Positions 1 to 64,000 of a stretch of 64,000 nucleotides of DNA are shown one piece after another. Numbering within the stretch: the first letter of the stretch is position 1; each line of letters starts with the position of its first letter. The notes under the pieces were generated by a model. It worked only from the letters and a program-made list of their open reading frames with translations. It was not told the origin of the DNA and ran no database searches. The translations under genes were made by a program, and so were the position numbers. Location: NCBI GenBank assembly GCA_031082125.1, contig JAVHLM010000002.1:239012-303011 (forward strand). The letters are read 5' to 3'. The stretch is from Vulcanimicrobiota bacterium (GTDB taxonomy: Bacteria > Vulcanimicrobiota > CADAWZ01 > Ess09-12).

Positions 1-2055
1 GAAGAGCGGTGTGCCGTCAAGATCGCATTTTTTCAGTTCCTCGTCGCTCATCCCGCAGATTCTCAGCAGCGTAGGGGTCACATCCATGATGGAAGGCTTT
101 TCCCTGGTGATTTTCCTGTTTGAGAAGAGGACTCCGGGGATGAGGGCCGGGTCAAAGAGGTGATCGCCTGACCATTTCTGGAGGTTGTCCTCAAGGAGCG
201 CCGGGGGCACCCCGCCCAGGGCGGTCTGCCACGAAGCCCTGTAGCCCGTGTTGAAGCCGATGAAGAGGTCGGGCGTCTGCTCGGCCTTATTCCCCCAGAA
301 GATTTCCTCCCTGGTGTAGACATTGTGAATGACGGGCTGCAGGTACTGGCCGTCTCTCCAGTTTTTCATCTTCTCCTTGAGCTCCTTCTTGAGGCTCTCG
401 GCTTCCTCGCCGGGAGTCACGATGCCGTCCCTTTCGCGGCCTTTCAGGTTGAGGTAAAGGGCGCCGAACCCTGCGGCGTACACCCTGGTCTTTGACCAGT
501 CGATATCCTTGAGAAGTTCCACACCCGAAGGAGCCTTGGGATCCCGGAGCTCGAGGTAGCCGTTCTTCCTGAGCCACGTGTTGACATGGACCATTCTCCT
601 GAAGGAATTGAAGCCATGGTCGGAAAGGACTATCAGGATGTCCTCGCCGCCCATCTGAGCCAAGACTTCGCCCAGCACGGCATCAAGCTTCTTGTAGGAA
701 TCCTTGATGGCGTCGCGGTATCGGGGAGGGGCGTCCCTTTCGAAGAGAGGGTGGCTGCTGTCAATGTAACGCCAGAACATGTGAGAAGTCATGTCGGCTG
801 TTTCAAAATAGGAATAAAGGATGCCCTTGGTAAAGCGCTTCAGCTCAAGGGAGAGAAGGGCCATTTTTTCTCTCTGCACCTCGTCAATCTGAGCAAGGAA
901 GGGGTCCTCAGGGAGGATGTTCTGGTTGAGGGCCCACGTGTCCATGGGCATGCCCATGGTATAAAAGAGCCCTGTCTTTGAAGAGACCTCCTTGCTGTAG
1001 TTCCTGGGGGCTGATATGTCAAAGAGGGGATCACGGGGATCAAAATTGATGGGGCTGATGTAAAGCTTGAAATCGGGATTCGCGCCGAGAAGGTAGAATT
1101 TCACTATCCCCTTGGCCTTCCTGAAAGTGCCGATCTTGAAGGTCACGTCCTTGAAGTCGCTCCAGCGGTCCTTTTCAAGATCGAAGCTGTTGTTCTGGTA
1201 TTCAATGGTCACCTTGTCGCCCTGGGGAGGAACGGTAACCTTTATCGGCACTTTCACGTTGTCAGACTTTCCCCTGGCGCTCGCGACCTTGGGGCCGATG
1301 AGGTTCATTACCATTACGGGCGCCTTGGCCACATGGAAGAAATTCCCCACGGAGACCTCGTCTTTCTCCACCTTCTCCGAGGTGTAAAGGGTAAGAGTGC
1401 CTTCCGTGCCCAGGATGTCGGGCACGCCCATGCCGGAGAGCATGCGGCCCATGATCCTGTCGGGGGGGAAGGTCACGGGGCAATGGAGCACCGTGGCGGG
1501 AATCCTTTTCTCGGTGGTGTAGTTCCAGAAGCATTTGCCGTCCACCACGCGGATGAAGCGGCCTTTGTCCATTTTCGAGAGGGAGAGGCTCAGGCCGTAA
1601 TTGGCGGGGTCTCTCACGATGAAGTCAAAGAGGCCGTTCTTGCCGGGGTTCCTTCCTGTGGAAAATCCTGTCCAGGCCACGGGGGACTGCGAGGGATTGG
1701 TGGTGGAGAGGCGGCGGTAGGAGCCGGTTTCACTCAGTTTCTTCAGGTTGGGGAGCTCCCCCTTTGCCATCATGGGCTCCACGAGGTCGGGGGAGAGGCC
1801 GTCAAAGCCCAGGATAATCACCTTTTTATTGAAGTTCGCTGCCGGTTGGTTCATATACACTCCTGCCGCTATGGCAATCGCCAGGATAAGAATGAGAATG
1901 ATCAGGAAAAGCTTGCGGTGATCCCAGAAGAACTTGAAGATCTTCTTGAAAAAGAGGCCTGCCGCGCCGAAGAGGCCCAGGATGAAGAGGAGTATCCCCG
2001 TCCCTGTTCCCACGAGGGTCATGCCCGTTCCCGGATCAATGTAGCCGAAGTCCAT
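1..2055 (-). CDS. Alkaline-phosphatase superfamily protein (type I phosphodiesterase / nucleotide pyrophosphatase-like) with N-terminal membrane anchor; C-terminus runs off window start
   Basis: Reverse-strand ATG at 2053-2055, frame open to position 1 (685 codons). Hydrophobic N-terminal segment, then VIILGFDGLSPDLV and SPVAWTGFSTG motifs typical of the AP-superfamily metal site. Absent from ORF track because truncated; track ORFs 586-981 and 1333-2079 are antisense to it. Confidence 0.6.
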   Translation of the reverse strand, partial: MDFGYIDPGTGMTLVGTGTGILLFILGLFGAAGLFFKKIFKFFWDHRKLFLIILILILAIAIAAGVYMNQPAANFNKKVIILGFDGLSPDLVEPMMAKGELPNLKKLSETGSYRRLSTTNPSQSPVAWTGFSTGRNPGKNGLFDFIVRDPANYGLSLSLSKMDKGRFIRVVDGKCFWNYTTEKRIPATVLHCPVTFPPDRIMGRMLSGMGVPDILGTEGTLTLYTSEKVEKDEVSVGNFFHVAKAPVMVMNLIGPKVASARGKSDNVKVPIKVTVPPQGDKVTIEYQNNSFDLEKDRWSDFKDVTFKIGTFRKAKGIVKFYLLGANPDFKLYISPINFDPRDPLFDISAPRNYSKEVSSKTGLFYTMGMPMDTWALNQNILPEDPFLAQIDEVQREKMALLSLELKRFTKGILYSYFETADMTSHMFWRYIDSSHPLFERDAPPRYRDAIKDSYKKLDAVLGEVLAQMGGEDILIVLSDHGFNSFRRMVHVNTWLRKNGYLELRDPKAPSGVELLKDIDWSKTRVYAAGFGALYLNLKGRERDGIVTPGEEAESLKKELKEKMKNWRDGQYLQPVIHNVYTREEIFWGNKAEQTPDLFIGFNTGYRASWQTALGGVPPALLEDNLQKWSGDHLFDPALIPGVLFSNRKITREKPSIMDVTPTLLRICGMSDEELKKCDLDGTPLF

Positions 2056-2270
2056 CGATGCCCCTTTATGCCGCGATGATAATGGTTTTCGGAAAAGTAC
2101 TTTGCTGTTGTGCCCTCATGTTCCTCTGTAATGATAGCATAAAAAGGTTTTTCCCACAATCCTGCCGGAGAGGGAAATGGAGAGGATTCCCCGGGCATTC
2201 CCGTGGGAAAGGCCTCCACGACCCAGCGCCTTGAAAGCGCAGGTCTTTGCAGGCAGGAGTATCACCTTGA

Positions 2271-2621
2271 TTACGGCCTGCAGACGGGGCAGGGAAGATA
2301 CCCTCTCCTGAGGGCCTGCTCTCTCGTGAGAGAGGTCCCGCCGGTGAGCTTCTTGCAGGACATCTTGTGAAAGAACTTGCCGCTGCTCCCGATGAAGACC
2401 GTGGTGGTCCTGTCAGCGGGAGTGGTAGTGGCCGGTTTTTTTATCACCACTGTGCGGCGGGGCTGAACGGCCTGCGCAATGAGGCTGCCGGGGCGATCCC
2501 GTGAGTCGGCAGAGGCGGTGGCACAAAGGGGCAGCACGAGTGCCAGCGCCATGACGAGGATCATAGCTCCTTTGACAAAAGTCCTCCCGAGAATGCCGCT
2601 TTCCGGTGGGGGCTTATGCAT
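2271..2621 (-). CDS. Small exported or membrane-anchored protein with C-terminal Ada-like zinc-binding motif
   Basis: Internal ATG of track ORF 2271-3017. 116 aa with hydrophobic N-terminal segment (AMILVMALALVLPLCATASA) and C-terminal H-x3-C ... PCPVCRP resembling the Ada N-terminal metal-binding signature (FRPCKRCxP). Confidence 0.35.
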   Translation of the reverse strand: MHKPPPESGILGRTFVKGAMILVMALALVLPLCATASADSRDRPGSLIAQAVQPRRTVVIKKPATTTPADRTTTVFIGSSGKFFHKMSCKKLTGGTSLTREQALRRGYLPCPVCRP

Positions 2622-2840
2622 GGCCCTTGTTCCTCCTGGTTTTTTACCTCTTGAAATAATACTCAAAGATAAAGGAGTTCGTCGGGAGCCCTCTTTCCCC
2701 TCCAGGGAGGGGAACCCTGAGGCAGGAGCCATGGTCACGGTCGATAATCCCGGGAAGGCTCGAAAGAGGAACGGAAGGATCTTCAGAGAAAGATGAGGGG
2801 TGTAGTGCTCAAATCGCTCTTGAGAAAGGTGAGTGACGGT

Positions 2841-3365
2841 ATGGGGAGCCTCTTTGGAAAGAAGAAGGAACCCGCGGCTCCGGCGGGGCCCGTGGTGGTG
2901 CTCGAGACAGGCCAGGGTATCATCGAGATAGCCATCTGGCCGCATGTGGCGCCGAAGGCATGCGAGAACTTCACCAAGCTCGTGGAAAAAGGCTATTATA
3001 ATGGAACAACCTTTCACCGGGTCATCAAAGGCTTTATGCTCCAGGGCGGCGACCCCGAGGGCACGGGATCGGGGGGCTCGTCGATATGGGGGAAGCAGTT
3101 CGAGGACGAGACAAGCCCCAGGGTGAAATTTGACAGGGAAGGGCTTCTTGCCATGGCCAACAGGGGCCCGAACACTAACGGAAGCCAGTTTTTCATCACC
3201 ACTTCAAAACCGTCGCACCTCAACATGAAGCACACCATATTCGGAGAAGTGATAACCGGCTATGACGTCGTGAAGAAGATAGAGAACACGCCGACAGAAA
3301 AGCCCCAGAACAAGCCTGTGACACCGCAGAAGATCCTGAAGGCCTCACTGAAGCCGAAGCATTAG
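2841..3365 (+). CDS. ppiB: Peptidyl-prolyl cis-trans isomerase, cyclophilin type
   Basis: Cyclophilin motifs FHRVIKGFMLQGGDP and GSQFFITT; AGGTGA Shine-Dalgarno ~11 nt upstream of ATG at 2841. Track ORF extends to 2793 but the N-terminal 16 aa are not cyclophilin-like. Confidence 0.85.
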   Translation: MGSLFGKKKEPAAPAGPVVVLETGQGIIEIAIWPHVAPKACENFTKLVEKGYYNGTTFHRVIKGFMLQGGDPEGTGSGGSSIWGKQFEDETSPRVKFDREGLLAMANRGPNTNGSQFFITTSKPSHLNMKHTIFGEVITGYDVVKKIENTPTEKPQNKPVTPQKILKASLKPKH

Positions 3366-3461
3366 CCTGTCAGGCCCGCGCTCCCTCTTTTTCCGGTAGG
3401 GTAGGCCTGGTATAATGAAAGGAGCATTGATGGGAACTACGAGCGGAATATTCTCAAAGGC

Positions 3462-3857
3462 ATGAATTTTCTCAAAAAGCTTTTTCCCGGAAAGAGGCAG
3501 TCCGCCGCGGCCAGGGATTCAGGACTTTTCCCCGAGAGCACCGTCGTCTTAACCGTTGATGACCACGCTGTCATCAGTGCCAGGCCGGGAGGGCTCACGG
3601 AGCGGGTCACATGGGACGAGCTTTCCCGTGTGGAGATCATGACTACCGATGAAGGTCCCCTGGTGGCCGATGTATTCTGGGTGCTCCATGGGAAGGACCG
3701 GGGATGCGTGATACCCCAGGGTGCCACCAACGAGCATGACCTCATCGAGAAGCTTGTCAGGCTTCCAGGGTTCAACCACAACGAAATGATAGAAGCCATG
3801 GCCTCGACGGAGAACCGCACCTTTCTGGTCTGGGAGAAAGGGGGAGAATCCCGCTAG
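3462..3857 (+). CDS. Hypothetical protein (131 aa)
   Basis: Track ORF with ATG start; no recognisable family. Preceded by an 11-codon uORF whose stop overlaps this ATG (ATGA). Confidence 0.4.
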   Translation: MNFLKKLFPGKRQSAAARDSGLFPESTVVLTVDDHAVISARPGGLTERVTWDELSRVEIMTTDEGPLVADVFWVLHGKDRGCVIPQGATNEHDLIEKLVRLPGFNHNEMIEAMASTENRTFLVWEKGGESR

Positions 3858-4636
3858 AGCTTTCTCTTCACCCTGTCGCCGGTCCTGGCGGTGCCGCTCC
3901 CTGCGATTTTTTCCGCCGTGCTCTCGTTTTTGTCCACAAAGGTCACTTTAAGATCACAGGAGGCCGCTCCCTTCTCCCTGGGGATCAGGGTAAAGATCAT
4001 GCCCTCCAGGACTCCCTTGGTCTTTCCTATGTCCAGCGTGACTCTCCCCTTGGTCACATCCAGCACGTAGCCTTCAAGCGCGGCCTGATGCGGGGCTTTC
4101 TTGAGTTTCATTTTCTCAATTTTCACTGAAAGTTCCCGGGCGAGGGCCACAAAGCCCTTGCCCAGCGATGATTCCTTGAATGTCTCCGTTTTATAGGGGA
4201 GGGCCGTGCCCTCCTTGAGGTCCTCTGCAGGCACCTCGATGGTCTTCTCGGCTTCAACACCTCCGGCGATGAAGCCCCCTTTTTTGTCGGTGAAGGTGAG
4301 GGCGCAGGCCACCGTGATATTGGTATTGTCGCTCTTGGCGAACTTCGTGACGGTGCCCCTCACAAGGTAAACTGGAGTACCGGCTTTCGCTCCCTCGGGG
4401 GTACTGCCCAGCACGAAGCGCTTTGATTTTTTTATCTGCCCTTCCATAAGCCTGGAAAAGAGTGTCGCGGGGTCAAGGGCGTCGCCCCACCAGGGCGAAA
4501 ATCCCGTGGCCACCTTAAAGGAGTCTATCTCCACGGGAGTTTTCACTGGCGCCGCTTTGGGTGCTGCGTCACCGGAGGGCGCCGCCAGGGTGAACAGGGC
4601 TGCACACAGCAGTGCTGCAGAGATGATTTTTCTCAT
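3854..4636 (-). CDS. Hypothetical secreted protein (260 aa) with signal peptide
   Basis: N-terminal signal peptide MRKIISAALLCAALFTLAAP; Lys-rich beta-rich body; converges with previous gene with overlapping stops. Confidence 0.5.
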   Translation of the reverse strand: MRKIISAALLCAALFTLAAPSGDAAPKAAPVKTPVEIDSFKVATGFSPWWGDALDPATLFSRLMEGQIKKSKRFVLGSTPEGAKAGTPVYLVRGTVTKFAKSDNTNITVACALTFTDKKGGFIAGGVEAEKTIEVPAEDLKEGTALPYKTETFKESSLGKGFVALARELSVKIEKMKLKKAPHQAALEGYVLDVTKGRVTLDIGKTKGVLEGMIFTLIPREKGAASCDLKVTFVDKNESTAEKIAGSGTARTGDRVKRKL

Positions 4637-4897
4637 GGGATGGTTATTCTCCTTTCCTTAATTCATCCCTTACCCTTCGGCGCGGTTGTACCCCATGCCT
4701 TCAATGGTAAAACGGCATGGATGCCACTGGGAAAAGGGGCCGTCCCAGAAAAAATTGGAGGTCCCCCTGCGGGGGGTATCCCGGTAAATTCTCCGCTTCA
4801 GCTGCTTTCCCTCTGTGGTAAAACCAGGGGCTTGCAGGAGAAGAGGAAAAGGCATGGAAAAGTCACGGGATAAATTTTCTCGAGGAGGAAGTCGGCG

Positions 4898-5926
4898 ATG
4901 AAAAGATCTTTCTGTCAGGCCCTCGCGGCAATCCTTATCCTGGCAGCCCTTGCAGCGGGGAACAGCGTTTATGCGGCGCCGGTGAAGTTTCAGGACAAGA
5001 TGCTCTGGATACAGCTGGGGAACCAGATCAAGGACATTGATGACGCCATGCTGGAAAAGATAGCCGAGTGCGGCTTCTCCAAGGTGATTCTGCTGCACTC
5101 TTCAATCAATGAGCAGGGCTACTTCCCTGTCCTCCGATCCCTCACGAAGCGCTGCCATGCAAAGAAGATCAAGGTGAGCATGGGGACTCTTGTCTTCAAG
5201 GACACCTACCAGAAGCCTTACTGGCTCCGCAACCCGGGCCTGAGGAAATGCGACAGGGACGGGAAATACAGCGACACCAAGTATTATCACTACCAGATAT
5301 GCCCTAACAACCCTGTAAACCATGAGTACGCCGCGGGCCTCCTTCTCAGGGAGGCACAGGAGGCCGGCGTGGACGAAATCCATATCGACTATGAGATAGA
5401 GCCCTGCTTCTGCCCGTACTGTGTCGCCGATTTCCAGGAGAAGCACAAGAAGGACCCGCGCGTGCTCTCTGACAAGGACAGGGACTGGCTCGTGTGGCGC
5501 TCCCGCAAGACCCGCGATTTCTTCGAGGTGCTTGCCCGCAAGTGCTACGGGAGCTTCCCCACCTTCCTCATCTCTGCCACGGCGCCCGTCATCGGCCTTC
5601 CCGGCGGCTTCACGGCCTATGGCACAGACCTGCGCTATGAGGATCTCACCCAGTATGTGGACGAGTTCCAGCCCATGATCTACCTTTCGGTGAAGACAGA
5701 CCCCTCCGTTGCCGGCGACAAGTTCGCTGCCATCCAGCGCCGTGTGCTGGACAAGTATGTGGTCCCCGGCATCATTATCAACGAGGAGGGAACGATGCAG
5801 ATAAAGACCAGGGACCGTCTGATGGCGGAGCTTGAAGGGCTCGCCCGCAAGGGGGCAAAAGGCATTGCTGTCTTTGAGGTTCGTTACATCAACGATGAGC
5901 TTAAGGGACTCCTGCGCGACCTTTAG
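4898..5926 (+). CDS. Secreted hypothetical protein, possible glycoside-hydrolase-like TIM barrel
   Basis: Signal peptide MKRSFCQALAAILILAALAAGNSVYA; alternating beta/alpha pattern (VILLHSS, EIHIDYEIE); CFCPYC motif. Family assignment tentative. Confidence 0.45.
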   Translation: MKRSFCQALAAILILAALAAGNSVYAAPVKFQDKMLWIQLGNQIKDIDDAMLEKIAECGFSKVILLHSSINEQGYFPVLRSLTKRCHAKKIKVSMGTLVFKDTYQKPYWLRNPGLRKCDRDGKYSDTKYYHYQICPNNPVNHEYAAGLLLREAQEAGVDEIHIDYEIEPCFCPYCVADFQEKHKKDPRVLSDKDRDWLVWRSRKTRDFFEVLARKCYGSFPTFLISATAPVIGLPGGFTAYGTDLRYEDLTQYVDEFQPMIYLSVKTDPSVAGDKFAAIQRRVLDKYVVPGIIINEEGTMQIKTRDRLMAELEGLARKGAKGIAVFEVRYINDELKGLLRDL

Positions 5927-6735
5927 CCCTCGCGGTCCAGCGCTTCCCTGATGGAGCGCACAAAGTCTCTCACGGTGCTGCAAAGCTTTTTTCTGTCGCC
6001 ACGATGTTCCTCGATGATGGTGGCGAGAGCGCTTCCCACTATGACGGCATCAGCACCCGTTCCCCTGAAGAGAGCCGCATGGTCCGGCTTTGAGATGCCG
6101 AAGCCCACGGATACAGGTGTATCCGTCACTTCCCGCACTTCGTTGATTTTCCCGATGGTCCGTGCTGAGACGGAAGACCGCTCGCCCGTGACGCCCAGCA
6201 CCGCCACGAGGTAGATATAGCCTGTCGTAAGGCCTGCAATGTCCCTGATGCGCTCCCGCGGTGTCGTGAGGCCCACCATGAACACTGATTCAAGATCATT
6301 TGCCGCAAGCCCCTCCATAAGAGGGGCAGCGCTCTCTGGAGGGAGATCGGCCGCCAGCACTGCATTGACGCCGCAGGCGGCGGCATTACGGCAGAAAGCC
6401 TTGATGCCATAAGCATGGATGAGGTTGTAGTAAAGAAGGAGCCCCAGGGGCACCGGTGAGAGCTTTCTCACCCTTTCTATCAGAGCAAGGCATTTTCCCG
6501 GCGTCATGCCGGCGGCGAGAGACCTTGCCGCCGAGCGCTGGAGCACGGGGCCGTCGGCGATAGGGTCGGAAAAGGGAAAGCCCAGCTCGAGGCCTTCGGC
6601 GCCTCCCTCAAGAGCTGCCGAGATAAGGGCAAGGGATGTCTTCTCGTCGGGATCTCCCAGGGTGAAGTAAGGGATAAAGGCCTTTCCGGCCCCCGGGGTC
6701 TCTCTCTTTTCCAGCAGATACCGGCGGAATCCCAT
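5923..6735 (-). CDS. trpA: Tryptophan synthase alpha subunit
   Basis: 270 aa; FIPYFTLGDPD, GVTG and GFGIS motifs of TrpA; last gene of trp operon. Confidence 0.9.
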   Translation of the reverse strand: MGFRRYLLEKRETPGAGKAFIPYFTLGDPDEKTSLALISAALEGGAEGLELGFPFSDPIADGPVLQRSAARSLAAGMTPGKCLALIERVRKLSPVPLGLLLYYNLIHAYGIKAFCRNAAACGVNAVLAADLPPESAAPLMEGLAANDLESVFMVGLTTPRERIRDIAGLTTGYIYLVAVLGVTGERSSVSARTIGKINEVREVTDTPVSVGFGISKPDHAALFRGTGADAVIVGSALATIIEEHRGDRKKLCSTVRDFVRSIREALDREG

Positions 6736-6738
6736 AGG

Positions 6739-7902
6739 TCACCTCTTCATGGCAAAATAGCTATCCAGGTCCTTGTCGCCTCTCCCCGAGAGGTTGATGA
6801 GCATAAGGGAGCCCCTGTGCTCCCCTGCCGCGGCAAAGGCCGAAGCGAGGGCATGGGCAGGCTCAAGGGCAGGGATAATCCCCTCAAGGAGCGAGAGCGT
6901 CTCGAAGGCCTCGAGGGCCTCTTCGTCGGTCACCGTCACGTAGCGGACGCGCCCCCTGTCGCGAAGTGCGCTGTGCTCGGGTCCCACGCCGGGGTAATCA
7001 AGGCCTGCCGCCACCGAATGGGTCTCCTCAATCTGCCCGTGGGGGTCCTGGAGGAGATAGCTCAGGCTCCCGTGGAAGACCCCGGGCCGCCCGAAGGTGA
7101 GGGGGGCGCCATGATGGACACCGTCGCCTTTTCCGCCGGGCTCGACTCCCACAAGCTTCACCTCACCGTCACCGAGGAAGGCGCTGAAAATTCCCATGGC
7201 GTTTGACCCGCCGCCTACGCAGGCATAGACATAGTCGGGGAGCCGCCCTTCCTTCCGGACTATCTGGCGGCGCGCCTCGCGGCCGATGACGCTCTGGAAC
7301 TCCCTCACCATGAGGGGGAAGGGATGGGGGCCGCAGACGGTGCCGAAGAGGTAATAGGTGGTTTCCACATTGGCAATCCAGTCGCGGAGGGCTTCATTGA
7401 TGGCGTCCTTGAGGGTGGCTGTCCCCGAGGTGACGGGAATGACCTCGGCTCCCAGCAGTTTCATGCGCTTCACGTTGGGGCTCTGGCGCTCTATATCGGT
7501 GGCGCCCATGTAAATGTGAGTCTTGATGCCGAAAAGGGCCCCTGCCATGGCGGTGGCGACCCCGTGTTGCCCGGCGCCTGTCTCAGCGATGAGGCGCCCC
7601 TTGCCCATCTTTTTCGCAAGCAGCCCCTGGCCCAGGCAGTTGTTGGTCTTGTGGGCGCCGCCGTGGAGGAGATCCTCCCGCTTGAGGTAGATAGTGGCGC
7701 CCAGCCGCTCAGAGACATTGGCGGCAAGCGTGCAGGGTGTGGGCCTCCCGGCGTAGTCCCTCAGCAGGGCGGCAAGCTCACTCCTGAAGGCTTTCTGCCG
7801 CGCTATGTCCAGAAAGGCGCTCTCGACCTCCTCGAGGGCAGGGATGAGGATCTCGGGCACATAGAACCCGCCGTACCGTCCGAATTTTCCAGTTTTGCGC
7901 AT
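6739..7902 (-). CDS. trpB: Tryptophan synthase beta subunit
   Basis: 387 aa; PLP-lysine motif HGGAHKTNN; GAGQHG; start ATG at 7900-7902 on reverse strand. Confidence 0.95.
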
Positions 7903-7914
7903 GGGTGCTCCTTT

Positions 7915-8697
7915 TCAGCGCGGCGAAGACCGTGCAAGGATGGCCGTGAACTCCCTCAGGCACGCCTCGGGATCTCCTCCCGCCATGAAGGCCGAGCCTA
8001 TGAGAAATGCCCCGGCATAGGGCATGAGCTCCTCAAGGTGATCTCCTGAGGTGATTCCCGATTCGCTTACGATGAGGATTCCTTCCGGGATGAGGGGGGC
8101 GATCCTTTTTGTCGTCTCCCTGGTAATGGTCATATCTTTGAGGTTCCTGTTGTTGATGCCTACCATGGGGGGGCTGAGGGGAAGGACATGCTCCAGGGAC
8201 ACTTCCTCGTGGACTTCCACGAGAGCCTCCATCCCGAGCTCTCTCACAAGGGAGTAAAGGCCGGCAAGCTCGCCGGCTTCGAGGGCTTCGGCAATGAGAA
8301 GGACGGCATCGGCACCTGAAGCCCTGGCTTCGTGAACCTGGTAAGCGTCAATGATGAAATCCTTCCTGAGGAGGGGCAGCTCCACGAGGCGGCGCGCCGT
8401 GAGGAGATCGTCGAGACTCCCCGAGAAGTGGTCCTCTTCAGTGAGGACGCTCATTGCATCGGCATAACGCCCGTAAAGGGCCGCCTGTGTGGCAAGGTCA
8501 GGGGCGTTATGAAAGGTGCCTCTTGACGGCGATGCTTTTTTGTACTCGGCGATGAGGCCATGGCCTTTCCTGCTGAGAGCTCCTGCGAAATCCCTGGGAG
8601 GAGGTGCCTCGCGGTCCCTCAGTTCCCCGAGGGGCACCCTCTTCTTCGCCTCGGCAAGACACTCCCGCTTTCTCTCCACGATGCGATCAAGGATCAC
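7915..8697 (-). CDS. trpC: Indole-3-glycerol-phosphate synthase
   Basis: 260 aa; monofunctional length, no fused TrpF domain; IAEYKKASPS and INNRNL motifs. Confidence 0.9.
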   Translation of the reverse strand: MILDRIVERKRECLAEAKKRVPLGELRDREAPPPRDFAGALSRKGHGLIAEYKKASPSRGTFHNAPDLATQAALYGRYADAMSVLTEEDHFSGSLDDLLTARRLVELPLLRKDFIIDAYQVHEARASGADAVLLIAEALEAGELAGLYSLVRELGMEALVEVHEEVSLEHVLPLSPPMVGINNRNLKDMTITRETTKRIAPLIPEGILIVSESGITSGDHLEELMPYAGAFLIGSAFMAGGDPEACLREFTAILARSSPR

Positions 8698-9740
8698 GGC
8701 TTTCTCACTCCCTCCTCCCCCCGGGAAAGCGAGGCCTGTATCGTGAAGGCCTTGATCTCCTCAAGCTTTTGAAGGGCTTTCCCCTTTTCTATGAGGTTTC
8801 TTGCGGCATTCACGCCTTCCTTGATGGATGGCGAGTGGCCCGCCACGTAGAGGGCCGCCCCGGCATTGAGGAGGGCCATGTCCCTTTTGGGGTCCTTTTT
8901 CACCTTTCGCGGCGTCAGCACATCCCTTATAATCCCGGCGTTCTCGGCGGCGTCGCCGCCCAGGAGGCTCTCGTGCCTGGCCCTGGTGAGGTCGCATTCC
9001 TCGGGGTAGAGGATCTTTGCCGTGATGCGCCCGTCGCGGACCTCAATGTACCGTGAAGGCCCCGTGACAGTAAATTCATCGGTGCCGTCGCCGTGGACGA
9101 CAAGGGCCCGCCTTGTGCCCAGCCTTTCCAGGACATGGGCCACTGTCTCAAGGTGATCGGGCGAGAAGAGGCCCACGACCTGGTGCGTGGCCCCCGCGGG
9201 GTTCGTGAGGGGGCCCAGGAGGTTGAAGACGGTCCTTATTCCCAGGTCCTTGCGCACGGGGGCAATGGCCAGCATGGCCTGGTGGTGCTCCCTGGCGAAG
9301 AGAAAGCAGAAGCCTGTCTTGAGAAGGCATTCCACGAGCTTTTCCGCGGGAAGGGAGAGGGAAAAGCCCAGGGCCTCAAGGACATCGGCGCTCCCGCTCT
9401 TTGATGAGGCGGCCCTGTTCCCGTGCTTGGCCACTCTTATTCCCGCCGAGGCGGCAATGAGAGCTACCGTTGTCGAGATATTGTAGGTGCCGACACCGTC
9501 GCCACCAGTGCCGCAGGTGTCCAGCAGGGGCTCTTTCGTGGGAAAGTTGACGCGGTGGCAGAAGGTGTGCATGACGCGGGCGAAAGCAGTGATCTCATCG
9601 ACGGTTTCCCCTTTTATCCTGAGAGCGGTGAGAAGTGCACCGGCCATCACGGGGCTGTATTCGTTCCGCATCATCTTTTCCATGAGGTGTGCGGCCTCAT
9701 CGGCAGTGAGATTCTCTTTTCTTGTGAGCTTGTTCAGCAT
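8694..9740 (-). CDS. trpD: Anthranilate phosphoribosyltransferase
   Basis: 348 aa; CGTGGDGVGTYNISTTVALIAASAG motif; overlaps trpC start by 4 nt. Confidence 0.9.
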   Translation of the reverse strand: MLNKLTRKENLTADEAAHLMEKMMRNEYSPVMAGALLTALRIKGETVDEITAFARVMHTFCHRVNFPTKEPLLDTCGTGGDGVGTYNISTTVALIAASAGIRVAKHGNRAASSKSGSADVLEALGFSLSLPAEKLVECLLKTGFCFLFAREHHQAMLAIAPVRKDLGIRTVFNLLGPLTNPAGATHQVVGLFSPDHLETVAHVLERLGTRRALVVHGDGTDEFTVTGPSRYIEVRDGRITAKILYPEECDLTRARHESLLGGDAAENAGIIRDVLTPRKVKKDPKRDMALLNAGAALYVAGHSPSIKEGVNAARNLIEKGKALQKLEEIKAFTIQASLSRGEEGVRKP

Positions 9741-9744
9741 GGCC

Positions 9745-10323
9745 TCATCCCTCCCTGCCGGAAAGCACGTTGTCGATTATGGCACCCCCTGCGGCAGTGA
9801 GAATGCTCTCAGGGTGAAACTGCACTCCCGTGACCGGCAGGCTCTGGTGTCGCACTGCCATTACAATGTCTTTCTTGCGCGCCGCCACTTCGAGGACCAG
9901 AGGGATCTCGAGGCCCGCGAGGGAATGGTAGCGCCCTACGGGGAGAGGTGAGGGAAGCCCTGAGAAGATCCCTTTCCCGTCGTGAGTGATGAGGGACGTT
10001 TTCCCATGGACGATCTCCCCGGCATGGCCCACTTTCCCTCCGAAGGCCTCGATCATGCACTGGAGGCCCAGGCAGACGCCGAACATGGGGACTTTCCCGG
10101 CGTAAGTCTTGATAAGGTCTATACTGCACCCGGCGTCACGGGGTGCCGAGGGCCCGGGGGAAAAGACCAGCAGATCGGGCGAAAATTCCCTGAAGAGGGC
10201 TTCATACTCATCCATGGCAAGGTTATTCCTGTATATTTTCACGAGGCAGCGGCGTTTTTCAAACTCGTCCACCAGGTTGTACGTGAAGCTGTCGAAATTG
10301 TCGATGAAGAGTATCTTTTTCAT
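9745..10323 (-). CDS. trpG: Anthranilate synthase component II (glutamine amidotransferase)
   Basis: 192 aa; class-I GATase motifs GVCLGLQ and catalytic H-x-E region (VQFHPES). Confidence 0.9.
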   Translation of the reverse strand: MKKILFIDNFDSFTYNLVDEFEKRRCLVKIYRNNLAMDEYEALFREFSPDLLVFSPGPSAPRDAGCSIDLIKTYAGKVPMFGVCLGLQCMIEAFGGKVGHAGEIVHGKTSLITHDGKGIFSGLPSPLPVGRYHSLAGLEIPLVLEVAARKKDIVMAVRHQSLPVTGVQFHPESILTAAGGAIIDNVLSGREG

Positions 10324-11924
10324 CTCTCTGCAGCTCTTTTCAATGCCGTGAGCGGGGCGGCAAGCTTTTTTTCCGTCTCCTCGTATTCGCTCTCCGCGAT
10401 GGAATCGTAGACAATGCCTGCCCCTGCCCGCAGGTGCGCCTTTCCCTCCAGAATCCTCATCGAGCGGATGATGATGCAGGAGTCCATCTCGCCGTTCCGG
10501 CTGAAGTAGCCGCAGGCGCCGCCGTAATAGCCGCGCTTGAATTTTTCACAGCGTCTCAGGAGCTCCATTGCCTTGAGCTTGGGTGCCCCGGTGAGGGTCC
10601 CGGCATTCATCACCGAGAGGTAGGCATGGAAGGCGTCAATATCTTCCTTGAGCTCACCCTTCACCGTGGTCACAAGGTGCTGCACATGGGAATATTTCTC
10701 CGTGCAGTACGGCGACTCGACGACTCTCGTACCGGGCTTTGCCACGCGGGCGATGTCGTTGCGCGCCAGGTCGATGAGCATGGAGTGCTCGGCAAGCTCC
10801 TTGAAGTCAGTCTTGAGGGAGACCTCGTACCGGGAGTCAAGGTCGGCATCAGGGACTCCTGCAGCGATCCCCCTGGGCCTTGTACCCGCGATGGGCCTCG
10901 TCTCTACGATTGGCTTTTCTGTGCCGGTGACCCTGAGGAGCATCTCGGGCGATGCCCCCAGCAGCACACCGCGCCCGTCGTTCATGTAAAACATGTAAGG
11001 TGAAGGGTTGAGGGAACGGAGCTCTCTGTAAATTGCCCAGGGGTCTGCTATGCCTTCTGCAGTGACGGTCCTGGAAGGGACGGCCTGGAACACATCGCCC
11101 TCGACGATATGGCTTTTCATTGTCTCTACGAGGCTCATGTATTCCTCCCTGCTGAACTCCTGGGAGGTGGTGATGGCTCCCCCGGTGCTCCCCGCCTCAG
11201 GAGGTGCGGTGCCGTTGAGAATGAGGCGCTCGATACGTTCTATCACTTCTGTGGCGTGGAGGAACGCGCCGCCTGCCTCTTCGTCGGTGATGACCATGGC
11301 GTTGGAGACTATGGCAAGCTCATGCTTCGCATGGTCTGCCACGAGCAACGTGGTGCCATAATAGAAGGTGAAATCATCCTCATTAAGGGGATCGCTCAAA
11401 GGCGGGGGAAGGCTCTCGAAGGTGTCTATGAAGTCGTAGGTGAGGGCGCCGAAGAGGCCGCAGAAAAGGTGGCCGGGCCAGTAAGCCGGCGTGAGCTTCC
11501 CGAGGACAAGGCGGAGCACGTGAAAGGGTGTGATGGCTCTCAGCCTCGCCTGCTCGTCAATATGGCGGGGAACAGGGGGAAGAATTCCCTCTGCAAGCGA
11601 AGGCTCATTCCTTATCACGCTCCCCAGCAGGGCAAGATCGGGCATCAAGGCATCTATGAATCTTATACCAAAGCGGTCAAGCGCTTCCAGGCGGTAGCCC
11701 GTTCCTCTCCCGCAGATGCGCAGGCACGGCTCGATGACCATGATGCTCATTTTCCCATAGAAGGGCACGATGTCGGCCGATTCCAGGAACATGGCATGGG
11801 GTGCATGGCCTCCTCCCGAGACCAGCGAGAAGATCTCCGAGGCATCACGGGTGAGGGCGATGCTCTTCACGACGGGGATGAGGCGGAGAGAGCCTCCGGG
11901 CTTCACTGTTTCTCTCATTGGCAC
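10320..11924 (-). CDS. trpE: Anthranilate synthase component I
   Basis: 534 aa; chorismate-binding motifs (GGYxGxxGYF-like GYYGGACGYF); GTG start at 11924 overlapping aroF 3' end. Confidence 0.9.
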   Translation of the reverse strand: MPMRETVKPGGSLRLIPVVKSIALTRDASEIFSLVSGGGHAPHAMFLESADIVPFYGKMSIMVIEPCLRICGRGTGYRLEALDRFGIRFIDALMPDLALLGSVIRNEPSLAEGILPPVPRHIDEQARLRAITPFHVLRLVLGKLTPAYWPGHLFCGLFGALTYDFIDTFESLPPPLSDPLNEDDFTFYYGTTLLVADHAKHELAIVSNAMVITDEEAGGAFLHATEVIERIERLILNGTAPPEAGSTGGAITTSQEFSREEYMSLVETMKSHIVEGDVFQAVPSRTVTAEGIADPWAIYRELRSLNPSPYMFYMNDGRGVLLGASPEMLLRVTGTEKPIVETRPIAGTRPRGIAAGVPDADLDSRYEVSLKTDFKELAEHSMLIDLARNDIARVAKPGTRVVESPYCTEKYSHVQHLVTTVKGELKEDIDAFHAYLSVMNAGTLTGAPKLKAMELLRRCEKFKRGYYGGACGYFSRNGEMDSCIIIRSMRILEGKAHLRAGAGIVYDSIAESEYEETEKKLAAPLTALKRAAER

Positions 11925-12931
11925 TCCTTTGCTGAGAGGTGCATGAGCTTCTCGATTTCGCCCACGAGCTTCGAGAAGCGCTCCGTCGAGATGGTCTGCT
12001 TGCCGTCGCTTTTTGCCCTGTCGGGGTCGGTGTGGACCTCGATAAGGATGCCGTCGGCGCCTACGATGGCCGCCGCCTTCGCCATGATATAGGCCAACTC
12101 CCTGTCGCCGGTACCATGGGATGGATCCACCACGACGGGAAGGTGGGTCTCGCGTTTGAGATAAGGGACAGCGGCGAGATCCAGGGTGTTGCGCATGGCC
12201 GTCTCAAAGGTCCTGATGCCCCGCTCGCAGAGGATTATCCTGGGATTTCCCGCAAGGGCAATATACTCGGCGCACATGATGAGCTCCTCGAGCCGCGCCG
12301 AGAGCCCCCTCTTGAGGAGCACGGGCTTGTCAATCTTCCCTGCCTCAAGGAGGAGGTCGTAGTTCTGCATGTTCCGGGCCCCGATCTGCAGGATGTCATA
12401 ATAGTCGTAATAGCGCTCCACATCCTTTGTGTGGATTATCTCGGTGCATATGGGGAGGCCTGTGACAGCCCTTGCCTCCTTGAGGTATTCCAGGCCTTCC
12501 TCCTTGAGGCCCTGGAAGGAATAGGGCGAGGTGCGGGGCTTGAAAGCGCCTCCCCTGAGCACGTGGCCCCCCTTGTCCTTCACTTGTCTTGCGATCTCGA
12601 TGATCTGCTCGCGGCTCTCGACAGCGCAGGGGCCGGCGATGAAGGTGAAGGTCCCTCCCCCGATGGCGTGGGCGCCCAGGGTGATAACGGTGCTCTCGTC
12701 GTGGAACTTCCTGTTCACAAGCTTGTGGGGCTCCAGGATGGGAATGACGCGCTCCACGAAGGGGAGGGCTTCGAGCTGGAGGGCCTGGAGCTTCCGCTCG
12801 TCGCCGAGGGCGCCTATCACAATCTTCTCCGAGCCGGGGAGGTAAAGGGGCTCAAGCCCCAGATTCTCTATCCCCTTGAGGATGCTGTCGGATTCCTGTT
12901 TTGTCACGTTCTTGCGAAGCACAATAATCAT
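11915..12931 (-). CDS. aroF: 3-deoxy-7-phosphoheptulonate (DAHP) synthase, type I-beta with N-terminal ferredoxin-like regulatory domain
   Basis: 338 aa from ATG at 12931 (RBS GGAGAG 9 nt upstream). Near-collinear with Thermotoga-type DAHPS: MIIVLRK ... GPCAVES ... RGGAFKPRTSPYSFQGL ... KPVLLKRG ... DPSHGTGDR. Track ORF extends to TTG 13039 across the promoter. Confidence 0.85.
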   Translation of the reverse strand: MIIVLRKNVTKQESDSILKGIENLGLEPLYLPGSEKIVIGALGDERKLQALQLEALPFVERVIPILEPHKLVNRKFHDESTVITLGAHAIGGGTFTFIAGPCAVESREQIIEIARQVKDKGGHVLRGGAFKPRTSPYSFQGLKEEGLEYLKEARAVTGLPICTEIIHTKDVERYYDYYDILQIGARNMQNYDLLLEAGKIDKPVLLKRGLSARLEELIMCAEYIALAGNPRIILCERGIRTFETAMRNTLDLAAVPYLKRETHLPVVVDPSHGTGDRELAYIMAKAAAIVGADGILIEVHTDPDRAKSDGKQTISTERFSKLVGEIEKLMHLSAKECQ

Positions 12932-12961
12932 AAATAGCTCTCCGGAAAAATACTGCTTATG

Positions 12962-12990
12962 ATTATAGCCCTTCGGGCATGATCTGTCAA
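12962..12990 (-). promoter_or_regulatory. Predicted sigma-70-type promoter of the aroF-trp operon (TTGACA-17-TATAAT)
   Basis: Reverse strand reads TTGACAgatcatgcccgaagggcTATAAT, ending ~30 nt upstream of the aroF RBS; no leader peptide or attenuator between promoter and start. Confidence 0.55.
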
Positions 12991-13279
12991 TTTCCGACGG
13001 CAGGCGGCCTTCGCACCTGCCCCCTCCCGCGATGCTCAAAGTGCTTCAGACTCCGCAAGATTCTCATACTGCATAAGGGCGTCCAGAATGGGGCGGGTCA
13101 GCGCCTCGCCGTTTCCCTGCCCGGAGGTGATGGCTTTCCACAAAGTCTCGCGCGCCGTGGTCTCTGCCTTCTGATAGGGCTTGCTTTCCGGGTTTTCAAT
13201 GCCCCAGGCCTCACAAAAGGTATGGGTTGCCCGATTGGTGCCATTTTCTAAATATCGGAGTCTGTTCCCATTTTTCCCC

Positions 13280-13308
13280 TTGATCGAAGTGGTTAATGCT
13301 GGTATAAT
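13280..13308 (+). promoter_or_regulatory. Predicted promoter upstream of hflX (TTGATC-17-TGgTATAAT, extended -10)
   Basis: ttgatcgaagtggttaatgcTGgTATAAT in the aroF/hflX divergent intergenic region. Confidence 0.45.
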
Positions 13309-13449
13309 TATTTCTGAATTTTCCTGAAGGGACGATGGACCACGAGCAAGGTAAAAGGGAACCTGCTGGGGCTCAAGCCCCGGCAGAAGCACCTGCTGGA
13401 GAAGATTTACGAGCGGCGCATCCCGCCCCGCCGCGTCATTACCCCCGAG

Positions 13450-14970
13450 GTGGCGCGATACCTCACTGAGCTTTCTCATGAACTGGGCAGGCAGGTGGGG
13501 ATCCTTGTGGACCGCCGGGGCCACGTCTATGATGTCTTCGTGGGCGACGCGAAGGGCATCGAGATCTCGGGCCTGGGGCGCTACCGCGCGGGACGCTCCC
13601 GCTTCAGGGGGCTGCGCTTCCTCCACACCCATCTCCGGGGCGAGGAACTCAGCACCGATGACCTCATGGACCTGGCTCTCCTCAGGTTTGACCTCGTGGT
13701 CGCCCTTGAGGTGCTCCCTTCGGGTCTCCCCGGCCTTGTGCGCATGGCCCACCTTCTCCCCAGGGACTCACGGGAGAAGCTTTACGAGGTCCTCGAGCCT
13801 CTGTCGGTCCATGAGCTGGACCTTGACTTTCACCAGTTCATTGAGTCCCTCGAGGAGGAGTTCGCTCTTTCGGCAAAGAGCTCCGACATATTGGATGGAA
13901 GAAAGCGCGCCCTCCTTATCGGCGTCACGACGCGAAGCACGGAGAAGGCCAGGGAATCCATGGAGGAGCTCTCGGCACTGGCCGAGTCGGCAGGCATTGA
14001 AGTGCTCGAGACCATCATCCAGCGCAGGCAGACCATAGACAACCGCTACGTGATGGGGAAAGGGAAGATCAAGGAGATTTTCATCACGTCGCTCCAGCTC
14101 GGCGCCACCCTCATTGTTTTCGACAGGGAGCTCACGGGCTCGCAGATGAAGTCCATCTCCGAGGCCACGGACCTCGAGGTCATCGACAGGACGCAGCTCA
14201 TCCTGGACATCTTTGCCCAGCGCGCCCGCTCAAGGGAAGGCAAGATCCAGGTGGAGCTCGCCCAGCTCAAATACTCTCTTCCCCGCCTCGTGCTGAAGGA
14301 TGACTTTCTCTCACGCATCACAGGGGGCATAAGGGCCAGAGGGCCCGGCGAGACAAAGCTCGAGATTTACCGCCGCAGGATCAAGGAGCGTATCGACCGC
14401 CTCAACAGCGACATTGATGAGATTGTGAAGGGCCGCGATGAGCGCAGGAAGGCGAGGGAGAAAACGGGCATCCCCGTCCTCTCCCTCATCGGCTATACCA
14501 ACGCGGGCAAATCCACGCTCCTCAACAGCCTCACCGAGAGCAGTGTCTTCGTGGAGAACCGCCTCTTCGCCACGCTTGATCCCACGACGCGAAGGCTTCG
14601 CTTCCCCCGTGAGCGGGAAGTAATAATCACCGATACCGTGGGCTTCATAAGGGAGATACCCCGCGATCTGCTGAGCGCTTTCCGCTCAACCCTCGAGGAG
14701 CTGCGCGAGGCCCACCTCCTCATTCACCTCTTCGACGCGAGCGGCCCGACCTTCAGGGAGCACATCAGCGCAGTCAACGACATCCTCCAGGAGCTTGCCC
14801 TGGACAATATCCCCCATCTCCTCGTGGGGAACAAGGCGGACAAGCTCACTGACGAGGAAAAGCAGCGCATAGAGGAGGAGCTGGGCTGTATCACTATAAG
14901 CGCCATAAAGAAGGAGTCCCTGGGCGTTCTCACCAGCCTTATGGAAAAAGAGATATGGAAAGACGCTTAG
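13450..14970 (+). CDS. hflX: GTPase HflX with ~150-aa N-terminal extension, no C-terminal domain
   Basis: 506 aa from GTG start (track). HflX N-domain (ALLIGVTTRS ... DRTQLILDIFAQRA ... GPGETKLE) and G-domain (GYTNAGKST, DTVGF, NKAD, SAI). First ~150 aa have no counterpart in E. coli HflX. Confidence 0.85.
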   Translation: MARYLTELSHELGRQVGILVDRRGHVYDVFVGDAKGIEISGLGRYRAGRSRFRGLRFLHTHLRGEELSTDDLMDLALLRFDLVVALEVLPSGLPGLVRMAHLLPRDSREKLYEVLEPLSVHELDLDFHQFIESLEEEFALSAKSSDILDGRKRALLIGVTTRSTEKARESMEELSALAESAGIEVLETIIQRRQTIDNRYVMGKGKIKEIFITSLQLGATLIVFDRELTGSQMKSISEATDLEVIDRTQLILDIFAQRARSREGKIQVELAQLKYSLPRLVLKDDFLSRITGGIRARGPGETKLEIYRRRIKERIDRLNSDIDEIVKGRDERRKAREKTGIPVLSLIGYTNAGKSTLLNSLTESSVFVENRLFATLDPTTRRLRFPREREVIITDTVGFIREIPRDLLSAFRSTLEELREAHLLIHLFDASGPTFREHISAVNDILQELALDNIPHLLVGNKADKLTDEEKQRIEEELGCITISAIKKESLGVLTSLMEKEIWKDA

Positions 14971-14973
14971 TGC

Positions 14974-17313
14974 TTATACCTTCATCACCACGAGGGTCAT
15001 GTCATCCTTCTGCTCGAGGCCCTGGGTGAACACCTCAACTTCATCAAAGAGTGCGTCGAGGATCTCCTGGGCGGACTCGTCCTGGTGGACCGCCACAATC
15101 TTCTCGACGCGCTCGGTGCCGAAGAACTCCTTGCTCTCGTTCTCAGCCTCGACAATGCCGTCGGTCATGAAGATCAGGATATCCTTGGGATAGATCTTGA
15201 TGCGGAACTCCTTGTACTTGATGTTGGGACGGAAGCCCAGAATGGGGCCCTTGCCCTTGAGCGGGCGGGCATTGAGCTCGGTTGCCCTGATGAGGAGCGG
15301 CGGGTTGTGGCCCGCATTGGTGAAGGCAAGGGTCTTGTCCGTGGCTCTGTAAGTGCAGTAAAAGAGCGAGGACATTTTTCCGAAGCTTACGAAATCGTTG
15401 TAAAGCACGTTGTTGATAGCCGTGACCACCTCGCATGGGGCGTCTATCTGGGAAGCCTGTGATCTCAGCACGCTCCTGAGGAGGCCCATGATTAGGGCGG
15501 CCCCCATGCCGTGCCCTGTCACGTCGCCGCAGGCAATGCCGATTGACCCGTCGGGCGTCGTGACAAAGTCGAAGTAGTCGCCGCCCACCTCGCTCGCCGA
15601 AATGCAGCGGCATGCTATGTCCGCACCCTTGACGGGCGGCGCTTTTTCCACAAGGAGGGCCTTCTGTATCTTTGAGGCGAGCTCAGCCTCGAGCTCCAGG
15701 CGCTTTGATTTCCTCACCTTTTCCATGAGCCTCATGGTGTAAAGGCTGATGAACGTGAGCTGCGAGAGGGCCATCATCATCTGGAGCTCCTGGGAGGTGA
15801 AGCTCTTTTTCTGGAGCTTCAGGACGCCGTAGTGGACATTTTCTCCCATCATGAGGGGGACGACGAGCGAAGAGGTGGTAAAAAGAGGCTTTTTTGCCTT
15901 GATCATGGCGTTTATCTCGCCTTCGTAGAGGCTTGGGGTCTCTTCGGGAGGATAGCAGAAGGCTTCACGTCCTTCGGGACCTGCCCGATCCTCCCTGTTG
16001 ATCATGAGGACGCCGCGGGTAATGCTGAGGGGCTGGCATATCAGGGTGAGGAGGGAGTTTCCCCAGTCGGGACTCTCGCTGTCCTCTATGGATTTCTTGA
16101 CGATGGTCCTGAAAGCCTCGAGGTGCGCCTCGGTCTGCGCCTGCTTTTCCTCGGGCGATGTGTAGGTGCTGATGAAGAAGATGCCCGTGATGAGAAAAAG
16201 AAAGGGAAAGATGTCAAGGTAAGTCGAGAAAGCCATAAATACCAGGACTGTCAGGACAAGGTAGGCAGCGGCGGCGGCAGGGAAAATCCTGCGCATTCCC
16301 CTGAGCGGCGAGTGGAAAAAGAGAAAGTAGCAGCCGCCGCCAAGGACGAGCAGGATGATGTCGTAAAGGATCACGGGGATGTGAAAGAGGACGGGGCCTT
16401 TTACCACCGAATAGAGAGCCTGTGCGAAGATCTCGCAGTCCGACATGATGCCGAGGGGCGTCATGGTGAAATAGCGCTCCATGGGATCGATTGAGCCCAG
16501 CAGTACGATTTTCCCCTCGATCTCGGCAGGCGGCACTTTCCCGCCGAGGAGCTGCTCCATGGAGAAGTAGGAATAGGTCCTGCTGGGCCTCGCGTTAAAT
16601 CCCATGGTGGCCGAAGTGAAGTAATTGATGAAGAACTGGTTTTTCCCCTGGAGAGGAAGGCTCTTGGCAGTCCCCAGGGACACGGAGCTCCCCAGGATGG
16701 TGCTCGAGAACCTGATATCTTCTTTTTTTATCCTGTAGTAATGGGCGAGGGTCTCCAGCACAAAATGGTCATATTCCTTGCCTTCAACGTTTTCGCGCAG
16801 CGGAATGAAGCGCATCTTCACGTTTGAGCTCACCTCGATGAGCCCCAGGTCTCCTGCAACCTTTTCCAGGGCCTGGCCGGGGCTCCCTATGATCGTTGCC
16901 GTTTTCCCGCTCCGGTAAAAAAAGGCAGGGAACAGAAGGCTGCCCTGGGAAGAGGCGTCAGGAGGCTTCAGGCTCTTTGTATCAAGCGCCGGGGGAATGA
17001 AGTTGAGGGCAATCACGGCGGCCTTCTGGGAGCGGAGGATGTTGATGCTCTTGGTATAGGCTCCTTTAATCAGCTCAGTGTCTTTGTATTTTTTCTGCAT
17101 TTCCTGGTAGGAGGGGATGGCGATGACGATGACAGGCGAGGGGGATTTCTTTGAAAGCTCCTCGTAGGTGCCCTTCAGAAGCGAGGAGCGCAGCTGAAGA
17201 AGCCTGTCAAGCCAGAGGTAATCAAAGCTGTCCAAGAGGGAAAGGTGGGTGATGACAAGCACGGCAAGCACCAGGACTGCGTAAAAGATGACATTGATTC
17301 TGAGTTTCTTCAC
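14974..17313 (-). CDS. CHASE2 sensor domain protein fused to PP2C-type (SpoIIE/RsbU-like) serine phosphatase
   Basis: 779 aa; N-terminal TM, periplasmic region, multi-TM block, C-terminal PP2C motifs (GGDYFDF, DVTGHG, FMTDGIVEA). Confidence 0.8.
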   Translation of the reverse strand: MKKLRINVIFYAVLVLAVLVITHLSLLDSFDYLWLDRLLQLRSSLLKGTYEELSKKSPSPVIVIAIPSYQEMQKKYKDTELIKGAYTKSINILRSQKAAVIALNFIPPALDTKSLKPPDASSQGSLLFPAFFYRSGKTATIIGSPGQALEKVAGDLGLIEVSSNVKMRFIPLRENVEGKEYDHFVLETLAHYYRIKKEDIRFSSTILGSSVSLGTAKSLPLQGKNQFFINYFTSATMGFNARPSRTYSYFSMEQLLGGKVPPAEIEGKIVLLGSIDPMERYFTMTPLGIMSDCEIFAQALYSVVKGPVLFHIPVILYDIILLVLGGGCYFLFFHSPLRGMRRIFPAAAAAYLVLTVLVFMAFSTYLDIFPFLFLITGIFFISTYTSPEEKQAQTEAHLEAFRTIVKKSIEDSESPDWGNSLLTLICQPLSITRGVLMINREDRAGPEGREAFCYPPEETPSLYEGEINAMIKAKKPLFTTSSLVVPLMMGENVHYGVLKLQKKSFTSQELQMMMALSQLTFISLYTMRLMEKVRKSKRLELEAELASKIQKALLVEKAPPVKGADIACRCISASEVGGDYFDFVTTPDGSIGIACGDVTGHGMGAALIMGLLRSVLRSQASQIDAPCEVVTAINNVLYNDFVSFGKMSSLFYCTYRATDKTLAFTNAGHNPPLLIRATELNARPLKGKGPILGFRPNIKYKEFRIKIYPKDILIFMTDGIVEAENESKEFFGTERVEKIVAVHQDESAQEILDALFDEVEVFTQGLEQKDDMTLVVMKV

Positions 17314-17479
17314 CGTGCACTCCCCTGACGGAACACTCGAAAACCCTGCTGCCCAATAGTTCGAGGTAAGGGCCCGGTCTCCCTTCTCGCCGGCACTCTC
17401 CCCAAGGTTTCCGCCCTTTATTCAATAAAAGAGAGGCCCCCTTTGGCAGGCCTCTCACAGTTGCGGTACCTTCATTACC

Positions 17480-18157
17480 TCAGTCCCTGTTGCGGAGCGC
17501 CAGGAGGTAGAGAAGCTGCGCCACTGCCGTGAGGGCGGCGGCCAGATAAGTGAGGGCTGCCGCACCGAGCACATCGCGCACAGCCTTTTCCTCGTCTCTT
17601 CCGACAATTCCCTTTTCCGTGAGGAGCGCCACTGCCCGGGAACTGGCGTTGAACTCCACGGGAAGGGTGATGACATAGAAGAGGACCGCGCAGGAAAAAA
17701 GCAGGATTCCCAGGTTCAGCATGAAACCCGACTGAAAGGCAATGCCTATTACTGCCATGATCCACCCGGCGTTGCTCCCGAAGCCTGCAACAGGCACGAG
17801 GCTTGAGCGCAGCTGGAGGGGAAGGTAGCCCTGGGAGTGCTGGAAGGCGTGGCCCGTTTCATGGGCTGCAACGCCAACGGAGGCAAGAGAATTGCCCTCA
17901 TAGACTTCCGGGGAAAGGGAAAGCCTCTTTCTCAAGGGATCATAGAAATCGCTCAAAAAGCCGCCTCCCTCCTCGACGGCCACGTCCTGGAGCCCTCCCC
18001 CGTTCAGAAGCTCCCTTGCCGCCTGGCTCCCTGTAAGGCCCGACCTTGCCGGCACCTGCAAGTATTTCTTGAAAGTTGTCTGCACCTTTATGCTCGCATA
18101 AAGTGAGAGAAGCACAAAGGGCATCACAATGATGAGGTAAAGGGGATCGAAAAACAT
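17480..18157 (-). CDS. Membrane zinc metallopeptidase, YugP-like
   Basis: 225 aa; TM-flanked; HExxH motif in AAHETGHAFQH. Confidence 0.7.
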   Translation of the reverse strand: MFFDPLYLIIVMPFVLLSLYASIKVQTTFKKYLQVPARSGLTGSQAARELLNGGGLQDVAVEEGGGFLSDFYDPLRKRLSLSPEVYEGNSLASVGVAAHETGHAFQHSQGYLPLQLRSSLVPVAGFGSNAGWIMAVIGIAFQSGFMLNLGILLFSCAVLFYVITLPVEFNASSRAVALLTEKGIVGRDEEKAVRDVLGAAALTYLAAALTAVAQLLYLLALRNRD

Positions 18158-18310
18158 AATGCTTCATCTCCTCTCTTTTCTCACTAAAGAAGCACCATAG
18201 CCATGATGCCCCCTTAATTTCTCCTTGTGACGATGCCATTCCTCTTGGAAAGATTCTGTACCCCGGGCAAGGAAGGTGAGAGAGAATCACTGCAAGAATA
18301 AGGAAGAGAG

Positions 18311-19207
18311 GTGATAAGCGTGGGAGCGACAGTGGTCACGGGCGCCAGTGGGCGCGTGGGAGCCTCGATAGTGAGGAAAGCCTCTGCACAGGGTCTCGAG
18401 CTTTGCGGCCTTTATCACTGCCGCTGCCTGACCTCTCCCGGCATCGAGGCGTACCAGGCCGATATTGCGGACAGGCGGTCACTTTTTACCCTTCTTGACA
18501 GGATAAGGCCTGAAAAGATTATCCACTGCGCCGCCATAGCTCATGATGACGAGGAGGAGCGCCTCAGGTGCGTCAACATAGAGGGAACAGCCAACCTTGC
18601 CGAGTATTGCAAAGCCCACGGCGCCTATCTTGTTCACCTCTCAACGGATCTTGTCTTTGACGGGGAGAAAGGCCGTTACCGCGAGGATGATGAGCTTTCA
18701 CCCGTGGGAAGGTACCCCCTCTCCAAGGCCCGCGCCGAAGAGGCTGTCCGGGAAAGCGGAGCCCGGGCCTCAATAGCCCGTATCCCTATTAATTACGGAT
18801 GGTCCCGCGACGGAACAACCTTTGCCGAGTGGATCCTCTCCAGGATGAGGCAGGGGGTGCAGGTCCCCCTCTTTGTCGATCAGTTCCGCTCCCCAATTTA
18901 TCTCGGGAACCTGGCGGAAGCCCTCCTGGAGCTGGCCCGGCGGGAGTGCCCCGGGACTTTCCATCTTGCCGGGGCAGACAGGATTACCCGTTATGACTTT
19001 GGCCTCAGGATGGCCGATCTGTTCCGCTTCCCCCGCGAACTTCTCGCAGGAGTAAAAATGGAAGAGGTGGCCTACCGGGGGAGCCGCTCTAAGGACTGTT
19101 CCCTCGATGTCACCAAGGCGCGAAGCCTCCTTGCGACGCCTCTCCTCGGCGTCGAGGAGGGCCTCAGGGCCTTCAAAGAGGAGGAAGGGCAAGCGGTTAT
19201 GCCATGA
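18311..19207 (+). CDS. NAD(P)-dependent SDR-family oxidoreductase, RmlD-like (dTDP-4-dehydrorhamnose reductase-like)
   Basis: 298 aa; Rossmann motif VVTGASGRVG; YxxxK in YPLSKARAE; GTG start at 18311 after AGGAAG. Confidence 0.7.
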   Translation: MISVGATVVTGASGRVGASIVRKASAQGLELCGLYHCRCLTSPGIEAYQADIADRRSLFTLLDRIRPEKIIHCAAIAHDDEEERLRCVNIEGTANLAEYCKAHGAYLVHLSTDLVFDGEKGRYREDDELSPVGRYPLSKARAEEAVRESGARASIARIPINYGWSRDGTTFAEWILSRMRQGVQVPLFVDQFRSPIYLGNLAEALLELARRECPGTFHLAGADRITRYDFGLRMADLFRFPRELLAGVKMEEVAYRGSRSKDCSLDVTKARSLLATPLLGVEEGLRAFKEEEGQAVMP

Positions 19208-20390
19208 GGGGGACGACGGCCTGCTGAAGGGGCTGCCCAAAGACCTGGACGGTCCTGTTCCCCACATAGACGTCAATTTCGCTCCTCACGCCGAAGTCTC
19301 CCTCGAGGTAGATCCCCGGCTCCAGCGAGAAACAGCAGCCGGGGAGGATGAGGCGCTCGTCCTGGGTTTCCAGGTTGTCAATGTTGACGCCTGTGCCATG
19401 CACATCCTCACCGATTGAGTGGCCTGTCCTGTGGATGAACCTGGGGCCGTAGCCGGCGGCTTCTATGAGAGCTCTGGCCCTGTCATCGATTTCCCAGCCG
19501 CGGAGCTCCCTGCCGCCGGTGACGCGCTCTTCCACAAGGGCCAGCGCGCTTTCGCGGGCTCTTTTCACGATATCAAATACCGCCGAATATTTTGGCGGCA
19601 CCTCGGTGCCTGCGAAGGCAGTCCACGTGATATCGCCATAGACGGCCAGAGGAGCGTCCTTCTTCGCCCAGATGTCCAGCAGGATGAAATCGCCGGCCTT
19701 GAGGGCTTTGGAGGAGCCCTCAAGGGGTTCGTAATGGGGATTGGCAGTGTGCTCGTTGAAGGCAACCACCGGGTAGTGATGGGTGATGAGGGAGCGCTCT
19801 CTGAAGCGCTCGAGCACAAACTGCTGGAGGGAATATTCCGAGGCCGTGAGGTTCTCCGCTATGTGGCGCCTTATCTCTCCGAAGGTGAGATCCACGATCC
19901 TCCTGAGGTCTTCCACCGCCTCGCGGTGGCTTGCGAGCTGAGACTCCGTGAGGAGAGACTCGAATCGCTGTATGAGATCGGCAGAGGAGACGATATCGAC
20001 GCCGAATGAGCGGATAAGCTCTATGGTGCCCCCGTCCACGGTCGAGACATAAGGGATGGCGTTCATGGGGGAATATTGCATGGCCACTCTTCTCGCCCCA
20101 TGGAGTGCCTCCCTGAGGCTGCGGTGAAGCTCTTTCCATGAGAGATAGATCTTTTTTTCTCCCGGCAGGGCGTCAAGCTGCCCCTCCTCGATGATATGCA
20201 CGATCTTCACCGGTTCCCTGCGGGCCGGGAGGTAGTAGAACCATCGGCGCGTAGAGGCTCCCTTTTCTTCGAGACGGAGCACCCTCGACGCATAGGGATC
20301 GCTTCCCCGGAAGCTGCAGAAAAGCCAGCCGTCAAGGTCCATCTCTGCAAGGGTTTTCTGGATATCCTCAATATGGGTTAAGACAGTCAT
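19197..20390 (-). CDS. M24-family metallopeptidase (Xaa-Pro aminopeptidase / prolidase-like)
   Basis: 397 aa; creatinase/prolidase fold motifs HRTGHSIGEDVHG and C-terminal pita-bread region; overlaps 3' end of the RmlD-like gene. Confidence 0.7.
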   Translation of the reverse strand: MTVLTHIEDIQKTLAEMDLDGWLFCSFRGSDPYASRVLRLEEKGASTRRWFYYLPARREPVKIVHIIEEGQLDALPGEKKIYLSWKELHRSLREALHGARRVAMQYSPMNAIPYVSTVDGGTIELIRSFGVDIVSSADLIQRFESLLTESQLASHREAVEDLRRIVDLTFGEIRRHIAENLTASEYSLQQFVLERFRERSLITHHYPVVAFNEHTANPHYEPLEGSSKALKAGDFILLDIWAKKDAPLAVYGDITWTAFAGTEVPPKYSAVFDIVKRARESALALVEERVTGGRELRGWEIDDRARALIEAAGYGPRFIHRTGHSIGEDVHGTGVNIDNLETQDERLILPGCCFSLEPGIYLEGDFGVRSEIDVYVGNRTVQVFGQPLQQAVVPLMA

Positions 20391-20645
20391 GGTTCCTCCT
20401 TTTCAAGACAATAATCCCCCAGAGGGCATACGATGACTTTTTCACCAGGGAGCAGGATAATCCCTCTGCTGCCATGGTGGTGCGAGAATTCTCTTTTCCG
20501 GGGCAGGTAAAAAGGAAACTTCATAGAATCTCTAGAATCTCCGGGTTGGCTTTGAAAAGAGCCAGCAGGCCTCTGGCATAAAAGGCAAATCTCTGCTAAG
20601 ATAAAAAGGGGGCCTCCCGCCACACTGTGAAAATGGGGTGATAGT

Positions 20646-21680
20646 ATGAAAGGATCGTTCCTCTCTGGAACAATAGGAGCCATGATGCTCCTGACAACGG
20701 CGCTCTGCCATGCAGGAGGCGATGTGCAGATCTACCGCTCATCGAAAATGGACACCCAGGGCAACGAGGTGCTTGTCATTACCAACAGATCCGCCCAGAA
20801 TATTGACCGGTATGTGCGCCGGACCGGCAGCGGCAGTTATATTTACAAAAATTACACTTCTCTTACCCCCAGAAGCGCTTCCACAGTTCCCGCAGCGCCT
20901 TCGTCGCCGGCAGCCCTCAGGGGACCTTACTCCGATTATGACGTGTCACACAGCGCGAACAGCAGCAGATATCTGGAGCCCATAATCGTGCCTTATCCCG
21001 GCACAGCAGGCGGGACAATAGATATCGCACCAATAATTTTCATGGAGGCACGGCGCTATAACGTCGATCCAATTCTTGTGAAGACCGTGATCAAGTACGA
21101 GTCAGGATTCTGCCCCTCGGCCATCTCGCCGGCCGGTGCCTGCGGCCTCATGCAGCTCATGCCGGGCACTGCCGAGGCGCTGGGGGTGAGCGATGTCTTT
21201 TCACCCCATCAGAATATATCGGGAGGGGTGCAGTACATCAGGCGCCAGCTCGACAACTTCGGCAACAACGTGGCCTATGCGCTGGCAGCCTATAATGCCG
21301 GCCCGGGAGCCGTCTCCACTTACGGCGGCATTCCGCCCTTCGAGGAGACGCGGAATTACGTGAACATGATTCTCTCCGACTATCTGCAGGAGGCGAGGGT
21401 CACCAGGAAGCGCACCGGCACTGCTACGGCAGTAACGGCTCCATACCGCGAGCCCAGGAAGATTGACGTGATATCAACGCTCTCCAGGATGCAGAATACT
21501 GCAGGGGACGCCGGAAGCCGGGGCATCCCCGCGGGGGGAGAGAGGGCGGCACAGGAATCGTCACAGGTTCTTCCCCTCACGGGAAGCCAACCGTCGCAGC
21601 AGAACCTGCTGGAGAACAGGCTGACTGTTCAGGGGAATCCTTTTGAAAACAACCCGTCGGTGAAAGTACCCGGTTATTAG
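20646..21680 (+). CDS. Lytic transglycosylase (SLT domain) with signal peptide
   Basis: 344 aa; signal peptide; catalytic region ESGFCPSAISPAGACGLMQLMPGTA and AYNAGPGAV. Confidence 0.8.
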   Translation: MKGSFLSGTIGAMMLLTTALCHAGGDVQIYRSSKMDTQGNEVLVITNRSAQNIDRYVRRTGSGSYIYKNYTSLTPRSASTVPAAPSSPAALRGPYSDYDVSHSANSSRYLEPIIVPYPGTAGGTIDIAPIIFMEARRYNVDPILVKTVIKYESGFCPSAISPAGACGLMQLMPGTAEALGVSDVFSPHQNISGGVQYIRRQLDNFGNNVAYALAAYNAGPGAVSTYGGIPPFEETRNYVNMILSDYLQEARVTRKRTGTATAVTAPYREPRKIDVISTLSRMQNTAGDAGSRGIPAGGERAAQESSQVLPLTGSQPSQQNLLENRLTVQGNPFENNPSVKVPGY

Positions 21681-21685
21681 GAGTC

Positions 21686-23293
21686 ATGAAGAGCGACAGA
21701 GTGCTTTTTTACGCACCGGTGAGGGCTTGTTGCGCCGCCATTCATTGCCGCGTCCCATGCCTTGTCCTTGCCCTCTATCTCCTGGCGATTTTTTCTTCAT
21801 TGGGGGCATATTCCCAGCAACAGAGCCCTCAGGAGAATGACAAGGCCCCTCTCGCGCTTCCTTCGTCCTCATCGATCCTCTGCACTGTTGACTTTACCAA
21901 GGCTATGGGGGATTTCCCCGGAGGCTCCATCGTAATGGCCTTCCCGGCAGACTCCTCGAGGGGTGGGGAAGCCGGGGCAGGGCCTGTCGATGTGGTGAAA
22001 GCTTCAGGTCTTGACGTGATGCAGCTTGAAATAGCAGAGGACTTTTACAATGTCTTTCCCGATAAAAGCCTGGATCCTTCGGCTCCCGGGAGCTATCGCT
22101 TTGCCGATCTTGATAACACCATCATGAAGGCCAGGGAACAGAACCTCTCTCTGGTATTCTCCTTCAAAGCTTCCCGGTTTCCCGACGATGTGGGAAAATT
22201 CAGAACGCAGCTTGAGCAGGTGATGAAGCACCTTTGCATTGCCCTGGGTCCCGGAAAGGCTCTCAAGGCTTTTCTCTTTGACGCCCGGCCCGATGAGCCC
22301 GGTTCATACTGGAACGGCAAGGACGATGAATGCCTCCGCCTTTACACGCTTTTTGCAAGGTCAGCCCGAAAAATCGATTCTTCAATCCCCGTGGGGGGGT
22401 GCGGCTTTCTCAATGTCTTTGCCGGCGAGAGCGAAGGCACCTTCAAGGACGTCTCACCACGGCTCCTCCAGTGGATTGACGGTATCACACGGGATAAGGT
22501 GCCATGCGATATGCTCTTTTTCCGCCATTGTGGCTTGATCCCTTACGGATTTTTCCTTGTGACCCGCACCCTCGAGGAGAAAGTGCTCCGTGGCCGCCCT
22601 TCCCTCTCGACCCTGTTCAGCAGGCCAAAACTCTATTGTGCCATAGAGGCCCTCCCTGAAAAGGCTCCGTCTCTTTTCAGGGCAACGGTAACAGTCAATG
22701 CCCTCATATGTGCCATCAAGGGCGGTGCAAATTATGTGGCCATAACAAATGGCTCAGGTGAGGTGAGCGATCCCCTCACGGCGGCACTCAAGGAGTGCTG
22801 CAATTTTTCGCGGTATCCTGTGCAGCTGGAGACAGTGGGGCTTGACCGCCTCTGCTTCATTATCATGGCCTGCCGCTCAAAGGATGGGAAGTCGCTGTTC
22901 TTTACCCTGAGCGGCAACAATCCTACAAGCTACCTGCTCTCCGGTGAGGGAGGCGAAGATAAGGCTGCCATGGAGAAAGAGTACCGCGCATATGTTGACA
23001 CCTTTACCGAAAAAGTATTCCCTCCCCTTTACGAGCGCTATCATCTCAACATAGAGGGCCTCCCCTGGGGAGGGCAGCCCATCCTTCTCAGGAGGTACAT
23101 GCTGGAAGGGCAGAACGGGCTTCGCCTCGCTGAAGAGAAAGTCCTTGCGGGGAACAAGCAGTTCTACTTCAACAAGAACTTTACCCAGCCCGGAATACAG
23201 TTTCTCCACCTGGAGGTGCAGGAGAAGCCGAAAGAGGAGAAGGCGCAGCCTTCTCCGGTGAATCCTCAGGAAAAGAAGGGAGTGGTGCCATGA
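21686..23293 (+). CDS. Hypothetical Cys-rich secreted or membrane-anchored protein (535 aa)
   Basis: Hydrophobic N-terminus; no recognisable catalytic motifs; ends in a Pro/Lys/Glu-rich tail; 4-nt overlap with next gene. Confidence 0.5.
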   Translation: MKSDRVLFYAPVRACCAAIHCRVPCLVLALYLLAIFSSLGAYSQQQSPQENDKAPLALPSSSSILCTVDFTKAMGDFPGGSIVMAFPADSSRGGEAGAGPVDVVKASGLDVMQLEIAEDFYNVFPDKSLDPSAPGSYRFADLDNTIMKAREQNLSLVFSFKASRFPDDVGKFRTQLEQVMKHLCIALGPGKALKAFLFDARPDEPGSYWNGKDDECLRLYTLFARSARKIDSSIPVGGCGFLNVFAGESEGTFKDVSPRLLQWIDGITRDKVPCDMLFFRHCGLIPYGFFLVTRTLEEKVLRGRPSLSTLFSRPKLYCAIEALPEKAPSLFRATVTVNALICAIKGGANYVAITNGSGEVSDPLTAALKECCNFSRYPVQLETVGLDRLCFIIMACRSKDGKSLFFTLSGNNPTSYLLSGEGGEDKAAMEKEYRAYVDTFTEKVFPPLYERYHLNIEGLPWGGQPILLRRYMLEGQNGLRLAEEKVLAGNKQFYFNKNFTQPGIQFLHLEVQEKPKEEKAQPSPVNPQEKKGVVP

Positions 23294-24204
23294 GGCTCCT
23301 TACACGGTCTGATTTTGACGGTCTCGTATCGGCAGTGCTGCTGAAAGCCGCGGGAGTCATCTCGAGCAGGCAGTTTGTCCATCCCAAGGATGTGCAGGAT
23401 GGGCTCGTGGAGGTCTTCGAGGACGATGTCCTTGCAAACATCCCCTATGTAAAAGGCTGCGGACTCTGGTTTGATCACCATTCAAGCGAACAGGAAAGGC
23501 TGGGCAATCTGGGGAGTTTCAAGGGCGCTTATGAGGTCGCTGACAGCACCGCGAGGGTCATCTTCAACTATTATGGAGGTCATGAGAAGTTCGGCCACCA
23601 CTATGACGATCTTCTTGAGGCGGTAGACAAGTCCGACGCCGCCAAGTTCTCCATGGATGAGGTGCTGCACCCCCGGGGCGGCGTCCTCCTCTCTTTCATC
23701 ATTGACGCCAGGACAGGCCTGGGACGCTACAAGGATTACCGCATCAGCAACTATGACCTCATGGATAACCTTATCGATTACTGCCAGACCTTGAAGATCG
23801 ATGATATCCTGGAGCTGCCCGATCTGAAGGAGCGCACAGTGCGCTACATTGAGCACCAGCATTGGTTCGAAGAGCTGCTGCGCAAGCACTCGACCCTCGA
23901 GGGGAACGTGATCGTCACCGACTTCAGGGGCCTTGCCGAGACGCCTTCGGGGAACAGGTTTCTGGTCTATACCCTCTTTCCGGGAGGGAACATCTCGCTG
24001 CGGGCCTTTGACGGGAAGCTCAAGAATATTGTCTTTGCCGTGGGGCACAGCATTTTCCTCAGGACCTCGAGGACCGATGTGGGAAGCCTCATGCTCCGTT
24101 ACGGCGGCGGCGGCCACCAGAAGGCCGGCACGTGCCAGGTGCCGGTTGGTGAAGCCGACAGGGTCCTCAAGAAACTCGTGGAGGCCATGAAGCGTGACGG
24201 GTGA
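23290..24204 (+). CDS. DHH/DHHA1-family phosphoesterase (NrnA-like)
   Basis: 304 aa; DHH motifs RSDFDGLVSAVLL and WFDHH; DHHA1 glycine-rich motif GGGGHQKAG. Confidence 0.65.
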   Translation: MRLLTRSDFDGLVSAVLLKAAGVISSRQFVHPKDVQDGLVEVFEDDVLANIPYVKGCGLWFDHHSSEQERLGNLGSFKGAYEVADSTARVIFNYYGGHEKFGHHYDDLLEAVDKSDAAKFSMDEVLHPRGGVLLSFIIDARTGLGRYKDYRISNYDLMDNLIDYCQTLKIDDILELPDLKERTVRYIEHQHWFEELLRKHSTLEGNVIVTDFRGLAETPSGNRFLVYTLFPGGNISLRAFDGKLKNIVFAVGHSIFLRTSRTDVGSLMLRYGGGGHQKAGTCQVPVGEADRVLKKLVEAMKRDG

Positions 24205-24213
24205 CAGGCGGTG

Positions 24214-26844
24214 CTATCGGAGTCCGTCCCCTTTCATGTGCTCCAGGATTTTCCCTGCCATCGTGTAACACTCGCCTGCCTTGGCTTTCTCGCCTCTCTC
24301 TCTGAAGGCGTCGCCAAGGATGGTGTAGAGCCTTGCAAGCGAAATGGTGAGATATGAGCCGTTGCTGCTCATCAGGTCCAGCTCGTTCCGCACCTCATCG
24401 AGCCTTCCCGCATTGAAGAGGGCCATAATGAGGCCCCCGGAGATGAAGACCGGTGCGGCGGGATTTTCAAGGCTCCTGAGGGCAATTCCTTTTCTGTAGG
24501 CTTCTATGGCCTTCTCATACTCCTTCATTTTCAGCAGCAGGGCGCCGCGTCTTCCGTGGGCATAGATGATGCGCTCGGCTCCCGTGGCATTCAGCATGTC
24601 AAAGTCTTTTCCCTGAGGGTACGCGGTCCCCGGTGAAAAGCTCCGTGCGTAGAGATCCTCAATATATCCTGGGTGGCCCGGCATCAAGGTTTCCATCAGG
24701 GCAAAATCAGGCTTTCCTCTTATCCCTGCGATGAGAGCCCTCAGGGTGAGCGGTAAGGTCTCCCGCTCAGAGGCATTGGCGCTTTCAAGAAAGGCTTCAT
24801 AAGCCTTGAGGGCCGCCGCACCATCGCCTGATTTCTCAAGAGCCCATGCCCTGAGGAAGAGAAGCCCCGCCGGAGCAGGCTTCACGGAAAGCCCCCTTCC
24901 GACCTCTTCAAGGGCTTCCCTCGCGATGGATGCGCGCTGGTATCCCTGGCCCGAGATGGCAAAGAGCCTAAAGAGGCAGCACACTATCTCGTTTCCCCCC
25001 CCCATCAGCGAGGAGAGCTCTCTGCGCGCCCCTTCATAATCGCCTCTGGCAAGCGCTGCCCGGGCTTTATAATAACGGGGGAAGCACCCCGGGCCGGTGG
25101 TGGGGCTTTCCCCGAGGGTCTCTGCACCTGTCCACTTATCCGCCAGGCCTCCATTGAAAGCCTCCATGAGCCCTGGGGCTGACGGGGCGAGGGTTTTCAG
25201 CAGGGCCCATCCCCTGAGCTCCCCGTTCCTTATGAGGAGCGCCGGCTTGTTGAGGTGAAAGGGAAGAAGCCCTGGTGAAGGGACTTTCCTCGCCCGGGGC
25301 ATGTCATGATAGGTGCCCACCGTTCCCGCCACGGGCCTGAGGGCTTCAATCTCATCGACTTCGACTACCGTGAGGGTCCCCACGGTGACTCTTGCTCCAT
25401 CCTTTCCCATTCCGCTGATATCCCCCCCGGGGGTGAGAGCAAGGTCAGAAGTGCCTCCGGGGATGATGATCCCTGTGGAATATCCTTCAGGAGTCACAAG
25501 GTCTCTCTCTTGCCTGAGAGTGAACGAGGCGGTCCTGGTGAGGGAGGACCGACCATCCTTCCACACTCTTACCAGGCAGGTGCCGGCAAGGGCGCCGTCG
25601 AGAGCCTTCCCTGTAGGGATGGTGCTCGCGCGGAGGAACTCGAAGAGATAAATGAGGGCATTACCCCTGTCTTCGTCCCTGAGAAGCTCTGCAAGGGGGA
25701 GATAGGCTTCGTAGCTCCGGGAGGGATCGCCGCCGAGGCTCTCCCGGAGAAGGCGGAGGGCCTCTCTGCGGTTCTCTGCCCCGAGGCCGAGGAAAAGGAG
25801 AGACCGGGAGCGCAGCAGGTTCATGGGGCCCCACGATGACAGGGGGGGGCACAGGCCAAGGGCTTTTTCAAAGTAAGGGCGCGCCGCGGTGAGCGAGCCC
25901 TCCCGTGCGAGGAGGTATCCCACATTGAAATTCAGAAAAGCGTTCAGGGGCTGCCTTTTAAGGGCCTCACCGGCCATTTCCCTGGCTTTCCCGATGTCGC
26001 CCTGTCTCTCATGATAGAGGGAGCACCATGAGAGGGCCTCGATCACTGAAATAATGGAGTCACCGCCCTCATTGAGGGCTTTTTCGTAAAATGGCCTTTC
26101 ATCGTCCTCTCCCCAGGCCATGACTGTGGCGCGGAGCTCATCGTTTTTTACAAGCTCCAGTCCCGTGTCGGTGAAGACCTGCCGCTCTCCCTTTCCTGCT
26201 GCGAAGAAGGAAGTGCAGGGACTGCCTGCCATCGCGCTCCTGAAAGCAGCGGCGCGGGCTTCGCCGGTTCCGGGAAGAAAAAGCTCCCGTGGCGAGAAAA
26301 GTGATCGGGAGAGGAGAAAGCCCGCTCTCTTGAGGTCTCCCTCCCTTGCTGCAAGCGAAGCCAGCAGGAAGGCGGACTTTGCTGCCGGCAGTGAAGGGCC
26401 TTCCAGGCCTCCCGAGGCTTCAATGGGCAGGCTGCCGCTTCGGGGAGCCTTCAAAATCGCTGAAGAAAGCCATTTGGTGGCCTCATGGCCATGGCCGAGG
26501 GAGTAGTGGGCAAGGCCCACCATGAAGAGACCCGGGGCATACCCGGGGGAAAGTTTCGCCTCTTCTTCAAGGTAATAGAGTGATTTTTCCCTCAGCCCCC
26601 TTTCCCAGTAAAGGTTTCCCAGCTTAAGCCACACCGGGGCCATGGCAGGGTCTATACGCAGGGCCTTTTCCCATTCCAGCAGCGCCTCGCCAGCCTTCCC
26701 CTGGCGGAACAGGGAGTCGCCAAGCCTTTCATGCATGGATGCCCCTTGCGGGGAGGCTTCAGAGTCCTGGCCGGCCATAAGGGTGCCGGTCAGGGAAAGG
26801 ATCAGCAGGAAACTCAGGAACAAGGCGGGCATTTTTTTCTTCAT
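24214..26844 (-). CDS. Large secreted TPR-repeat protein (876 aa)
   Basis: Signal peptide MKKKMPALFLSFLLILSLTGTLMA; repeated TPR-like helices (AGEALLEWEKALRIDP, AIEAYRKGIAL). Confidence 0.7.
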   Translation of the reverse strand: MKKKMPALFLSFLLILSLTGTLMAGQDSEASPQGASMHERLGDSLFRQGKAGEALLEWEKALRIDPAMAPVWLKLGNLYWERGLREKSLYYLEEEAKLSPGYAPGLFMVGLAHYSLGHGHEATKWLSSAILKAPRSGSLPIEASGGLEGPSLPAAKSAFLLASLAAREGDLKRAGFLLSRSLFSPRELFLPGTGEARAAAFRSAMAGSPCTSFFAAGKGERQVFTDTGLELVKNDELRATVMAWGEDDERPFYEKALNEGGDSIISVIEALSWCSLYHERQGDIGKAREMAGEALKRQPLNAFLNFNVGYLLAREGSLTAARPYFEKALGLCPPLSSWGPMNLLRSRSLLFLGLGAENRREALRLLRESLGGDPSRSYEAYLPLAELLRDEDRGNALIYLFEFLRASTIPTGKALDGALAGTCLVRVWKDGRSSLTRTASFTLRQERDLVTPEGYSTGIIIPGGTSDLALTPGGDISGMGKDGARVTVGTLTVVEVDEIEALRPVAGTVGTYHDMPRARKVPSPGLLPFHLNKPALLIRNGELRGWALLKTLAPSAPGLMEAFNGGLADKWTGAETLGESPTTGPGCFPRYYKARAALARGDYEGARRELSSLMGGGNEIVCCLFRLFAISGQGYQRASIAREALEEVGRGLSVKPAPAGLLFLRAWALEKSGDGAAALKAYEAFLESANASERETLPLTLRALIAGIRGKPDFALMETLMPGHPGYIEDLYARSFSPGTAYPQGKDFDMLNATGAERIIYAHGRRGALLLKMKEYEKAIEAYRKGIALRSLENPAAPVFISGGLIMALFNAGRLDEVRNELDLMSSNGSYLTISLARLYTILGDAFRERGEKAKAGECYTMAGKILEHMKGDGLR

Positions 26845-26852
26845 GGGGCCTC

Positions 26853-27800
26853 CTATTGAAAGGGGAGCTTGAATTTTTCCCCTGTCACAAGCTCGGTTTT
26901 GGTCATGATGCGGGGAGGCACCTGCTCTCCCCGGAGGGCTTTCAGGAGATTTTCGACGCCGAGAGCGCCCATCTCATAAGGGCTCTGGGTGACCGTAGCG
27001 TTTATCTGCCTTTCTTTCACCGCCTTGAGCCCCTCCTCAGAAGCGTCGAACCCTGCAATGAGTATTTTTTGCTTCAGGACCACCTTGGCTGCGTCGGAGA
27101 CGCCCAGGGCCATGAGGTCATTGAGGGCGAAAGCGCCCTTGATGTCAGGGTGGGAGTGGAAGGTCTCCCTGGCGATCTCAAAGGCCTTGGTTCTGTTGAA
27201 GTACGCCGGCGGCGCGGTGATGATTCTGATTTTCGGGGAGCCCTGCAAGGCCTCCTTGAAGCCCTGGCGCCTCAGGTTCCCCGTGAAGCTGTCGCTTTTC
27301 CCTTCCAGCAGCAGCAGGGACCCTTCATGGTTGATTTTTTCGGCGAGGTATTCTCCTATGTGTCGGCCTCCCTTCAGGTTGTCGCTTGTTATAAGCGAGA
27401 GAACCTGGGCACCCGTCTCCTTCGCGAGCTTTTCATCGATGCCCGTATCAAGGAGGATCACGGGGATCTTGAGGCGGTTGGCCTTCAGTATAAGGGGCAT
27501 GCATCGTTTTTTCCCCTCGGGGACAATGAGAATCCCCTCGATCCTGGTGTCCAGGAGCCTGTCTATGAGCATGGCGTTTTCCTCGGCATCGAGGCGGTCC
27601 TGGACCAGGATGGTGGCCTTGATGCCGCGGGCTTCGGCCGTCTCCCTGATCCCCTTCTCCATGTCGCTGAAATAGGGATTCATCGATGATTTCAGGACGG
27701 CGCCGATCATGGAAGTTTTTGCCGGTCCCGACCCCTTCCCGCACCCCCAGAGAAGGCAGAGCAGGGAAAAACACAGTATCGTGAGAGGAAATTTTTGCAT
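26853..27800 (-). CDS. Periplasmic sugar-binding protein family (PBP1/RbsB-like) lipoprotein, orphan
   Basis: 315 aa; lipobox LLWGC; PBP1 fold motifs (ATILVQDR, EGILIVPEG, IPVILLDTG); no ABC permease or ATPase adjacent. Confidence 0.75.
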   Translation of the reverse strand: MQKFPLTILCFSLLCLLWGCGKGSGPAKTSMIGAVLKSSMNPYFSDMEKGIRETAEARGIKATILVQDRLDAEENAMLIDRLLDTRIEGILIVPEGKKRCMPLILKANRLKIPVILLDTGIDEKLAKETGAQVLSLITSDNLKGGRHIGEYLAEKINHEGSLLLLEGKSDSFTGNLRRQGFKEALQGSPKIRIITAPPAYFNRTKAFEIARETFHSHPDIKGAFALNDLMALGVSDAAKVVLKQKILIAGFDASEEGLKAVKERQINATVTQSPYEMGALGVENLLKALRGEQVPPRIMTKTELVTGEKFKLPFQ

Positions 27801-27909
27801 CGGCAGGCCCTCCCTCCATGACTATTCTTCCCGGGTACCAGGAGTCCTCTTGCCCCGCATCATCCCAGGACCCATCGAGGGCGGTGGCACCGGAATTTTT
27901 CTTTGGGAG

Positions 27910-27938
27910 TTGACAACCTGGGGGGACCTCTCTATAAT
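27910..27938 (+). promoter_or_regulatory. Predicted consensus promoter of the DUF2760-Hsp70-Hsp70 operon (TTGACA-17-TATAAT)
   Basis: TTGACAacctggggggacctctcTATAAT ~40 nt upstream of GAAAGGAG RBS and ATG 27977. Confidence 0.6.
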
Positions 27939-27976
27939 TATCACCTGACTATGGTCCCGCCCGGGGAAAGAAAGGA

Positions 27977-28453
27977 GTGATCATTATGGGTGGGTTTATA
28001 AAGGCCTTGCAGCTTTTTTTCCAGGTCCTCAGGGACAGGGAGCTGGCCGAGGGAATTGAGAGACTGAAAAGCGGGCAGCTCTGCGACCCTGCACGGGTCC
28101 TTTACCTTTTCCAGCGCGAAGCGCGCTTTGTGGATTTCATCAAGGAAGACCTGGAGGGTATCGGCGATGCCCAGGTGGGCGCCGTGGCGCGCACCTTACA
28201 CCAGGGGTGCCGGAAGATCCTCAAGGAGTATCTTGTCATAGAGCCTGTGAGGAGCGAAGAGGAGGGCTCGCCTCTCACCGTGGAGAAAGGCTTTGATCCC
28301 TCGGCGATCCGCCTGGTGGGGAATGTGAGCGGTGAGCCCCCTTTCAAGGGAACGCTGGCCCACCATGGGTGGAAGCTTGCCTCTTCCAAGGTTCCGGCCG
28401 CACCCTCCGGCCAGGATTCGTCAATAATCCAGCCTGCCGAGGTAGAGCTCTAG
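27977..28453 (+). CDS. Small cytoplasmic protein, DUF2760-like (158 aa)
   Basis: Track ORF with strong RBS; helical N-terminal half; family assignment from recollection of DUF2760 proteins neighbouring Hsp70 paralogs, not from a search. Confidence 0.5.
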   Translation: MIIMGGFIKALQLFFQVLRDRELAEGIERLKSGQLCDPARVLYLFQREARFVDFIKEDLEGIGDAQVGAVARTLHQGCRKILKEYLVIEPVRSEEEGSPLTVEKGFDPSAIRLVGNVSGEPPFKGTLAHHGWKLASSKVPAAPSGQDSSIIQPAEVEL

Positions 28454-28501
28454 CGGGAGCGAAGATAAATTTGCATTTTCTGTTATGAAATGAGGTGTAC
28501 T

Positions 28502-30322
28502 ATGAAAGATTCAAAATATGTGATAGGAATAGACCTTGGCACTACCAACAGCGCCATGGCCTATGGAGACACCACTGTTCCCTCCGGGGAGCAGCGCCAC
28601 GTGATTTTTGACATCCCGCAGGTGGTGCAGGCCGGCGAAGTGGAGAGCCGCCCCGTCCTCCCCTCCTTCACCTACCTGCCTGGCGACCATGAGCTCCCCG
28701 AGGGGAGCCTTGCCCTTCCCTGGGACGGCGGGAGAGCCTTTGCCGTGGGAGAATTTGCCCGCGACCAGGGCGCCAAGGTCCCCCACCGCCTCGTGTCGTC
28801 CGCCAAGTCATGGCTCTGTAATGGCGGCGTGGATCGCACGGATGCCATCCTTCCCTGGAAGAGCCCAGATGAGGTGGAGAAAATCTCTCCTGTCGAGGTG
28901 TCAAGGCGTTACCTTGCCCACATGAAAGAGGCCTGGGACCATCATCCCGAGATTTCTGGCGGGTCCCCCTTTGAGGACCAGGAGATTGTGCTCACTGTCC
29001 CCGCGTCCTTTGATGCCGTCGCCAGGGAGCTCACCGTGAAGGCTGCCACCGAGGCAGGCTTCACCTGCACCCTGCTGGAGGAGCCTCAGGCAGCTCTCTA
29101 TGCGTGGCTCAGCACCATGGGAGACAAATGGCGCAAGCTCCTTGCCGTGGGCGACCTGATCTTTGTCTGCGACATAGGCGGCGGTACCACAGACTTCAGT
29201 CTTATCTCCGTCAGTGAAGAGGGAGGTGACCTGGTGCTTGAGCGGATTGCCGTAGGGGACCATATCCTGCTGGGCGGCGACAACATGGATCTTGCCCTTG
29301 CAATGGCCGTAAGCAACCGCCTCAGGGAGGACGGCACAAAGCTCGATTCGTGGCAGCTCAAGGCGCTCTGCCAGAGTGCACGCACGGCCAAGGAAAACAT
29401 GCTCCGCGACATGAAGATGAAGAAGCACCAGCTCGTAGTTCCCGGAAGGGGAAGCAAGCTCATAGGCGGCTCTGTGAAAGCCGATCTTACCCGCGACGAG
29501 CTCGAGACGGTGCTCATCGAAGGATTCTTTCCTCAGGTTGCCTCCGATGACCACCCCGAGCGGGGGACGAGGATAGGCCTCACGGAACTGGGCCTCCCCT
29601 ATGAGGCCGATGCCGCCGTGACAAAGCACATCGCAAAGTTTCTCTCTGTCCATCAGCGCTCCATGGCCCGCGGCAGAGATGATGACGGCTTTGTTCTTCC
29701 CACGGCCATTCTCTTCAACGGGGGTGTCCTCAAGAGTCCCCTCATCTGTGAGAGGATAGTGAAAGTGATCAAAAGCTGGGCATCCGACGAGAGTGCCGGG
29801 GAGATTAAAGTGCTTGAAGGCACTGACCGTGATCTCGCCGTGGCGGTGGGGGCCTCCTATTACGGCATGGTGAAGAAGGGGAGCGGGATAAGGATAAGAG
29901 GCGGCACGGCACGGTCGTACTATATAGGCATTGAAACCTCAATGCCTGCCGTTCCCGGCATGAGACCGCCCCTCAAGGCCCTCTGCGTGGCTCCCCAGGG
30001 GATGGAGGAAGGTACAGAGGCGGAGCTTCCCGGCAGGGAATTCGGTCTTGTCGTGGGAGAACCCGTGGAGTTCAGGTTCCTTTCCTCGTCGCAGAGGAAT
30101 GAGGACAACGTCGGGACCCTCGTCGAAGAGTGGGATGACGAGCTCCAGGAGCTTCCCGCCCTCAGGGTCGAGCTTCCCCCCGAGGGTGTCGAGCACAGGG
30201 TGGTGCCTGTGACCCTCAGGGCCAATGTCACCGAGGTGGGAACCCTTGAGCTCTGGTGTGTCGAGGGTGAAGACGGGCGGCGCTGGAAGCTGGAGTTCGA
30301 CGTGAGGGAAAAGGACGAGTGA
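28502..30322 (+). CDS. Hsp70-family ATPase, non-canonical (short beta C-terminal region, no helical lid)
   Basis: 606 aa from ATG 28502 (RBS TGAGGTG). Hsp70 NBD motifs VIGIDLGTTNSAMA, VPASFD, CDIGGGTTDFSL; SYYIGIE beta region; ends ~150 aa after NBD. Confidence 0.8.
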   Translation: MKDSKYVIGIDLGTTNSAMAYGDTTVPSGEQRHVIFDIPQVVQAGEVESRPVLPSFTYLPGDHELPEGSLALPWDGGRAFAVGEFARDQGAKVPHRLVSSAKSWLCNGGVDRTDAILPWKSPDEVEKISPVEVSRRYLAHMKEAWDHHPEISGGSPFEDQEIVLTVPASFDAVARELTVKAATEAGFTCTLLEEPQAALYAWLSTMGDKWRKLLAVGDLIFVCDIGGGTTDFSLISVSEEGGDLVLERIAVGDHILLGGDNMDLALAMAVSNRLREDGTKLDSWQLKALCQSARTAKENMLRDMKMKKHQLVVPGRGSKLIGGSVKADLTRDELETVLIEGFFPQVASDDHPERGTRIGLTELGLPYEADAAVTKHIAKFLSVHQRSMARGRDDDGFVLPTAILFNGGVLKSPLICERIVKVIKSWASDESAGEIKVLEGTDRDLAVAVGASYYGMVKKGSGIRIRGGTARSYYIGIETSMPAVPGMRPPLKALCVAPQGMEEGTEAELPGREFGLVVGEPVEFRFLSSSQRNEDNVGTLVEEWDDELQELPALRVELPPEGVEHRVVPVTLRANVTEVGTLELWCVEGEDGRRWKLEFDVREKDE

Positions 30323-30346
30323 CTTTAAAGAAGCGGAAGGGCTCAC

Positions 30347-33115
30347 ATGGAGGCTTCATCACGCTATTCCATAGGGATTGACCTGGGCACCACCAACTCA
30401 TCGGTGGCCTATATCGACAGGAACTCGCGGGCGAAGAGGCGCCCCATCCAGTTCCTGGAGATCCCTCAGGTCGTGGCCGAGGGCGAGGTGGCCTCGAGGC
30501 TGCTCCTCCCCTCCTTTCTTTACTTTCCCCGCGAGTTTGAAGTCCCCCGGGAGCAGCTTGGCCTCCCCTGGGACAGCGAGCGTGATCATGTCATCGGGGA
30601 GTTCGCCCGCGCCCGTTCAGCACTAGTGGCCGGCCGCGTGGTCTCATCGGCGAAGTCGTGGCTTTGCCATGCCAAAGTGGACCGCAGGGCCCCCCTGCTC
30701 CCCTGGGGCTCACCGGAGGGAGAGCGCACCATCTCGCCTCTTGATGCCACGCGATGCTTTCTCTGTCACCTGAAGGAGGCCTGGAATCACGACATGGCAT
30801 CTCATGATGACGGAGCCCGCATGGAGCAGCAGGAGCTGGTCATCACCGTCCCCGCCTCTTTTGACGAAGCGGCGCGGGAGCTTACAGTGGAGGCAGCACG
30901 GACCTGCGGACTCTCAAGAATCATCCTGCTGGAAGAGCCTCAGGCAGCCTTTTATTCCTGGCTTTATTCCCATGAAGCCTCATGGAGGAGGAGCCTCAAG
31001 GGGCTCTCAGTCATCCTGGTCTGTGACGTGGGAGGGGGCACAAGCGATTTCACCCTGATCAGGGTGGAGCATGGCACCGACGACCTCTCCCTCAGGAGAG
31101 TCGCCGTAGGTGAGCATCTTCTTCTGGGCGGCGACAACATGGATCTTGCCCTGGCCCGCCATATGGAGAAGAAAGTCTTTCATGGCGAAAGGAAGCTTGA
31201 CAGCGCAGGGTGGTCCATGCTCTGCCAGCAATGCAGGAGCGCCAAGGAAAAGGCCTTCATGGAGAACCCGCCGCCCGAGTTTTCCCTCACCATCACAGGG
31301 CGGGGAAGCCGGCTCGTGGGAGGGGCCTCTTCTGCACTCATCACAAGGGATGAGGTGGTGAGCCTTCTGATGGAGGGCTTTCTTCCCGATGTCCTCTACG
31401 GTGAGCCTGTAATCTCTTCAAGGGGAGCGGGCCTCAAGGAGTGGGGCCTTCCCTACGCCAATGACCCTGCCATCACAAGGCACCTCTCGGAGTTCCTTCG
31501 GCACCATCTCCCCGGCAGTGAATTTCCCGACGCGGTGCTCTTCAACGGGGGAGCCCTCTCTCCCGTTGCGCTCCAGGAGCGGATCGTCAATATTCTGGAG
31601 AAATGGCGAGGCCCCGGTAATCCCCTCAGGATCCTTCCCAACCGGTTTCCCGAGCATGCCGTGTCAAGGGGCGCCGCCTATTTCGGGCTGGTGCGCACAG
31701 GCGAAGGGGTGCGCATCGGCGGCGGCACGCCGCGCTCGTACTATGTCGGCGTCGAGGTGGCCGACAGAGGCCGCGGGCTTCCTCCCCCCGGCACACAGGT
31801 ACTCTGCCTTGTCCCGAAGGATCTCCTCACGGAGGAGGTACAGGAGATCAGGGGGCATGAGTTCTCCCTGCTGCTGGGCCGCCCCGTGAGCTTTGCCCTG
31901 TTTTCCTCAACGCGCAGGGATGAAGATCTCCCGGGAGAGCTGCATCTCATCGATCCCGACGAGCTTGAAAAGCTCCCTCCCCTCTACACCGTCCTGTCCC
32001 ATGAAGGCACTGAAGGCGAGGTCCCTGTCCATCTCAGGGCCTGGATCACCGAAATCGGCACCCTTGAGCTCTGGTGCGTCTCCGAGGCTGAGCAGTGGAA
32101 GCTTCAATTTGCCCTCGCGGCGGGCCCTGCCGCCGCCGCAGAGAAAGGTGAAGAGCCGCCATCCCTGGCGCCATCCATAGCAAGGGATGCCAAGGAACTT
32201 GTGGCAGCGGCATTTCAGAAGAAAGGATCGCAGGAGGTGAAGCCCCGCGGCCTTCTCTCGGCTCTTGAAGAGATGACGCACGGGAAGCGCGAGCTCTGGC
32301 CCATGGCCTTTTCCAGGGAAATCGGGGATGCCGCCCTCCAGGTGGCGGGAAGAAGGAGGAGCACTCCCACCGCCGAGGCGAGCTGGTTCAATGTTGCAGG
32401 CTTTGCGCTTCGCCCGGGATTCGGCTACCCTCTTGACGAGTGGAGAATGGAAAAGGTGTGGTCTCTTTTTCCCCACTGGCTCCAGCACCACCGCGATCCT
32501 CAGTGCCGCCTTGAATGGTGGATTTTCTGGCGCCGCTGTGCAGGCGGTCTTGATGAGAAAGCTCAGGAGCAGATCTTTGACAGGGTGAGCCCTTACCTTT
32601 TCCCGGGGAGAAAGCACATCAGGACATTTCCCGGCCCTGCTCCCGTGCGCATTGAATTTCTCGAAATGATGAGGACGGCCTCATGTATTGAAAAAATTTC
32701 AGGACATGGCCGCTCCATGCTGGGCGACTATGTCCAGGCCCACCTGAAAAGCCATCCCGAAGCCGCCGACTGGTACTGGATGATTGCGCGGATAGGCTCC
32801 CGGATCCCCTTTGCTTCAGGTGCTGACAAGGTCCTTGCGCCTGAGACCGTATCCCCCTGGGTGGAGACCCTTGTCTCCCTCCCATGGCAGGGCTCCCAGG
32901 GAGCCTTTGCCCTTTCAAGGATTGCCCGCCTCACGGGCGACAGGGCCCGCGATATCGATGAGCCGCTGAGGATGGCGGCGGTAAAGAGGCTTCGGGCCTC
33001 GGGATGCGATGAAGAACTAATTGCGCCGCTCCTGGAGGTCGTGGAAGACAGGACTGCTGACCAGAGTATGGTCTTCGGCGAGTCACTCCCGCCGGGCCTT
33101 ACGGTAAAATCCTGA
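30347..33115 (+). CDS. Hsp70-family ATPase paralog with ~300-aa Trp-rich C-terminal extension
   Basis: 922 aa; SIGIDLGTTNSSVA, VPASFD, CDVGGGTSDFTL, SYYVGVE; same architecture as upstream paralog plus unique tail. Confidence 0.8.
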   Translation: MEASSRYSIGIDLGTTNSSVAYIDRNSRAKRRPIQFLEIPQVVAEGEVASRLLLPSFLYFPREFEVPREQLGLPWDSERDHVIGEFARARSALVAGRVVSSAKSWLCHAKVDRRAPLLPWGSPEGERTISPLDATRCFLCHLKEAWNHDMASHDDGARMEQQELVITVPASFDEAARELTVEAARTCGLSRIILLEEPQAAFYSWLYSHEASWRRSLKGLSVILVCDVGGGTSDFTLIRVEHGTDDLSLRRVAVGEHLLLGGDNMDLALARHMEKKVFHGERKLDSAGWSMLCQQCRSAKEKAFMENPPPEFSLTITGRGSRLVGGASSALITRDEVVSLLMEGFLPDVLYGEPVISSRGAGLKEWGLPYANDPAITRHLSEFLRHHLPGSEFPDAVLFNGGALSPVALQERIVNILEKWRGPGNPLRILPNRFPEHAVSRGAAYFGLVRTGEGVRIGGGTPRSYYVGVEVADRGRGLPPPGTQVLCLVPKDLLTEEVQEIRGHEFSLLLGRPVSFALFSSTRRDEDLPGELHLIDPDELEKLPPLYTVLSHEGTEGEVPVHLRAWITEIGTLELWCVSEAEQWKLQFALAAGPAAAAEKGEEPPSLAPSIARDAKELVAAAFQKKGSQEVKPRGLLSALEEMTHGKRELWPMAFSREIGDAALQVAGRRRSTPTAEASWFNVAGFALRPGFGYPLDEWRMEKVWSLFPHWLQHHRDPQCRLEWWIFWRRCAGGLDEKAQEQIFDRVSPYLFPGRKHIRTFPGPAPVRIEFLEMMRTASCIEKISGHGRSMLGDYVQAHLKSHPEAADWYWMIARIGSRIPFASGADKVLAPETVSPWVETLVSLPWQGSQGAFALSRIARLTGDRARDIDEPLRMAAVKRLRASGCDEELIAPLLEVVEDRTADQSMVFGESLPPGLTVKS

Positions 33116-33121
33116 AAATGC

Positions 33122-33150
33122 TTGATTTTATTGTCAGTATGGTTTACAAT
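33122..33150 (+). promoter_or_regulatory. Predicted promoter (TTGATT-17-TACAAT) upstream of repeat-protein gene
   Basis: TTGATTttattgtcagtatggttTACAAT followed by AAGGGGGG RBS and ATG 33179. Confidence 0.45.
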
Positions 33151-33178
33151 AGAAGGGTAAAAAAAGGGGGGAAAAATT

Positions 33179-33640
33179 ATGGATAATCTCGGCAGCGTTT
33201 ACGGACCTTCATTTTCCAAGGGGCCTCTGATGCTGGTAGGGTGGAATGCAAGGGAGGACAAGCTTTCGGTGCAGACAGGCACCACCTTTATTGACTATCC
33301 TGGAACCGACAAGGATGTCATGATCCGTTGTGAGCAGGATTCCATCATCATAGACAGGAAAAGCGACGTGCCCGCGGTCATCATAAAGAGAAACGGCGAC
33401 GATATAGAGGTCCACAAGGAAGGACAAGATGCCGATGTGAGGATCAAGCGGAGCGGCAATGAGATTTACGTGGACAGGAAAGGGATGGATGAAGACGTGA
33501 CCATATCGCGCCAGGGCACCCTCGTGATCTTTGACCGCATGGGGCAGGATCGCGATGTGAAGATATCATCAACCTCCGATCACGGCGTCAATTTCCCTGT
33601 GTACATCACATGGGAAGGCGAAGTCATTGAGCAGGTCTGA
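33179..33640 (+). CDS. Hypothetical protein with ~9 tandem 10-12-aa repeats (153 aa)
   Basis: Periodic pattern hydrophobic-x-hydrophobic-x-(R/K)-x-G-x-D-x-D, e.g. IEVHKEGQDAD / VRIKRSGNE / IYVDRKGMDED / VIFDRMGQDRD. Confidence 0.5.
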   Translation: MDNLGSVYGPSFSKGPLMLVGWNAREDKLSVQTGTTFIDYPGTDKDVMIRCEQDSIIIDRKSDVPAVIIKRNGDDIEVHKEGQDADVRIKRSGNEIYVDRKGMDEDVTISRQGTLVIFDRMGQDRDVKISSTSDHGVNFPVYITWEGEVIEQV

Positions 33641-33663
33641 TGACAGCTTGTGACCAGGACCCA

Positions 33664-33695
33664 GGGATCTCTTAAGAGAGATCTTTTTCTTTTTC
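33664..33695 (+). terminator. Possible intrinsic terminator (AT-rich 7-bp stem, T-tract)
   Basis: gatctctTAAGagagatc followed by tttttcttttt, 25 nt after the stop of the repeat-protein gene; stem is weak. Confidence 0.4.
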
Positions 33696-33716
33696 AGGTC
33701 AGGCCCTTCCCCCTTA

Positions 33717-33745
33717 TTGACAGCGGCCGAAAAGGGGTGTAAAAT
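33717..33745 (+). promoter_or_regulatory. Predicted promoter of kinase gene (TTGACA-17-TAAAAT)
   Basis: TTGACAgcggccgaaaaggggtgTAAAAT ~30 nt upstream of ATG 33777. Confidence 0.55.
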
Positions 33746-33776
33746 CTCTATATTCCCCCTGTAAGGAACTCTCCTG

Positions 33777-36700
33777 ATGCTTGGAACGGTATTTATAGGA
33801 AGATACAAGGTAATAGAAGAACTCGGCCGCGGCGGCATGGGTATTGTCTACAGGGGAGAGGATCCTGCCCTGGAGAGGCCTGTCGCCATCAAGGTACTTC
33901 CCCCCAAGAAGCTTTCACAGAAAAAAGCCATCAAGCGTTTTCTCCGTGAGGCCCGAGTCTCGGCGCGCCTTGATCACCCCAGGATTGTCAAGATCTATGA
34001 CATCGGCGAGGAAGAGGGCATCTACCACATTGTCATGGAGTACGTGTCGGGGAAGGGGCTGCGCGATCTCATCGAGGAGCGCGAGAGTGTCGGGCAGATC
34101 GACATAGACGACATGACGCGCCTTTTCAAGCAGATATGCCAGGCCATCGAGTATGCCCACAGCCTGAAGATTGTGCACCGTGACATCAAGCCGGAAAACA
34201 TCATGGTGACCACCGAGGGGAATGCCAAGGTCATGGACTTCGGCCTTGCCGTCCTCGAGGACCGCCATTCAATCACCGAGATGGGCGCCGTAATGGGGAC
34301 GATAGCCTATTTCTCCCCTGAGCAGGCCCGCGGTGAGCCTGCCGATCACCGTGCCGATATCTACTCGCTCGGCGTGGTATTCTACGAGATGCTCACTAAC
34401 GCGCTTCCCTTTGAGGCTACCAACCCCTCGGACATGATCCAGAAGCATCTCCAGGCGCTTCCCCTCTCGCCTGTCAAGCGGAACCCCTCGGTGCCGCCCC
34501 TCCTGGAGAGCCTTATCCTGAAGTGCCTCCGCAAGCTCCCCGACGACCGTTATGGTGACGTCTCCGAGCTGACAGCCGAGCTTTCGCGCTACATCCGCTC
34601 AAGGGAGAAGCAGAAGGAAGAGCCTCGCCCTGAAGCGCTGGCGCCGGAGCCTGTCCAGGGGCCGCCTCCCAAGGTTGAATGGCCCTTTTCTCCCCCTCAG
34701 AGTGACTCTGTGCCCCACGTCCATTACCAGCCGCCACGGGAAATGGAGCACCTGGCCACTCCCCAGGGAGAGGAGGAAGAGGACGAGGGGCCTGTTCCCG
34801 AGCTTCCTCATCATCTGATCCCGCCCGAGGAGGCCGATGGCAGGGCCTTTCACCCCGCGGACATACCGGCCCAAACACCTCCACCCGCCGAAGCGCCGCC
34901 CGGGCAGAAATTCCAGCCGGTTGCAGGAACAACTCCCCTTGCGAGTCCTCAATGGATGATGGAGGCCAAGGAGGAAGCCGAGCAGGATCGCTACCAGGCC
35001 TTCATGGACAAGCTCAGGCGCGATGCCGCTGTCCGCTCCCATGCCACTGAAATGGAGGTGGCACCCACGCCTGCCGCCGTGGTATGCGCCAAGTGCGGCC
35101 TTGAGAACACGGGAGACAAGAAGTACTGTGTGGACTGCGGGAGCCTTCTCGCCCCCAGCTACTTTGTCGCTGCCCGCGAGGCGATCCATCACAATGACCA
35201 GGGGGTCATCTACTTTGAGGAGGGCCAGCTTGAGAGGGCTCTCTTCGAGTTCCAGCAGGCTCTTGCCCGCGATCCCGACATGGCCGAGGCGCGCTTCAAC
35301 ATTGCAAGGGTCTATCTGGAAAGGGGGGAGTTTGAAAAGGCTTTCGAGGCTTTCAGGGAATTCTCCCATCTTCAGCCAGACAACCCCCAGCCCTATCTTT
35401 ACCTGGCCGATATTTACCGGAAGCAGGATCGGAAGGATCTTGCCATCAACGAGTACATTAAGGCCATCAAGCTCAATCCCTCAGACGCGGCGGTGCGCTG
35501 CCAGCTCGCTTTCCTCTATTCCCAGCAGGGTGCCCTTCCCCAGGCCATCCAGGAATACAGAGTGGCCCAGAACATTGACCCCGAGAATATTGAGGCTCAC
35601 CGCCAGCTCGGCTTCATCTATGCGGGCCTCGAGCAGGTTGATGACGCCATAAGGGAGTTCGAGTGGGTCGTGAAGCTCGACCCCGGCAACCAGCAGGCTT
35701 ACACGTGGCTGGGAAACCTTTATACGAAGCGCCGTCGCTATGGCAATGCCGAGAAGGTCTATACCATGGCCCTCTCCCTCAACCCTGCCGATGCCGGCAT
35801 TCATGCCCAGCTTGGCGGCCTCTACGAGATGCAGAACAGGGAGGAGCTCGCCTTCCAGTCGCTCTTCCGGGCTGTCTCCATCGACCAGGGAAATGCCGAG
35901 GCCAGGACCAGGCTTGCCGATCTCTACCTGAAGCACCACCAGCCCCAGATGGCCGTCAAGGAGCTTGAGGCCGTCGTCACCCACCACCCCAACGATCTGA
36001 AGATCCACCAGCAGCTCGGTGAGCTCTATCTTCATCTCAACAAGTTTGATGAGGCCCTCGATCACTTTGAGAAAACAGTGAACCTCTCGCCGGGGACTGC
36101 CGACCTTCACAACAAGCTGGGAAGACTCTATCTGAAGAAGGACTTCAACCAGCTCAGCATCCTGGAATACCAGAAGGCCGTGAGTCTCGATCCCTGCAAC
36201 CCCGAGTATCATGAGGATCTTGGAATGGCCTACTACTGCCAGAACAGGAATGATATGGCCATCCAGGAGCTCAGGAAGGCCGTCACCCTTGACAGTCGGA
36301 ACGTCGATTACTACAAGGCGCTTGGCGTGATGCTCGAAGAGGAGGGCCGTCTCGACGAGGCCATAAAGATGCTGAAAAAGGCCCAGGAGATGGACAGGAA
36401 GGATCCCATGATCCATGCCCTCATGGGGAAGGTCTATTTCTCCCAGGGCCTGATGAACATGGCCATCTTCGAGTACCAGAAGGCCCTTGAGCTCCAGCCC
36501 ACCAATTACCTCTTCCATATCTACATGGCCAAGGCCTATTCCCGCCAGGAGAAGGTTGACGCCGCAATCGAGGCATTCAGGAAAGCGATTGAGCTCATGC
36601 CGGGCGCCCGAGGCGCGGAATACAACATCGTGATGGGGAAAGCCTATGTCGATCTTGGCAAGGCTTACCTGGATAAGGGCGATCTCAACCTTGCAAAGGA

Positions 36701-37301
36701 AGTGCTCCTTACGGCATACAAGCTCACCCCGCAGAATGCCAGGGTCTCCCATTACCTGGGGATCATATTCCTGGGCCTCAAGGACTTCAAGAACTCGCTG
36801 CACTATATCTCGGAGGCTCTCAACCTTGAGCCCAACAATGCCGATATCATGGCGGACCTGGGGAACCTTTACCTCGCCCGGGGCGACATTGAGCTCGCTA
36901 TAAGGGCTTTCAGGAGATCCATTGATCTCTCGCCTGACAGGTTTGATGTCTACGAGCTGCTCACCATGGTCCTCACCAGGGCCGGAAAGTTCTCAGATGC
37001 TGTCGAGGTGCTCCGCTCTGCGAAGGAACTCAATCACTCGCAGGCCGATCACTATCACTGGCTTATCGGAGGCCTTTTCCTGAAGCTCAAGGACCCGGAG
37101 AGCGCACGGGAGGAGTTCACGAGAGCCATCGCGATAAACAACAGGAACTGGAATTACTACTTTGATCTCGGCGGGGCATACCGCCTTCTCAACCGCAACG
37201 AGGAGGCATTCAGGGAGCTTGAGACGGCCTTCAGCCTCTGCAAGGACAAGAAATCCTCGGAGCTCATCATGGCAGAGCTTAAAAAGATAAGGGTGCGGTG
37301 A
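33777..37301 (+). CDS. Serine/threonine protein kinase with zinc-ribbon and >15 C-terminal TPR repeats
   Basis: 1174 aa; Hanks kinase motifs GRGGMGIVY, AIK, HRDIKPEN, DFG; Pro-rich linker; CAKCG ... CVDCG zinc ribbon; long array of 34-aa TPR units. Confidence 0.85.
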   Translation: MLGTVFIGRYKVIEELGRGGMGIVYRGEDPALERPVAIKVLPPKKLSQKKAIKRFLREARVSARLDHPRIVKIYDIGEEEGIYHIVMEYVSGKGLRDLIEERESVGQIDIDDMTRLFKQICQAIEYAHSLKIVHRDIKPENIMVTTEGNAKVMDFGLAVLEDRHSITEMGAVMGTIAYFSPEQARGEPADHRADIYSLGVVFYEMLTNALPFEATNPSDMIQKHLQALPLSPVKRNPSVPPLLESLILKCLRKLPDDRYGDVSELTAELSRYIRSREKQKEEPRPEALAPEPVQGPPPKVEWPFSPPQSDSVPHVHYQPPREMEHLATPQGEEEEDEGPVPELPHHLIPPEEADGRAFHPADIPAQTPPPAEAPPGQKFQPVAGTTPLASPQWMMEAKEEAEQDRYQAFMDKLRRDAAVRSHATEMEVAPTPAAVVCAKCGLENTGDKKYCVDCGSLLAPSYFVAAREAIHHNDQGVIYFEEGQLERALFEFQQALARDPDMAEARFNIARVYLERGEFEKAFEAFREFSHLQPDNPQPYLYLADIYRKQDRKDLAINEYIKAIKLNPSDAAVRCQLAFLYSQQGALPQAIQEYRVAQNIDPENIEAHRQLGFIYAGLEQVDDAIREFEWVVKLDPGNQQAYTWLGNLYTKRRRYGNAEKVYTMALSLNPADAGIHAQLGGLYEMQNREELAFQSLFRAVSIDQGNAEARTRLADLYLKHHQPQMAVKELEAVVTHHPNDLKIHQQLGELYLHLNKFDEALDHFEKTVNLSPGTADLHNKLGRLYLKKDFNQLSILEYQKAVSLDPCNPEYHEDLGMAYYCQNRNDMAIQELRKAVTLDSRNVDYYKALGVMLEEEGRLDEAIKMLKKAQEMDRKDPMIHALMGKVYFSQGLMNMAIFEYQKALELQPTNYLFHIYMAKAYSRQEKVDAAIEAFRKAIELMPGARGAEYNIVMGKAYVDLGKAYLDKGDLNLAKEVLLTAYKLTPQNARVSHYLGIIFLGLKDFKNSLHYISEALNLEPNNADIMADLGNLYLARGDIELAIRAFRRSIDLSPDRFDVYELLTMVLTRAGKFSDAVEVLRSAKELNHSQADHYHWLIGGLFLKLKDPESAREEFTRAIAINNRNWNYYFDLGGAYRLLNRNEEAFRELETAFSLCKDKKSSELIMAELKKIRVR

Positions 37302-37373
37302 GCCCCCTGCCAGGAATATCCGGGCGGATCCCTGTGTATCGTGAAGTACCCTCCTCTCTTCAGGACAGGACCT

Positions 37374-39608
37374 ATGAGTGACAAATCTTTTGCCCAAATC
37401 GTCGTGGATCTCAATGTAAAGGGGCTTGACAGGCTCTTTACCTACCATGTTCCCCCACCCTTTCGGGACATGCTTGAGATTGGCTCCATAGTGAGGATCC
37501 CTTTCGGAAATAAAATGAGAGCCGGGTTTGTCGTTGAGTTCGCCGCCACAGGGGGGACCCTGGAAAAGGGGATAGAGATCAAGGATATTGATGCAGTGCT
37601 CCGTACCGCCTCGCCATGGCGCCGGGAGCTCATAGAGCTTGCCCAGTGGATGTGCCGTTATTACGGGTGCACCTTCCTTGAGGCCCTCAGGGCAAGCCTG
37701 CCGCCTTCCATGGTCATCCGCCAGGCCAGGGTGAGAGAAAACGAAAAATTCAGGAAGCTTGTGGTGTTGAAAGCTCCCCTTCCGGCGGGTTATCCGGAGA
37801 AATTCCCGGCAAAAGCTCCGCGGCAGAGAGAGGCCCTCGATAAGCTCTCAGCCCGGGGCTCTCCCCTCCCGGCGGCGGAACTGGGAGTGTCCCTGCAGGT
37901 TTTGAGGGATCTTCAGAAAAAAGACCTTGTGGAGATAAGAGAGGAAAGGATCAACAGAATCCCCGGCATCACCCGCTCATTCGATCCCACTTCACCCTTT
38001 CAGCTCACCAGCCAGCAGCAGGAGGCTTATGATAAGGCGGTACTCCTGATGAAAAATGGGGAAGGCTCTGTCATGCTTCTTCATGGCGTCACGGGAAGCG
38101 GGAAAACCGAGGTCTATCTGCAGGCAATTGCCCACTGTCTCAGCCAGGGAAGAACAGCCCTTGTCCTTGTCTCGGAAATCGCCCTCACTCCCCAGGCACT
38201 GGACCGGTTCAGGGGAAGGTTCGGTGCTATGGTGGCCCTTCTCCACTCGGGGCTCTCGGCAGGTGAGCGCCACGATGAGTGGCGGCGCATCATGGAGGGC
38301 GAGGCCCGGGTGGTTCTAGGCGCCCGGGGCGCAGTCTTTGCCCCCCTTGAGGACCTGGGCCTCCTGATACTTGACGAAGAGCATGAGACTTCTTACAAGT
38401 CAGAAGCCGATCCCCGCTATCATGCCCGCCATGTGGCCGTGAAAAGGGCCCTCCACAACAGGGCGGTCCTTCTTCTCGGGAGCGCCTCGCCTTCCCTCGA
38501 AAGCTACTACAGGGCCCGGCAGGGTGCCTACACCCTGGCTGAGCTCCCTGAACGCATTCCGGGGACCAGCTTCCCTTCAATGAAGATCGTTGATCTCAGG
38601 AAGTATTACAACCGTCCCGGGGGAAGGCTTTTCAGCCCCTACCTCACAAGGAAGATAAGAGATGTCCTCAAGAGGGGGGAACAGGCGATTCTTCTCATCA
38701 ACAGGAGGGGGCTTTATAATTATCTCTACTGCACTGAGTGCGGCCATATCATCTCCTGTCCCCACTGCGACATCGCGCTGAGAATCCACCGCGATCCCAT
38801 GCTGATGAGATGCCATTACTGCCTTTACGAGCACGGGGTCCCCGAGGCCTGCCCCCATTGCAAGGGCCCTGGCCTCTCCTCCCGCGGAGGGGGAACCCAG
38901 CGGGCCGAGAGCGAGCTTGCCCATCTTTTTCCCCAGGCCCGCATCATAAGGATGGACAGGGACACCACGAGAAAAAAGGGAGCCTATGACTATTACTATG
39001 ATCTTTTCAGGCGCGGTGACGCCGATATCCTGCTGGGGACCCAGATGATAGCCAAGGGCCTGGATTTTCCCCGGGTAACCCTCGCGGGAGTTCTCATGGC
39101 CGACGTGGCCCTTTCCCTTCCTGATTTCCGGTCAGGTGAGCGCACGTACCAGCTCCTTCTCCAGGTGGCGGGAAGGAGCGCGCGCAGCGTTCTGGGGGGC
39201 GAGGTGGTCATCCAGACCTACAACCCCGATCATCCGGCACTCGCAGCCCTCATGGGACACGATCACAGGTGCTTCTATGAGTGGGAGCTGCGAAGCCGCC
39301 AGGAGCTCAGCTACCCTCCCTTCATGCACATGGTGCGCCTTGTCTTTTCGGGCCCCCAGGAGGGACTCGCAGGGGCCGTGGCGGGATCCTTCAAAGATGA
39401 GCTCTCCCGGGGCGCCCTGGAGGGCCACATCATCATGGGCCCCGCTCCCTGCCCCCTTTCATTTCTTCGCAATGAGTTCCGCTTTCAGATCCTCATCAAG
39501 ACAAGAGCTGTCACCGATATCGTGGCCCTGGCAGGAGGGATAAGGGAGCGCTTCTCGAGGAAAGAGGTAAGGGTCACTCTTGATGTCGATCCCGTGTCGT
39601 TCCTTTAG
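37374..39608 (+). CDS. priA: Primosomal protein N' (replication restart helicase PriA)
   Basis: Walker A GVTGSGKTEV, DEEH box, Cys4-Cys4 zinc motif (CTECG ... CPHCD ... CHYC ... CPHCKG). Start taken at internal ATG 37374; track ORF begins 37341. Confidence 0.85.
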   Translation: MSDKSFAQIVVDLNVKGLDRLFTYHVPPPFRDMLEIGSIVRIPFGNKMRAGFVVEFAATGGTLEKGIEIKDIDAVLRTASPWRRELIELAQWMCRYYGCTFLEALRASLPPSMVIRQARVRENEKFRKLVVLKAPLPAGYPEKFPAKAPRQREALDKLSARGSPLPAAELGVSLQVLRDLQKKDLVEIREERINRIPGITRSFDPTSPFQLTSQQQEAYDKAVLLMKNGEGSVMLLHGVTGSGKTEVYLQAIAHCLSQGRTALVLVSEIALTPQALDRFRGRFGAMVALLHSGLSAGERHDEWRRIMEGEARVVLGARGAVFAPLEDLGLLILDEEHETSYKSEADPRYHARHVAVKRALHNRAVLLLGSASPSLESYYRARQGAYTLAELPERIPGTSFPSMKIVDLRKYYNRPGGRLFSPYLTRKIRDVLKRGEQAILLINRRGLYNYLYCTECGHIISCPHCDIALRIHRDPMLMRCHYCLYEHGVPEACPHCKGPGLSSRGGGTQRAESELAHLFPQARIIRMDRDTTRKKGAYDYYYDLFRRGDADILLGTQMIAKGLDFPRVTLAGVLMADVALSLPDFRSGERTYQLLLQVAGRSARSVLGGEVVIQTYNPDHPALAALMGHDHRCFYEWELRSRQELSYPPFMHMVRLVFSGPQEGLAGAVAGSFKDELSRGALEGHIIMGPAPCPLSFLRNEFRFQILIKTRAVTDIVALAGGIRERFSRKEVRVTLDVDPVSFL

Positions 39609-39723
39609 CAGGGCATTGCATAATGGGCCATAAAGAGGTATCATAGAGAGGGACAGAGGAATTTTGGGGCATGTATTGAATATTCTGGAAATTGCGAGAT
39701 ATTCTGAAGGGGAGGCTCATACC

Positions 39724-40821
39724 ATGAAAAAGATCTTGTTATATGCAGGCTGTGTCATCGTGCTCATAGCCCTGCTATCACCCCTGGTGATGGCGGCGGA
39801 TCCGGTATATGATCAGGAGTGGACCATTTACGTGAGGAACAGGGAGCTCCAGGCACCCTTTCAGCTCACGGGCGGGAGATTCTTCGTTCCCCTCTCCCCG
39901 CTCCTTGATGCCCTCAAATACAGCTGCTCGCAGGGCGATGACGGGGTGATCACGATAAACTCAACGCCCGGTGCGACGGGCGGCGTGACGATAAGCGGGG
40001 GGCGTGCCACTTTTGCTTATGGCGACAACAAGTTCAGCGTCAACGTGATGATGACGAGAGGGGAGAATTATGTCGAGCTCGCCACCTTCGCGAGAAATAT
40101 CGGATTGGGTGTCGTAAGCAACAATGACACGGGCATCGTTGATGTGGTGGTGCCCCAGGGTATTTCGGCCAAGGATTTTGAGAAGGAGCACAACCTTGCG
40201 GTGCTGAAGGGGAACGCCGAGGCCTCCGAGGCAGACAACACCGTGGGCGGTACCTATGCCACCATAGACAAGGGCCCCGGTTCCGACGCCACGTCACAGG
40301 GACTTGACACGAGCGGCCCCAAGGCTACCACGGCAGCTGCAACCGGCGCCGGCCCCGGCCAGTCGGTGGACCAGGGCCCCAAGACCTCCACGGCAAGCTC
40401 AACGGCGGAGCCCGGAGCGAAAACGGGCCAGAGTGCTGCAGCCACCACATCCGCCACGACGCAGAAAGGCAAGGAAGAGGAATCGCCTATCAAGCAGGTC
40501 GGAGATTTAGGCGGATTTGCCGACACGAGGACCTGGAACTGCTGGTGGAATGCCACCCTGAAGAACACCGGGGAGGATACGGTCAACAACGTCATTGTCA
40601 CGCTCCATATACAGGACGGCTACGGCAAGGATTTTGACACGCAGATCAAGCCCATCGGAAACATGCGGCCCGGCGACATTTCAAAGGTGGATTTCACCTG
40701 GATGAACAAGAGCAGGCTCAATGTATTTCCCAAGCTGGAGATCAAGCACGATCCCCTTCCCAAGAAAGAGGAAACCCCTGCGGGGCAGCAGCAGGTCAAG
40801 CCCGTGGTGAAGCCAAAGTAA
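39724..40821 (+). CDS. Hypothetical secreted protein with Thr/Ala/Gly-rich low-complexity linker
   Basis: ATG 39724 after GAAGGGGAGG RBS; signal peptide MKKILLYAGCVIVLIALLSPLVMA; central TTAAATGAGPGQ low-complexity segment. Confidence 0.55.
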   Translation: MKKILLYAGCVIVLIALLSPLVMAADPVYDQEWTIYVRNRELQAPFQLTGGRFFVPLSPLLDALKYSCSQGDDGVITINSTPGATGGVTISGGRATFAYGDNKFSVNVMMTRGENYVELATFARNIGLGVVSNNDTGIVDVVVPQGISAKDFEKEHNLAVLKGNAEASEADNTVGGTYATIDKGPGSDATSQGLDTSGPKATTAAATGAGPGQSVDQGPKTSTASSTAEPGAKTGQSAAATTSATTQKGKEEESPIKQVGDLGGFADTRTWNCWWNATLKNTGEDTVNNVIVTLHIQDGYGKDFDTQIKPIGNMRPGDISKVDFTWMNKSRLNVFPKLEIKHDPLPKKEETPAGQQQVKPVVKPK

Positions 40822-40855
40822 AACATCGCAGCTTATATTCACGAAAGGAAGTTGA

Positions 40856-41344
40856 ATGGCAATGGCGCTCAGGCCGATAAGGTTTCTCGGTGAGCAGGTG
40901 CTGCGCAGGAAGGCCAAGGACGTGGAAAAGCTTGACGCCTACATTATCCAGCTCCTCAATGACATGGTCGATACGATGTACCAGAACAGAGGGATTGGCC
41001 TTGCGGCAAACCAGGTGGGCGTGCTGAAGAAGCTCATTGTGATAGACATAGGCGAGGGCCTTATCAAGCTCATCAATCCAAGGATATTGAAGAAGGAAGG
41101 GAGCGAGGTGTGCACCGAGGCCTGCCTGAGCATGCCGGATATGCTCGGCGAGGTGGACCGGGCCACCGAAGTGACGGTGAAGGCGTACGATGAAAAGTTC
41201 AAGCCCTTTGAAATCACGGGGCGGGGACTTCTTGCCCGTGTGCTTCAGCATGAGATCGACCACCTTCAGGGCAGGCTCTTTATAGACATGGCTACCAACG
41301 TGAGGAAATGCCCTCCCCCGGAGGAAGAGCAGGAGAATCCTTGA
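40856..41344 (+). CDS. def: Peptide deformylase
   Basis: 162 aa; motifs GIGLAANQVG, EACLS (EGCLS-like), HEIDHL. Confidence 0.9.
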   Translation: MAMALRPIRFLGEQVLRRKAKDVEKLDAYIIQLLNDMVDTMYQNRGIGLAANQVGVLKKLIVIDIGEGLIKLINPRILKKEGSEVCTEACLSMPDMLGEVDRATEVTVKAYDEKFKPFEITGRGLLARVLQHEIDHLQGRLFIDMATNVRKCPPPEEEQENP

Positions 41345-41402
41345 CGCCCACTCCGGCACCGGTAAGGGGAGCGGCCCTCTCCCGAGGAGACTGTGGTTCA
41401 CC

Positions 41403-42365
41403 ATGAAAGTCTTGTTTTTCGGCTCCGAGGATTTTTCCATTCCGGCGCTGCGCATGCTCTCGGAAGGACCCCATGAGGTGGTGGCTGTGGTGACGCAGCC
41501 CGACAGGAAGAAGGGCCGGGGTCACCAGGAGAGCGGGACGGAAGTGGCGGAATACGCTCATTCCCGCGGGATTCCCCTCCTCAAGCCGGAGAAACTGAAG
41601 GATCCGGGATTTCTGGAGACTTTGAAGGATCTGGCGCCGGATCTTGTGGTGGTCTGCGCCTATGGCAAGATCCTCAGGCAGAGGGTGCTCGTCTGCCCTC
41701 GCCTGGGATGCATAAATGTCCATCCTTCCCTTCTTCCCCGATACCGTGGCGCCACACCCATCGAGGCCGCCCTGAGGTCCGGTGACACGATAACGGGCGT
41801 CACGATCTTTTACATGGACGAGGGATGTGACACGGGAGATATAATTGTACAGAAACAGTATCCAATCGGGCCTGATGATACAAGAGGCTCCCTCAGGGAG
41901 AAGCTTTCCCATTTTGCCACAGGAGTGCTCGGGGAAGCCCTTGAACTGATCAGCGAGGGAAAGGCACCGCGGTGCCGCCAGACCGATGAAGGGGTCTGCT
42001 GCACCGCTCTGATAGAAAAGGAGGACACCTTCATAGACTGGTCGCTTCCGGCAGAGAACCTGGTCAATTTCACAAGGTCCCTCTGGCCGAGACCCTCGGC
42101 TCAAACTCTGTTCCGCGGGAAGCTGCTCAAGGTGGCTCCTCTGTCAATGGCTCCTGTCAGTCATGGGGGGACGGCACGGCCGGGGGAGATACTCGAGGTG
42201 AGGAAGAATGAAGGACCCCTTGTGGCGACGGGAAAAGGGGTAGTGAAACTGGGAGAGGTGAAGCCTGAGGGAAAGAAGCTGATGACGGCATGGCAGTTTT
42301 CCCTTGGCTACAGTCCAAGGGCAGGCGAGAGCTTTTCGCTGCCGGAGGGGTGCCCTTCCCTTTAG
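41403..42365 (+). CDS. fmt: Methionyl-tRNA formyltransferase
   Basis: 320 aa; N-terminal formyltransferase motifs (MKVLFFGSEDFSIPAL, INVHPSLLPRYRG) and C-terminal domain. Confidence 0.9.
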   Translation: MKVLFFGSEDFSIPALRMLSEGPHEVVAVVTQPDRKKGRGHQESGTEVAEYAHSRGIPLLKPEKLKDPGFLETLKDLAPDLVVVCAYGKILRQRVLVCPRLGCINVHPSLLPRYRGATPIEAALRSGDTITGVTIFYMDEGCDTGDIIVQKQYPIGPDDTRGSLREKLSHFATGVLGEALELISEGKAPRCRQTDEGVCCTALIEKEDTFIDWSLPAENLVNFTRSLWPRPSAQTLFRGKLLKVAPLSMAPVSHGGTARPGEILEVRKNEGPLVATGKGVVKLGEVKPEGKKLMTAWQFSLGYSPRAGESFSLPEGCPSL

Positions 42366-42390
42366 AGGGGCCATAAAAAGGAGGAAATAT

Positions 42391-43398
42391 ATGCGAAACC
42401 GTATTCTCTGCATCATCGCAATCCTGGTGCTGTGCGCAGCCCTGGCGGGAGGCTGCGCCTGGGCCAGTGATGATGAGAAAGGACTCACCAACTGCTCCAC
42501 CCACATGAACACTCTGGTGCAGGCAATAGAGCTCTGGGCCAACGATCACAGGGGAAATTTCCCCACGAAAGAGGAGTTCTCAAGCCCCCGGTTCCTGGAG
42601 TACGTGAAAAAGGTGAAAGGGGGCTTTGCGAAAAAGGAGGTCTGCTGCCCCGTCTCAGCCAGGCCCTATCTCTATCAGTCCCTTCCCCTCCAGAAGAGCT
42701 ACGTGATCAAGTGCCCCACACCCGAGATGCATGGACTCGCGTCTTTCTATTACTCCCGCGACAAGATGTTTGTCAAAGGGAAAAAGGTGCCGGTTGCAAA
42801 GAAGCCTTCCGGCACTTCTCCCGTCGCGGCGGCAGCTCCCACACCCGCGGCCACTGTAAGTGCAAAACCTTCCCCTTCCCCCTCGGCCAAGGTGAGCGCA
42901 AAGCCCACCCCTTCTCCCACGGCTTCACCTGCTGCGGTCAAAAAGCCGGGGAAGACTGAATCTCCCGAGCACCAGGATGTGCTGAAGGAAGACAGGGAGA
43001 AGATTATCACCGTCATCACGGCCCTCTATAATGCCTATTCCGAGAAGAACCTCGACAAGATAATGGAGCTTGAAAAGGAGTCCATCGAAGCATCAGCCAC
43101 CGATTACGAGAAGAAGGGAAAAGGGCCGGCCCAGGAAGTGAGGGAGGCCTTTAAGAGCGCCACGAAGGAAATAATAGAGCACAAGGATTTCAAGATGCTT
43201 CCCCTCAACATGAGCGATCTGACCTTCCAGAAAAGGGGAAAGTTCGTCAAGGTCACGAGCGTAGTACCCATCATAGCCACCGAGAGGCTCGAGGTCATGG
43301 AGGAGGGGAAATACTTTTTCGTGAGACTCCGGATAGGAGAGCTTGTCTTTGACCAGCGCTCTGACGGATGGAAAATTGTCAACATGTATCTTTACTGA
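42391..43398 (+). CDS. Hypothetical lipoprotein with Pro/Ser/Ala-rich linker
   Basis: ATG 42391 after AAAAGGAGG RBS; lipobox LAGGC; linker SAKPSPSPSAKVSAKPTPSPTASP encoded by imperfect DNA repeats; globular C-terminal domain. Confidence 0.55.
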   Translation: MRNRILCIIAILVLCAALAGGCAWASDDEKGLTNCSTHMNTLVQAIELWANDHRGNFPTKEEFSSPRFLEYVKKVKGGFAKKEVCCPVSARPYLYQSLPLQKSYVIKCPTPEMHGLASFYYSRDKMFVKGKKVPVAKKPSGTSPVAAAAPTPAATVSAKPSPSPSAKVSAKPTPSPTASPAAVKKPGKTESPEHQDVLKEDREKIITVITALYNAYSEKNLDKIMELEKESIEASATDYEKKGKGPAQEVREAFKSATKEIIEHKDFKMLPLNMSDLTFQKRGKFVKVTSVVPIIATERLEVMEEGKYFFVRLRIGELVFDQRSDGWKIVNMYLY

Positions 43399-43440
43399 AA
43401 GGAAGGGCCATCAGGGGAAAGGCTCTCGCGGAGGACTGAT

Positions 43441-43470
43441 GGAGGGGAACAGCGACTCCCCTCTTTTTTT
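43441..43470 (+). terminator. Predicted intrinsic terminator after def-fmt-lipoprotein genes
   Basis: GC stem gagggg ... cccctc with 10-nt loop followed by 7 T residues. Confidence 0.55.
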
Positions 43471-43526
43471 CCCGGCCGGCCTGGCTCCCTGAAAGCCATG
43501 GGTGCAGGTGAGTGGATCTCAAGGGA

Positions 43527-44591
43527 ATGGACCTCCGGGAGCTTGAGGAGTTTTTTATCGTGCTCGGTGAGGAAGCCTACCGCGGGAAGCAGATGATGAA
43601 ATGGCTCTATGGCAAGGGAGAAAGCAACTTTGCCGCCATGACTGATTACGGCAGGGAGCTTCGCGGGCGCCTCTCTGAGGCAGCCTCCATCGGTCAGCTG
43701 AAGGTAGTCACACGGCAGGTGTCGTCTGACGGTGACGCCGAGAAGTATCTTTTTGCCCTCGCTGATGGCCATCTTGTCGAGAGTGTCCTTATGAGCTACG
43801 AGGATCACCTTGGTCCCTCGAGGATGACCGCCTGTATCTCCACGCAGGTGGGATGCGCCATGGGATGCACCTTCTGCGCTTCATCAATCGGGGGATTCGT
43901 GAGAAACCTCACCGCCGGCGAGATAGTGGACCAGGTGCTCCAGATCCAGAAAGAGATAGCCTCCCGCCAGGTGAGGGTCGCCAATGTGGTGATGATGGGC
44001 ACGGGAGAGCCCCTCCTCAATTATGACCATGTGATGAAAGCCGTGAGGATCCTGAACCATCCCGACGGGATTGCCATCGGGGTGAGGCATATCGCCATAT
44101 CGACCTGCGGCATAGTCCCCGGGATTGAAAGGCTTGCCACCGAGGGCATGCAGGTAAAGCTTGCCGTGTCCCTTCACAGCGCCAATGACGAGGTGAGGAG
44201 CTCCCTGATGCCGGTCAACAGGAAGTATCCCCTTGCGAGGCTCATGGAGAGCCTCCAAAATTACCAGAGGATGACGGGAAGGCGTGTCACCATAGAGTAT
44301 GCCCTTATCAGGGGCGTGAATGACGGGGTTCATGATGCCATAGCCCTCCGTGAGCTCCTCAGGGGCCTTACTGCGCTCATCAACCTCATACCCCTCAATC
44401 CTGTCGCGGAGTTTTCTTGCCAGAGAAGCAGAGATGACTCCGTGGAGCGTTTCAAGAAGGTGATGGATGAGGCGGGAATCAGGACCACCGTGAGAAAGGA
44501 GCGGGGCGTCGATATAGACGCGGCCTGCGGCCAGCTCAGAAAAAAGGCGCGAGCGGCAGAAGGATGCCATGGAATACCTGAGAAAGCTTGA
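43527..44591 (+). CDS. rlmN: 23S rRNA/tRNA adenine-C2 methyltransferase RlmN (radical SAM)
   Basis: CxxxCxxC radical-SAM motif in GCAMGCTFCAS; conserved N-terminal GEEAYRGKQ; ATG 43527 (track ORF begins at GTG 43512). Confidence 0.85.
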   Translation: MDLRELEEFFIVLGEEAYRGKQMMKWLYGKGESNFAAMTDYGRELRGRLSEAASIGQLKVVTRQVSSDGDAEKYLFALADGHLVESVLMSYEDHLGPSRMTACISTQVGCAMGCTFCASSIGGFVRNLTAGEIVDQVLQIQKEIASRQVRVANVVMMGTGEPLLNYDHVMKAVRILNHPDGIAIGVRHIAISTCGIVPGIERLATEGMQVKLAVSLHSANDEVRSSLMPVNRKYPLARLMESLQNYQRMTGRRVTIEYALIRGVNDGVHDAIALRELLRGLTALINLIPLNPVAEFSCQRSRDDSVERFKKVMDEAGIRTTVRKERGVDIDAACGQLRKKARAAEGCHGIPEKA

Positions 44592-45279
44592 AAAGAGTCT
44601 TGAGCACCTCATAGAGGGAAGGATACTTGACCATTTCCAGGATGGCATCCACCCCATGGAGGTGGCAAAAAAGCTTGCCTCCATGATGAGGGAAGAGAAG
44701 CGCCTCATCCTGCAGAAATGTTACGGGCCCAATCATTACGTCATATCTCTCTCAGGGGAGGATTACCATGAGTTTTCCCGCCTTATGGCCACATTCAGGG
44801 GGGAGCTGGTACAGTTTCTCGCCATGGAGGCAGAAGATCTCGATCTTTCCTTCCTTGGCCCTCTTGGCGTTGAGCTTCATGAGGAGGGCTCTGTCAAAAG
44901 AGGCTTTGTAAAGCTCTCCTGCTCCTACACCTCGGGGGAGTCTGTCAAGGAGGGGGGGGCATCGCTCCAGGTGATCAGGGCCGTGCTTGCCGTCAAGGAA
45001 GGCTTCGGCAAGGGGAAGATTTACCCTCTCCTGGCAAGCGCAGTGACCCTCGGGCGCTCAGAGGATAACAGCATCATCATAAGCGATCCCAAGGTGTCGT
45101 CCCTTCACTGCAGGATAGAGCTGCAGGGCGACGAGTTTGTTTTAAAGGACATGGACAGCAGGAATGGCGTGGAGATTAACAGGAAGCCTGCCACAGGGGC
45201 GGTGCTCAGGGACAGGGATGAGATCGCTCTCGGTTATTCGATCCTCCAGTTCTTCAGGCTTTCCACCCAGTCCTTGTAG
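44569..45279 (+). CDS. FhaA-like protein (DUF3662-type N-domain plus C-terminal FHA domain)
   Basis: 236 aa; N-terminus MEYLRKLEKSLEHLIEG resembles FhaA; C-terminal FHA signature GRSEDNSIIISDPKVSSLHCRI ... SRNGVEIN. Confidence 0.7.
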   Translation: MEYLRKLEKSLEHLIEGRILDHFQDGIHPMEVAKKLASMMREEKRLILQKCYGPNHYVISLSGEDYHEFSRLMATFRGELVQFLAMEAEDLDLSFLGPLGVELHEEGSVKRGFVKLSCSYTSGESVKEGGASLQVIRAVLAVKEGFGKGKIYPLLASAVTLGRSEDNSIIISDPKVSSLHCRIELQGDEFVLKDMDSRNGVEINRKPATGAVLRDRDEIALGYSILQFFRLSTQSL

Positions 45280-45287
45280 GCGGGGAG

Positions 45288-46151
45288 GTGACTGCTTCAA
45301 CCATGGGAGAGTTAAGGGAGTTCTGGAAGAAGTACCGCAGAAACAGGCTTGCCGTGGCGGGCTTCCTTGTCATTCTGCTGATGGTTCTGGTTGCCCTTAC
45401 CTGCGGGCTCTATTCCCCCTATCCTCCCGATCGTCAGGATCTGAGCTTTGAAGGGGTTCCCCAGCCTCCCGGGGGCGCTCATCTCTTCGGCACTGACAAC
45501 TACGGGAGAGATGTTTTCAGCAGGGCCCTCTACGGCACGAGGATATCACTCCTTGTGGGCATCCTGGCCGTTTCCCTCTATATGCTGATAGGCATTCTGC
45601 TCGGCTCTTTCGCAGGCTATTACGGGGGGTGGGTTGACGGCCTCATCATGCGCGTCGTTGACGTGATGCTCTCCATTCCCACTTTTTTCTTTATCCTGGC
45701 CATCCAGGTGCTCCTCTCCCCCTCGGTGTTCAACGTGATAGTAGTAATCGGCCTCACCAGCTGGGCGGGGCCCACAAGGCTCGTGAGGGGACAGGTCCTG
45801 GCTCTCAAGGAGACGGCCTTCATCGAGGCGGCAAGGGCCTGCGGAGCCTCGGACTCCCATATTATTTTCAGGCATATCATCCCCAACTGTCTTGCCCCTG
45901 TCATTGTCATGGCAACGCTTGGAGTTGCGGGGGCCATCCTCACGGAATCGGTGCTGAGTTTTCTTGGCCTTGGTGTGCAAGAGCCCCAGGCAAGCTGGGG
46001 AAACATGCTTATGAGAGCCCAGGAATACATCTCCACTGCGCCATGGATGGCCCTTTACCCCGGCGTGCTCATCATGCTCACCGTGCTTTCCTTTAATTTT
46101 ATGGGCGAAGGCATCAGGGATGCCGTTGATCCCAAGATGAAGCTCCAGTGA
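45288..46151 (+). CDS. ABC transporter permease, DppC/OppC type, orphan
   Basis: 287 aa (GTG 45288; alternative ATG 45303); six TM segments and EAA-like loop (ETAFIEAARACGASD); no DppB, ATPase or peptide-binding SBP adjacent. Confidence 0.75.
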   Translation: MTASTMGELREFWKKYRRNRLAVAGFLVILLMVLVALTCGLYSPYPPDRQDLSFEGVPQPPGGAHLFGTDNYGRDVFSRALYGTRISLLVGILAVSLYMLIGILLGSFAGYYGGWVDGLIMRVVDVMLSIPTFFFILAIQVLLSPSVFNVIVVIGLTSWAGPTRLVRGQVLALKETAFIEAARACGASDSHIIFRHIIPNCLAPVIVMATLGVAGAILTESVLSFLGLGVQEPQASWGNMLMRAQEYISTAPWMALYPGVLIMLTVLSFNFMGEGIRDAVDPKMKLQ

Positions 46152-46176
46152 GGTCCCCCGTGAGGTCCCCCGTGAG
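46148..46176 (+). repeat. Tandem 12-nt direct repeat (GTGAGGTCCCCC x2 plus partial)
   Basis: gtgaggtcccccgtgaggtcccccgtgag starting at the permease stop codon. Confidence 0.6.
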
Positions 46177-46266
46177 TGAACAGGACTATGGGGGGATATA
46201 TGGAATACCTAAAGGTCCGGAATGAACCTTCCCCCTCATCACAAGAGAGCAAGGAGAACGCACGCA

Positions 46267-46896
46267 ATGCCAGTGCATGTCACAAGCCACCCCATGATCC
46301 AGCATAAGCTCACCGTACTGCGCAGGAAAGAGACGCCACCGAAAGATTTCAGGGAGCTTGTCGTGGAGATTACCACCTGCATGGCTTATGAAGCCACCAG
46401 GGAGTTTCACCTCAGGGAGGTGGACATAGAGACGCCGCTCATGAAGGCGCGCCTGAAGGGTGTCATTGAGAACGGCATCATCATCATGCCGATTCTCCGC
46501 GCAGGCCTGGGTATGGTAGACGGGATGCTGCGCCTCTTCCCTGATGCCCGCGTGGGCCATATAGGGATTTACCGCGAGCACGACACCCTCAAGCCTGTTG
46601 AATACTACTGCAAGTTTCCCCAGGAAATGGAAGGCGACGCCATCTTCCTTATCGATCCCATGCTTGCCACGGGGGGCTCGGCCTGCGCCGCCATTGAGTT
46701 CATGAAGACCAGGGGAATTCCGGGCTCCCGTATAAAATTCCTCTGCATCCTTGCCGCGCCGGAAGGTGTGGCGGCAGTGGAGGAGGCCCACCCCGATGTG
46801 GATATCTATGTCGCTGCCATTGACAGCCGCCTCAATGAGCAAGCCTATATCCTGCCCGGCCTCGGAGATGCCGGCGACAGGATGTTCGGCACTTAA
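46267..46896 (+). CDS. upp: Uracil phosphoribosyltransferase
   Basis: 209 aa from ATG 46267; PRPP-binding motif IFLIDPMLATGGS; N-terminus collinear with E. coli Upp. Confidence 0.9.
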   Translation: MPVHVTSHPMIQHKLTVLRRKETPPKDFRELVVEITTCMAYEATREFHLREVDIETPLMKARLKGVIENGIIIMPILRAGLGMVDGMLRLFPDARVGHIGIYREHDTLKPVEYYCKFPQEMEGDAIFLIDPMLATGGSACAAIEFMKTRGIPGSRIKFLCILAAPEGVAAVEEAHPDVDIYVAAIDSRLNEQAYILPGLGDAGDRMFGT

Positions 46897-46928
46897 GAGC
46901 ACCGCAAGGAGCACCGAAGGAGGTACTT

Positions 46929-48347
46929 ATGGATCTTGTGATAAAAAATGGAATGATAGTGATGGCCACCGACACTTTCAAGGGTGATATCGCCATCAGG
47001 GGGGGGAAGATCGCTGCCCTCACGCAGGGCGTTCACCTCGAGGCCAGGGAGGAGATCGACGCTGAAGGAATGCTTGTCCTTCCCGGCGTGATTGACGGCC
47101 ATACGCATTTCTCCGATCCTGCGGGAGGTCTCCTCACGTCCGATGATTTTCTCTCGGGAAGCAGGGCCTGTGCTGCCGGCGGTGTCACGACTTTTATAGA
47201 CTGTGCCGTCCAGGAGAAAGGGCAGTCTCCCCTTGAAGCCCTCAAAATGCGCCGCAGCGAGGCACAGACCCATGCCTATGTGGACTATGCTCTCCATATG
47301 GCTTTTACCGATTTTTCCGAGGGCACGCTGAAGGACATACCAAAGCTCATAGAGGCGGGCGTCCCCACTTTCAAGCTCTTCATGGGACTGGGAAAGGCTG
47401 CCTGGATGGCTGATGACGGGGCTCTCATCACCATGCTCGAGCAGGCAAGGGACCAGGGCGCCCTTATAGGCATTCATGCAGAGAACCACCACCTTGTGGA
47501 GAGGAACAGGGCACTTCTCCTCAGGGAGGGGAAGAGAGAGCCCCGGTGGCACTCCGTGTCGTCCCCCCACTACGTGGAGGTCGAAGCCCTCAGGAGAGCC
47601 CTCTACCTTACGGAGGTAACCAACAGCCGTCTCTTTGTCTTTCACCTCACCACTGCCGAGGGGACGCGCCTCGTGGGCGAGGCCAAGGGAAAGGGAATGA
47701 TGGTTTTTGCCGAGACTTGCCCCCAGTACCTGCTGCTCTCGGATGAAAAGCATGAAGGTCCCGAGGGTCTTCACTTCGTGGCAAGCCCGCCGCTCAGGAA
47801 GGCAATTGACAATGAGATACTCTGGCGGGGCATCTCGGTAGGGGCCATCCAGGTCGTCTCTTCGGACCACTCCCCCTTCACGAGGGCTCAGAAGAGCTCG
47901 GCAGGCAGCGATTTTACCTCCGTGCCTCCCGGTCTTCCAGGCGTGGAGACCCTTCTCTCCCTTCTTTACTCAGAAGGAGTGAAAAAGGGGAGGATCACGG
48001 CAAGCCAGATGGTGGAGATCGTCTCGGCAAACCCTGCCAAGCTCTTCGGGCTCTATCCGTCAAAGGGGAGCCTGGCTCCCGGTGCAGACGCCGACGTGGT
48101 CATCTTTGATCCTGCAGCACAAAAAACCCTTCGTGCCGCTGATCTTCACATGAACACCGATTTTTCCCCCTATGAGGGCATGGAAGTCATCGGGGTGCCC
48201 CTTACGACCCTCTCCCGGGGAGAGATAATATTCAAGGACGGAGCCTTTCCCGCCTCTCCCGGCCGCGGCATGTTCCAGGAAAGGCATTACCGCGAGCAGG
48301 AATGGGAGGCCAGATCCTTTGCCCATGGCGGGGAAAGGAGTCGATAG
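46929..48347 (+). CDS. Cyclic amidohydrolase (dihydropyrimidinase / hydantoinase-like)
   Basis: 472 aa; metal-binding GVIDGHTHF; length and motif spacing fit dihydropyrimidinase rather than dihydroorotase. Confidence 0.7.
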   Translation: MDLVIKNGMIVMATDTFKGDIAIRGGKIAALTQGVHLEAREEIDAEGMLVLPGVIDGHTHFSDPAGGLLTSDDFLSGSRACAAGGVTTFIDCAVQEKGQSPLEALKMRRSEAQTHAYVDYALHMAFTDFSEGTLKDIPKLIEAGVPTFKLFMGLGKAAWMADDGALITMLEQARDQGALIGIHAENHHLVERNRALLLREGKREPRWHSVSSPHYVEVEALRRALYLTEVTNSRLFVFHLTTAEGTRLVGEAKGKGMMVFAETCPQYLLLSDEKHEGPEGLHFVASPPLRKAIDNEILWRGISVGAIQVVSSDHSPFTRAQKSSAGSDFTSVPPGLPGVETLLSLLYSEGVKKGRITASQMVEIVSANPAKLFGLYPSKGSLAPGADADVVIFDPAAQKTLRAADLHMNTDFSPYEGMEVIGVPLTTLSRGEIIFKDGAFPASPGRGMFQERHYREQEWEARSFAHGGERSR

Positions 48348-48349
48348 CA

Positions 48350-49885
48350 GTGCTCTCTTTCAGGAAATACCCTGTCATCTACGAAGTCAACACACGATTG
48401 TGGCTTTCTGCTCTTTCGGCAAAATACGGTACCCCCATGCATCTTGGCGCAGTGACTGAAGAGGAACTTGCCCTTTTGCGCAGCCGCGGCTTCGATGCTC
48501 TCTGGCTCATGGGGATTTGGGAGCCTTCCCCTGTGGGGCAGGCCATTGCAAGGGCTCATGAAGGGCTCAGGAGAGAGTTCATCAGGGCCCTCCCCGATCT
48601 AAGGGAAAAAGATATCCTTTCCTCTCCTTATGCCGTGAACAGCTACACCGTATCCAGCAACCTGGGGGGCGAGGAAGGCCTCAGGGATTTAAGGTCCAAG
48701 GCCCATAAGGCAGGGCTCCCGGTCATGCTCGATTTCGTGCCGAACCATACGGCCCTTGATCATCCCTGGGTGACAGAGCATCCTGAGTACTACGTGGGGG
48801 GCTCCCTTGAGGATTATTACCGCGATACGGGGACTTTCTTCAATGCAGGAAATGAATACCACCCCGTGGTGATTGCTCATGGAAGGGATCCCTATTATCC
48901 CGCCTGGACCGATACGGCGCAGCTGAACTACTTCAATGCCTCAACCCGCGAAGCAATGAAGGCCACCCTTCTAGAGATCGCTTCAAAGTGCGACGGTGTG
49001 AGGTGCGATATGGCGATGCTCATTCTTAACGAGATCCACATGGGTATCTGGGGAGAGCGCCTCTTTCCCGAGGGGCGGCGCAGAAGGATTCCCGGGGAGT
49101 TCTGGCAGGAAGCCATTGAGGAAGTCAAGGCAGTGCACCCCGAGTTTCTCTTTGCCGCCGAAGCATACTGGATGAAGGAGGGGGAGCTTCAGTTCATGGG
49201 CTTTGATTACACCTATGACAAGGCCCTCTACGACTGGCTGCGCTCTGCCGAGCCCCTCAAAATAGAGAATTATATCGGCGGGGGCCCCTTTTTCTATCAG
49301 GAGCGGTGCCTCCGCTTTATTGAAAACCATGACGAGGACCGTGCCGCCGCGGTATTTTCACCTGAGCACCTGAAGACGGCCGCCCTCATTGCAGGGACCC
49401 TTCCTGGAGCCCGGCTTTACCATGAGGGACAGCTGGAAGGATACCGCAGAAAACTTCCCGTGCAGCTCGGAAGGCGCGAGCGTGAAGACCGTGATGAAGA
49501 GCTGTGGCTGTTTTACGAGAAACTCCTCTCCCTCACCTCCCAGGAGGTCTTCCACCGGGGCAGGTGGCAGTATCTTCCCACTTATTCCGCCTGGGAAGGA
49601 AACAATACCTATCAGAATTTCATCGTGTACCTCTGGGCCCTGCGCACGGAGCTCTATCTCGTGGTGACAAACCTCTCACCGCAGCGCTCACAGTGCTACG
49701 TACCCCTTCCACCGGGGGGGATAGAGGGAAAGACCTGCACCCTTGTCGATCTCCTTGATGACAACCTCTACGAGCGTGATGGAGATCTGCTCTCCACGAA
49801 GGGCCTTTACCTGGATATGGGCCCCTTTTACCGCCACCTCTTCAGGATCGAGGTCCCCGCGGCGACCCAGGCCTCCCCTGTTTGA
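48350..49885 (+). CDS. Glycoside hydrolase family 13 (alpha-amylase superfamily) protein
   Basis: GTG start 3 nt after previous stop with AAAGGAG RBS; GH13 regions DFVPNH, GVRCDMAM, AAEAYW, FIENHD. Confidence 0.7.
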   Translation: MLSFRKYPVIYEVNTRLWLSALSAKYGTPMHLGAVTEEELALLRSRGFDALWLMGIWEPSPVGQAIARAHEGLRREFIRALPDLREKDILSSPYAVNSYTVSSNLGGEEGLRDLRSKAHKAGLPVMLDFVPNHTALDHPWVTEHPEYYVGGSLEDYYRDTGTFFNAGNEYHPVVIAHGRDPYYPAWTDTAQLNYFNASTREAMKATLLEIASKCDGVRCDMAMLILNEIHMGIWGERLFPEGRRRRIPGEFWQEAIEEVKAVHPEFLFAAEAYWMKEGELQFMGFDYTYDKALYDWLRSAEPLKIENYIGGGPFFYQERCLRFIENHDEDRAAAVFSPEHLKTAALIAGTLPGARLYHEGQLEGYRRKLPVQLGRREREDRDEELWLFYEKLLSLTSQEVFHRGRWQYLPTYSAWEGNNTYQNFIVYLWALRTELYLVVTNLSPQRSQCYVPLPPGGIEGKTCTLVDLLDDNLYERDGDLLSTKGLYLDMGPFYRHLFRIEVPAATQASPV

Positions 49886-49944
49886 ATCTTTTTTTAGTGT
49901 AAACACATCTTGATGTATATAAAAAGGGAATGTGAGGTGAAACC

Positions 49945-52566
49945 ATGCGTTACGATAAAATGACCGTCAAGGCCCAGGAGGCCCTTCAGGCAGCGATGGA
50001 TCTCGCATCGCACCACAGCCATCAGCAGGTCGAGCCGGAGCATCTCATGCTCTCCCTTCTCGAGCAGCACGAGGGGATAGCCGTCCCCATCCTGCAGAAA
50101 CTCGGCGTGAACCCCCCCATGGTCATGGAGCGCCTCAGGGAGGAGCTGAAAAAGTCCCCTGCCGTATATGGCGGCGGCGCGGGGCAGGTATACATGTCGC
50201 CGCAGCTCTCAAAGATTCTGGAGGTGGCATGGCGCGAGGCCCAGCGCCTCAAAGATGAGTATATTTCCACGGAGCATCTCTTTATTGCCATTGCCGATGA
50301 GAAATCCTGCAGGGCTGGACAGGTGCTGCGCAGTATGGGGGTATCCCCCGAGGCCATTTACAAGGTCCTTGTAGAGATCAGGGGCACGCAGCGCGTCACC
50401 GACCAGAACCCCGAGGACAAGTACCAGGCCCTTCAGAAATACGGCCGCAACCTCACGGAGCTTGCCCGGTCGGGGAAGCTCGATCCTGTCATCGGCCGCG
50501 ATGACGAGATAAGGCGGTGCATCCAGGTCCTCTCCCGGCGGACCAAGAACAACCCCGTCCTCATTGGTGAGCCCGGCGTGGGCAAGACTGCCATCGTTGA
50601 AGGCCTCGCCCAGAGAATAGTGAGCGGTGACGTGCCTGAGAGCCTCAAGGAAAAGAGGCTTGTAGGCCTCGACCTGGGTGCCCTTGTGGCAGGCACGAAA
50701 TTCAGGGGAGAGTTCGAGGACCGTCTCAAAGCCGTCCTCAAGGAGATAGAGAGCGCCAGGGGTGAGGTTATTCTCTTCATTGACGAGATCCATACCCTTG
50801 TGGGGGCCGGGGCTGCCCAGGGAGCTGTTGACGCCGCCAATATGCTGAAGCCTGCCCTTGCCCGCGGCGACCTCAAGTGCATCGGCGCCACGACCCATGA
50901 CGAATACAGGAAGCATATAGAAAAGGATGCGGCTCTTGAGCGGCGCTTCCAGCCGGTCTTAGTAAAGGAGCCCGACGTGGAGAGTACCATCGCCATCCTG
51001 AGGGGACTCAAGGAGCGCTACGAGGTCCATCACGGCGTCAAGATCAAGGACGGCGCCCTTGTAGCCGCTGCCGTGCTGTCCCACCGCTATATTTCGGACA
51101 GGTTTCTCCCCGACAAGGCCGTCGATCTCATCGATGAGTCGGCATCAAGGCTCCGCATAGAGATTGACAGCATGCCCACGGAAATAGACGAGCTGGAGCG
51201 GCGCGTGAGGCAGCTCGAGATAGAGAAGCAGGTTCTCTCCAAGGAGAAAGATGAGGCCTCCCGGGAGAGGCAGAGGAGGCTCGAGGAGGAGCTCGCCTCG
51301 CTCAAAGAGGAGAGCGACGAGATGAAGGTGCAGTGGAAGCTTGAAAAGGAGTGCATCCGGAAAATAAGCGATTACAGCGAGCAGATTGAGCGTTACAAGA
51401 CGGAAGCAGAGGGGGCTGAGCGCCAGGGGAACCTCCAGCGCGTCGCCGAGATACGCTATGGGCTTATCCGTGAACTCCAGAACAAGATAGGCGAAGAGAA
51501 CGCAAGGCTCGCCTCGATACAGAAGGAGAGGAAGTTCCTCAAGGAGGAGGTGGACGAGGAAGACGTGGCGGAGGTGGTCTCCAAGTGGACCGGCATCCCC
51601 GTGTCAAGGATGATGGAGGGAGAAATGCAGAAGCTCGTGCGCATGGAGGAGCAGCTCAGGAAGCGCGTGGTAGGCCAGGATAATGCCATCATGGCCGTGG
51701 CCAATGCGGTGCGCCGGGCCCGCTCGGGGATATCGGAACCCGACAGGCCCCTCGGCTCATTTATCTTCCTGGGCCCCACAGGGGTGGGCAAAACAGAGCT
51801 CGCAAGAACTCTTGCAGAGTTCCTCTTCGATGACGAGCGGGCCATGATCCGCATTGACATGAGTGAATACATGGAAAAACACTCGGTGGCGCGCCTTATC
51901 GGTGCTCCTCCGGGTTACGTGGGCTACGAGGAGGGGGGGCAGCTTACCGAGGCAGTGCGCCGGAGGCCCTACTCGGTGCTCCTCTTTGATGAGATTGAAA
52001 AGGCCCATCACGATGTCTTCAACGTGCTTCTCCAGGTCCTTGACGACGGTCGCCTCACTGACGGCCAGGGCCGCACCGTGGACTTCAAGAACACCATCGT
52101 GATCATGACCTCCAATGTGGGGAGCGTCTATATCCAGGAGCTGGGCGAAGACGAGGCCGAGGAGATGAACCGCAGGATCCAGGAGGCTCTCAAGGAGCAC
52201 TTCAGGCCCGAGTTCTTAAACAGGCTTGACGAGATCATCATCTTCAACAAGCTCACAAGGTCCGAGATTTCCCGGATTGTGGACATCCAGGTGGAGCACC
52301 TGCGCACGAGGCTCAGGGACAGGAAGATTGACGTGGAGCTCACCGCGGGCGCCCATGAGTTTCTTGCAGACGCCGGCTTTGATCCCGTATACGGTGCCAG
52401 GCCCCTCAAAAGGGCTATAAGGAAATATGTGCAGGATCCACTTGCGCTCCAGATACTCGAGGGGCGCATCAAGGAAAACAGCCTCGTGACGGTGGACAGG
52501 GAGGAGGCCGGCCATGGTCTCACCATGATCGTTGCAGGAAGAGAGCTGCAGAATGTTGAGCGCTAA
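49945..52566 (+). CDS. clpB: ATP-dependent chaperone ClpB
   Basis: 873 aa; two AAA+ modules ([16 protein letters not shown]), coiled-coil middle domain; RBS GTGAGGTG. Confidence 0.95.
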
Positions 52567-54100
52567 GGCAGGAGCAGTCCTTGCGATTTTTTTGGCTCTT
52601 TTTGTGGCCTCTCCCTCCCATGCCGGGGATCTGGAGGAATCAGGAGAGCCACCCTCCCTGAAGTGCACCTTCAGGGAGCTCCCTGTTCCCGCCATTCATA
52701 AGGTCACCCTCTCCCTCCCTGCCCGCGACGGCGTGAAGATTATCCCCTCGGCCCCCCCTTTTCTTGCACTGCTGGAGAGCGAAGAGGGGACGCTCTATGT
52801 CGGTGCGGGGTGCGGCCTCATCATCTCCTCTCCCGGAAGAAAGGAGTGGACCCTTTTCAATACCCTCAACGGCCTATGCTTCAACAGGGTAACGGCCTTT
52901 GCCGAGGGGAGGAAGAGCGTCTGGATAGCCACCTCGCCCCGGCTTATTAAGAGCCCTGTCCTTGGGGGCCTTATGAGGCGTGATGCAGACGGCAGGGGAT
53001 TCCGCTTTTACGGGGAAGGGAAAGGCCTTCCATGCCCCTGGATCACCGAGCTTCTCCTCTATGAGAGCATTCTCTACCTTGGCACGGAAAACGGCATAGT
53101 CTTTTTCAACACGGCGACAGACTCCTTTATCTATGCGAAAGAAGGCTTCAATGCGCAAAACGTCTTCGTGGACGGGACCCATGTTCTGGTAGAAGCCGAG
53201 ACATCCCTTCCCTCGCCGACGGAGCTCTACTCTTTCGGCCTTGAGGACCGGATAATAGAGAAGAAGGCCACGAAGACCTTTTCTGGATTTGACAGGATTG
53301 ACTCCTTCGCCATGGAAGGCACGACGCTCTGGATCACCGGCTCATTGCTGAGGGAGGAAAAGGGTGCATCGAGCCTGCGCTGTGGAGGGCTCCATTTCTA
53401 CGACTGTGACAGCGGCAGGCTTACCGAGGTGAAGGTTCCCCCGGGAATTTACGAGGAGTCTCTGAAGGTAAAAAGATGCGGTGATGAGCTTCTGCTCCTC
53501 TCTGACAAGGGATTCGGCCGGTGGGTCAATAACGGGCTTCTATTCTACAGGGTGCCTCCCTCGCTCAAAAGCTACCTGCCCTCGGTCATTGAGAGCTCCC
53601 CGTCTGGAGCCCTCCTGCTGGCAGCCTCCCGAGCGGTGATGGTCATGAAGGGTGACCGCCTTGAGGCCTACGAGTTTTCAAACACTCTCCCCGGCTCCTC
53701 GATAAAGGCCATGGCCCTCTGGGAAGGGAAGCTCTGGGCCGCTTCTGACACAGGAGCCATCACCCGCTTTGCCCCATCAGGTGAAGTGGAAGCCTCCTAT
53801 GTCCCCGCGGAAGGCTCGCAGGTGGAGGAGCTTTTTCCCAGCACCGAGGGGAGGCTTTACGCCAGGTGCAGGCTCCCGGCGGGTCTTTTTGCCTATGACC
53901 GGGACTCTGACAGGTGGTGCCCCGCGTCTTCATGGGCAGGGGAGAAGGTGACGGATTACCAGGCAGTCCCCATGAGGTTCATGTCTCTTCTTGATACGCT
54001 GAGGCTTGAGGTGCCCCACGACATGGTGAAATGCATCGAGGACAGGGATTGTTTATGGGTCTCGACACAAGGCGCGGGCCTCATCAGAGTGAAAAAGTGA
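52553..54100 (+). CDS. Hypothetical secreted protein, probably beta-propeller-like (515 aa)
   Basis: ATG 52553 overlapping clpB 3' end by 14 nt; signal peptide [24 protein letters not shown]; beta-rich repeats ([30 protein letters not shown]). Confidence 0.5.
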
Positions 54101-54118
54101 AAGAAGGGGGCGCAGGTA

Positions 54119-54147
54119 TTGCATTCCCCTTCCACTTGTGCTATAAT
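54119..54147 (+). promoter_or_regulatory. Predicted strong promoter of rpmA-obg (TTGCAT-17-TGcTATAAT)
   Basis: TTGCATtccccttccacttgTGcTATAAT ~50 nt upstream of rpmA start. Confidence 0.6.
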
Positions 54148-54198
54148 GAACAAAAATTTCGGAACTATGAGGCGAAAGACCGCCCGAAAGAGAAAGGG

Positions 54199-54480
54199 AT
54201 GAAGACCATGAAGTTCGACCTTCAGCTTTTTGCTCATAAAAAAGGTATGGGAAGCTCGAGAAACGGGAGGGACAGCCATTCTCAGAGGCTCGGGCTGAAA
54301 AAGTCCGGAGGGAGCATGGTGATTGCCGGAAATATCATAATCCGCCAGCGCGGCACCAGGGTGAATCCGGGAACGAACGTGGGAATGGGAAGGGATCACA
54401 CCCTCTTTGCCCTCGTGAACGGAAAGGTGGAGTTTGACACCAGGAACAACAAGTCTTTTGTCCATGTAGTGCCCGTATAA
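54199..54480 (+). CDS. rpmA: 50S ribosomal protein L27 with N-terminal Prp-type propeptide
   Basis: 93 aa; [16 protein letters not shown] ... NGRDS ... IRQRGT ... GRDHTLFA; N-terminal extension ends in the F-A cleavage context known from Prp-processed L27. Confidence 0.85.
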
Positions 54481-54633
54481 GGCAGACCACATCCCCGGGA
54501 GGTGCCCTCAAGTCCACGATGTGTGGACTTTTTTCGTCATCTGAACGATCAGGAGAACTCCGCGCCTGCCAAGGCAATGGCCTCTCAAGGCCATGAAGCT
54601 ACTCACCGAGCGAAAGACAGAACTGCCAGGATC

Positions 54634-55908
54634 ATGAAAGAACGTCTTATTGATGAAGCAAAGATTTATGTAAAGGGAGGCGATGGAGGAAGCGGCTGCA
54701 CCAGTTTCCGCCGTGAGAAGTGTATTCCCCGCGGCGGCCCCGACGGCGGGAGCGGTGGCCAGGGCGGCACTGTCTATCTTGAAGCCGACAGCTCCATGAG
54801 CGATCTCCTTGCCTTCAAGTACAAAGTGCATTTCAAGGCCAAGAGGGGCGATCATGGCAAGGGAAGCCTGAAAGACGGAAAGTACGGTGAAGACATGGTG
54901 GTGAAGGTTCCCACCGGGACCATTGTCTATGACGTGGAGAGTGGCGATGCCCTTGCCGACCTCGTGGCTCATGGCGAGCGGTTCCCCGCGGCGAGGGGAG
55001 GCAGAGGAGGAAAGGGAAATACGGAGTTCAAGACGGCAATGAGGCACATTCCCCGTTTTGCTGAAAAGGGCGAGCCGGGAGAAGAGCACTGGCTCAAGCT
55101 TGAGCTGAAGCTCCTTGCCGACGTGGCCATAATCGGCTTTCCCAACGCGGGCAAATCCACGCTCCTTTCAATGCTCACCAGGGCCCTGCCCAAGGTGGCG
55201 CCGTATCCTTTCACAACCCTCACGCCCATGCTCGGTGTAGCGGCAATGCAGGGCAAAGTCATTGTGATTGCAGATGTGCCCGGCCTCATTGAGGGAGCTC
55301 ACAGGGGCCAGGGGCTTGGCATCGAGTTCCTGCGCCATATTGAGAGGACCAAGATGCTCCTCCACCTCATAGATGCCGCAGAGTGCGCCGGGGAGGACGA
55401 TCCCTTTCTTCCTTATGAGAAGCTCAGAGAAGAGCTCCGGCAGTACCGGGAGGCCCTCATGACAAGGCCTGAGCTGATAGTGTTCAACAAGGTCGATCTG
55501 CTGGAGGGGGAAGCCCCGAGGAAGCTGATAAGGGAAAGCTTCCGGAGCAGGGGAAGAGAGGTAAAGTTTCTCTCCTGCGAGACGGGCGAGGGGCTTGAGG
55601 CTCTTCGTGAAGAGGTATTCTCAAAAGCGTGGGAGGCTCCGGTCCCTGAAAAGGTCGTGCATATCGTGGAAAGGCCGGCCCAGCCTGAATTCACTGTAAG
55701 GCAGGACGAGGGACGCTATGTCGTTGAGGGGAAGAGAGTGGAGCACATGGTGGCCATGATCGATCTTGACAACGATGAGGCGGTGCAGCATCTTCAGAAA
55801 AAGCTGAAACGACTGGGCGTGGAAGAGGCCCTTCTTGCCAGGGGGGCTAAGGAGGGCGATACGGTGGCCATTGGGAAGAGCGAGTTTGACTTCAGCCCCG
55901 ATGGGTAG
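54634..55908 (+). CDS. obg: GTPase Obg
   Basis: 424 aa from ATG 54634; N-terminal glycine-rich Obg fold (KGGDGGSGCTSFRREK), G-domain (GFPNAGKST, DVPGLIEGA, NKVD). Confidence 0.9.
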   Translation: MKERLIDEAKIYVKGGDGGSGCTSFRREKCIPRGGPDGGSGGQGGTVYLEADSSMSDLLAFKYKVHFKAKRGDHGKGSLKDGKYGEDMVVKVPTGTIVYDVESGDALADLVAHGERFPAARGGRGGKGNTEFKTAMRHIPRFAEKGEPGEEHWLKLELKLLADVAIIGFPNAGKSTLLSMLTRALPKVAPYPFTTLTPMLGVAAMQGKVIVIADVPGLIEGAHRGQGLGIEFLRHIERTKMLLHLIDAAECAGEDDPFLPYEKLREELRQYREALMTRPELIVFNKVDLLEGEAPRKLIRESFRSRGREVKFLSCETGEGLEALREEVFSKAWEAPVPEKVVHIVERPAQPEFTVRQDEGRYVVEGKRVEHMVAMIDLDNDEAVQHLQKKLKRLGVEEALLARGAKEGDTVAIGKSEFDFSPDG

Positions 55909-56126
55909 ATTATCGTTTTATGAAAAGAATTTTTGCGGAGTACTGCGCAAGAAGGAGGTGGCGCTTTTTATCGCGAACTCATGGGGAAAGAGATCCCTAT
56001 AGAGCAGGCCCTGTGCCGCACCGGCGATCGGCCGGCGGGAGGCGAACTGCCCGGCGCTCTTTTATTTTCCCCTATGATACCAGGGAAAGATGGAGATACA
56101 GCATTCTGTTATGGGAGGTAACGGTT

Positions 56127-56411
56127 TTGAACGCGTACGAGGTGACTTATATTATCGATTCGGCACTGACGGAAGAGAATGTACAGAAGACCATTGAGAA
56201 GTTTTCTGACCATGTGAGCAAGGCAGGAGGCCAGGTGGTGAACGTGGACAACTGGGGAAAGAGGCGCCTTGCCTATGAGATAAAGGGAAAGCTCGAAGGG
56301 GTATACGTGACGATGCGGTACAATGCCCCCGAGAACGTCTCATCGGAGCTTCGCCGCATTATGGGCATCGATGAAGAAATCGTGAGAAACATCATCATCA
56401 GAGTGAATTAA
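56127..56411 (+). CDS. rpsF: 30S ribosomal protein S6
   Basis: TTG start after GGGAGG RBS; NAYEVTYIID ... WGKRRLAYEI; track ORF extends upstream to 55920. Confidence 0.8.
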   Translation: MNAYEVTYIIDSALTEENVQKTIEKFSDHVSKAGGQVVNVDNWGKRRLAYEIKGKLEGVYVTMRYNAPENVSSELRRIMGIDEEIVRNIIIRVN

Positions 56412-56422
56412 AGAGAGGTTGC

Positions 56423-56866
56423 ATGTCAAGCTACAACAAGGTGATTCTTATCGGGCGCGTCACAGCCCTGCCCGAGATGCGCTATACCCAGACCGGCAAG
56501 CCTGTCACGTCCTTCACCATAGCGGTGGACCGGCCCCGCAGGAGTGAGGGCAAGGACAGGGAGACCGATTTTATCAGCATAGTGACCTGGCAGAAGCTTG
56601 CCGAGATATGCTCCCGGTACCTTGACAAGGGGAAGCTCATCTGTATCGAGGGCAGGCTCCAGGTGCGCACCTATACGACGGCAGACGGCCAGAAGAGAAA
56701 GGTCTATGAGGTCGTCGCCTCTGACATGCGTATGCTGGGAAGGCCCAAGAGCGAGGGGGGAGCTTCCCAGGACGAGACGGAAGGCCACATCGTGGAAAGC
56801 GGTGACAGGGATCTCGATCACCTGGGCATCTCTGACATAGGAATGGAGGATGACGTGCCCTTTTAG
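56423..56866 (+). CDS. ssb: Single-stranded DNA-binding protein
   Basis: 147 aa; OB-fold N-terminus NKVILIGRV; acidic C-terminal tail ending DDVPF. Confidence 0.9.
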   Translation: MSSYNKVILIGRVTALPEMRYTQTGKPVTSFTIAVDRPRRSEGKDRETDFISIVTWQKLAEICSRYLDKGKLICIEGRLQVRTYTTADGQKRKVYEVVASDMRMLGRPKSEGGASQDETEGHIVESGDRDLDHLGISDIGMEDDVPF

Positions 56867-56929
56867 CGCGCCTGTCCCGCCGGCGGCACTCAGTGCCCCG
56901 TGAAAAGAACTAGAGAAAGGATGAACGGT

Positions 56930-57166
56930 ATGAAGCGTGAGAGCAATATGAGGATGCGGAAGCCCAAGAGGAAGGTGTGCCACTTCTGCGTGAACAAGAT
57001 TGTGAGCCTTGATTATAAGGATTTCAATGCCCTCAGAAAATATGTAAGCGAGCGGGGCAAGATCCTTCCCCGGAGGATCTCCGGTAACTGCGCGAAGCAC
57101 CAGCGGGCCCTTACGAGCGCCATTCAGAGGGCGCGGGCAATAGCGCTTCTTCCTCACACCATATAA
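56930..57166 (+). CDS. rpsR: 30S ribosomal protein S18
   Basis: 78 aa; CHFC ... DYKD ... [16 protein letters not shown] ... LLPHT; start chosen at ATG 56930 (RBS GAAAGG 9 nt upstream); track ORF begins 56900. Confidence 0.8.
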
Positions 57167-57263
57167 TCCTCTCCCGGCGCATGCACCCTGAAGATATGCC
57201 CCCGCGGGGGGCGGCGGTGCGGTCGTGAAGGGGGAGACACATTATTTTCTTGAGGTGATAGAC

Positions 57264-57713
57264 ATGAAGGTAATCCTTAAAAAAGACGTGGAAAAACTCG
57301 GTGAAGAGGGTGCCATCCTGGAGGTCAAGAACGGCTATGCCCGGAATTACCTTCTTCCCAATAACCTTGCGATTGTCGCTTCCTCCGGGAACATGAAGAC
57401 CTGGGAGAACGAGAAGAAGACGCGGGAGCGCCGCGTTGCCAAGAATACCGAGAAGGCGAAAAATCTTGCCGACAGCCTTTCCCAGAAGAACTTCACCATA
57501 AAGGCGAAGGCGGGAGAAGAAGGGAAGCTCTACGGTTCCGTGACCTCGCAGGACATTGTTGAGCTCGTGCTCGCACAGGCCAAGATAGAGCTTGACAGGA
57601 AAAAGCTGACGCTTGCGGAGCCGATAAAAAAGACGGGAAGCTACAAGGTTCCCGTGAAGCTCTTCAAGGGCGTGACGGCAGAGATCAGTCTTGAAGTGGC
57701 GCCTGAAGAGTAG
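57264..57713 (+). CDS. rplI: 50S ribosomal protein L9
   Basis: 149 aa from ATG 57264 (RBS GAGGTG); MKVILKKDVEKLGEEG ... GYARNYLLP. Confidence 0.85.
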   Translation: MKVILKKDVEKLGEEGAILEVKNGYARNYLLPNNLAIVASSGNMKTWENEKKTRERRVAKNTEKAKNLADSLSQKNFTIKAKAGEEGKLYGSVTSQDIVELVLAQAKIELDRKKLTLAEPIKKTGSYKVPVKLFKGVTAEISLEVAPEE

Positions 57714-57751
57714 GCGCTCCGTTTCCCCGAATGTGAGAGGAGAATCGACCT

Positions 57752-59095
57752 GTGCAGATCTCTGTTGACAGGGTTCCGCCGCAGAACTTAGACGCGGAGA
57801 CATCGGCACTCGGTGCTTGCCTTATTGAAAAGGAGGCGCTCGCAAGGGTTGCAGAGATACTGCCCGATCCCGCTGATTTTTACCGCACGGCTCACCAGGT
57901 CATCTATAACGCCATCCTGAAGCTTTATGAGCGGGGCGAGCCTGTCGATCTGATCACGCTCACCAACGAGCTTCGCAACAGCAGCAAGCTCGACGAGGTG
58001 GGCGGCGTGGCGTACCTCACCTTCCTGATAGATTCCGTCCCCACGGCGGCCAACGCCGAGTATTACTCCACCATCATCAAGGAGAAGGCGATACTGAGAA
58101 ACCTCATCACCGCAGGCATGAACATCACAGGGATGGGATACCGCGAGGATGAGGCTGCCGAAATGATAGTGGACCGCGCGGAGACGGAGATATTCGGCAT
58201 CGCGCAGAAGCGGATGCTCTTCGATTTTGTGCCCCTCAAGAAGGTCATGGCGACCACCTTCGAAAAAATCGAGGACCTCTATGCGAGGAAGGCCCATGTG
58301 ACGGGTGTGTCCACCGGCTACAGGGATCTTGACCATTACACCGCAGGCCTTCAGAAGGCCAACCTCATTGTCGTCGCCGCGAGGCCCGGCATGGGGAAAA
58401 CCGCCATCTGCCTCAATATCGCCCATTACCTTGCCACGAGGGAGAAGCTGCCCGTGGCCATCTTCAGTCTTGAGATGGCCAAGGAGGAGCTCGCCCAGCG
58501 CTTTCTCTGCGCCGAGGCACGCATTGATGCCCAGCGCCTCCGCACCGGCTACCTCGAGGAGACTGACTGGCCCCGCCTCACAAGGGCAATGAACGTGCTC
58601 TGCGAGGCACCCGTCTTCATTGATGACACACCCAACCTCTCGGTCATGGAAATGCGCTCCAAGGCCCGCCGCCTCAAGAGCAAGCATGGCATCGAGCTTG
58701 TGGTCATCGATTACATCCAGCTCATCAGGGGCTCGTCGCGGATTGAAAACCGCAACCAGGAGATATCGGAGATATCCCGCCAGCTGAAAGCCCTCTCCAA
58801 GGAGCTGAGTGTTCCCGTTATCGCCATCTCACAGCTCTCCCGCGAGGTGGAGAAGCGCCAGGACAAGCGCCCCATGCTCTCCGATCTCAGAGAGTCGGGG
58901 GCTATCGAGCAGGAAGCCGACATGGTCATATTCATTTACCGCGATGATTATTACAATCCCCATTCAGAGAAGAAGAACAAGGCCGAGATCATCATCGCCA
59001 AGCAGAGAAGCGGTCCCCTGGCCACGATAGATCTCATATTCCTTAAGCAGTTCACCGTCTTTGTGTCAGAGGAGAAGATCCATGTGGAGGAATAG
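57752..59095 (+). CDS. dnaB: Replicative DNA helicase DnaB
   Basis: 447 aa; Walker A ARPGMGKT; RecA-like motifs; conserved N-terminal domain. Confidence 0.9.
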   Translation: MQISVDRVPPQNLDAETSALGACLIEKEALARVAEILPDPADFYRTAHQVIYNAILKLYERGEPVDLITLTNELRNSSKLDEVGGVAYLTFLIDSVPTAANAEYYSTIIKEKAILRNLITAGMNITGMGYREDEAAEMIVDRAETEIFGIAQKRMLFDFVPLKKVMATTFEKIEDLYARKAHVTGVSTGYRDLDHYTAGLQKANLIVVAARPGMGKTAICLNIAHYLATREKLPVAIFSLEMAKEELAQRFLCAEARIDAQRLRTGYLEETDWPRLTRAMNVLCEAPVFIDDTPNLSVMEMRSKARRLKSKHGIELVVIDYIQLIRGSSRIENRNQEISEISRQLKALSKELSVPVIAISQLSREVEKRQDKRPMLSDLRESGAIEQEADMVIFIYRDDYYNPHSEKKNKAEIIIAKQRSGPLATIDLIFLKQFTVFVSEEKIHVEE

Positions 59096-59114
59096 ATGAA
59101 AGGAGTGTGGTGCT

Positions 59115-59747
59115 ATGGGTACGACGAAGAAAGTGGTAAAGAAGTCAGTAAAAAAGTCTCTTGAGGCCCATCTGGAGAAGGTCTACAGCGACAAATACCA
59201 GGTGGTGACCGGTGTGCCGCTCGCGATGGCAAAGAAGTTCATCAAGACCCTTCTCACCCAGGTGGTGAAGGAGAGCAAGGATGCCGGCACCTATAATCTT
59301 CCCCCCGATCACGGCAAGAGCATGCTCGAGGCCGCCAAGAAGGATCAAAAGGTGAAGAAGGCCATCGAGCTGAAAAGGAAAGAAGGGGTCACCGACGAGG
59401 ATTTCATCAACTGGTGGGCCGTTCCCGATGTGGAAAGGCGCCTTCTGCTTCGCATCGATGAAACAAACAGGATGGGCCTCTTCATGAAGTTCACCAACAT
59501 CGACAGGATGCCCGCCACGGAGGCGAACAGGCTTGTCCTCAAGTATCACCCCCTCTACGGTGAGCCCCAGGAGACCGACAATGAGGCTGATATGGACAGG
59601 CCCCTTCCCGCCGAGCTCCGCGAGCGGATCACACGGTACGCCGAAAACCTTAAGGAAATCCCCGTCGAGGAGCAGCAGGCTCTTATTGACAAATTTTCCA
59701 CTCTCAATGCCCGTGTCCGGCATGAGATAAAGAACAAAGCTCTCTAA
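59115..59747 (+). CDS. Hypothetical protein with Lys-rich N-terminus (210 aa)
   Basis: MGTTKKVVKKSVKKS basic tail; no recognised motifs; 19 nt downstream of dnaB. Confidence 0.5.
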   Translation: MGTTKKVVKKSVKKSLEAHLEKVYSDKYQVVTGVPLAMAKKFIKTLLTQVVKESKDAGTYNLPPDHGKSMLEAAKKDQKVKKAIELKRKEGVTDEDFINWWAVPDVERRLLLRIDETNRMGLFMKFTNIDRMPATEANRLVLKYHPLYGEPQETDNEADMDRPLPAELRERITRYAENLKEIPVEEQQALIDKFSTLNARVRHEIKNKAL

Positions 59748-59757
59748 GGGGGGGGCC

Positions 59758-60738
59758 ATGCCAGGCACAAGAGAACAGGTCTTCAGGCAGCTTCAGATAC
59801 TGAGGAGGATCCAGGTGCGCTCCACTCTCACCGCGCAGGACCTTGCGAGGGAGCTCGAGGTGAGCGTGAGGACCATATACAGGGACATAGGCCTCCTCAA
59901 TGAAAGCGGTTTTCCAATCTATTTTGATAACGGCTACCGCCTGCCGGGCGATTATTACTTTCCCCAGATCAACTTCGAGATGGATGAGCTTGTAGCTCTC
60001 TTCCTGAGCAGCAGGTTCCTGCTGCGCTACCGCGATCTTCCTTACTACAGGCTCATCAAGTCAGCGATGGACAAGATAGAGGGGAGCGTCAACGCACAGT
60101 ACAGGGAGATGCTCACAAGGCTTGACCACCAGTTTGCCGTGGGCATTCCCTACGAGATGTTCGAGGGAACCTCGTCAAAGACCACTGACACGGTGAACAA
60201 GGCCATTCTTGATCACAGGTGCCTTGAGATTCTCTACCACACCTTCATGGATGACACGGTAAAGACAAGGAAAGTTGAGCCCTACGGCATATTTTTCTCC
60301 CAGGACAACTGGTATATTCTGGCATTCTGCCACCTCAGGAGGGAGATAAGGGAGTTCAACCTGAAGCGCATCAAGAAAGCCACCATTCTCGAGGAGAAAT
60401 TCAGCCTCCCCGAGGGCTTTACCATTTCCCGGCACCTGTGCCATCCCTGGGATTTCGGCGAGGACGACCCCGTGAAGGTGGTGATACGCCACAGCCCCCC
60501 CGCGGCCAGGAAGGCAAGAGAAGCCCAGTGGCATCCCTCGCAGGAGTTGAAGGAGCAAGATGACGGCTCCGTCATCATGACGGTGAAAGTGAGGGCCCCG
60601 GAAAACATGATCGCCATGATCCTCTCCCAGAGAGGTGAGGTGGAGGTTGTCTCGCCCATTTCCCTGAGGCATGAAGTGGCCTCAGAGATCAGGAAGATGG
60701 CTCTCCTCTATGACGGGAAGCCAAGGGGATCACCGTGA
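59758..60738 (+). CDS. WYL-domain transcriptional regulator (HTH-WYL-WCX architecture)
   Basis: 326 aa; N-terminal HTH (QDLARELEVSVRTIYRDI), central WYL-type region (NWYILAFCHLRREIREFNLKRI), C-terminal extension. Confidence 0.7.
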   Translation: MPGTREQVFRQLQILRRIQVRSTLTAQDLARELEVSVRTIYRDIGLLNESGFPIYFDNGYRLPGDYYFPQINFEMDELVALFLSSRFLLRYRDLPYYRLIKSAMDKIEGSVNAQYREMLTRLDHQFAVGIPYEMFEGTSSKTTDTVNKAILDHRCLEILYHTFMDDTVKTRKVEPYGIFFSQDNWYILAFCHLRREIREFNLKRIKKATILEEKFSLPEGFTISRHLCHPWDFGEDDPVKVVIRHSPPAARKAREAQWHPSQELKEQDDGSVIMTVKVRAPENMIAMILSQRGEVEVVSPISLRHEVASEIRKMALLYDGKPRGSP

Positions 60739-62292
60739 GGATTTTCTCTTCTTCCCCTTTTTCTGGGTGAATTTTCGGGCCTGTGCCGCTTCTTTCTCTT
60801 TCAAGGGCGGCTTTTCTTCTGCCTCAGGGGTCTTCCCGGCATCAGGGGGTATTTCCCTCTCTTCCAGCCGCTTGACGGCCGACATGACCAGCGTTTCACC
60901 AAGCCCTTTCAGGTGGGAAGCGAGTTCCTCGTGGATGCTTCTTGCTCTGCGCTCCGCCTCATCTATGATGAGGGCTCCCCTTTTCTCCGCTTCCCCGAGA
61001 ATCCGGTCATACTCATCGCGCGCATGGGCAAAAAGCGTCGAGAAGTGCTCGTCGAGGGCGCTTTTTGTCACTTTGATCAGGGCTTCCTCAAACAGGCTTT
61101 TCATATCAAGCTGAGGCGCGGCCTGCGATGCCTCACAGGGGACAGGTGGCGCTGCAGGCATTGGTTCGTCGGCACCTGCCTGGAGATCTCCTGCTTCCAG
61201 AGGCACCGGTGCGGACATAGAGATCTCGGCAGGCACCGTGATCCCGGGTGGTATTTCAGCGACAGCCTCGGCAGCCGGTGCTGTTTCGGCTTCAGGGGTG
61301 GCTTCAAATACAGCTTCCGGTGGTGCCTCTGGGACTGCTTTCGCCCTTTTGAGGATCTTTTCCATTTTTTCTGCCCGCTCCCCCCGGAGTCCCAGGGAGG
61401 CTGCCTTGCCGGCGACAAGATCCATGCACTCAGGCGGCACCGGTGCCGGCGATGAGTCATAACTGTCAAGCAGGGAGATTGAGAGGTACGCATTGAGCTC
61501 AAGAGCTTTGGTGAGCCACTGAAGTGAATGGCTGCTGTCGCCGAGCTCCCTGTAGAGATCAAAGAGCTCCCGACAGAAGAGAAAGTGGGCGTCATGCTCA
61601 AAAGCGTTGAGGAAATAGGGAAGGGCGCTCTCGCGCCCTCCCCCGTGAAAAGCAGATTTCCCTATGTAGTAGTAAGTCCACGAAAAGTTTCTGTTCATTG
61701 AGAGAAGCTCTTCGAAGACCGTCCTGGCTTTCCCAAAGTCACCGGCGATGAAGGTGTCATACCCCATGGAGAAGCCATCGAACCACTCCTTTGCATTCTT
61801 GAGCTTTGAATATATCTGGGTGGCAAGCTTTTCCGAGGCTTTTGCCCTGGGGAAGAGACCCAGGAACGCCTTGAAGGTGAGGAGGGCCTGCTCTGTGGTG
61901 CCCAGGTTCTGATAGGCTTTCCCGAGGGTGATATAGACCTTTTCCGCCATATCGGACTTGCCGCCCACGGTAAAATCAAGGTCGATGCCCCGTTGGAGGC
62001 TGTGCCGGGCATTTTTCCAGTCGTGGGCCTTGAAATAATAAAGCCCCTGCAGGAAATAGGGCTCACTGAAAAAGGGATCTTCCTGAATGGCACCATCGAG
62101 GGTCTTGAGGAATTCTTCCCTCTGGACTCTCGGATCAATGAGCTGGGCCTTTTTCAGGAGCGCAGCGGCCTCGATAAGCATAGCACCCGGTCTTTCTATG
62201 GATATAAAAGGTCCGGGTACAATTTCTCCATAGCGGCGCCCTGTTCCTCTGGAATGGGAAAAGATTGTGCAGGAAAGAGGCGCTTCTCCCAT
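60730..62292 (-). CDS. TPR-like repeat protein with Pro/Ala-rich linker and C-terminal coiled-coil (start uncertain; internal ATG at 62184)
   Basis: 520 aa track ORF; TPR-like helices (YFLQGLYYFKAHDWKNARHSLQRGIDLD); low-complexity PEAPPEAVFEATPEAETAPAAEA; charged helical C-terminus. Confidence 0.5.
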   Translation of the reverse strand: MGEAPLSCTIFSHSRGTGRRYGEIVPGPFISIERPGAMLIEAAALLKKAQLIDPRVQREEFLKTLDGAIQEDPFFSEPYFLQGLYYFKAHDWKNARHSLQRGIDLDFTVGGKSDMAEKVYITLGKAYQNLGTTEQALLTFKAFLGLFPRAKASEKLATQIYSKLKNAKEWFDGFSMGYDTFIAGDFGKARTVFEELLSMNRNFSWTYYYIGKSAFHGGGRESALPYFLNAFEHDAHFLFCRELFDLYRELGDSSHSLQWLTKALELNAYLSISLLDSYDSSPAPVPPECMDLVAGKAASLGLRGERAEKMEKILKRAKAVPEAPPEAVFEATPEAETAPAAEAVAEIPPGITVPAEISMSAPVPLEAGDLQAGADEPMPAAPPVPCEASQAAPQLDMKSLFEEALIKVTKSALDEHFSTLFAHARDEYDRILGEAEKRGALIIDEAERRARSIHEELASHLKGLGETLVMSAVKRLEEREIPPDAGKTPEAEEKPPLKEKEAAQARKFTQKKGKKRKSSR

Positions 62293-62373
62293 GAATCCTT
62301 AATATCCCCGGGTGAAGAAGCCTTTTCTGCAATGGGTGATCATTCCTCCCATGAGGGGAGAAGAGGTGCCATT

Positions 62374-63684
62374 ATGAAGACAACCGTAGGCGATCCCCCC
62401 CGCTGGTACCGCTGGGGTATATTGCTCATGGTGAGCATCACTGTTTTTGGAAGTTATCTCGCTTACGACAGCATCGGCCCTATCGGCCCCATGATCAAGA
62501 AGGCCCTGGGCTATGACAGCAGGCAGCTCGGCCTTCTCTACAGCATTTACAGCATCCCCAACATCGTGATGGTCTTCCTTGGAGGGTTTGTCATAGACAA
62601 GATCGGGACCCGCCTCGGCGGCTTCATCTATGCCTTCCTGGTGCTGCTGGGCGTTCTTATCACCGCCATTGCACCCTCATGGCACCCCGTGCCTTCCTTC
62701 ATCATGCAGGCTATCCCCGCAGAGTGGCAATGGAGCCCCGTGTTTATCTGGATGCTCCTTGGCCGCTTTGTCTTCGGCCTCGGCTCGGAGTCTCTCATTG
62801 TGGCCCAGAGCACCATCATTGCCCGGTGGTTCAAGGGCAATGAGCTTGCCCTCGCTTTCGGCCTTAATCTCACCGTGAGCCGCCTGGGAACTTTTGCCGC
62901 CTTTTTTACCTTCGGGTGGATAGCCGACCATTTCCGGTCAATCCAACCCGTGCTCTGGGCGTCAGTGGTGCTCTGCGCCGTCTCGCTTGCCTCATATCTG
63001 ATCTATATCGCCATGGATAAAAACGCCGAGCGCAGGTTCGGCCTTTCTATGAGCGATGGGGGAGGCGATAAGGTCCTTCTTTCCGACATCTGGAAGTTTC
63101 CTGCCTCATTCTGGTACATCAGCACCCTCTGCGTGCTTTTCTACTCTTCCATCTTCCCTTTCACGGCCTTTTCCACGGACTTTTTCCACGAGAAGTGGGG
63201 ATACTCCCAGGATTATGCGAGCAAGATCTCTAGCATCATCATCACCTTTTCAATGATATGCACGCCGATTTTCGGAACTCTTATCGACCGCTACGGGAGA
63301 AGGGCCTCGGTCATGATAGTCGGCTCCCTTATGCTGATACCGACCTATCTGCTGATGGGCTACACTTCTCTTCCCCCGTGGATTCCCATGTCCATCATGG
63401 GTATAGCCTTCTCGCTCGTGCCGGCGGCCATGTGGCCCTCGATGCCTCTCATCATCAATGAGGCAAGGCTTGGCACTGCCTACGGCCTCATGACCATGAT
63501 ACAGAACTTCGGCCTTGCCCTCTTCCCCTTCGTCATCGGCTGCGTACATGACAAGACCGGCAGCTACGTGCCGGCCATGCTTGTCTTTTCATCCCTTGGC
63601 GTTGCCGGGATTGTCTTTGCCGTCCTTCTCTACCTCAGGGAAAGGGAACGCCTCGAGCTTGGAAGACCGGCTACGCCTCCTTGA
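62374..63684 (+). CDS. Major facilitator superfamily transporter
   Basis: 436 aa from ATG 62374 (RBS GAGGTG); 12 predicted TM segments; MFS loop motif GGFVIDKIGTR. Confidence 0.8.
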   Translation: MKTTVGDPPRWYRWGILLMVSITVFGSYLAYDSIGPIGPMIKKALGYDSRQLGLLYSIYSIPNIVMVFLGGFVIDKIGTRLGGFIYAFLVLLGVLITAIAPSWHPVPSFIMQAIPAEWQWSPVFIWMLLGRFVFGLGSESLIVAQSTIIARWFKGNELALAFGLNLTVSRLGTFAAFFTFGWIADHFRSIQPVLWASVVLCAVSLASYLIYIAMDKNAERRFGLSMSDGGGDKVLLSDIWKFPASFWYISTLCVLFYSSIFPFTAFSTDFFHEKWGYSQDYASKISSIIITFSMICTPIFGTLIDRYGRRASVMIVGSLMLIPTYLLMGYTSLPPWIPMSIMGIAFSLVPAAMWPSMPLIINEARLGTAYGLMTMIQNFGLALFPFVIGCVHDKTGSYVPAMLVFSSLGVAGIVFAVLLYLRERERLELGRPATPP

Positions 63685-64000
63685 GGGCGGCAGCCTCTTT
63701 GCTGGTCCGCTCTCTCATTGAAAGTGCGCCGGAGATGCATTTCTGGGTGCAGATGCTGCAGCCTACGCAGCGCTCGGCATCGGTGACGGGAACCTTCTGC
63801 TCGTCAAGCGTGATGGCGAGGTACGGGCACCTCGTGCAGTTCCCGCAATGAACGCAGAGCTCGGCAGTTACCGTGGAGATTTTCTTCACCGGTGTGAGCT
63901 CCATGAAATCTGTGACAGGCCCGGGGAGGGCAATCCCGATGAGCTTTTCCACCGAGGGAATTCCCCGCTCTGCCAGCAGGTGCGAGAGACCCTGGTGGAG
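63671..64000 (-). CDS. C-terminal part of a dihydroorotate/dihydropyrimidine dehydrogenase-family protein with tandem 4Fe-4S ferredoxin motifs (PreA-like); 5' end beyond window
   Basis: Reverse frame open to window end; C-terminus ... CVHCGNCTRC ... CVGCSICTQKC; track lists only the 63671-63952 portion. Confidence 0.55.
   Translation of the reverse strand, partial: LHQGLSHLLAERGIPSVEKLIGIALPGPVTDFMELTPVKKISTVTAELCVHCGNCTRCPYLAITLDEQKVPVTDAERCVGCSICTQKCISGALSMRERTSKEAAALKEA

Follow-up and report, generated by a model that had tools for sequence, protein, structure and literature searches.

The window, by which we mean the whole 64-kb stretch of DNA analysed here, contains a tryptophan operon of an uncultured bacterium, aroF-trpEGDCBA, in which a DAHP synthase with a regulatory domain is the first cistron. 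Compared with the classical trpEGDCFBA operon (PMC2395257), it retains the order of E, G, D, C, B, and A, the co-directional and tightly packed arrangement with translational coupling, and an enterobacterial-type TrpE that carries the feedback motifs; it differs in that no trpF is present between trpC and trpB, and in that the DAHP synthase (DAHPS) leads the operon with neither a leader nor an attenuator ahead of it. We consider it reasonably probable that this is one polycistronic trp operon without attenuation in cis, in which flux would be controlled mainly after translation and the missing isomerase would come from elsewhere. Genes were identified by Pfam and NCBIfam profile assignments, as follows:

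5923-12931, minus strand: the operon genes, DAHP synthase followed by trpE, G, D, C, B, and A, all co-directional
11915..12931, minus strand: aroF-like type I-beta DAHP synthase, 338 aa (Pfam PF18152 and PF00793)
10320..11918, minus strand: trpE, anthranilate synthase component I, 532 aa (Pfam; MDQ7821838.1)
9745..10323, minus strand: trpG, glutamine amidotransferase subunit, 192 aa (PF00117; TIGR00566 above cutoff)
8694..9740, minus strand: trpD, anthranilate phosphoribosyltransferase, 348 aa (PF00591 and PF02885; TIGR01245 above cutoff)
7915..8697, minus strand: trpC, monofunctional indole-3-glycerol-phosphate synthase, 260 aa (PF00218 at aa 3-249; MDQ7821835.1)
6739..7902, minus strand: trpB, TrpB1 type, 387 aa (TIGR00263, 582 bits vs a cutoff of 392; MDQ7821834.1)
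5923..6735, minus strand: trpA, the last gene of the operon, 270 aa (PF00290; TIGR00262)

The first-pass annotation had described seven minus-strand genes with overlapping or close junctions, and the ORF coordinates together with the profile assignments bear this out, with every junction being either a 4-nt overlap or a gap of 3-12 nt. Overlaps of 4 nt join aroF to trpE (ATGA, the trpE ATG lying over the aroF stop codon), trpE to trpG, and trpD to trpC, while gaps of 4, 12, and 3 nt separate trpG from trpD, trpC from trpB, and trpB from trpA, respectively; the 12-nt gap is empty, and the NCBI protein accessions of TrpB and TrpC are consecutive. At the far end, the trpA stop codon overlaps by 4 nt that of a convergent gene (4898-5926). 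Six genes of the pathway (E, G, D, C, B, and A) are thus co-directional and tightly packed, and the data support aroF-trpEGDCBA as one co-transcribed seven-gene unit. For trpE, the most likely start is ATG 11918; its best NCBIfam match, NF010079, scored 452 bits, slightly below the cutoff of 471, and trpC matched NF001377 at 260.5 bits vs a cutoff of 260. The true start of aroF is ATG 12931, from which the 338-aa protein is collinear from residue 1 with the Thermotoga maritima enzyme; a 374-aa ORF with a TTG start was rejected as over-extended.

The promoter of the operon and its surroundings were compared with those of two relatives, L081 (Logan SRR21360499) and L085 (JGI 3300005077). The features are:

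12985..12990, minus strand: -35 hexamer of the operon promoter, TTGACA, with an identical hexamer at the corresponding position in L081 and L085
12962..12967, minus strand: -10 hexamer TATAAT, separated from the -35 hexamer by a 17-nt spacer and conserved in L081 and L085
12932..12955, minus strand: predicted 5'UTR of ~24 nt, with the transcription start placed ~7 nt past the -10 hexamer
12943-12938, minus strand: RBS GGAGAG, within the 5'UTR
12947-12942, minus strand: TTCCGG motif in the 5'UTR, seen by eye and common to both relatives

The perfect TTGACA-17-TATAAT promoter reported at first pass was recovered with a 12/12 match (12990-12985 and 12967-12962). Sites with at most one mismatch number three in the whole 64-kb window, vs 0.05 expected by chance, and all three lie directly upstream of gene starts. 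The earlier description of this promoter as close to the first gene was right, but its placement ~30 nt upstream of the RBS was not: 18 nt separate the end of the -10 hexamer from the GGAGAG, and 30 nt separate it from the ATG. The other two near-perfect consensus promoters in the window are 31-38 nt ahead of start codons, and short UTRs are therefore normal in this genome.

With only ~24 nt between the predicted transcription start and the ATG, there is no space for a leader-peptide attenuator, a T-box, or a TRAP target. In keeping with the first-pass claim that the operon has neither a leader ORF with tandem Trp codons nor an attenuator, we found no small ORF with tandem Trp codons and no TGGTGG in 12880-13460, and nothing resembling a terminator from the promoter to the ATG. 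The folding of the 5'UTR proposed there as a check gave merely -4.4 kcal/mol, and the proposed search for T-box or TRAP elements also came back empty, with no Rfam match at gathering score anywhere in the window and, in 12850-13500, no meaningful match even at E<=5. Attenuation of the E. coli trpL type needs a leader of at least ~100 nt, a short ORF with tandem Trp codons, and alternative terminator/antiterminator hairpins, and trp operons of the Firmicutes type carry a T-box leader RNA or ~11 (G/U)AG repeats; neither arrangement is found here. Small ORFs further upstream (one of 48 aa in L081, and two of 48 and 118 aa in the window) were rejected as leader peptides, lying upstream of the promoter, being without tandem Trp codons, and not being conserved. 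The 140-nt leader of L085 was likewise rejected as a riboswitch or attenuator, with no Rfam match, a fold z-score of -0.2, no U-tract, and no counterpart in the other two genomes.

The first gene encodes, as had been proposed, a full-length Thermotoga-type (type I-beta) DAHP synthase. It carries PF18152 and PF00793, matches 1RZM/3PG9 at E=4e-107 with collinearity over residues 1-330 and alignment of the Cys/His/Glu/Asp metal ligands, scores 467 bits vs a cutoff of 335 for NF006421, and is 100% identical to an NCBI MAG protein. An N-terminal ferredoxin-like (ACT-like) regulatory domain spans aa 1-67 (nt 12731-12931) and is followed by the catalytic barrel. Aligning this N-domain with characterised enzymes, as the first-pass annotation advised, gave a divided answer: the Thermotoga-type domain is intact, but Leu29 and Leu31 stand in place of the Thermotoga residues His29 and Ser31. 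Cross & Parker are said to have found in 2013 that His29 of the Thermotoga enzyme binds the tyrosine hydroxyl; the His29 of a Tyr-selective effector site is thus missing here, and Leu occupies the equivalent position in 105 of 125 aligned homologues. Because of these substitutions, the enzyme probably does not respond to tyrosine as its Thermotoga counterpart does. The T. maritima DAH7PS (PDB 1RZM, 3PG9), which is inhibited by Tyr and Phe (Table 1, PMC6362186), accordingly resembles the enzyme described here in its two-domain architecture, its collinearity from residue 1, and its conserved metal-binding Cys, His, Glu, and Asp, and differs from it at residues 29 and 31 and probably in effector specificity. 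TrpE aligns over its full length with the Salmonella and Serratia enzymes (1I1Q, 1I7Q; E=1e-95 to 1I1Q), and the alignment shows that the Trp-site feedback motifs LLESADI and NPSPYMF are kept. Since these motifs are kept and the DAHPS regulatory domain is intact, allosteric control of the pathway is plausible.

In the mechanism we propose, transcription from the consensus sigma-70 promoter would begin ~24 nt ahead of the first ATG and give one transcript carrying the DAHP synthase and then six of the seven Trp-pathway domains (trpE, G, D, C, B, and A), with translation coupled via the 4-nt overlaps and very short gaps. Lacking a leader, the operon would have no Trp-sensing transcription attenuation in cis, and its transcription would be constitutive. 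Flux would be set mainly after translation, by tryptophan feedback on TrpE, while an aromatic effector acting on the ACT-like N-domain of DAHPS would gate carbon entry into the shikimate pathway along with the Trp branch; phosphoribosylanthranilate isomerase would be encoded at another place in the genome. A promoter this close to consensus would, however, also fit with tight repression by a protein acting in trans, and strong consensus promoters are typical repressor targets. If tryptophan or aromatic amino acids repressed the operon through such a protein, bound at or just downstream of the promoter, control would not be purely allosteric and constitutive, and the TTCCGG motif might be its site, lying 13-14 nt past the -10 hexamer in the window and L081 and directly before the RBS in L085. 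Yet this motif is merely 6 nt long and, in the window, overlaps with the RBS; the ~115-nt insertion between promoter and motif in L085 argues against a promoter-tied operator function. No conserved regulator gene lies beside the operon, the upstream neighbours of which differ in all three genomes, and if this were the sole DAHPS of the genome, Trp-specific repression would be expected to starve Phe and Tyr synthesis. We therefore regard repression as unlikely and retain control after translation as our working model.

Both relatives share the layout: their genes run aroF-E-G-D-C-B-A without trpF, behind an equally perfect TTGACA-17-TATAAT promoter, and the operon faces the same convergent neighbour downstream. 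Per-protein identity to the window is 47-82%, and all ORFs are intact. Such a shared layout and promoter at this level of divergence implies long-term purifying selection on a working pathway, and from these comparisons we take the trpF-less layout to be old and under selection rather than an assembly artefact. The lack, within 64 kb, of a gene for one essential step could alternatively mean that the pathway is broken, either as a decaying operon in a Trp auxotroph or through a gap introduced by assembly or binning. The conservation data already contradict this reading, to which we give hardly any credence: the layout recurs in three assemblies made independently from different samples, none of the seven ORFs is disrupted at 47-82% identity, catalytic motifs are present in DAHPS and TrpE, and the trpC-trpB gap is just 12 nt, with consecutive NCBI accessions on either side.

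Two first-pass claims that bear on the source of the isomerase held. TrpC is monofunctional, its 260 aa comprising the IGPS domain only (profile coverage 1-253 of 254) with no PRAI domain, and the operon has no trpF, a TrpF HMM having found none and nothing lying between trpC and trpB. This HMM, which draws on 60 TrpF sequences from related loci, yielded no match among all six-frame ORFs of at least 50 aa in the 64-kb window (best E-value 2.4); in a local hhalign comparison of the TrpF profile with single window ORFs, the positive controls TrpA and TrpC themselves reached <5%. Neither trpF (by HMM) nor hisA was found in the window or in the ~20-kb pieces of the two relatives, and no in-operon trpF, free-standing or fused, occurs in any of the three. 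The conserved convergent neighbour, which is GHL10-like, was rejected as a substitute isomerase because its signal peptide marks it as an exported protein.

An unlinked canonical trpF is the most likely source. Lone unlinked trpF genes are common in bacteria with split trp operons, and 20 of 80 loci retrieved for comparison end at trpC. A dual-substrate HisA (PriA-like) is less likely, though it deserves consideration. Actinomycetota trp clusters without trpF rely on PriA (PMC13055916, PMC5404923), and the window's operon, itself a trp gene cluster without trpF, resembles these in its contiguous trpC-trpB-trpA run; it differs in also having trpE, G, and D with DAHPS leading, and in belonging to a lineage labelled Candidatus Eremiobacteraeota by NCBI. 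That this lineage has no canonical trpF at all and, like Actinomycetota, carries out the step with an isomerase encoded elsewhere, either a dual-substrate HisA-type (PriA-like) enzyme or another (beta-alpha)8 isomerase, seems to us doubtful, despite several points that speak for it. The gene has been cut precisely out of an operon that is in all other respects complete and translationally coupled, and three divergent relatives all lack it; HisA enzymes, moreover, reportedly keep a low level of TrpF activity across long evolutionary spans (PMC4732765). Among the 80 other loci, trpF is present at all trpC-to-trpB junctions but one, that of the actinobacterium Ornithinimicrobium (L073), which has a contiguous trpC-trpB-trpA run without trpF and belongs to a group of reported PriA users (PMC13055916); this weakly favours replacement over relocation. 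On the other side, the literature presents PriA as confined to Actinomycetota (PMC13055916), unlinked trpF genes are frequent as noted above, and no hisA lies within the 64-kb window. Quite improbable, in our view, is the further possibility that the lineage lost canonical trpF and uses a dual-substrate HisA-type or non-orthologous isomerase as a second independent PriA-like origin, together with a DAHPS of the PL[YH][LM]PG type dedicated to the Trp branch and responding to an effector other than tyrosine. A layout with DAHPS first and no trpF is ordinary variation on a known theme unless the step is missing genome-wide.

Linkage of DAHPS to trp genes and trpF-less operons are each already documented; aroG/aroH, for example, lies next to trpA in Sargasso Sea scaffolds (PMC2395257). 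Ferredoxin-domain DAHPS was linked to trp genes in 4 of 80 loci retrieved with TrpC from genome contigs, a search that served for the gene-order counts and in which the best matches were 46-49% identical with no clade member among them, and in 9 of 80 metagenome loci retrieved with DAHPS, where homologues reached at most 59% identity and neither the operon's own clade nor the L085 contig was among the matches. In the Sargasso Sea linkages and most retrieved loci, DAHPS follows trpA or lies between trpF and trpB, whereas here it precedes trpE. Among the retrieved loci, this placement is otherwise confined to L124, L140, and L160, and the DAHPS enzymes upstream of trpE share the PL[YH][LM]PG variant of the regulatory domain.

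As it stands, what the window holds is the best-studied biosynthetic operon with an altered gene order, in a phylum about which little is known. It demonstrates that the first cistron of a trp operon can be a recruited DAHP synthase and that such an operon can do without a leader that senses Trp. The position of DAHPS in trp operons correlates with regulatory-domain subtype, and this gives a concrete starting point for predicting the effectors of ferredoxin-domain DAHP synthases, most of which are uncharacterised. Were the genome truly without trpF, it would be a natural replicate, outside Actinomycetota, of enzyme recruitment after gene loss, and such a second PriA-like case would matter because PriA-type isomerases are currently described as exclusive to that phylum.

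We found the operon to consist of seven minus-strand genes in unbroken succession, as read from the ORF listing, Pfam, and NCBIfam, which bears out the tightly joined aroF-trpEGDCBA operon proposed in the first-pass annotation:

11915-12931, minus strand: DAHP synthase (aroF), 338 aa, with a PF18152 ferredoxin-like N-domain (aa 1-67) and a PF00793 barrel
10320-11918, minus strand: trpE, 532 aa
9745-10323, minus strand: trpG, 192 aa
8694-9740, minus strand: trpD, 348 aa
7915-8697, minus strand: trpC, 260 aa, matching IGPS profile positions 1-253/254, with no other domain
6739-7902, minus strand: trpB, TIGR00263 at 582 bits (cutoff 392)
5923-6735, minus strand: trpA, 270 aa

Junctions are 4-nt overlaps (aroF/trpE, as ATGA; trpE/trpG; trpD/trpC) or gaps of 4 nt (trpG/trpD), 12 nt (trpC/trpB), and 3 nt (trpB/trpA), and TrpB and TrpC carry consecutive NCBI accessions (MDQ7821834.1 and MDQ7821835.1). 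The description of trpC as monofunctional also held, with nothing besides the IGPS profile in its 260 aa. TrpE aligns over its full length to the Salmonella and Serratia enzymes (1I1Q, E=1e-95) and keeps the Trp feedback-site motifs LLESADI and NPSPYMF; PGAP labels it only 'chorismate-binding protein' because its score falls just below the equivalog cutoffs (452 vs 471 bits). At the other end, the trpA stop codon overlaps by 4 nt that of a convergent GHL10-like gene encoding a signal peptide (4898-5926, plus strand), which leaves no space for a terminator between them; L081, the locus of a divergent relative, shows this overlap too (16994-16997), and the neighbour is kept in all three relatives at 62-65% identity.

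The operon promoter—TTGACA at 12990-12985, a 17-nt spacer, and TATAAT at 12967-12962—matches the sigma-70 consensus at 12/12 positions. Sites with at most one mismatch number three in the 64-kb window vs 0.05 expected by chance, each with a start codon 30-38 nt downstream. The promoter had thus been correctly recognized as perfect but misplaced at ~30 nt upstream of the RBS: the GGAGAG RBS starts 18 nt past the -10 hexamer and the ATG 30 nt past it, and the aroF 5'UTR is therefore ~24 nt. Within 12880-13460, no small ORF contains tandem Trp codons and TGGTGG is absent; the 5'UTR folds at only -4.4 kcal/mol; and Rfam gave no match at gathering score in the whole window and, at E<=5 in 12850-13500, only two chance-level matches to irrelevant families. 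These results and the short UTR exclude any attenuator acting in cis, and likewise a T-box or a TRAP target, in the window, in keeping with the earlier view that the operon has neither a Trp leader ORF nor an attenuator.

A second perfect TTGACA-17-TATAAT promoter (27910-27938, plus strand) stands 38 nt ahead of a conserved, chaperone-like trio (27910-33115 including the promoter):

27977-28453, plus strand: DUF2760 protein
28490-30322, plus strand: HSP70-like protein
30347-33115, plus strand: HSP70-like protein with a C-terminal DUF3731 'DnaK-related' domain

The one-mismatch site (33717-33745, plus strand) lies 31 nt ahead of a gene ending at 37301, whose 1174-aa product joins a Ser/Thr protein kinase to a very long TPR array. 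In this genome, consensus promoters seem generally to be followed by short 5'UTRs. Divergent from aroF, hflX (13450-14970, plus strand) encodes an N-terminal extension of ~150 aa before the TIGR03156 region and has a promoter-like site with an extended -10 TG (13280-13308) and a leader of ~140 nt, the two promoters being ~290 bp apart (12991-13280).

Two relatives, L081 (89 kb, from Logan SRR21360499) and L085 (contig Ga0071116_1005056, JGI 3300005077), have the identical aroF-E-G-D-C-B-A order without trpF and share the convergent GHL10-like downstream neighbour; a third contig, which carries P0003, ends after aroF and the start of the next gene. Across the three genomes, identity is 79-82% for DAHPS, 73-77% for TrpB, 59-64% for TrpE, TrpG, and TrpD, and only 47-58% for TrpC and TrpA, and all operon ORFs are intact. 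This shared order, together with intact but diverged ORFs, argues that the trpF-less layout is old in the clade and maintained by selection. An assembly artefact is ruled out by the same layout in both relatives, and a decaying pathway by the intact ORFs in three diverged genomes. Within the clade, TrpC and TrpA thus diverge much faster than DAHPS and TrpB, and TrpC is no closer to its clade-mates than to the enzymes of Acidobacteriota or Chloroflexota (46-49%). Both relatives have the perfect TTGACA-17-TATAAT before aroF, and a TTCCGG motif is common to all three 5'UTRs. The UTR of L081 is ~45 nt, and that of L085 ~140 nt because of an insertion of ~115 nt (region 1809-1955) with the hairpin unit CCACCCGGAGGGTGG twice in tandem (1842-1875). 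This insertion is absent from all other 164 fetched loci, has no Rfam match, and has an ordinary fold energy (z-score -0.2).

Comparison with other loci places the operon as a new gene-order variant on the well-known trp system. Among 80 TrpC-retrieved loci from species-representative genomes, trpF lies between trpC and trpB wherever both are present, except in the actinobacterium Ornithinimicrobium (L073), which resembles our operon in this respect; 20 are split operons ending at trpC. A ferredoxin-domain DAHPS follows trpA in 4/80 and precedes trpE in none. In 80 DAHPS-retrieved metagenome loci, the gene is trp-linked in nine: it follows trpA in four, including L096 with a second, opposite-strand copy ~2 kb upstream of trpE, and directly precedes trpE in three (L124, L140, and L160, the last limited to aroF-trpE-trpG). 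Three fermentation-metagenome contigs have it between trpF and trpB (E-G-D-C-F-aroF-B-A), with the regulatory motif TIWAPG:

L149, 9998-11011: DAHPS between trpF and trpB
L150, 9261-10274: DAHPS between trpF and trpB
L154, 6931-7983: DAHPS between trpF and trpB

Published linkage has aroG/aroH adjoining trpA, plus a possible EGDCBA scaffold (PMC2395257), whereas here aroF precedes trpE. Homologues ~60% identical to the window enzyme show no trp linkage. Downstream of the closest one outside the clade (59% identity, same PLYLPG subtype; L082 1728-2516, L083 2362-3150) lie genes for a PhzF-family isomerase and an EamA transporter rather than trp genes, which hints at a different chorismate-derived product.

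The first gene proved to be a Thermotoga-type DAHPS, as anticipated: it aligns over residues 1-330 with its Thermotoga maritima counterpart (1RZM/3PG9, E=4e-107), the Cys, His, Glu, and Asp that bind metal are in place, and NF006421 scores 467 bits (cutoff 335). Cross & Parker are said to have reported in 2013 that His29 of the Thermotoga enzyme contacts the Tyr hydroxyl. The N-domains align from residue 1, but the Tyr site is probably not kept, Thermotoga His29/Ser31 being Leu29/Leu31 in the window motif PLYLPG; Leu occupies the His29 position in 105/125 aligned homologues. The T. maritima enzyme is inhibited by Tyr and Phe (PMC6362186, Table 1). Among trp-linked DAHPS, regulatory subtype follows gene position—PL[YH][LM]PG before trpE, Thermotoga-like xH.S.G after trpA, and TIWAPG between trpF and trpB—which suggests, without proving it, that these subtypes have different effectors.

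The absence of trpF from the operon was upheld: an HMM built from 60 TrpF domains adjoining trpC in related loci found nothing among all six-frame window ORFs of at least 50 aa (best E-value 2.4). Pfam detected no PRAI, HisA, or HisF among the remaining window genes, which are housekeeping (priA helicase, def, fmt, rlmN, upp, clpB, obg, rpsF, dnaB, hflX). The isomerase must be supplied in trans, most likely by an unlinked trpF, since lone trpF genes are common. Replacement by a HisA/PriA-like enzyme is less likely, though we keep it in consideration because clean trpF excision from an otherwise intact operon is paralleled in our sample only by the single actinobacterial locus. Loss of trpF with PriA take-over has been published, and PriA is stated to be exclusive to Actinomycetota (PMC13055916); latent TrpF activity of HisA is reported to persist across long evolutionary spans (PMC4732765).

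The best-supported reading is of an operon with a strong promoter, no leader, and coupled translation, which ties entry into the shikimate pathway to the Trp branch. The earlier interpretation of its control stands in part: an attenuator is absent, and allosteric control is only probable. A trans-acting repressor may also control the operon. Judging from sequence, regulation probably acts on the enzymes themselves, through TrpE feedback and the ACT-like domain of DAHPS, rather than by attenuation.

Follow-up and report, generated by a model that had tools for sequence, protein, structure and literature searches.

Organization of the locus

The locus is part of a 64,000-nucleotide stretch of a Vulcanimicrobiota bacterium (contig JAVHLM010000002.1, positions 239,012 to 303,011), the whole of which is called the window here. 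It contains the following features, all on the + strand.

27910-27938, +, sigma-70-type promoter TTGACA-17-TATAAT (12/12 consensus match)
27986-28453, +, gene A (DUF2760, 155 aa; alternative GTG start at 27977)
28502-30322, +, gene B (lidless Hsp70-like ATPase, 606 aa; PF00012)
28502-29884, +, nucleotide-binding domain (NBD) of B, residues 1 to ~460
29885-30319, +, conserved linker GGTARSYY and all-beta domain of B
30347-33115, +, gene C (Hsp70-like ATPase with a C-terminal solenoid, 922 aa; PF00012 and PF12531)
30347-31702, +, NBD of C
31703-32113, +, beta domain of C
~32114-32170, +, disordered linker of C
32171-33073, +, DUF3731 region of C, residues ~609-909, modeled as an ARM/HEAT-type alpha-solenoid
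33074-33112, +, extreme C-terminal peptide of C, FGESLPPGLTVKS
33179-33640, +, gene D (lineage-specific, 153 aa; 53%-identical homolog after C in locus L082)
33663-33695, +, intrinsic terminator-like hairpin, 10-bp stem and T-run

The promoter that the original prediction placed upstream of three ORFs matches the consensus at 12 of 12 positions, and perfect copies of TTGACA-17-TATAAT occur twice in the window versus 0.00 expected from 100 dinucleotide-preserving shuffles. The three same-strand ORFs end where they were said to end and are separated by spacers of 48 and 24 bp; only the start of gene A has to be revised, as ATG 27986 (155 aa) is more likely than GTG 27977 (158 aa), because an AAAGGAG ribosome-binding site lies 8 nt upstream of it and the public record P0121 is also 155 aa long. 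The start codon of B, ATG 28502, is preceded by a GAGGTG ribosome-binding site. GC content is uniform.

No terminator was found directly after C, and nothing in the C-D interval is comparable to the hairpin at 33663-33695, the first strong one, which lies past gene D and is the probable end of the transcription unit. Gene D contains about four internal 20-aa repeats (DxDVxIxRxGxxIxVDRxG), which are not tandem repeats at the DNA level, and has no match in Pfam and only two database matches. It is absent from 80 diverse loci, while the homolog in L082 directly follows C in otherwise different flanks. Gene D is probably part of the A-B-C unit, and co-transcribed with it, in the lineage of the window.

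Conservation and gene order

DUF2760 was found in at least 579 species-representative genomes, including those of Myxococcota, Planctomycetota, Burkholderiales, Acidobacteriota, Verrucomicrobiota, Cloacimonadota, and others. Among the 60 informative loci, namely those with enough downstream DNA, the order A-B-C is present in 41 and A-B in 15, while A stands alone in three, and the predicted co-occurrence of the three genes across phyla is thereby borne out. A lies directly upstream of B in nearly all genomes, with a median gap of 5 bp and frequent 4-bp overlaps, and the median gap from B to C is 10 bp. A-B-C is a real three-gene operon that is conserved in hundreds of bacterial species. All-against-all clustering of the flanking ORFs revealed no further conserved neighbors, and the genes inserted between B and C in three loci (L009, L060, and L077) are unrelated. 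Because 15 of the 60 loci have no adjacent C, some lineages may be able to do without it. At least one A-B-only genome keeps C elsewhere; on an Isosphaeraceae contig, it is unlinked and ~70 kb away from the A-B pair.

B and C form two separate ancient clades, with mean identities of 58% among B proteins, 48% among C proteins, and 44% between the two. End-to-end fusions, in which a B-type part is followed by a C-type part in proteins of ~1500 aa, were also found. Together with the separate paralog clades, these fusions lend indirect support to the earlier idea of a heterodimer.

The Hsp70-type ATPase domains of B and C

Both large proteins match PF00012 (HSP70) above its cut-off of 20.6 bits, B with 57.8 bits over residues 126-337 only and C with 60.6 bits, and they share 46% identity over ~600 aa, in agreement with the description of two tandem Hsp70 paralogs. 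The family profile aligns with the DnaK NBD at E 8e-22 with the motifs in register, and all of the quoted signatures (IGIDLGTTNS, VPASFD, DxGGGTxDF, and SYYIGIE/SYYVGVE) were found. The first phosphate-binding motif, the K70-like SAKSW, EEPQAA, DxGGGTxD, LGGDNMD, and NGG reach a conservation of 94% or more in each paralog, and the ATP motifs do not vary among 69 B orthologs. With their ATP-binding and catalytic motifs kept, B and C both look ATPase-competent.

Neither protein is an ordinary DnaK or HscA. B and C reach 57-63 bits with the DnaK equivalogs TIGR02350/NF001413 (cut-offs 648-822) and 76-82 bits with the HscA models TIGR01991/NF003520 (cut-offs 620-708), which agrees with their having been called non-canonical. 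No isc genes were present among the scanned window neighbors or the conserved neighbors. The label "actin-like ATPase pair" is too generic: both proteins are Hsp70-type, with the NBD signatures of Hsp70 and a beta domain where Hsp70 has the beta part of its substrate-binding domain (SBD-beta). For PF06723 (MreB_Mbl), B scores 24.6 bits, below the cut-off of 27, and C scores 27.1 bits, at the cut-off, over only part of the profile (positions 87-191 of 327), while the NCBIfam MreB models give 22-30 bits against cut-offs of 293-366.

The J-domain contact positions of DnaK, R167, N170, and T173, are largely replaced. The N170 equivalent is E in 100% and the T173 equivalent Q in ~98% of sequences. 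At the R167 equivalent, 51 of 69 B proteins have Thr and five have Arg, and 15 of 31 C proteins have Arg. As had been noted, the window lacks dnaK (no DnaK/HscA-class ORF among the large ORFs scanned) and dnaJ (no J-domain-like HPD context in any frame), and clpB is distant (ClpB at 49945-52566, 16.8 kb downstream; TIGR03346, 1369 bits). The module probably works independently of J-proteins, although J-proteins or GrpE may be encoded elsewhere in the genome.

The beta domain, the missing lid, and the DUF3731 solenoid

The "short beta segment" noted earlier is present but is only the first strand of an all-beta domain of ~125-140 aa, which in confident structure models has ~9 strands and occupies the SBD-beta position of Hsp70 in both B and C. 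In Foldseek searches with this domain, about half of the top 50 matches were Hsp70 SBDs (probability 0.87-0.99), none of them with E <= 0.001. At the sequence level, hhalign against the E. coli DnaK SBD gave a probability of 0.4%, and a 76-sequence profile found nothing at E <= 10 among PDB sequences.

The absence of a helical lid holds for both proteins, as B stops just after the beta domain, its C-terminus RWKLEFDVR lying a few residues past the last beta strand, and C continues into a disordered linker and a solenoid. The reported Trp-rich tail of C exists, but it is in fact a folded region: residues 676-919 match PF12531 (DUF3731, "DNA-K related protein") at E 4e-73 (246.7 bits, cut-off 25), and the model of residues 440-922 (pLDDT 86, pTM 0.79) shows an ARM/HEAT-type solenoid rich in invariant Trp and Arg. 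The DUF3731 solenoid models as sitting in place of the helical lid. PF12531 was paired with PF00012 in 120 of the 120 homologs listed. The match of the DUF3731 model to HspBP1 is no better than its matches to generic ARM proteins. C ends in a family motif, (F/L)G(D/E)(S/T)LPxGL(R/K)L, which is found at the very C-terminus of 29 of 30 C orthologs across phyla and is probably unstructured, because its pLDDT in the model is low.

The DUF2760 protein

The small protein A, correctly recognized as DUF2760-like, matches PF10816 at E 3e-47 (159.8 bits, cut-off 25; profile positions 7-124 of 124). The small ORF also has conserved homologs, which form 2153 DUF2760 clusters at 50% identity. A consists of N-terminal amphipathic helices, a long helix, and a 5-stranded sheet, followed by the conserved C-terminal tail PAEVEL, which is kept in 116 of 120 homologs, and the DUF2760 domain is located at the extreme C-terminus in every case. 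No structural neighbors of DUF2760 were found in the PDB. One or two TM-like segments per protein are present in 90 of 229 DUF2760 proteins (~39%), and the charge bias puts the conserved domain on the cytoplasmic side in 45 cases versus five with the opposite orientation. A of the window itself has an N-terminal amphipathic helix only and no TM segment.

Alternative explanations

Several other roles could be considered for these genes. B and C could be extra, specialized members of the DnaK network that use DnaJ and GrpE encoded elsewhere and widen the capacity or range of general proteostasis, with DUF2760 as an unrelated neighbor or a client. An Hsp70 NBD signature above the Pfam threshold, the enrichment of Hsp70 SBDs among the Foldseek matches, and the Arg retained at the R167 position in about half of the C proteins are all compatible with this, as are the multi-copy non-canonical Hsp70s of Myxococcus (PMC8265645). 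However, essentially every member has other residues at N170 and T173, most B proteins also differ at R167, the lid is missing from B and gives way to a solenoid in C, and the DnaK and HscA model scores are ~1/10 of the cut-offs; moreover, a DUF2760 gene that adjoins B in many phyla, often with overlapping codons, fits poorly with an unrelated neighbor. We consider this role unlikely. Still less likely is that B and C are actin-like (ASKHA) polymerizing or scaffolding ATPases, comparable to MreB, FtsA, or ParM, and that they would form membrane-associated filaments tethered by DUF2760. Paired paralogs could indeed co-polymerize, many A homologs carry a membrane anchor, and there are weak matches to MreB_Mbl and BeeR. 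However, the MreB matches are confined to the shared ASKHA core, all of the best matches, by sequence as by profile, are to Hsp70 NBDs and extend to the Hsp70-specific K70-like and EEPxAA motifs, and the NBD is followed by an extra beta domain with Hsp70-SBD-like structural neighbors.

An anti-phage or conflict system, with the Hsp70-like ATPases as sensors or effectors, was suggested by the megaplasmid pTs485 of Thiodictyon, where the A-B pair has anti-phage genes as neighbors (DUF1156, a PLD anti-phage protein, VapC, and TIR), and by a weak PADLOC match to PDC-M61B (E 6e-5). That match spans only ~95 NBD residues, however, and no PADLOC family occurs in more than one of 128 flanking genes from 33 loci, the strongest flank matches being to generic kinase and sigma-54 activator (AAA) models, while Pfam identifies varied metabolic and transport genes in the flanks. 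The family had no match in 50,697 phage records and 2.9 million viral contigs, and matches in only 11 of 72,556 plasmid records, mostly chromids; the uniform GC content and the lack of a nuclease or other effector domain in the module point the same way. A defense or mobile-element role was therefore rejected, since the flanks are not defense-enriched and phage and viral collections lack the family; a conflict system seems highly improbable.

A possible heteromeric Hsp70-type machine

The reading we prefer, with a confidence somewhat above even, is a non-canonical Hsp70-type machine that is self-contained and heteromeric and has an adaptor of its own; the locus would be a chromosomal module of housekeeping type and not a mobile or defense element. 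In such a machine, B and C would act as a heteromeric pair, and one of them may control nucleotide cycling in its partner, by analogy with Hsp110 and Hsp70. A would be a dedicated adaptor that stands in for a J-protein and, in ~40% of lineages, might anchor B and C to the inner membrane on its cytoplasmic side. A peptide-binding or nucleotide-exchange-like platform may be provided by the solenoid of C, and the invariant terminal peptides PAEVEL (A) and GESLPxGLRL (C) may be docking sites or pseudo-substrates that the solenoid and the beta domains recognize. Powered by ATP hydrolysis, the machine would clamp onto one or a few specific clients and release them, and would not serve general folding.

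Hsp70 function is generally held to need J-domain proteins and nucleotide-exchange factors, and pairing of the Hsp70-Hsp110 kind, like exchange factors of the armadillo type, is considered a eukaryotic trait. More tentatively, and with considerable doubt, the triad might represent an unrecognized class of bacterial Hsp70 free of J-protein and GrpE, with an obligate B-C heterodimer as the counterpart of Hsp70-Hsp110, an armadillo module in place of lid and exchange factor, and DUF2760 as a co-chaperone of a new type, by which the machine is brought into position for its dedicated client, in many cases at the inner membrane. The original prediction spoke of an uncharacterized system, which applies to the function but not to the sequences, because Pfam and the NCBI annotation already name the families. 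In the library of papers that was searched, neither DUF2760 nor DUF3731 is mentioned, and the function of A-B-C appears to have been unstudied so far. In the module, two ATPases of Hsp70 type occur together with an armadillo-like domain and a partner of orphan fold, and neither a J-protein nor GrpE is encoded beside them. Burkholderia, Comamonas, and Anaeromyxobacter are among the genetically tractable genera that carry it. If truly self-sufficient, the module would be a different way to regulate the Hsp70 cycle, and function would be assigned to two Pfam DUF families.

Comparison with known systems

Some comparable genes have been described in other bacteria. The StkA-StkB-StkC locus of M. 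xanthus encodes a 540-aa Hsp70 first, then a 141-aa SCP2-like protein, and then an 89-aa protein (PMC4319316). It resembles the module as a small operon of a non-heat-shock Hsp70-like protein with small accessory proteins, and its phenotype is regulatory, in exopolysaccharide production. However, it has no second Hsp70, DUF2760 and DUF3731 are unreported in that paper, and the stk locus was rejected as the same system since both gene order and partner proteins differ. The multi-copy non-canonical Hsp70s of Myxococcus show mild sporulation and oxidative-stress phenotypes (PMC8265645); two of the M. xanthus genes, MXAN_5323 and MXAN_7025, were set aside, as the paper and its supplements give no mapping to the module family. 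In V. cholerae, VC1373-1375 is a three-gene unit with a "DnaK-related protein" that is among the biofilm-repressed genes, and the VC1375 promoter is HapR-activated (PMC9201469, PMC10328515). VC1373-1375 may be the same triad as A-B-C. Separately, a "DnaK-related protein" of Thiodictyon, AUB85620.1, is listed as differentially expressed and is not equated here with the plasmid-borne B gene.

Like the DnaK-DnaJ-GrpE system, the module has an NBD with all of the Hsp70 ATP-binding motifs and a conserved linker, after which comes a beta domain in the place of SBD-beta. Unlike it, the linker reads GGTARSYY versus VLLLD, the beta domain lacks sequence similarity to SBD-beta, the helical lid is missing, the J-contact residues are replaced, and the conserved neighborhood contains no J-protein or GrpE gene; the DnaK system consists of one ATPase and two co-chaperones, whereas the module consists of two paralogous ATPases and DUF2760. 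HspBP1, Fes1, and Sil1 differ from DUF3731 in that they are outscored by generic ARM proteins (importins and designed armadillos) as matches to its model, have no sequence similarity to it, and are free-standing, while DUF3731 is fused to an Hsp70-like protein.

In E. coli HscC-DjlC/DjlB and in mtHsp70-Tim44, a specialized Hsp70 is localized by a dedicated membrane-anchored partner, and the module may resemble both in combining a specialized Hsp70 with such a partner. With Hsp70-Hsp110 (Sse1/Grp170), it shares two diverged Hsp70-superfamily ATPases, one of which has a larger C-terminal helical region, and the pairing expected there is suggested here by the B-C fusions and co-inheritance. However, the lid of Hsp110 is a helical bundle of Hsp70 type in extended form, and C has an ARM/HEAT solenoid instead; both paralogs of the putative pair keep their catalytic motifs.

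Organization of the locus

Three genes, namely A (DUF2760 protein), B (lidless Hsp70-like ATPase), and C (Hsp70-like ATPase with a C-terminal DUF3731 solenoid), had been noted as plus-strand ORFs preceded by a consensus promoter, and all three were found in the window exactly as noted, as was the promoter. Start codons were chosen according to ribosome-binding sites and the public record, in which the A protein (P0121) likewise has 155 aa. The features of the region are as follows:

27910-27938: promoter, TTGACA-17-TATAAT, 12/12 match
27986 (+): ATG start of A (155 aa), AAAGGAG 8 nt upstream
28502-30322 (+): B, ATG at 28502, GAGGTG upstream
30347-33115 (+): C, ATG at 30347
33179-33640 (+): D, small ORF of 153 aa, strong ribosome-binding site upstream
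33663-33695: hairpin with T-run 3' of D, the only strong one
49945-52566: ClpB

The perfect TTGACA-17-TATAAT arrangement occurs twice in the window, versus none in 100 dinucleotide-preserving shuffles; the other copy (12962-12990, minus strand; chance expectation about 0) lies near the start of a minus-strand ORF at 11915-13039. The GC content of the region is uniform, and the flanking genes are ordinary chromosomal ones, encoding a periplasmic sugar-binding protein, TPR proteins, and a Ser/Thr kinase with TPR repeats, while PriA, TrpE, Obg, and RlmN are further ordinary neighbours in the window. The kinase-TPR gene followed by priA is located 3' of the triad not only in the window (33777-39608) but also in a relative (L083, 11414-16739), and this synteny appears to be lineage-specific and outside the conserved module. 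Elsewhere in the window, two plus-strand ORFs sharing a 4-bp overlap, 21686-23293 (535 aa) and 23290-24204 (304 aa), have no match in Pfam, the one library scanned for them, and may represent an uncharacterised pair. As well, the ORFs 14974-17313 (minus strand, 779 aa) and 52532-54100 (plus strand, 522 aa) have no match in NCBIfam, the one library scanned in their case.

No terminator was found directly 3' of C; since the sole strong terminator lies 3' of D, this gene probably shares a transcript with the triad. A homolog of D with 53% identity is situated directly 3' of C in a Vulcanimicrobiota relative (L082, 9951-10415), in which the other flanks are different. The D protein contains about four internal 20-aa repeats (DxDVxIxRxGxxIxVDRxG), has no Pfam match, is missing from 80 diverse loci, and is almost missing from the protein database; it probably serves as an accessory protein or client particular to this lineage.

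Distribution and gene order

According to a DUF2760 alignment search, the domain is present in at least 579 species-representative genomes, and the best 80 of these loci came from Myxococcota, Planctomycetota, many Burkholderiales, Acidobacteriota, and Verrucomicrobiota, as well as Cloacimonadota, Riflebacteria, Binatia, and Gemmatimonadota. In a library of 1.84 billion proteins, the family comprises 2153 representatives at 50% clustering, and in all matches listed the domain sits at the very C-terminal end of a small protein. Downstream sequence of 5.3 kb or more was available for 60 loci, of which 41 show the order A-B-C, one has a frameshifted C, 15 carry A-B only, and three carry A alone. 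The genes are tightly packed, with a median spacing of 5 bp from A to B, where 4-bp overlaps are frequent, and of 10 bp from B to C. All-against-all clustering of the flanking ORFs revealed no additional conserved neighbour. In one Isosphaeraceae genome, C is about 70 kb away from the A-B pair on the same contig, in a leuS-C-ahpC/NHL-prs context that is also found in Singulisphaera; the complete gene set is retained even without linkage. Two irregular copies were also encountered, a C split over two frames in an Opitutaceae MAG (L034, 6815-8622) and an in-frame stop within the beta-domain region of B in a Deltaproteobacteria MAG (L024, 11762-12196), both being due to either sequencing errors or gene decay.

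The possibility that the module is a mobile or defence element was rejected on the basis of PADLOC, phage, viral, plasmid, and flank scans. PADLOC returned nothing but a weak partial match to the nucleotide-binding domain (NBD), and the module was found neither in 50,697 phage records nor in 2.9 million viral contigs. Plasmid matches were limited to 11 of 72,556 records, mostly Burkholderia and Caballeronia chromids. Among 128 flanking genes of 33 loci, each defence family had a match in one gene at most, and the Pfam content consisted of varied metabolic and transport genes. The megaplasmid pTs485 of Candidatus Thiodictyon syntrophicum (L086, 340489-354306) carries A and B without a neighbouring C, surrounded by genes annotated as anti-phage (DUF1156, a PLD-like anti-phage protein, VapC toxin, and a TIR-domain protein), a setting which contrasts with the housekeeping contexts at other loci.

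Nucleotide-binding domains and J-protein contacts

In Pfam, A was assigned to DUF2760 (E 3e-47), B to HSP70 with a match limited to residues 126-337 (57.8 bits), and C to both HSP70 (60.6 bits) and DUF3731, "DNA-K related protein" (E 4e-73). The suggestion that both ATPases are non-canonical Hsp70 proteins was borne out by the NCBI curated models, in which B and C score 57-82 bits for DnaK/HscA against cut-offs of 620-822, and their scores for MreB-type models are also far under cut-off. B and C share 46% identity across about 600 residues, and their family profile aligns to DnaK NBDs (E 8e-22) over phosphate-binding motifs 1 and 2, the K70-equivalent SAKSW, the E171-equivalent EEPQAA, LGGDNMD, and the adenosine motif NGG. 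These ATP-binding motifs are at least 94% conserved among 69 B and 31 C orthologs, and with such conservation both paralogs look catalytically competent.

In DnaK, the J-domain is contacted by residues R167, N170, and T173. In the B/C family, Glu occupies the N170 position in 100% and Gln the T173 position in about 98% of sequences. At the R167 position, most B proteins have Thr, and Arg is retained in 5 of 69 B and 15 of 31 C. Judged from these alignments, the replaced positions speak against coupling to J-proteins of the canonical kind, and do so most strongly in the case of B. Moreover, no J-domain-like HPD context is present in any frame of the window.

Predicted structures

In the model of C residues 440-922 (mean pLDDT 86, pTM 0.79), about nine strands make up an all-beta domain (residues ~464-586), which is followed by a disordered linker and the all-helical DUF3731 domain (pLDDT ~95), a solenoid whose surface is rich in invariant Arg and Trp. 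When the beta domain was compared with the PDB by Foldseek, about half of the top 50 matches were Hsp70 substrate-binding domains, including those of DnaK, HscA, BiP, human Hsp70, and Ssb (probability 0.87-0.99), but no match reached E <= 0.001 and TM-scores were low. The sequence methods were blank, with an hhalign probability of 0.4% for kinship to the Hsp70 substrate-binding domain and nothing at E <= 10 for a 76-sequence profile searched against the PDB. Because of this enrichment with weak scores, a resemblance of the modelled domain to the Hsp70 substrate-binding beta domain is considered likely but unproven. B stops a few residues past its last strand (RWKLEFxVR) and is therefore without any lid, as had been proposed. 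The DUF2760 model of A is confident (pLDDT 90) and combines a five-stranded sheet with one long helix and further helices at the N-terminus.

Proposed pairing of B and C, and proposed role of A

Orthologs of B and C group separately across phyla, with mean identities of 58% (B-B), 48% (C-C), and 44% (B-C) and a 68 versus 31 split in Ward clustering that includes one labelling artefact; therefore, the duplication is old and both copies have been maintained. Three proteins of about 1500 aa from Polyangiaceae and metagenomes (P0012, P0014, and P0015) are end-to-end fusions of a B-type half followed by a full C-type half, and the C-terminal LPxGL tail is kept in the two that were read (P0012 and P0015).

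One or two TM-like segments precede the conserved domain in 90 of 229 DUF2760 proteins. In the single-TM forms, Lys/Arg residues are clustered after the segment (45 cases vs 5), a bias that places the conserved domain on the cytoplasmic side. The A of the window has only an amphipathic N-terminal helix. AE[VIL]E occurs within the last nine residues of 116 of 120 A homologs, and the C-terminus of C orthologs reads (F/L)G(D/E)(S/T)LPxGL(R/K)L in 29 of 30 cases, a stretch that is unstructured in the model. With two conserved free peptides, a beta domain in each ATPase, and a single solenoid of the peptide-binding type, the system may engage in internal docking or pseudo-substrate interactions.

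Taken together, A-B-(C) is a widely conserved module composed of a fold-orphan DUF2760 protein and two anciently diverged Hsp70-type ATPases with ATP competence predicted from their motifs. B and C are not DnaK, HscA, or MreB, one being lidless and the other carrying an ARM/HEAT solenoid. We infer, with moderate confidence, that B and C form a heteromeric pair, that A is their dedicated partner and a membrane tether in many lineages, and that J-proteins are not used. Speculatively, C could regulate the nucleotide cycle of B in the manner of Hsp110 or HspBP1, and the terminal peptides might dock into the solenoid or the beta domains.

Comparison with known systems

The window copy is a typical representative of established families (Pfam DUF2760 and DUF3731; NCBI annotation "Hsp70 family protein"), and neither DUF2760 nor DUF3731 is mentioned in the 7.7 million PMC papers and 0.34 million preprints searched. 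The module is one of the Hsp70 systems, and the closest studied systems are unlike it in composition. In V. cholerae, the three-gene unit VC1373-VC1375, which includes a "DnaK-related protein", was reported among biofilm-repressed genes, with HapR acting directly on the VC1375 promoter as an activator (PMC9201469, PMC10328515). This unit may be the same triad as A-B-C, and if so, the system would be tied to quorum sensing.

Follow-up and report, generated by a model that had tools for sequence, protein, structure and literature searches.

What does the small gene encode that directly follows two Hsp70-like genes in a Vulcanimicrobiota genome, and does its position say anything about its role? 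The question arises from a stretch of 64,000 nucleotides (referred to below as the window), in which a first-pass annotation had marked a stand-alone gene for a 153-residue protein built of short tandem repeats, had suggested a beta-solenoid or beta-roll-like fold, and had raised the possibility of a functional link to the preceding Hsp70 pair. The open reading frame lies exactly where it had been drawn (Table 1), 63 nt beyond the end of the gene for the 922-aa Hsp70-like protein, and its product is identical to the NCBI MAG protein RDV48_03555 of Candidatus Eremiobacteraeota. The protein has a pI of 4.67 and contains 19 Asp residues by composition; inspection of residues 1-30 revealed no obvious signal peptide, and no paralogue of the gene was found within the window.

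Table 1. Positions of the small gene, its parts and its neighbours in the window
Feature	Position	Strand	Basis
DUF2760 protein, first gene of the triad	27977..28453	+	Pfam PF10816, E = 3.3e-47
Hsp70-like ATPase, 610 aa	28490..30322	+	Pfam HSP70, E = 8e-16
Hsp70-like ATPase with C-terminal DUF3731, 922 aa	30347..33115	+	PF12531, E = 4e-73; HSP70, E = 1e-16
Sigma-70-type promoter-like element, TTGATT-17-TACAAT	33122..33150	+	Consensus scan
Shine-Dalgarno run GGGGGG, 7 nt 5' of the ATG	33166..33171	+	Read from the sequence
Small gene, CDS of 153 aa (17.2 kDa, acidic)	33179..33640	+	ORF listing, ATG start
N-terminal cap, residues 1-35, KGPLMLVGW...D27	33179..33283	+	Orthologue conservation, model
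Five canonical 20-residue beta-hairpin repeats, residues 36-135	33284..33583	+	Lag-20 periodicity, HMM, consensus, model
Repeat unit 1, TFIDYPGTDKD-VMIRCEQDS
Repeat unit 2, IIIDRKSDVPA-VIIKRNGDD
Repeat unit 3, IEVHKEGQDAD-VRIKRSGNE
Repeat unit 4, IYVDRKGMDED-VTISRQGTL
Repeat unit 5, VIFDRMGQDRD-VKISSTSDH
C-terminal cap, residues 136-153 (FPVYITWEGEVIEQV), most conserved segment	33584..33637	+	Orthologue conservation
Terminator-like 10-bp hairpin and T-tract (hairpin 33663-33686)	33663..33696	+	Pattern scan
Ser/Thr kinase with long TPR array, 1174 aa, next gene 3' of the small gene	33777-37301

Is this reading frame a gene at all? Scans of the 153-aa protein against Pfam, NCBIfam, PHROGs and PADLOC returned nothing significant, so that, on these profiles, it is assigned to no curated family, and the absence of a Pfam or NCBIfam match is what could be held in favour of a spurious, non-coding frame. 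Sequence searches tell otherwise. A word-indexed search of 5.8 billion clusters retrieved, apart from the protein itself, a single relative (56% identity), and when 1.84 billion representatives were searched exhaustively with HMMER, 32 proteins were retrieved, including three full-length orthologues (P0003-P0005, E <= 1e-37) and a more divergent one (P0009, 8.7e-17). Together with P0035 from a second profile search, L007 and L008 from JGI metagenome contigs, and L013, the full-length orthologues come to ten, 32-56% identical to the window protein. Start, stop, caps and repeat register are conserved among them, as are the Shine-Dalgarno run (a GGGG(G) ribosome-binding block is invariant across a five-locus alignment of the upstream spacer) and the promoter, and the AlphaFold2 prediction described below is confident. 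It is the orthologue conservation that effectively refutes the spurious frame, which we regard as practically excluded; the small gene is a real, lineage-restricted protein-coding gene.

Around this core lies a wider and looser circle of relatives. About 25 distant clusters share the repeat 'IxIDRxGxxNDVxIxRxGNx', in proteins of 170-460 residues whose common ground is the 20-residue repeat only and which carry other N- and C-terminal modules, some of them with lipoprotein or transmembrane N-termini. A spacing of 20 is dominant in all family members, the number of units ranging from 4 to about 12. Several architectures can be told apart among P0006-P0034: a C-terminal 'W...G....DLVR...G' module, an N-terminal 'FGVDLGNGLFYDLNGNL' module preceded by a transmembrane or signal segment, a lipoprotein form (P0012), and a form of 350 aa that comprises about 12 units (P0006-P0010). 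The genomic contexts of two distant members (L009 and L010) contained no Hsp70 genes. Two further hits, P0016 and P0026, are low-complexity proteins with long-period repeats and per-domain scores below 6 bits; they were judged spurious and excluded from the family. A tblastn search against plasmids and phages gave no match to the small protein, and the species-representative genomes provided no usable loci for either the small protein or the DUF3731 protein. As far as these searches reach, the 20-residue repeat family appears, with good support, to be rare and uncurated.

What is the repeating unit? The first-pass annotation had counted about nine repeats of 10-12 residues, and the periodicity that it saw is real and far above chance; what it had counted, however, are half-units. 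A formal analysis by BLOSUM62 lag autocorrelation over residues 41-135 gave its strongest signal at lag 20 (z = 8.3), followed by lag 40 (z = 7.2); secondary peaks occurred at lags 9 (z = 3.5) and 11 (z = 3.9) and also at 29 and 31. The true unit thus spans 20 residues, in which an 11-mer (I-x-V-D-R-x-G-x-D-x-D) alternates with a 9-mer (V-x-I-x-R-x-G-[DN]-x), and five canonical copies fill residues 36-135 (Table 1). Thirty-five orthologous units yield the consensus I-x-[IV]-D-R-x-G-x-[DE]-x-D-V-x-I-x-R-x-G-[DN]-x, and it is across these units that the alternating hydrophobic positions (1, 3, 12 and 14) and the basic-Gly-acidic turns noted earlier were borne out. An HMM built from residues 76-115 of the ten orthologues recovered two other parts of the same protein, residues 42-73 with 19.4 bits and residues 117-130 with 13.5 bits; none of 200 shuffles scored above 5.3 bits.

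The repeats are flanked by caps, and the caps outrank the repeats in conservation, reading KGPLM[LM]VGW...D27 at the N-terminus and FP[LV]YITW[DE]GEVIEQ at the C-terminus (conserved segments KGPLMLVGW and YITWEGEVIEQV in the window protein). G21, W22 and D27 of the N-terminal cap and P140, G147, E148 and E151 of the C-terminal cap are invariant in ten orthologues. In the predicted structure, the N-terminal cap has pLDDT values of 80-96 from residue 11 onwards and a strand at 18-20, and the C-terminal cap forms strands at 141-143 and 149-151. To our own inspection, the segment 16-35 resembles a degenerate copy of the repeat.

How might such units fold? AlphaFold2, when given a 27-row alignment (A3, consisting of seven orthologues and twenty repeat segments of distant members), returned a model with a pLDDT of 89.3 and a pTM of 0.81, superseding an attempt from a two-sequence alignment that was too shallow (pLDDT 58.7). 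Besides the strands of the caps, the latter two paired as a C-terminal hairpin, the model has ten strands of about 6 residues (34-38, 47-51, 55-60, 67-72, 75-80, 87-92, 95-100, 107-112, 115-120 and 127-130), whose connections alternate between 2-residue turns at unit positions 18-19 (G-[DN]) and 6-residue loops at positions 6-11. Connections of only 2 residues between consecutive strands imply antiparallel hairpins in a meander sheet, and no parallel solenoid or roll. An antiparallel all-beta architecture with a 20-residue hairpin repeat is therefore well supported. In the model, Ile/Val at positions 1, 3, 12 and 14 and Arg at positions 5 and 16 would share one face of the sheet, and the Asp residues at positions 4, 9 and 11 would crowd the long loops on one rim. 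Searches for a structural precedent were negative: Foldseek found nothing at E <= 1e-3 in the PDB and BFVD, and sequence searches of the PDB with the profiles of alignments A1 and A3 gave noise only (a sliding clamp at E = 0.83 and the AIDA adhesin at E = 0.014).

This leaves little room for the solenoid or roll first proposed. Were the protein a parallel beta-solenoid or an RTX-like, calcium-binding beta-roll, each half coil would consist of one strand-plus-turn of 9-11 residues, and there is something in the sequence to invite the idea: G-x-D-x-D-V-x-I recurs, the 9/11 half-unit comes close to the RTX nonapeptide, the AIDA-I adhesin (at the E value just given) and, in some distant members only, the curli subunits CsgA/CsgB appear among sub-threshold matches, and 7 of the 32 family members match DUF3060. 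In more general terms, RTX and curli proteins are likewise built from short strand-turn units in tandem, in which Gly and Asp/Asn are conserved, hydrophobic residues alternate, and two strands take up some 18-23 residues. The likeness does not extend to the hallmarks, however. The RTX motif GGxGxD (regex GG.G.D) has 0 matches in the protein, neither a beta-helix nor an RTX family of Pfam matches it (no HemolysinCabind hit at E <= 10), the period is 20 (11 + 9) and not 18, the predicted topology is one of antiparallel hairpins as opposed to parallel stacking, and RTX and curli proteins are exported, whereas the 153-aa protein is without a secretion signal. With the structure prediction yielding confident hairpins in place of a solenoid, we consider a solenoid or roll very improbable. 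Homology to curli was likewise rejected: curli membership was taken to mean homology to the S-x5-Q-x-G-x-x-N-x-A-x3-Q repeats together with a Sec signal peptide, neither of which was found; hhalign gave a probability of 1.9% against CsgA, and the NCBIfam matches are limited to distant members and fall far below the cutoff.

DUF3060 (PF11259) deserves a word of its own, being likewise a short beta repeat punctuated by Gly, Asn and Asp. One distant member, P0012, passes its gathering score (25.3 versus 23.1 bits), and the 7 of 32 matches mentioned above are otherwise weak; neither the window protein nor any of its orthologues matches. Since DUF3060 is itself uncharacterised, membership would bring no functional information.

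A more instructive comparison is offered by the beta-flower fold, in which ~20-residue hairpins bearing a [DNEQ]xxG motif form closed, shallow barrels of 4-, 5- or 6-fold symmetry (PMC10584680). Both it and the repeat described here are small, bacterial and all-beta, with short strands in hairpin units of about 20 residues, alternating short and long connections, [DNEQ]xxG close to the hairpin loop and an inner face that is hydrophobic; the features of a hairpin petal, namely the 20-residue period, the hairpins in the model and [DNEQ]xxG, are all present, D-x-x-G occurring in 3 of the 5 units (DYPG, DRKG and DRMG). Could the sheet then close upon itself, with five to seven hairpins (10-13 strands) forming a Tubby-like shallow barrel around a hydrophobic channel that the caps plug or close? 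The divergent orthologue P0009 aligns to most of Pfam Bflower_3 (E = 2e-4), the score of 21.7 bits being below the cutoff of 34. The connections differ (2 and 6 residues here versus about 4 and 9), the small protein has no C-terminal hydrophobic helix, and the wider repeat family varies in unit number up to about 12; moreover, the beta-flower models PF21784/5/6 do not match the window protein, and 9 of the 10 orthologues give nothing. We regard the closed barrel as improbable. If it were true, it would make the protein a small ligand-, lipid- or membrane-binding module, and because it concerns the fold, it would be compatible with either of the two readings of the gene's position weighed below. 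Also named among the closest systems are the shells of Rhs/YD-repeat proteins and teneurins and an uncharacterised Bacteroides protein, BF3112 (PDB 3msw); the literature on the ZZ4/3msw fold matches proved uninformative. Irrespective of these comparisons, a near-idealised 20-residue hairpin module that is absent from Pfam, and for which no close solved structure was found, is of some use to fold classification and to the design of repeat proteins.

What kind of system does the small gene adjoin? The three preceding genes form a triad of DUF2760, Hsp70-like and Hsp70-like/DUF3731 proteins on which no literature was found. Only residues ~10-301 of the 610-aa ATPase match the nucleotide-binding domain of DnaK, and in neither Hsp70-like protein is a DnaK substrate-binding domain detectable; classical client binding is therefore not implied. 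With at least 8000 homologues of the DUF3731 protein, the named sources of which are Vulcanimicrobiota, Planctomycetota, Desulfobacterales and Polyangiaceae, the triad is a widespread uncharacterised ATPase system that merits study of its own. A small protein encoded beside Hsp70-family ATPases does recall the J-domain and GrpE-type co-factors; the ATPases next to the small gene, however, match the DnaK nucleotide-binding domain only, and the 153-aa protein has no Pfam or NCBIfam match to a J-domain, GrpE or other co-chaperone family. J domains, which are marked by an HPD motif, are helical, whereas the small protein is all-beta in its model. Among the anti-phage families of PADLOC, the small protein and the DUF2760 protein match none (0 families), and the Hsp70-like proteins show only marginal PDC-M61B matches.

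The position of the small gene behind the Hsp70 pair, as first described, proved to be shared by other genomes. In the window and at L002, L003, L007, L008 and L013/L014, the gene shares the strand of the Hsp70/DUF3731 gene and lies 59-207 nt 3' of it; these loci represent four lineages, and their small proteins are 37-56% identical. A further contig (P0045) carries an unannotated 153-aa gene, a putative orthologue, in the same slot after the triad. Counting this putative case, every informative triad in which the Hsp70/DUF3731 protein shares 53% identity or more with that of the window has a small gene in the slot. The downstream flank, by contrast, is not kept: a Ser/Thr kinase with TPR repeats and then PriA follow in the window, a staphylococcal-type nuclease and dihydroorotate dehydrogenase at L008 and L013, dihydroorotate dehydrogenase and a methyltransferase at L007, and other genes on the P0045 contig. 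Beyond this circle the gene is missing. The triad of L011, 49% identical, retains the downstream kinase of the window, and its slot is occupied by an unrelated, secreted 246-aa protein; a Xenobia locus with a triad 46% identical has unrelated small genes there. In both of the sister lineages examined, then, the triad is not followed by the small gene, and since L011 has the kinase without the small gene, the latter tracks the triad and not its downstream neighbour. At L011 (1079-12739), the two Hsp70-like genes are separated by an inserted DUF3887/dienelactone-hydrolase-like gene.

Does co-occurrence then tie the small gene to the Hsp70 pair? Only in part, because the check once proposed by the first-pass annotation cuts both ways: the gene follows the triad in four lineages, and yet two sister lineages are without it and two copies are unlinked. 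One of these, P0002, is located on a 1.9-kb contig behind a gene for a type II secretion pseudopilin, and no Hsp70 gene lies within 10 kb of the other, P0005. P0005 and the P0045 contig come from the same JGI sample (3300075153), and P0005 may represent a second paralogue in a genome that also has a triad-linked copy. Moreover, comparison of at least 8000 DUF3731 homologues with about ten orthologues of the small protein shows that the small gene cannot be a core component, and as the linked loci all belong to one phylum-level group, inherited gene order contributes to the linkage signal. The small gene is accordingly best described as a clade-restricted addition that tracks the triad.

How is such an addition transcribed? 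The promoter-like site and the hairpin with its T-tract were located where they had been reported. The promoter is the better founded of the two: in an alignment of five spacers the sole conserved blocks are CTTGA/CTTTT, ATTACAAT 17 nt downstream of it, and the ribosome-binding block, and the arrangement CTTG[AC]TTTT-N13-ATTACAAT is conserved in all six of the verified triad-linked loci (6/6), the remaining spacer having diverged. The locus with the 207-nt spacer, L013, shows the same arrangement (TTGCTT-17-TACAAT), and the unlinked P0002 copy has a promoter-like site of its own (TTGCAA-17-TAAAAT). At such protein divergence neutral DNA would be saturated, and the promoter is therefore under selection, which agrees with the description of the gene as stand-alone. 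The hairpin, for its part, is followed by the T-rich tail TTCTTTTTC, but its folding energy of -16 kcal/mol does not stand out against shuffled versions of this 60-nt stretch (z = -0.55); the evidence for a terminator is therefore one of shape only. A comparable hairpin lies 3' of the L007 orthologue, and none was found 3' of the L008 and L013 orthologues. Whether the gene forms a separate transcription unit, as had been claimed, is consequently answered by halves: it has its own promoter, but the pattern scan found nothing terminator-like in the spacer that separates it from the upstream Hsp70-like gene, whose stop lies at 33115, so that read-through from that gene is possible.

Two observations on the same region may be added. 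Conservation of the promoter block extends well past the canonical hexamers (window 33117-33150; L002, L003, L007, L008 and L013), and the extra bases could represent an UP-like element or a regulator site. A weak Rfam match to the SAM-III (SMK box) riboswitch spans positions 33099-33181 of the window, over the promoter and the 5' UTR (17.7 bits, E = 0.62); with a gathering score of 45 in the scan of this region, it was taken as chance.

Why, then, has the gene stayed where it is? Perhaps it is no more than a neighbour by descent, that is, an autonomous gene of unrelated function (for example, one for a small binding or scaffold protein) that was inserted after the triad in the ancestor of this clade and has not yet been separated from it. 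Its own conserved promoter and terminator-like hairpin, the unlinked copies P0002 (with its promoter-like site) and P0005, the absence of the gene after the triad in both sister lineages, and the confinement of the linked loci to one phylum-level group would all be understandable on these terms. What they do not readily accommodate is that the adjacency survives at 37-56% protein identity, over which the downstream flank was replaced at least three times, and that L011 keeps the kinase without the small gene, so that the gene tracks the triad. We consider mere descent, the main rival of the reading preferred below, rather unlikely, and were it nevertheless correct, the gene would amount to one more lineage-specific hypothetical protein.

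The reading that we prefer, tentatively and with somewhat less than an even chance of its being right, is that the small protein is a lineage-specific accessory of the Hsp70-like triad and serves it, by way of the caps and the acidic rim, as adaptor, regulator or dedicated substrate; the conserved promoter counts against it inasmuch as it argues for independent regulation. We infer a cytoplasmic location, physical interaction with the triad, and everything said here about function. In outline, the product would be a soluble, cytoplasmic, acidic 17-kDa all-beta protein, in which each of the five canonical units gives two 6-residue strands, the short R-x-G-[DN] turn makes a tight hairpin to the next unit, and the longer D-R-x-G-x-D-x-D loop would contribute to the acidic rim. 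Ile/Val at positions 1, 3, 12 and 14 would line one face of the antiparallel meander sheet, which the caps would finish. In one clade of the Vulcanimicrobiota (Eremiobacterota), the gene is a fixed fourth gene after the triad under its own conserved sigma-70-type promoter; its product may bind the ATPase module through the conserved caps and the acidic loop rim, and the separate promoter might allow its dosage to be set apart from that of the triad.

A stronger version may also be entertained. The 'IDRxG...DV' repeat could represent an undescribed family, possibly with a new all-beta architecture, and in this clade of the Vulcanimicrobiota the 153-aa protein would belong to the triad as its dedicated fourth subunit, be it as adaptor, regulator or obligate substrate. 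We think this unlikely, but its consequences would be welcome, for it would provide an experimental handle on what the triad acts upon. In practical terms, a protein that is small, easy to express and tied to the triad in one clade would be a cheap bait for the triad's targets. The locus is a tidy case of modest novelty, in which a repeat family not described before accompanies an ATPase system that is itself uncharacterised.

As to the gene that follows in the window, the kinase gene has its own, stronger promoter-like site (TTGACA-17-TAAAAT, 33717-33745), and its kinase domain matches many of the PD-T4-6 models of PADLOC, matches that probably reflect generic kinase similarity.

What the first reader, a model, noticed from the sequence alone, without database searches (positions are those of the whole stretch)
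44569..46151. FhaA-like FHA protein followed by an orphan DppC/OppC-type ABC permease
Seen: a DUF3662-plus-FHA protein (overlapping the rlmN 3' end) is followed 9 nt later by a single DppC-type permease; there is no DppB partner, ATPase or peptide-binding protein anywhere nearby. Established: Dpp/Opp permeases function as DppB/DppC heterodimers with two ATPases. Inference: the permease may be a remnant, may pair with subunits encoded elsewhere, or may be a phospho-regulated membrane partner of the FHA protein.
Basis: partly seen in the sequence, partly recalled or inferred. Interest (0 to 1): 0.4.

Follow-up and report, generated by a model that had tools for sequence, protein, structure and literature searches.

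The report
Split-up peptide transporter permease beside FHA gene
The lone OppC-type permease is an intact, strongly conserved half of a peptide-type ABC importer whose OppB partner gene sits alone elsewhere in the same genome, and the FHA gene beside it looks like a neighbour in a housekeeping gene block, not a shown partner.

Summary
Window 44569-45279 encodes a short FhaA_N(DUF3662)+FHA protein that overlaps rlmN by 23 nt. Window 45288-46151 encodes an intact OppC/DppC-type permease. No OppB, binding protein or ABC ATPase lies anywhere in the 64 kb.

The permease is not a remnant. Its EAA coupling loop is intact, it aligns end to end with E. coli DppC, and its dN/dS is 0.02-0.06.

A solitary oppC downstream of rlmN is conserved in a clade of Eremiobacterota/Xenobia relatives (66-81% identity). 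By contrast, 72 of 76 more distant homologues have oppB adjacent.

The missing partner exists. The same MAG encodes an OppB (MDQ7821596.1) on another contig, 265 accession numbers from OppC (MDQ7821861.1). Its orthologues are solitary in all four contexts examined, one in the same assembly as a solitary oppC. The OppB and OppC trees mirror each other.

The FHA gene lies between rlmN and oppC in five loci, always inside the same priA-def-fmt-rlmN block. It is absent from two loci that keep oppC. It evolves much faster than oppC, and OppC shows no FHA-linked phospho-acceptor segment.

Verdict: a dispersed but otherwise ordinary Opp-type importer next to a common short FhaA-like phosphothreonine reader. 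The gene organisation is mildly unusual; overall interest is low.

The parts
43512..44591 (+). rlmN (radical-SAM 23S rRNA/tRNA methyltransferase). It is the first gene after a terminator-like hairpin and the conserved upstream neighbour of the solitary oppC.
   Evidence: TIGR00048 RlmN scores 419 bits against a cut-off of 290. Pfam gives RlmN_N and Radical_SAM. rlmN lies directly upstream of FHA or oppC in L001, L002, L004, L006, L007, L090 and L091.
44569..45279 (+). Short FhaA-like protein: an FhaA_N/DUF3662 domain, a linker of about 30 aa and a C-terminal FHA (phosphothreonine-binding) domain.
   Evidence: Pfam PF12401 scores 72 bits and PF00498 60.6 bits. The pThr-binding residues G162-R163, S177, H180 and N199-G200 are invariant among orthologues. 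The FHA domain matches GarA/OdhI/FhaA structures. NCBI names it 'DUF3662 domain-containing protein', MDQ7821860.1. dN/dS is 0.10-0.18.
45288..46151 (+). Solitary OppC/DppC-type ABC importer permease (transmembrane subunit). The alternative start is the ATG at 45303.
   Evidence: Pfam gives OppC_N and BPD_transp_1. NCBIfam Opp4C scores 347.9 against a cut-off of 350. It aligns over its full length with E. coli DppC 8z1v_B at E = 3e-70, with the EAA loop 'IEAARACGAS...IIPNCLAP' intact. dN/dS is 0.02-0.06.
46222..46896 (+). upp (uracil phosphoribosyltransferase), a frequent downstream neighbour of the solitary oppC and probably in the same transcription unit.
   Evidence: Pfam UPRTase scores 257.8 bits. 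upp follows oppC in L001, L004, L006 and L007. No terminator-like site lies between oppC and upp.
43441..43464 (+). Terminator-like GC-rich hairpin followed by a T-run, upstream of rlmN. It probably marks the 5' boundary of an rlmN-fhaA-oppC-upp unit.
   Evidence: The consensus scan finds 8 pairs, 5 of them G-C, with the tail TTTTTTCCCG. This is a pattern match only.
33777..37301 (+). Hanks-type Ser/Thr kinase with a TPR array, directly upstream of priA. It is a candidate source of phosphothreonine ligands for the FHA protein.
   Evidence: Pfam Pkinase scores 194 bits alongside many TPR families. An orthologous kinase lies upstream of priA in the FHA-less L004 as well, so it is not specifically linked to the FHA gene.

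Best explanation
The permease is a working transmembrane subunit of an Opp/Dpp-type (peptide/nickel family) ABC importer whose genes have been scattered around the chromosome in this Eremiobacterota (class Xenobia-like) lineage. OppC is made from a housekeeping transcription unit, rlmN-(fhaA-like)-oppC-upp. Its heterodimer partner OppB is made from a separate solitary gene elsewhere (MDQ7821596.1 in this MAG). The two ATPases and the binding protein are presumably also encoded elsewhere, as they already are in many related oppABC loci. The subunits assemble in the membrane as in any OppBCDF transporter.

The FhaA-like protein is a common short DUF3662+FHA phosphothreonine reader that belongs to Hanks-kinase signalling. 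It is tightly coupled to rlmN. Its position next to oppC most likely reflects shared residence in a conserved gene block, not a dedicated partnership.

Shown: domain identities, intact motifs, purifying selection, conserved solitary arrangement of both oppC and oppB, co-occurrence in two genomes, and mirrored trees. Inferred: physical B/C pairing, co-transcription, unlinked ATPases and binding protein, and the substrate class.
For: 1. OppC is intact and canonical: Pfam and NCBIfam matches, full-length alignment to solved DppC/OppC with the EAA coupling loop conserved, and 54-58% identity to OppC proteins in ordinary operons.

2. Purifying selection is strong. dN/dS is 0.041 (L003-L091, dS 0.39) and 0.064 (L009-L010, dS 0.28), at or below the rlmN value of 0.073.

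3. A solitary oppC after rlmN is conserved in the window, L001, L002/3, L004=L008, L006/7, L090 and L091. The family baseline is 72 of 76 loci with oppB adjacent.

4. The closest canonical relative is L005 (SBP-oppB-oppC; OppC 63% identical). Its OppB retrieves P0146 = MDQ7821596.1 from 'Candidatus Eremiobacteraeota bacterium' on a 595,159-bp contig. Accessions in this MAG run in gene order (…857 fmt, …860 FHA, …861 OppC, …865 ClpB), so P0146 is from the same submission, 265 genes away and on another contig.

5. Orthologues of P0146 are solitary in all four contexts examined. P0156 lies in GCA_031551355.1, the same assembly as L004's solitary oppC.

6. NJ trees of OppC and OppB both show a solitary clade with two subclades, sister to the clade of adjacent B-C pairs that includes L005. 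The OppB EAA motif is intact.

7. No terminator-like site lies between rlmN, FHA, oppC and upp, and one lies just upstream of rlmN.

8. FHA side: orthologues are only 42-45% identical where OppC is 74-81%. The FHA gene is absent in L004 and L006/7, where rlmN abuts or overlaps oppC. FHA-oppC gaps are 111-171 nt in L001-L003 against 8 nt here. Short DUF3662+FHA proteins of 215-260 aa are numerous.
Against: The ATPases and the substrate-binding protein were not located, because the rest of the MAG could not be read. A complete transporter is therefore not demonstrated.

The same-genome assignment of OppB rests on accession numbering and organism label, not on the assembly record.

The trees are unbootstrapped NJ trees.

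A second group of solitary OppC genes (L009-L011) sits in another context, and its partner was not sought.

The FHA-oppC adjacency does persist across lineages with saturated dS, and possibly in two more inferred from matching contig lengths (P0243/P0003 and P0247/P0012). A functional link therefore cannot be excluded.
Confidence: 0.72

Rival explanations
1. The FhaA-like protein and OppC form a functional pair. The FHA domain docks on a phosphothreonine, either on the permease or on an associated protein, that is written by the nearby Hanks kinase. In this way it tethers or gates the transporter, by analogy with FhaA-MviN or the FHA-regulated ABC transporter Rv1747 in mycobacteria.
For: FHA lies directly upstream of oppC in five independent loci with saturated synonymous divergence, and possibly in two more. 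In the window the gap is only 8 nt. A Hanks kinase lies 7 kb upstream. The precedents are in the literature: FhaA-MviN (PMC11898655) and the Rv1747 FHA domains (PMC8339232; PDB 6cah hit).
Against: All FHA+ loci share the whole priA-def-fmt-rlmN block, so adjacency is not independent evidence. L004 and L006/7 keep oppC without FHA. FHA is coupled to rlmN by overlap, and is separated from oppC by more than 100 nt in the relatives. OppC has only a cytoplasmic N-tail of about 20 aa, with no Thr conserved in the FHA+ subclade. The only FHA+-specific Thr is at position 214, inside a hydrophobic segment. The kinase is also present in the FHA-less L004.
Confidence: 0.1
2. The solitary OppC works without OppB, either as a homodimeric permease with shared ATPases or in a non-transport role.
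For: There is no oppB within 10 kb in any member of the clade. Homodimeric TMDs exist in other type I ABC importers (general knowledge).
Against: A matching clade of solitary OppB genes co-occurs in the two genomes that could be tested, and it mirrors the OppC tree. No Opp/Dpp-family transporter is known to use a C-C homodimer (own knowledge). Only a dozen positions distinguish solitary from canonical OppC, and all are conservative substitutions.
Confidence: 0.06
3. The permease is a decaying remnant of a broken opp operon.
For: It has no partner genes in 64 kb, and it scores just under the NCBIfam Opp4C cut-off (347.9 against 350).
Against: The reading frame is intact and full length, all motifs are present, dN/dS is 0.02-0.06, and the gene keeps its position across lineages down to 66% identity.
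Confidence: 0.02

Closest known systems
E. coli DppBCDF / OppBCDF and M. tuberculosis OppABCD / DppABCD (PepT family type I ABC importers; PDB 8z1v, 8z21, 8j5q, 8wd9)
   Same: The window protein aligns with the DppC/OppC subunit over its full length (E = 3e-70 to 1e-52). It has the same OppC_N + BPD_transp_1 architecture and a conserved EAA coupling loop.
   Different: In those organisms the B, C, D and F genes, and usually A, form one operon. Here oppC and oppB are each solitary at unrelated loci. The ATPases and the binding protein were not found, and the substrate is unknown (no NCBIfam equivalog cut-off reached).
oppA-oppB-oppC locus without ATPases in an Armatimonadota-labelled MAG (L005, GCA_043814095.1) and similar loci in Chloroflexota, Thermodesulfovibrio and other Eremiobacterota
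   Same: These are the closest canonical relatives (OppC 63%, OppB 60% identical to the proteins of the window's MAG). They already show ATPase genes unlinked from the permease genes.
   Different: B and C are still adjacent and are preceded by the binding-protein gene.
Mycobacterial FhaA (Rv0020c)
   Same: It has an N-terminal FhaA_N/DUF3662 domain and a C-terminal FHA domain with the canonical pThr-binding residues.
   Different: The mycobacterial protein has an unstructured linker of about 300 aa and sits in the fhaA-fhaB-pstP-rodA-pbpA-pknA-pknB cluster (PMC11898655; cluster order from own knowledge). The window protein is 236 aa with a linker of about 30 aa, and it sits after rlmN. It belongs to the widespread short form that NCBI names 'DUF3662 and FHA domain-containing protein'.
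Bacillus subtilis priA-def-fmt-rsmB-rlmN-prpC-prkC neighbourhood (own knowledge of that genome)
   Same: It has the same housekeeping backbone, priA-def-fmt-(x)-rlmN, followed immediately by a Ser/Thr-phosphorylation signalling gene.
   Different: Here the signalling gene after rlmN is an FHA reader, not the PP2C phosphatase/PASTA kinase pair. The kinase (STK+TPR) lies upstream of priA, and an ABC permease gene is inserted after the FHA gene.

Membership tests
Opp/Dpp (PepT-family) ABC importer, C-type permease subunit | OppC_N N-terminal TM domain plus BPD_transp_1 domain | tested here: met
   PF12911 scores 49 bits (cut-off 23.9) and PF00528 scores 114.6 bits (cut-off 26.4).
Opp/Dpp (PepT-family) ABC importer, C-type permease subunit | EAA coupling loop that contacts the ATPase, and full-length similarity to solved C subunits | tested here: met
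   Residues 3-280 align with E. coli DppC 8z1v_B residues 18-299 at E = 3e-70. The 'FIEAARACGAS...FRHIIPNCLAP' loop is conserved.
Opp/Dpp (PepT-family) ABC importer, C-type permease subunit | A specific equivalog (substrate-level) assignment by NCBIfam | tested here: not met
   The best match, Opp4C, scores 347.9 bits against a cut-off of 350. GsiD, NikC and DppC score far below their cut-offs. The family is assigned; the substrate is not.
Opp/Dpp (PepT-family) ABC importer, C-type permease subunit | Heterodimer partner OppB/DppB encoded in the same operon | tested here: not met
   There is no OppB in the 64 kb, nor within 10 kb in the orthologous loci. A candidate partner is encoded elsewhere in the same MAG (MDQ7821596.1).
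Opp/Dpp (PepT-family) ABC importer, C-type permease subunit | Two ATPases (OppD/OppF) and an SBP_bac_5 binding protein present in the genome | not testable with these tools
   They are absent from the window.
FhaA-like (DUF3662 + FHA) proteins | FhaA_N/DUF3662 N-terminal domain | tested here: met
   PF12401 scores 72 bits (cut-off 25) over residues 4-115, covering 113 of 115 profile positions.
FhaA-like (DUF3662 + FHA) proteins | C-terminal FHA domain with the pThr-binding residues (G-R, S-x-x-H, N-G) | tested here: met
   PF00498 scores 60.6 bits. G162, R163, S177, H180, N199 and G200 are invariant in the orthologue alignment. The domain matches GarA/OdhI/FhaA FHA structures.
Mycobacterial FhaA (Rv0020c) orthologue | Disordered linker of about 300 aa, and the fhaA-fhaB-pstP-rodA-pbpA-pknAB context | tested here: not met
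   The protein is 236 aa with about 30 aa between its domains. Its neighbours are rlmN and oppC. NCBIfam gives only sub-threshold FHA-domain hits to FhaB and OdhI.

The most novel reading that the evidence does not exclude
In this Xenobia-like lineage a peptide-type ABC importer has been fully taken apart at the gene level. oppC has been wired into a translation-related housekeeping operon behind rlmN, together with an FhaA-like phosphothreonine reader. It would be a new mode of ABC-importer control through a stand-alone FHA adaptor.
Probability: 0.08. Interest if true: 0.6.

Novelty: new variant of a known kind. Interest (0 to 1): 0.25.

Why it matters
The finding explains an apparent orphan: both proteins are ordinary members of well-known families. 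The one unusual point is organisational. The B and C permease genes of an Opp-type importer are each kept as solitary genes at unrelated loci across a whole lineage, whereas about 97% of the homologues examined keep them adjacent.

This matters mainly for annotation and for metabolic reconstruction of uncultured Eremiobacterota. Operon-based rules would score this transporter as incomplete or absent. It also warns against reading gene adjacency inside a large syntenic block as evidence of functional coupling.

Tried and rejected
Exact look-ups of the window's own OppC (both starts) and of the MAG's OppB in the contig index returned nothing. The rest of the MAG therefore could not be inventoried, and the ATPases and binding protein were not located.

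The word-indexed homologue search with the FHA protein returned only itself. The metagenome scan with the FHA alignment gave just two loci.

The exhaustive HMMER search showed that the short DUF3662+FHA architecture is common, but it carries no genomic context.

I looked for a Thr-rich or FHA+-specific cytoplasmic segment in OppC and found none.

My first inference was that FHA was gained once in the window's subclade. It was weakened when a FhaA-like protein (P0247) turned up on a contig of the same length as that of P0012, a basal member of the 'FHA-less' subclade. The polarity of gain versus loss is left open.

The ATPase reference I first picked for locus annotation was MlaF-like. The count of loci with adjacent ATPases (28 of 76) is therefore a lower bound.

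A literature search for solitary or orphan OppC found nothing relevant.

Structure prediction was not run. Only single-chain, single-sequence input was allowed, and it would not test B/C or FHA/OppC pairing.
Full report
**Observation**

- Window 44569-45279 (+) encodes 236 aa. It has an FhaA_N/DUF3662 domain (residues 4-115; 72 bits against the Pfam cut-off of 25) and an FHA domain (159-222; 60.6 bits). Its ATG lies 23 nt inside the 3' end of rlmN, which spans 43512-44591 (TIGR00048, 419 bits).
- Window 45288-46151 (+) encodes 287 aa from a GTG. NCBI annotates 282 aa from the ATG at 45303 (P0001 = MDQ7821861.1).
- The second ORF matches OppC_N and BPD_transp_1. Its best NCBIfam match is Opp4C at 347.9 bits, just under the cut-off of 350.
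- Eight bases separate the FHA stop from the GTG.

The whole 64 kb holds no second BPD_transp_1 permease, no SBP_bac_5 protein and no ABC ATPase.

- tblastn finds only the permease itself.
- No ORF combines Walker A with the ABC signature; the only Walker A sites are in ClpB and PriA.
- Pfam scans of the large ORFs find no ABC component.

The local gene order is: Ser/Thr kinase with TPR repeats, priA, X1, def, fmt, X2, rlmN, fhaA-like, oppC, upp, dihydropyrimidinase, amylase-like, clpB.

**Is the solitary state unusual?**

It is. A scan of one genome per species with the permease returned 80 loci. I annotated them by tblastn. Of the 76 loci at 56% identity or less:

| State | Loci |
|---|---|
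| oppB directly adjacent | 72 |
| oppC at a contig edge | 2 |
| oppB after the binding-protein gene | 1 |
| no oppB | 1 |

Many of these loci lack adjacent ATPases. ATPase unlinking is therefore common; B/C unlinking is not.

**The permease is not a remnant**

- It aligns over its full length with E. coli DppC (8z1v_B, E = 3e-70), E. coli OppC and the M. tuberculosis OppC and DppC subunits. The EAA coupling loop is conserved.
- Nei-Gojobori dN/dS is 0.041 for L003-L091 (dS 0.39) and 0.064 for L009-L010 (dS 0.28).
- These values are at or below the rlmN value of 0.073.

**Conserved context**

Contig look-ups for its closest homologues, plus one metagenome scan, give the following.

| Locus | OppC identity to window | Context |
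|---|---|---|
| L001 | 81% | priA-X1-def-fmt-X2-rlmN-FHA-oppC-upp-amidohydrolase |
| L002/L003 | 76% | …rlmN-FHA-oppC |
| L090, L091 | 78%, 74% | priA-X1-def-fmt-X2-rlmN-FHA-oppC |
| L004 = L008 (Candidatus Xenobia, GCA_031551355.1) | 69% | …rlmN-oppC-upp-amylase-clpB, no FHA |
| L006/L007 | 66% | def-fmt-X-rlmN-oppC-upp, no FHA; rlmN overlaps oppC |
| L009-L011 (Vulcanimicrobiota) | 62-63% | solitary oppC in a different neighbourhood |
| L005 (Armatimonadota-labelled) | 63% | SBP_bac_5-oppB-oppC, no ATPases; nearest canonical relative |

An unbootstrapped NJ tree places the rlmN-linked solitary genes in one clade with two subclades. That clade is sister to a clade of adjacent B-C pairs that includes L005.

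**Where the partner is**

- The OppB of L005 retrieved P0146. It is 60% identical, labelled 'Candidatus Eremiobacteraeota bacterium', with accession MDQ7821596.1, on a 595,159-bp contig.
- Accessions of this MAG run in gene order through the window: trpA …833, fmt …857, FHA …860, OppC …861, dihydropyrimidinase …863, ClpB …865, DnaB …873.
- P0146 therefore comes from the same submission, 265 genes away from OppC and on a different contig. This is an inference from the numbering and the organism label.

The orthologues of P0146 (70-82% identity) are solitary in every context examined.

| OppB orthologue | Neighbours |
|---|---|
| P0138 | Laminin_G_3 / PAP2 |
| P0144 | Laminin_G_3 / GAF |
| P0168 | HIT / type II secretion |
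| P0156 | shikimate genes / serpins |

P0156 lies on contig 1 of GCA_031551355.1. That is the same assembly whose contig 41 carries the solitary oppC of L004.

The OppB NJ tree reproduces the OppC topology: a solitary clade with two subclades, sister to the adjacent-pair clade. The OppB EAA motif is intact.

The simplest reading is that the ancestral oppABC locus was broken up once, and that both permease genes have been kept as partners since. The ATPases and the binding protein could not be sought, because the MAG's own records were not retrievable.

**The FHA protein**

- Its pThr-binding residues (G162-R163, S177, H180, N199-G200) are invariant among orthologues.
- The FHA domain matches GarA, OdhI and FhaA structures.
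- It is a short form, with about 30 aa between the domains. Mycobacterial FhaA has a linker of about 300 aa (PMC11898655).
- An exhaustive HMMER search found 26,398 FHA-containing representatives at E ≤ 1e-3. Among the best 150 are dozens of 215-260-aa proteins that match end to end at 28-43% identity.
- NCBI names one of these 'DUF3662 and FHA domain-containing protein'.
- It evolves much faster than its neighbours: 42-45% identity where OppC keeps 74-81% and RlmN 64-69%. It is still under purifying selection, with dN/dS of 0.10-0.18.

**Is FHA functionally tied to OppC?**

Four points argue against a functional tie.

- The adjacency always sits inside the same larger syntenic block.
- Two lineages keep oppC without the FHA gene.
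- FHA is coupled to rlmN by overlap, whereas FHA-oppC gaps are 111-171 nt in the relatives.
- OppC has only a cytoplasmic N-tail of about 20 aa, with no conserved Thr specific to the FHA+ subclade.

In Bacillus subtilis the priA-def-fmt-rsmB-rlmN block is followed by prpC-prkC (own knowledge). A Ser/Thr-signalling gene after rlmN therefore has precedent without any transporter. Here the Hanks kinase lies just upstream of priA, and it is also present in the FHA-less L004. I rate a dedicated FHA-OppC partnership at about 10%.

**Transcription**

A terminator-like hairpin with a T-run lies at 43441-43464, between X2 and rlmN. The scan found no such site in the junctions between rlmN, FHA, oppC and upp. 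This fits an rlmN-fhaA-oppC-upp unit, but it rests on a pattern scan only.

**Verdict**

Both proteins are ordinary family members. The only unusual feature is the lineage-wide dispersal of the oppB and oppC genes. Interest is low to moderate, at 0.25.

Noticed in passing
window 39664-40821 and 42304-43398 (+): Two proteins with no Pfam or NCBIfam family, apart from a sub-threshold Cu_amine_oxidN1 hit in X1. X1 lies between priA and def; X2 lies between fmt and rlmN, where rsmB sits in Bacillus. Both have hydrophobic N-termini and low-complexity P/A/S/T-rich linkers. Both are kept in the same positions in L001, L002, L004, L090 and L091 at 24-53% identity.
   Followed up: partly
window 28490-30322 and 30347-33115 (+): Two tandem Hsp70-like genes. 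The second carries a C-terminal DUF3731 ('DNA-K related protein') domain. They lie just upstream of a small ORF and the STK-TPR kinase.
   Followed up: no
window 33777-37301 (+): A 1174-aa Hanks-type Ser/Thr kinase fused to a long TPR array, directly upstream of priA. The arrangement is conserved in the Xenobia MAG locus L004.
   Followed up: partly
window 14974-17313 (-): A membrane CHASE2 sensor fused to a SpoIIE/PP2C-type phosphatase domain. It is another Ser/Thr-phosphorylation component in the window, about 27 kb from the FHA gene.
   Followed up: no
window 46222-48347 (+): upp is followed by a gene that NCBI names dihydropyrimidinase (MDQ7821863.1). This pyrimidine-salvage pair lies directly after oppC here and in L001. 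upp alone follows oppC in L004 and L006.
   Followed up: partly
window ~46151-46176 (+): A perfect tandem duplication of a 12-nt unit (GAGGTCCCCCGT x2) starts at the oppC stop codon, in the 70-nt oppC-upp spacer.
   Followed up: no
L009, L010, L011 (OppC at L010 9947-10837): A second, separately branching group of solitary OppC genes in Vulcanimicrobiota MAGs, in a different context. The order is STK+AAA_16, DUF4428, subtilase, ferredoxin, divergent YkuD L,D-transpeptidase, oppC, a 1024-aa protein, YqeC, XdhC. Its partner genes were not sought.
   Followed up: partly
L002 8105-9829: In this long-read contig rlmN is split into two fragments and the FHA gene is truncated, relative to the near-identical short-read contig L003. 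This is probably indel error in the assembly and not real pseudogenes.
   Followed up: no
window 5923-13039 (-): A complete trpEGDCBA operon followed by a DAHP synthase with an N-terminal ferredoxin-like domain. In the related MAG the solitary oppB (L088) sits beside shikimate-pathway genes, probably by coincidence.
   Followed up: no
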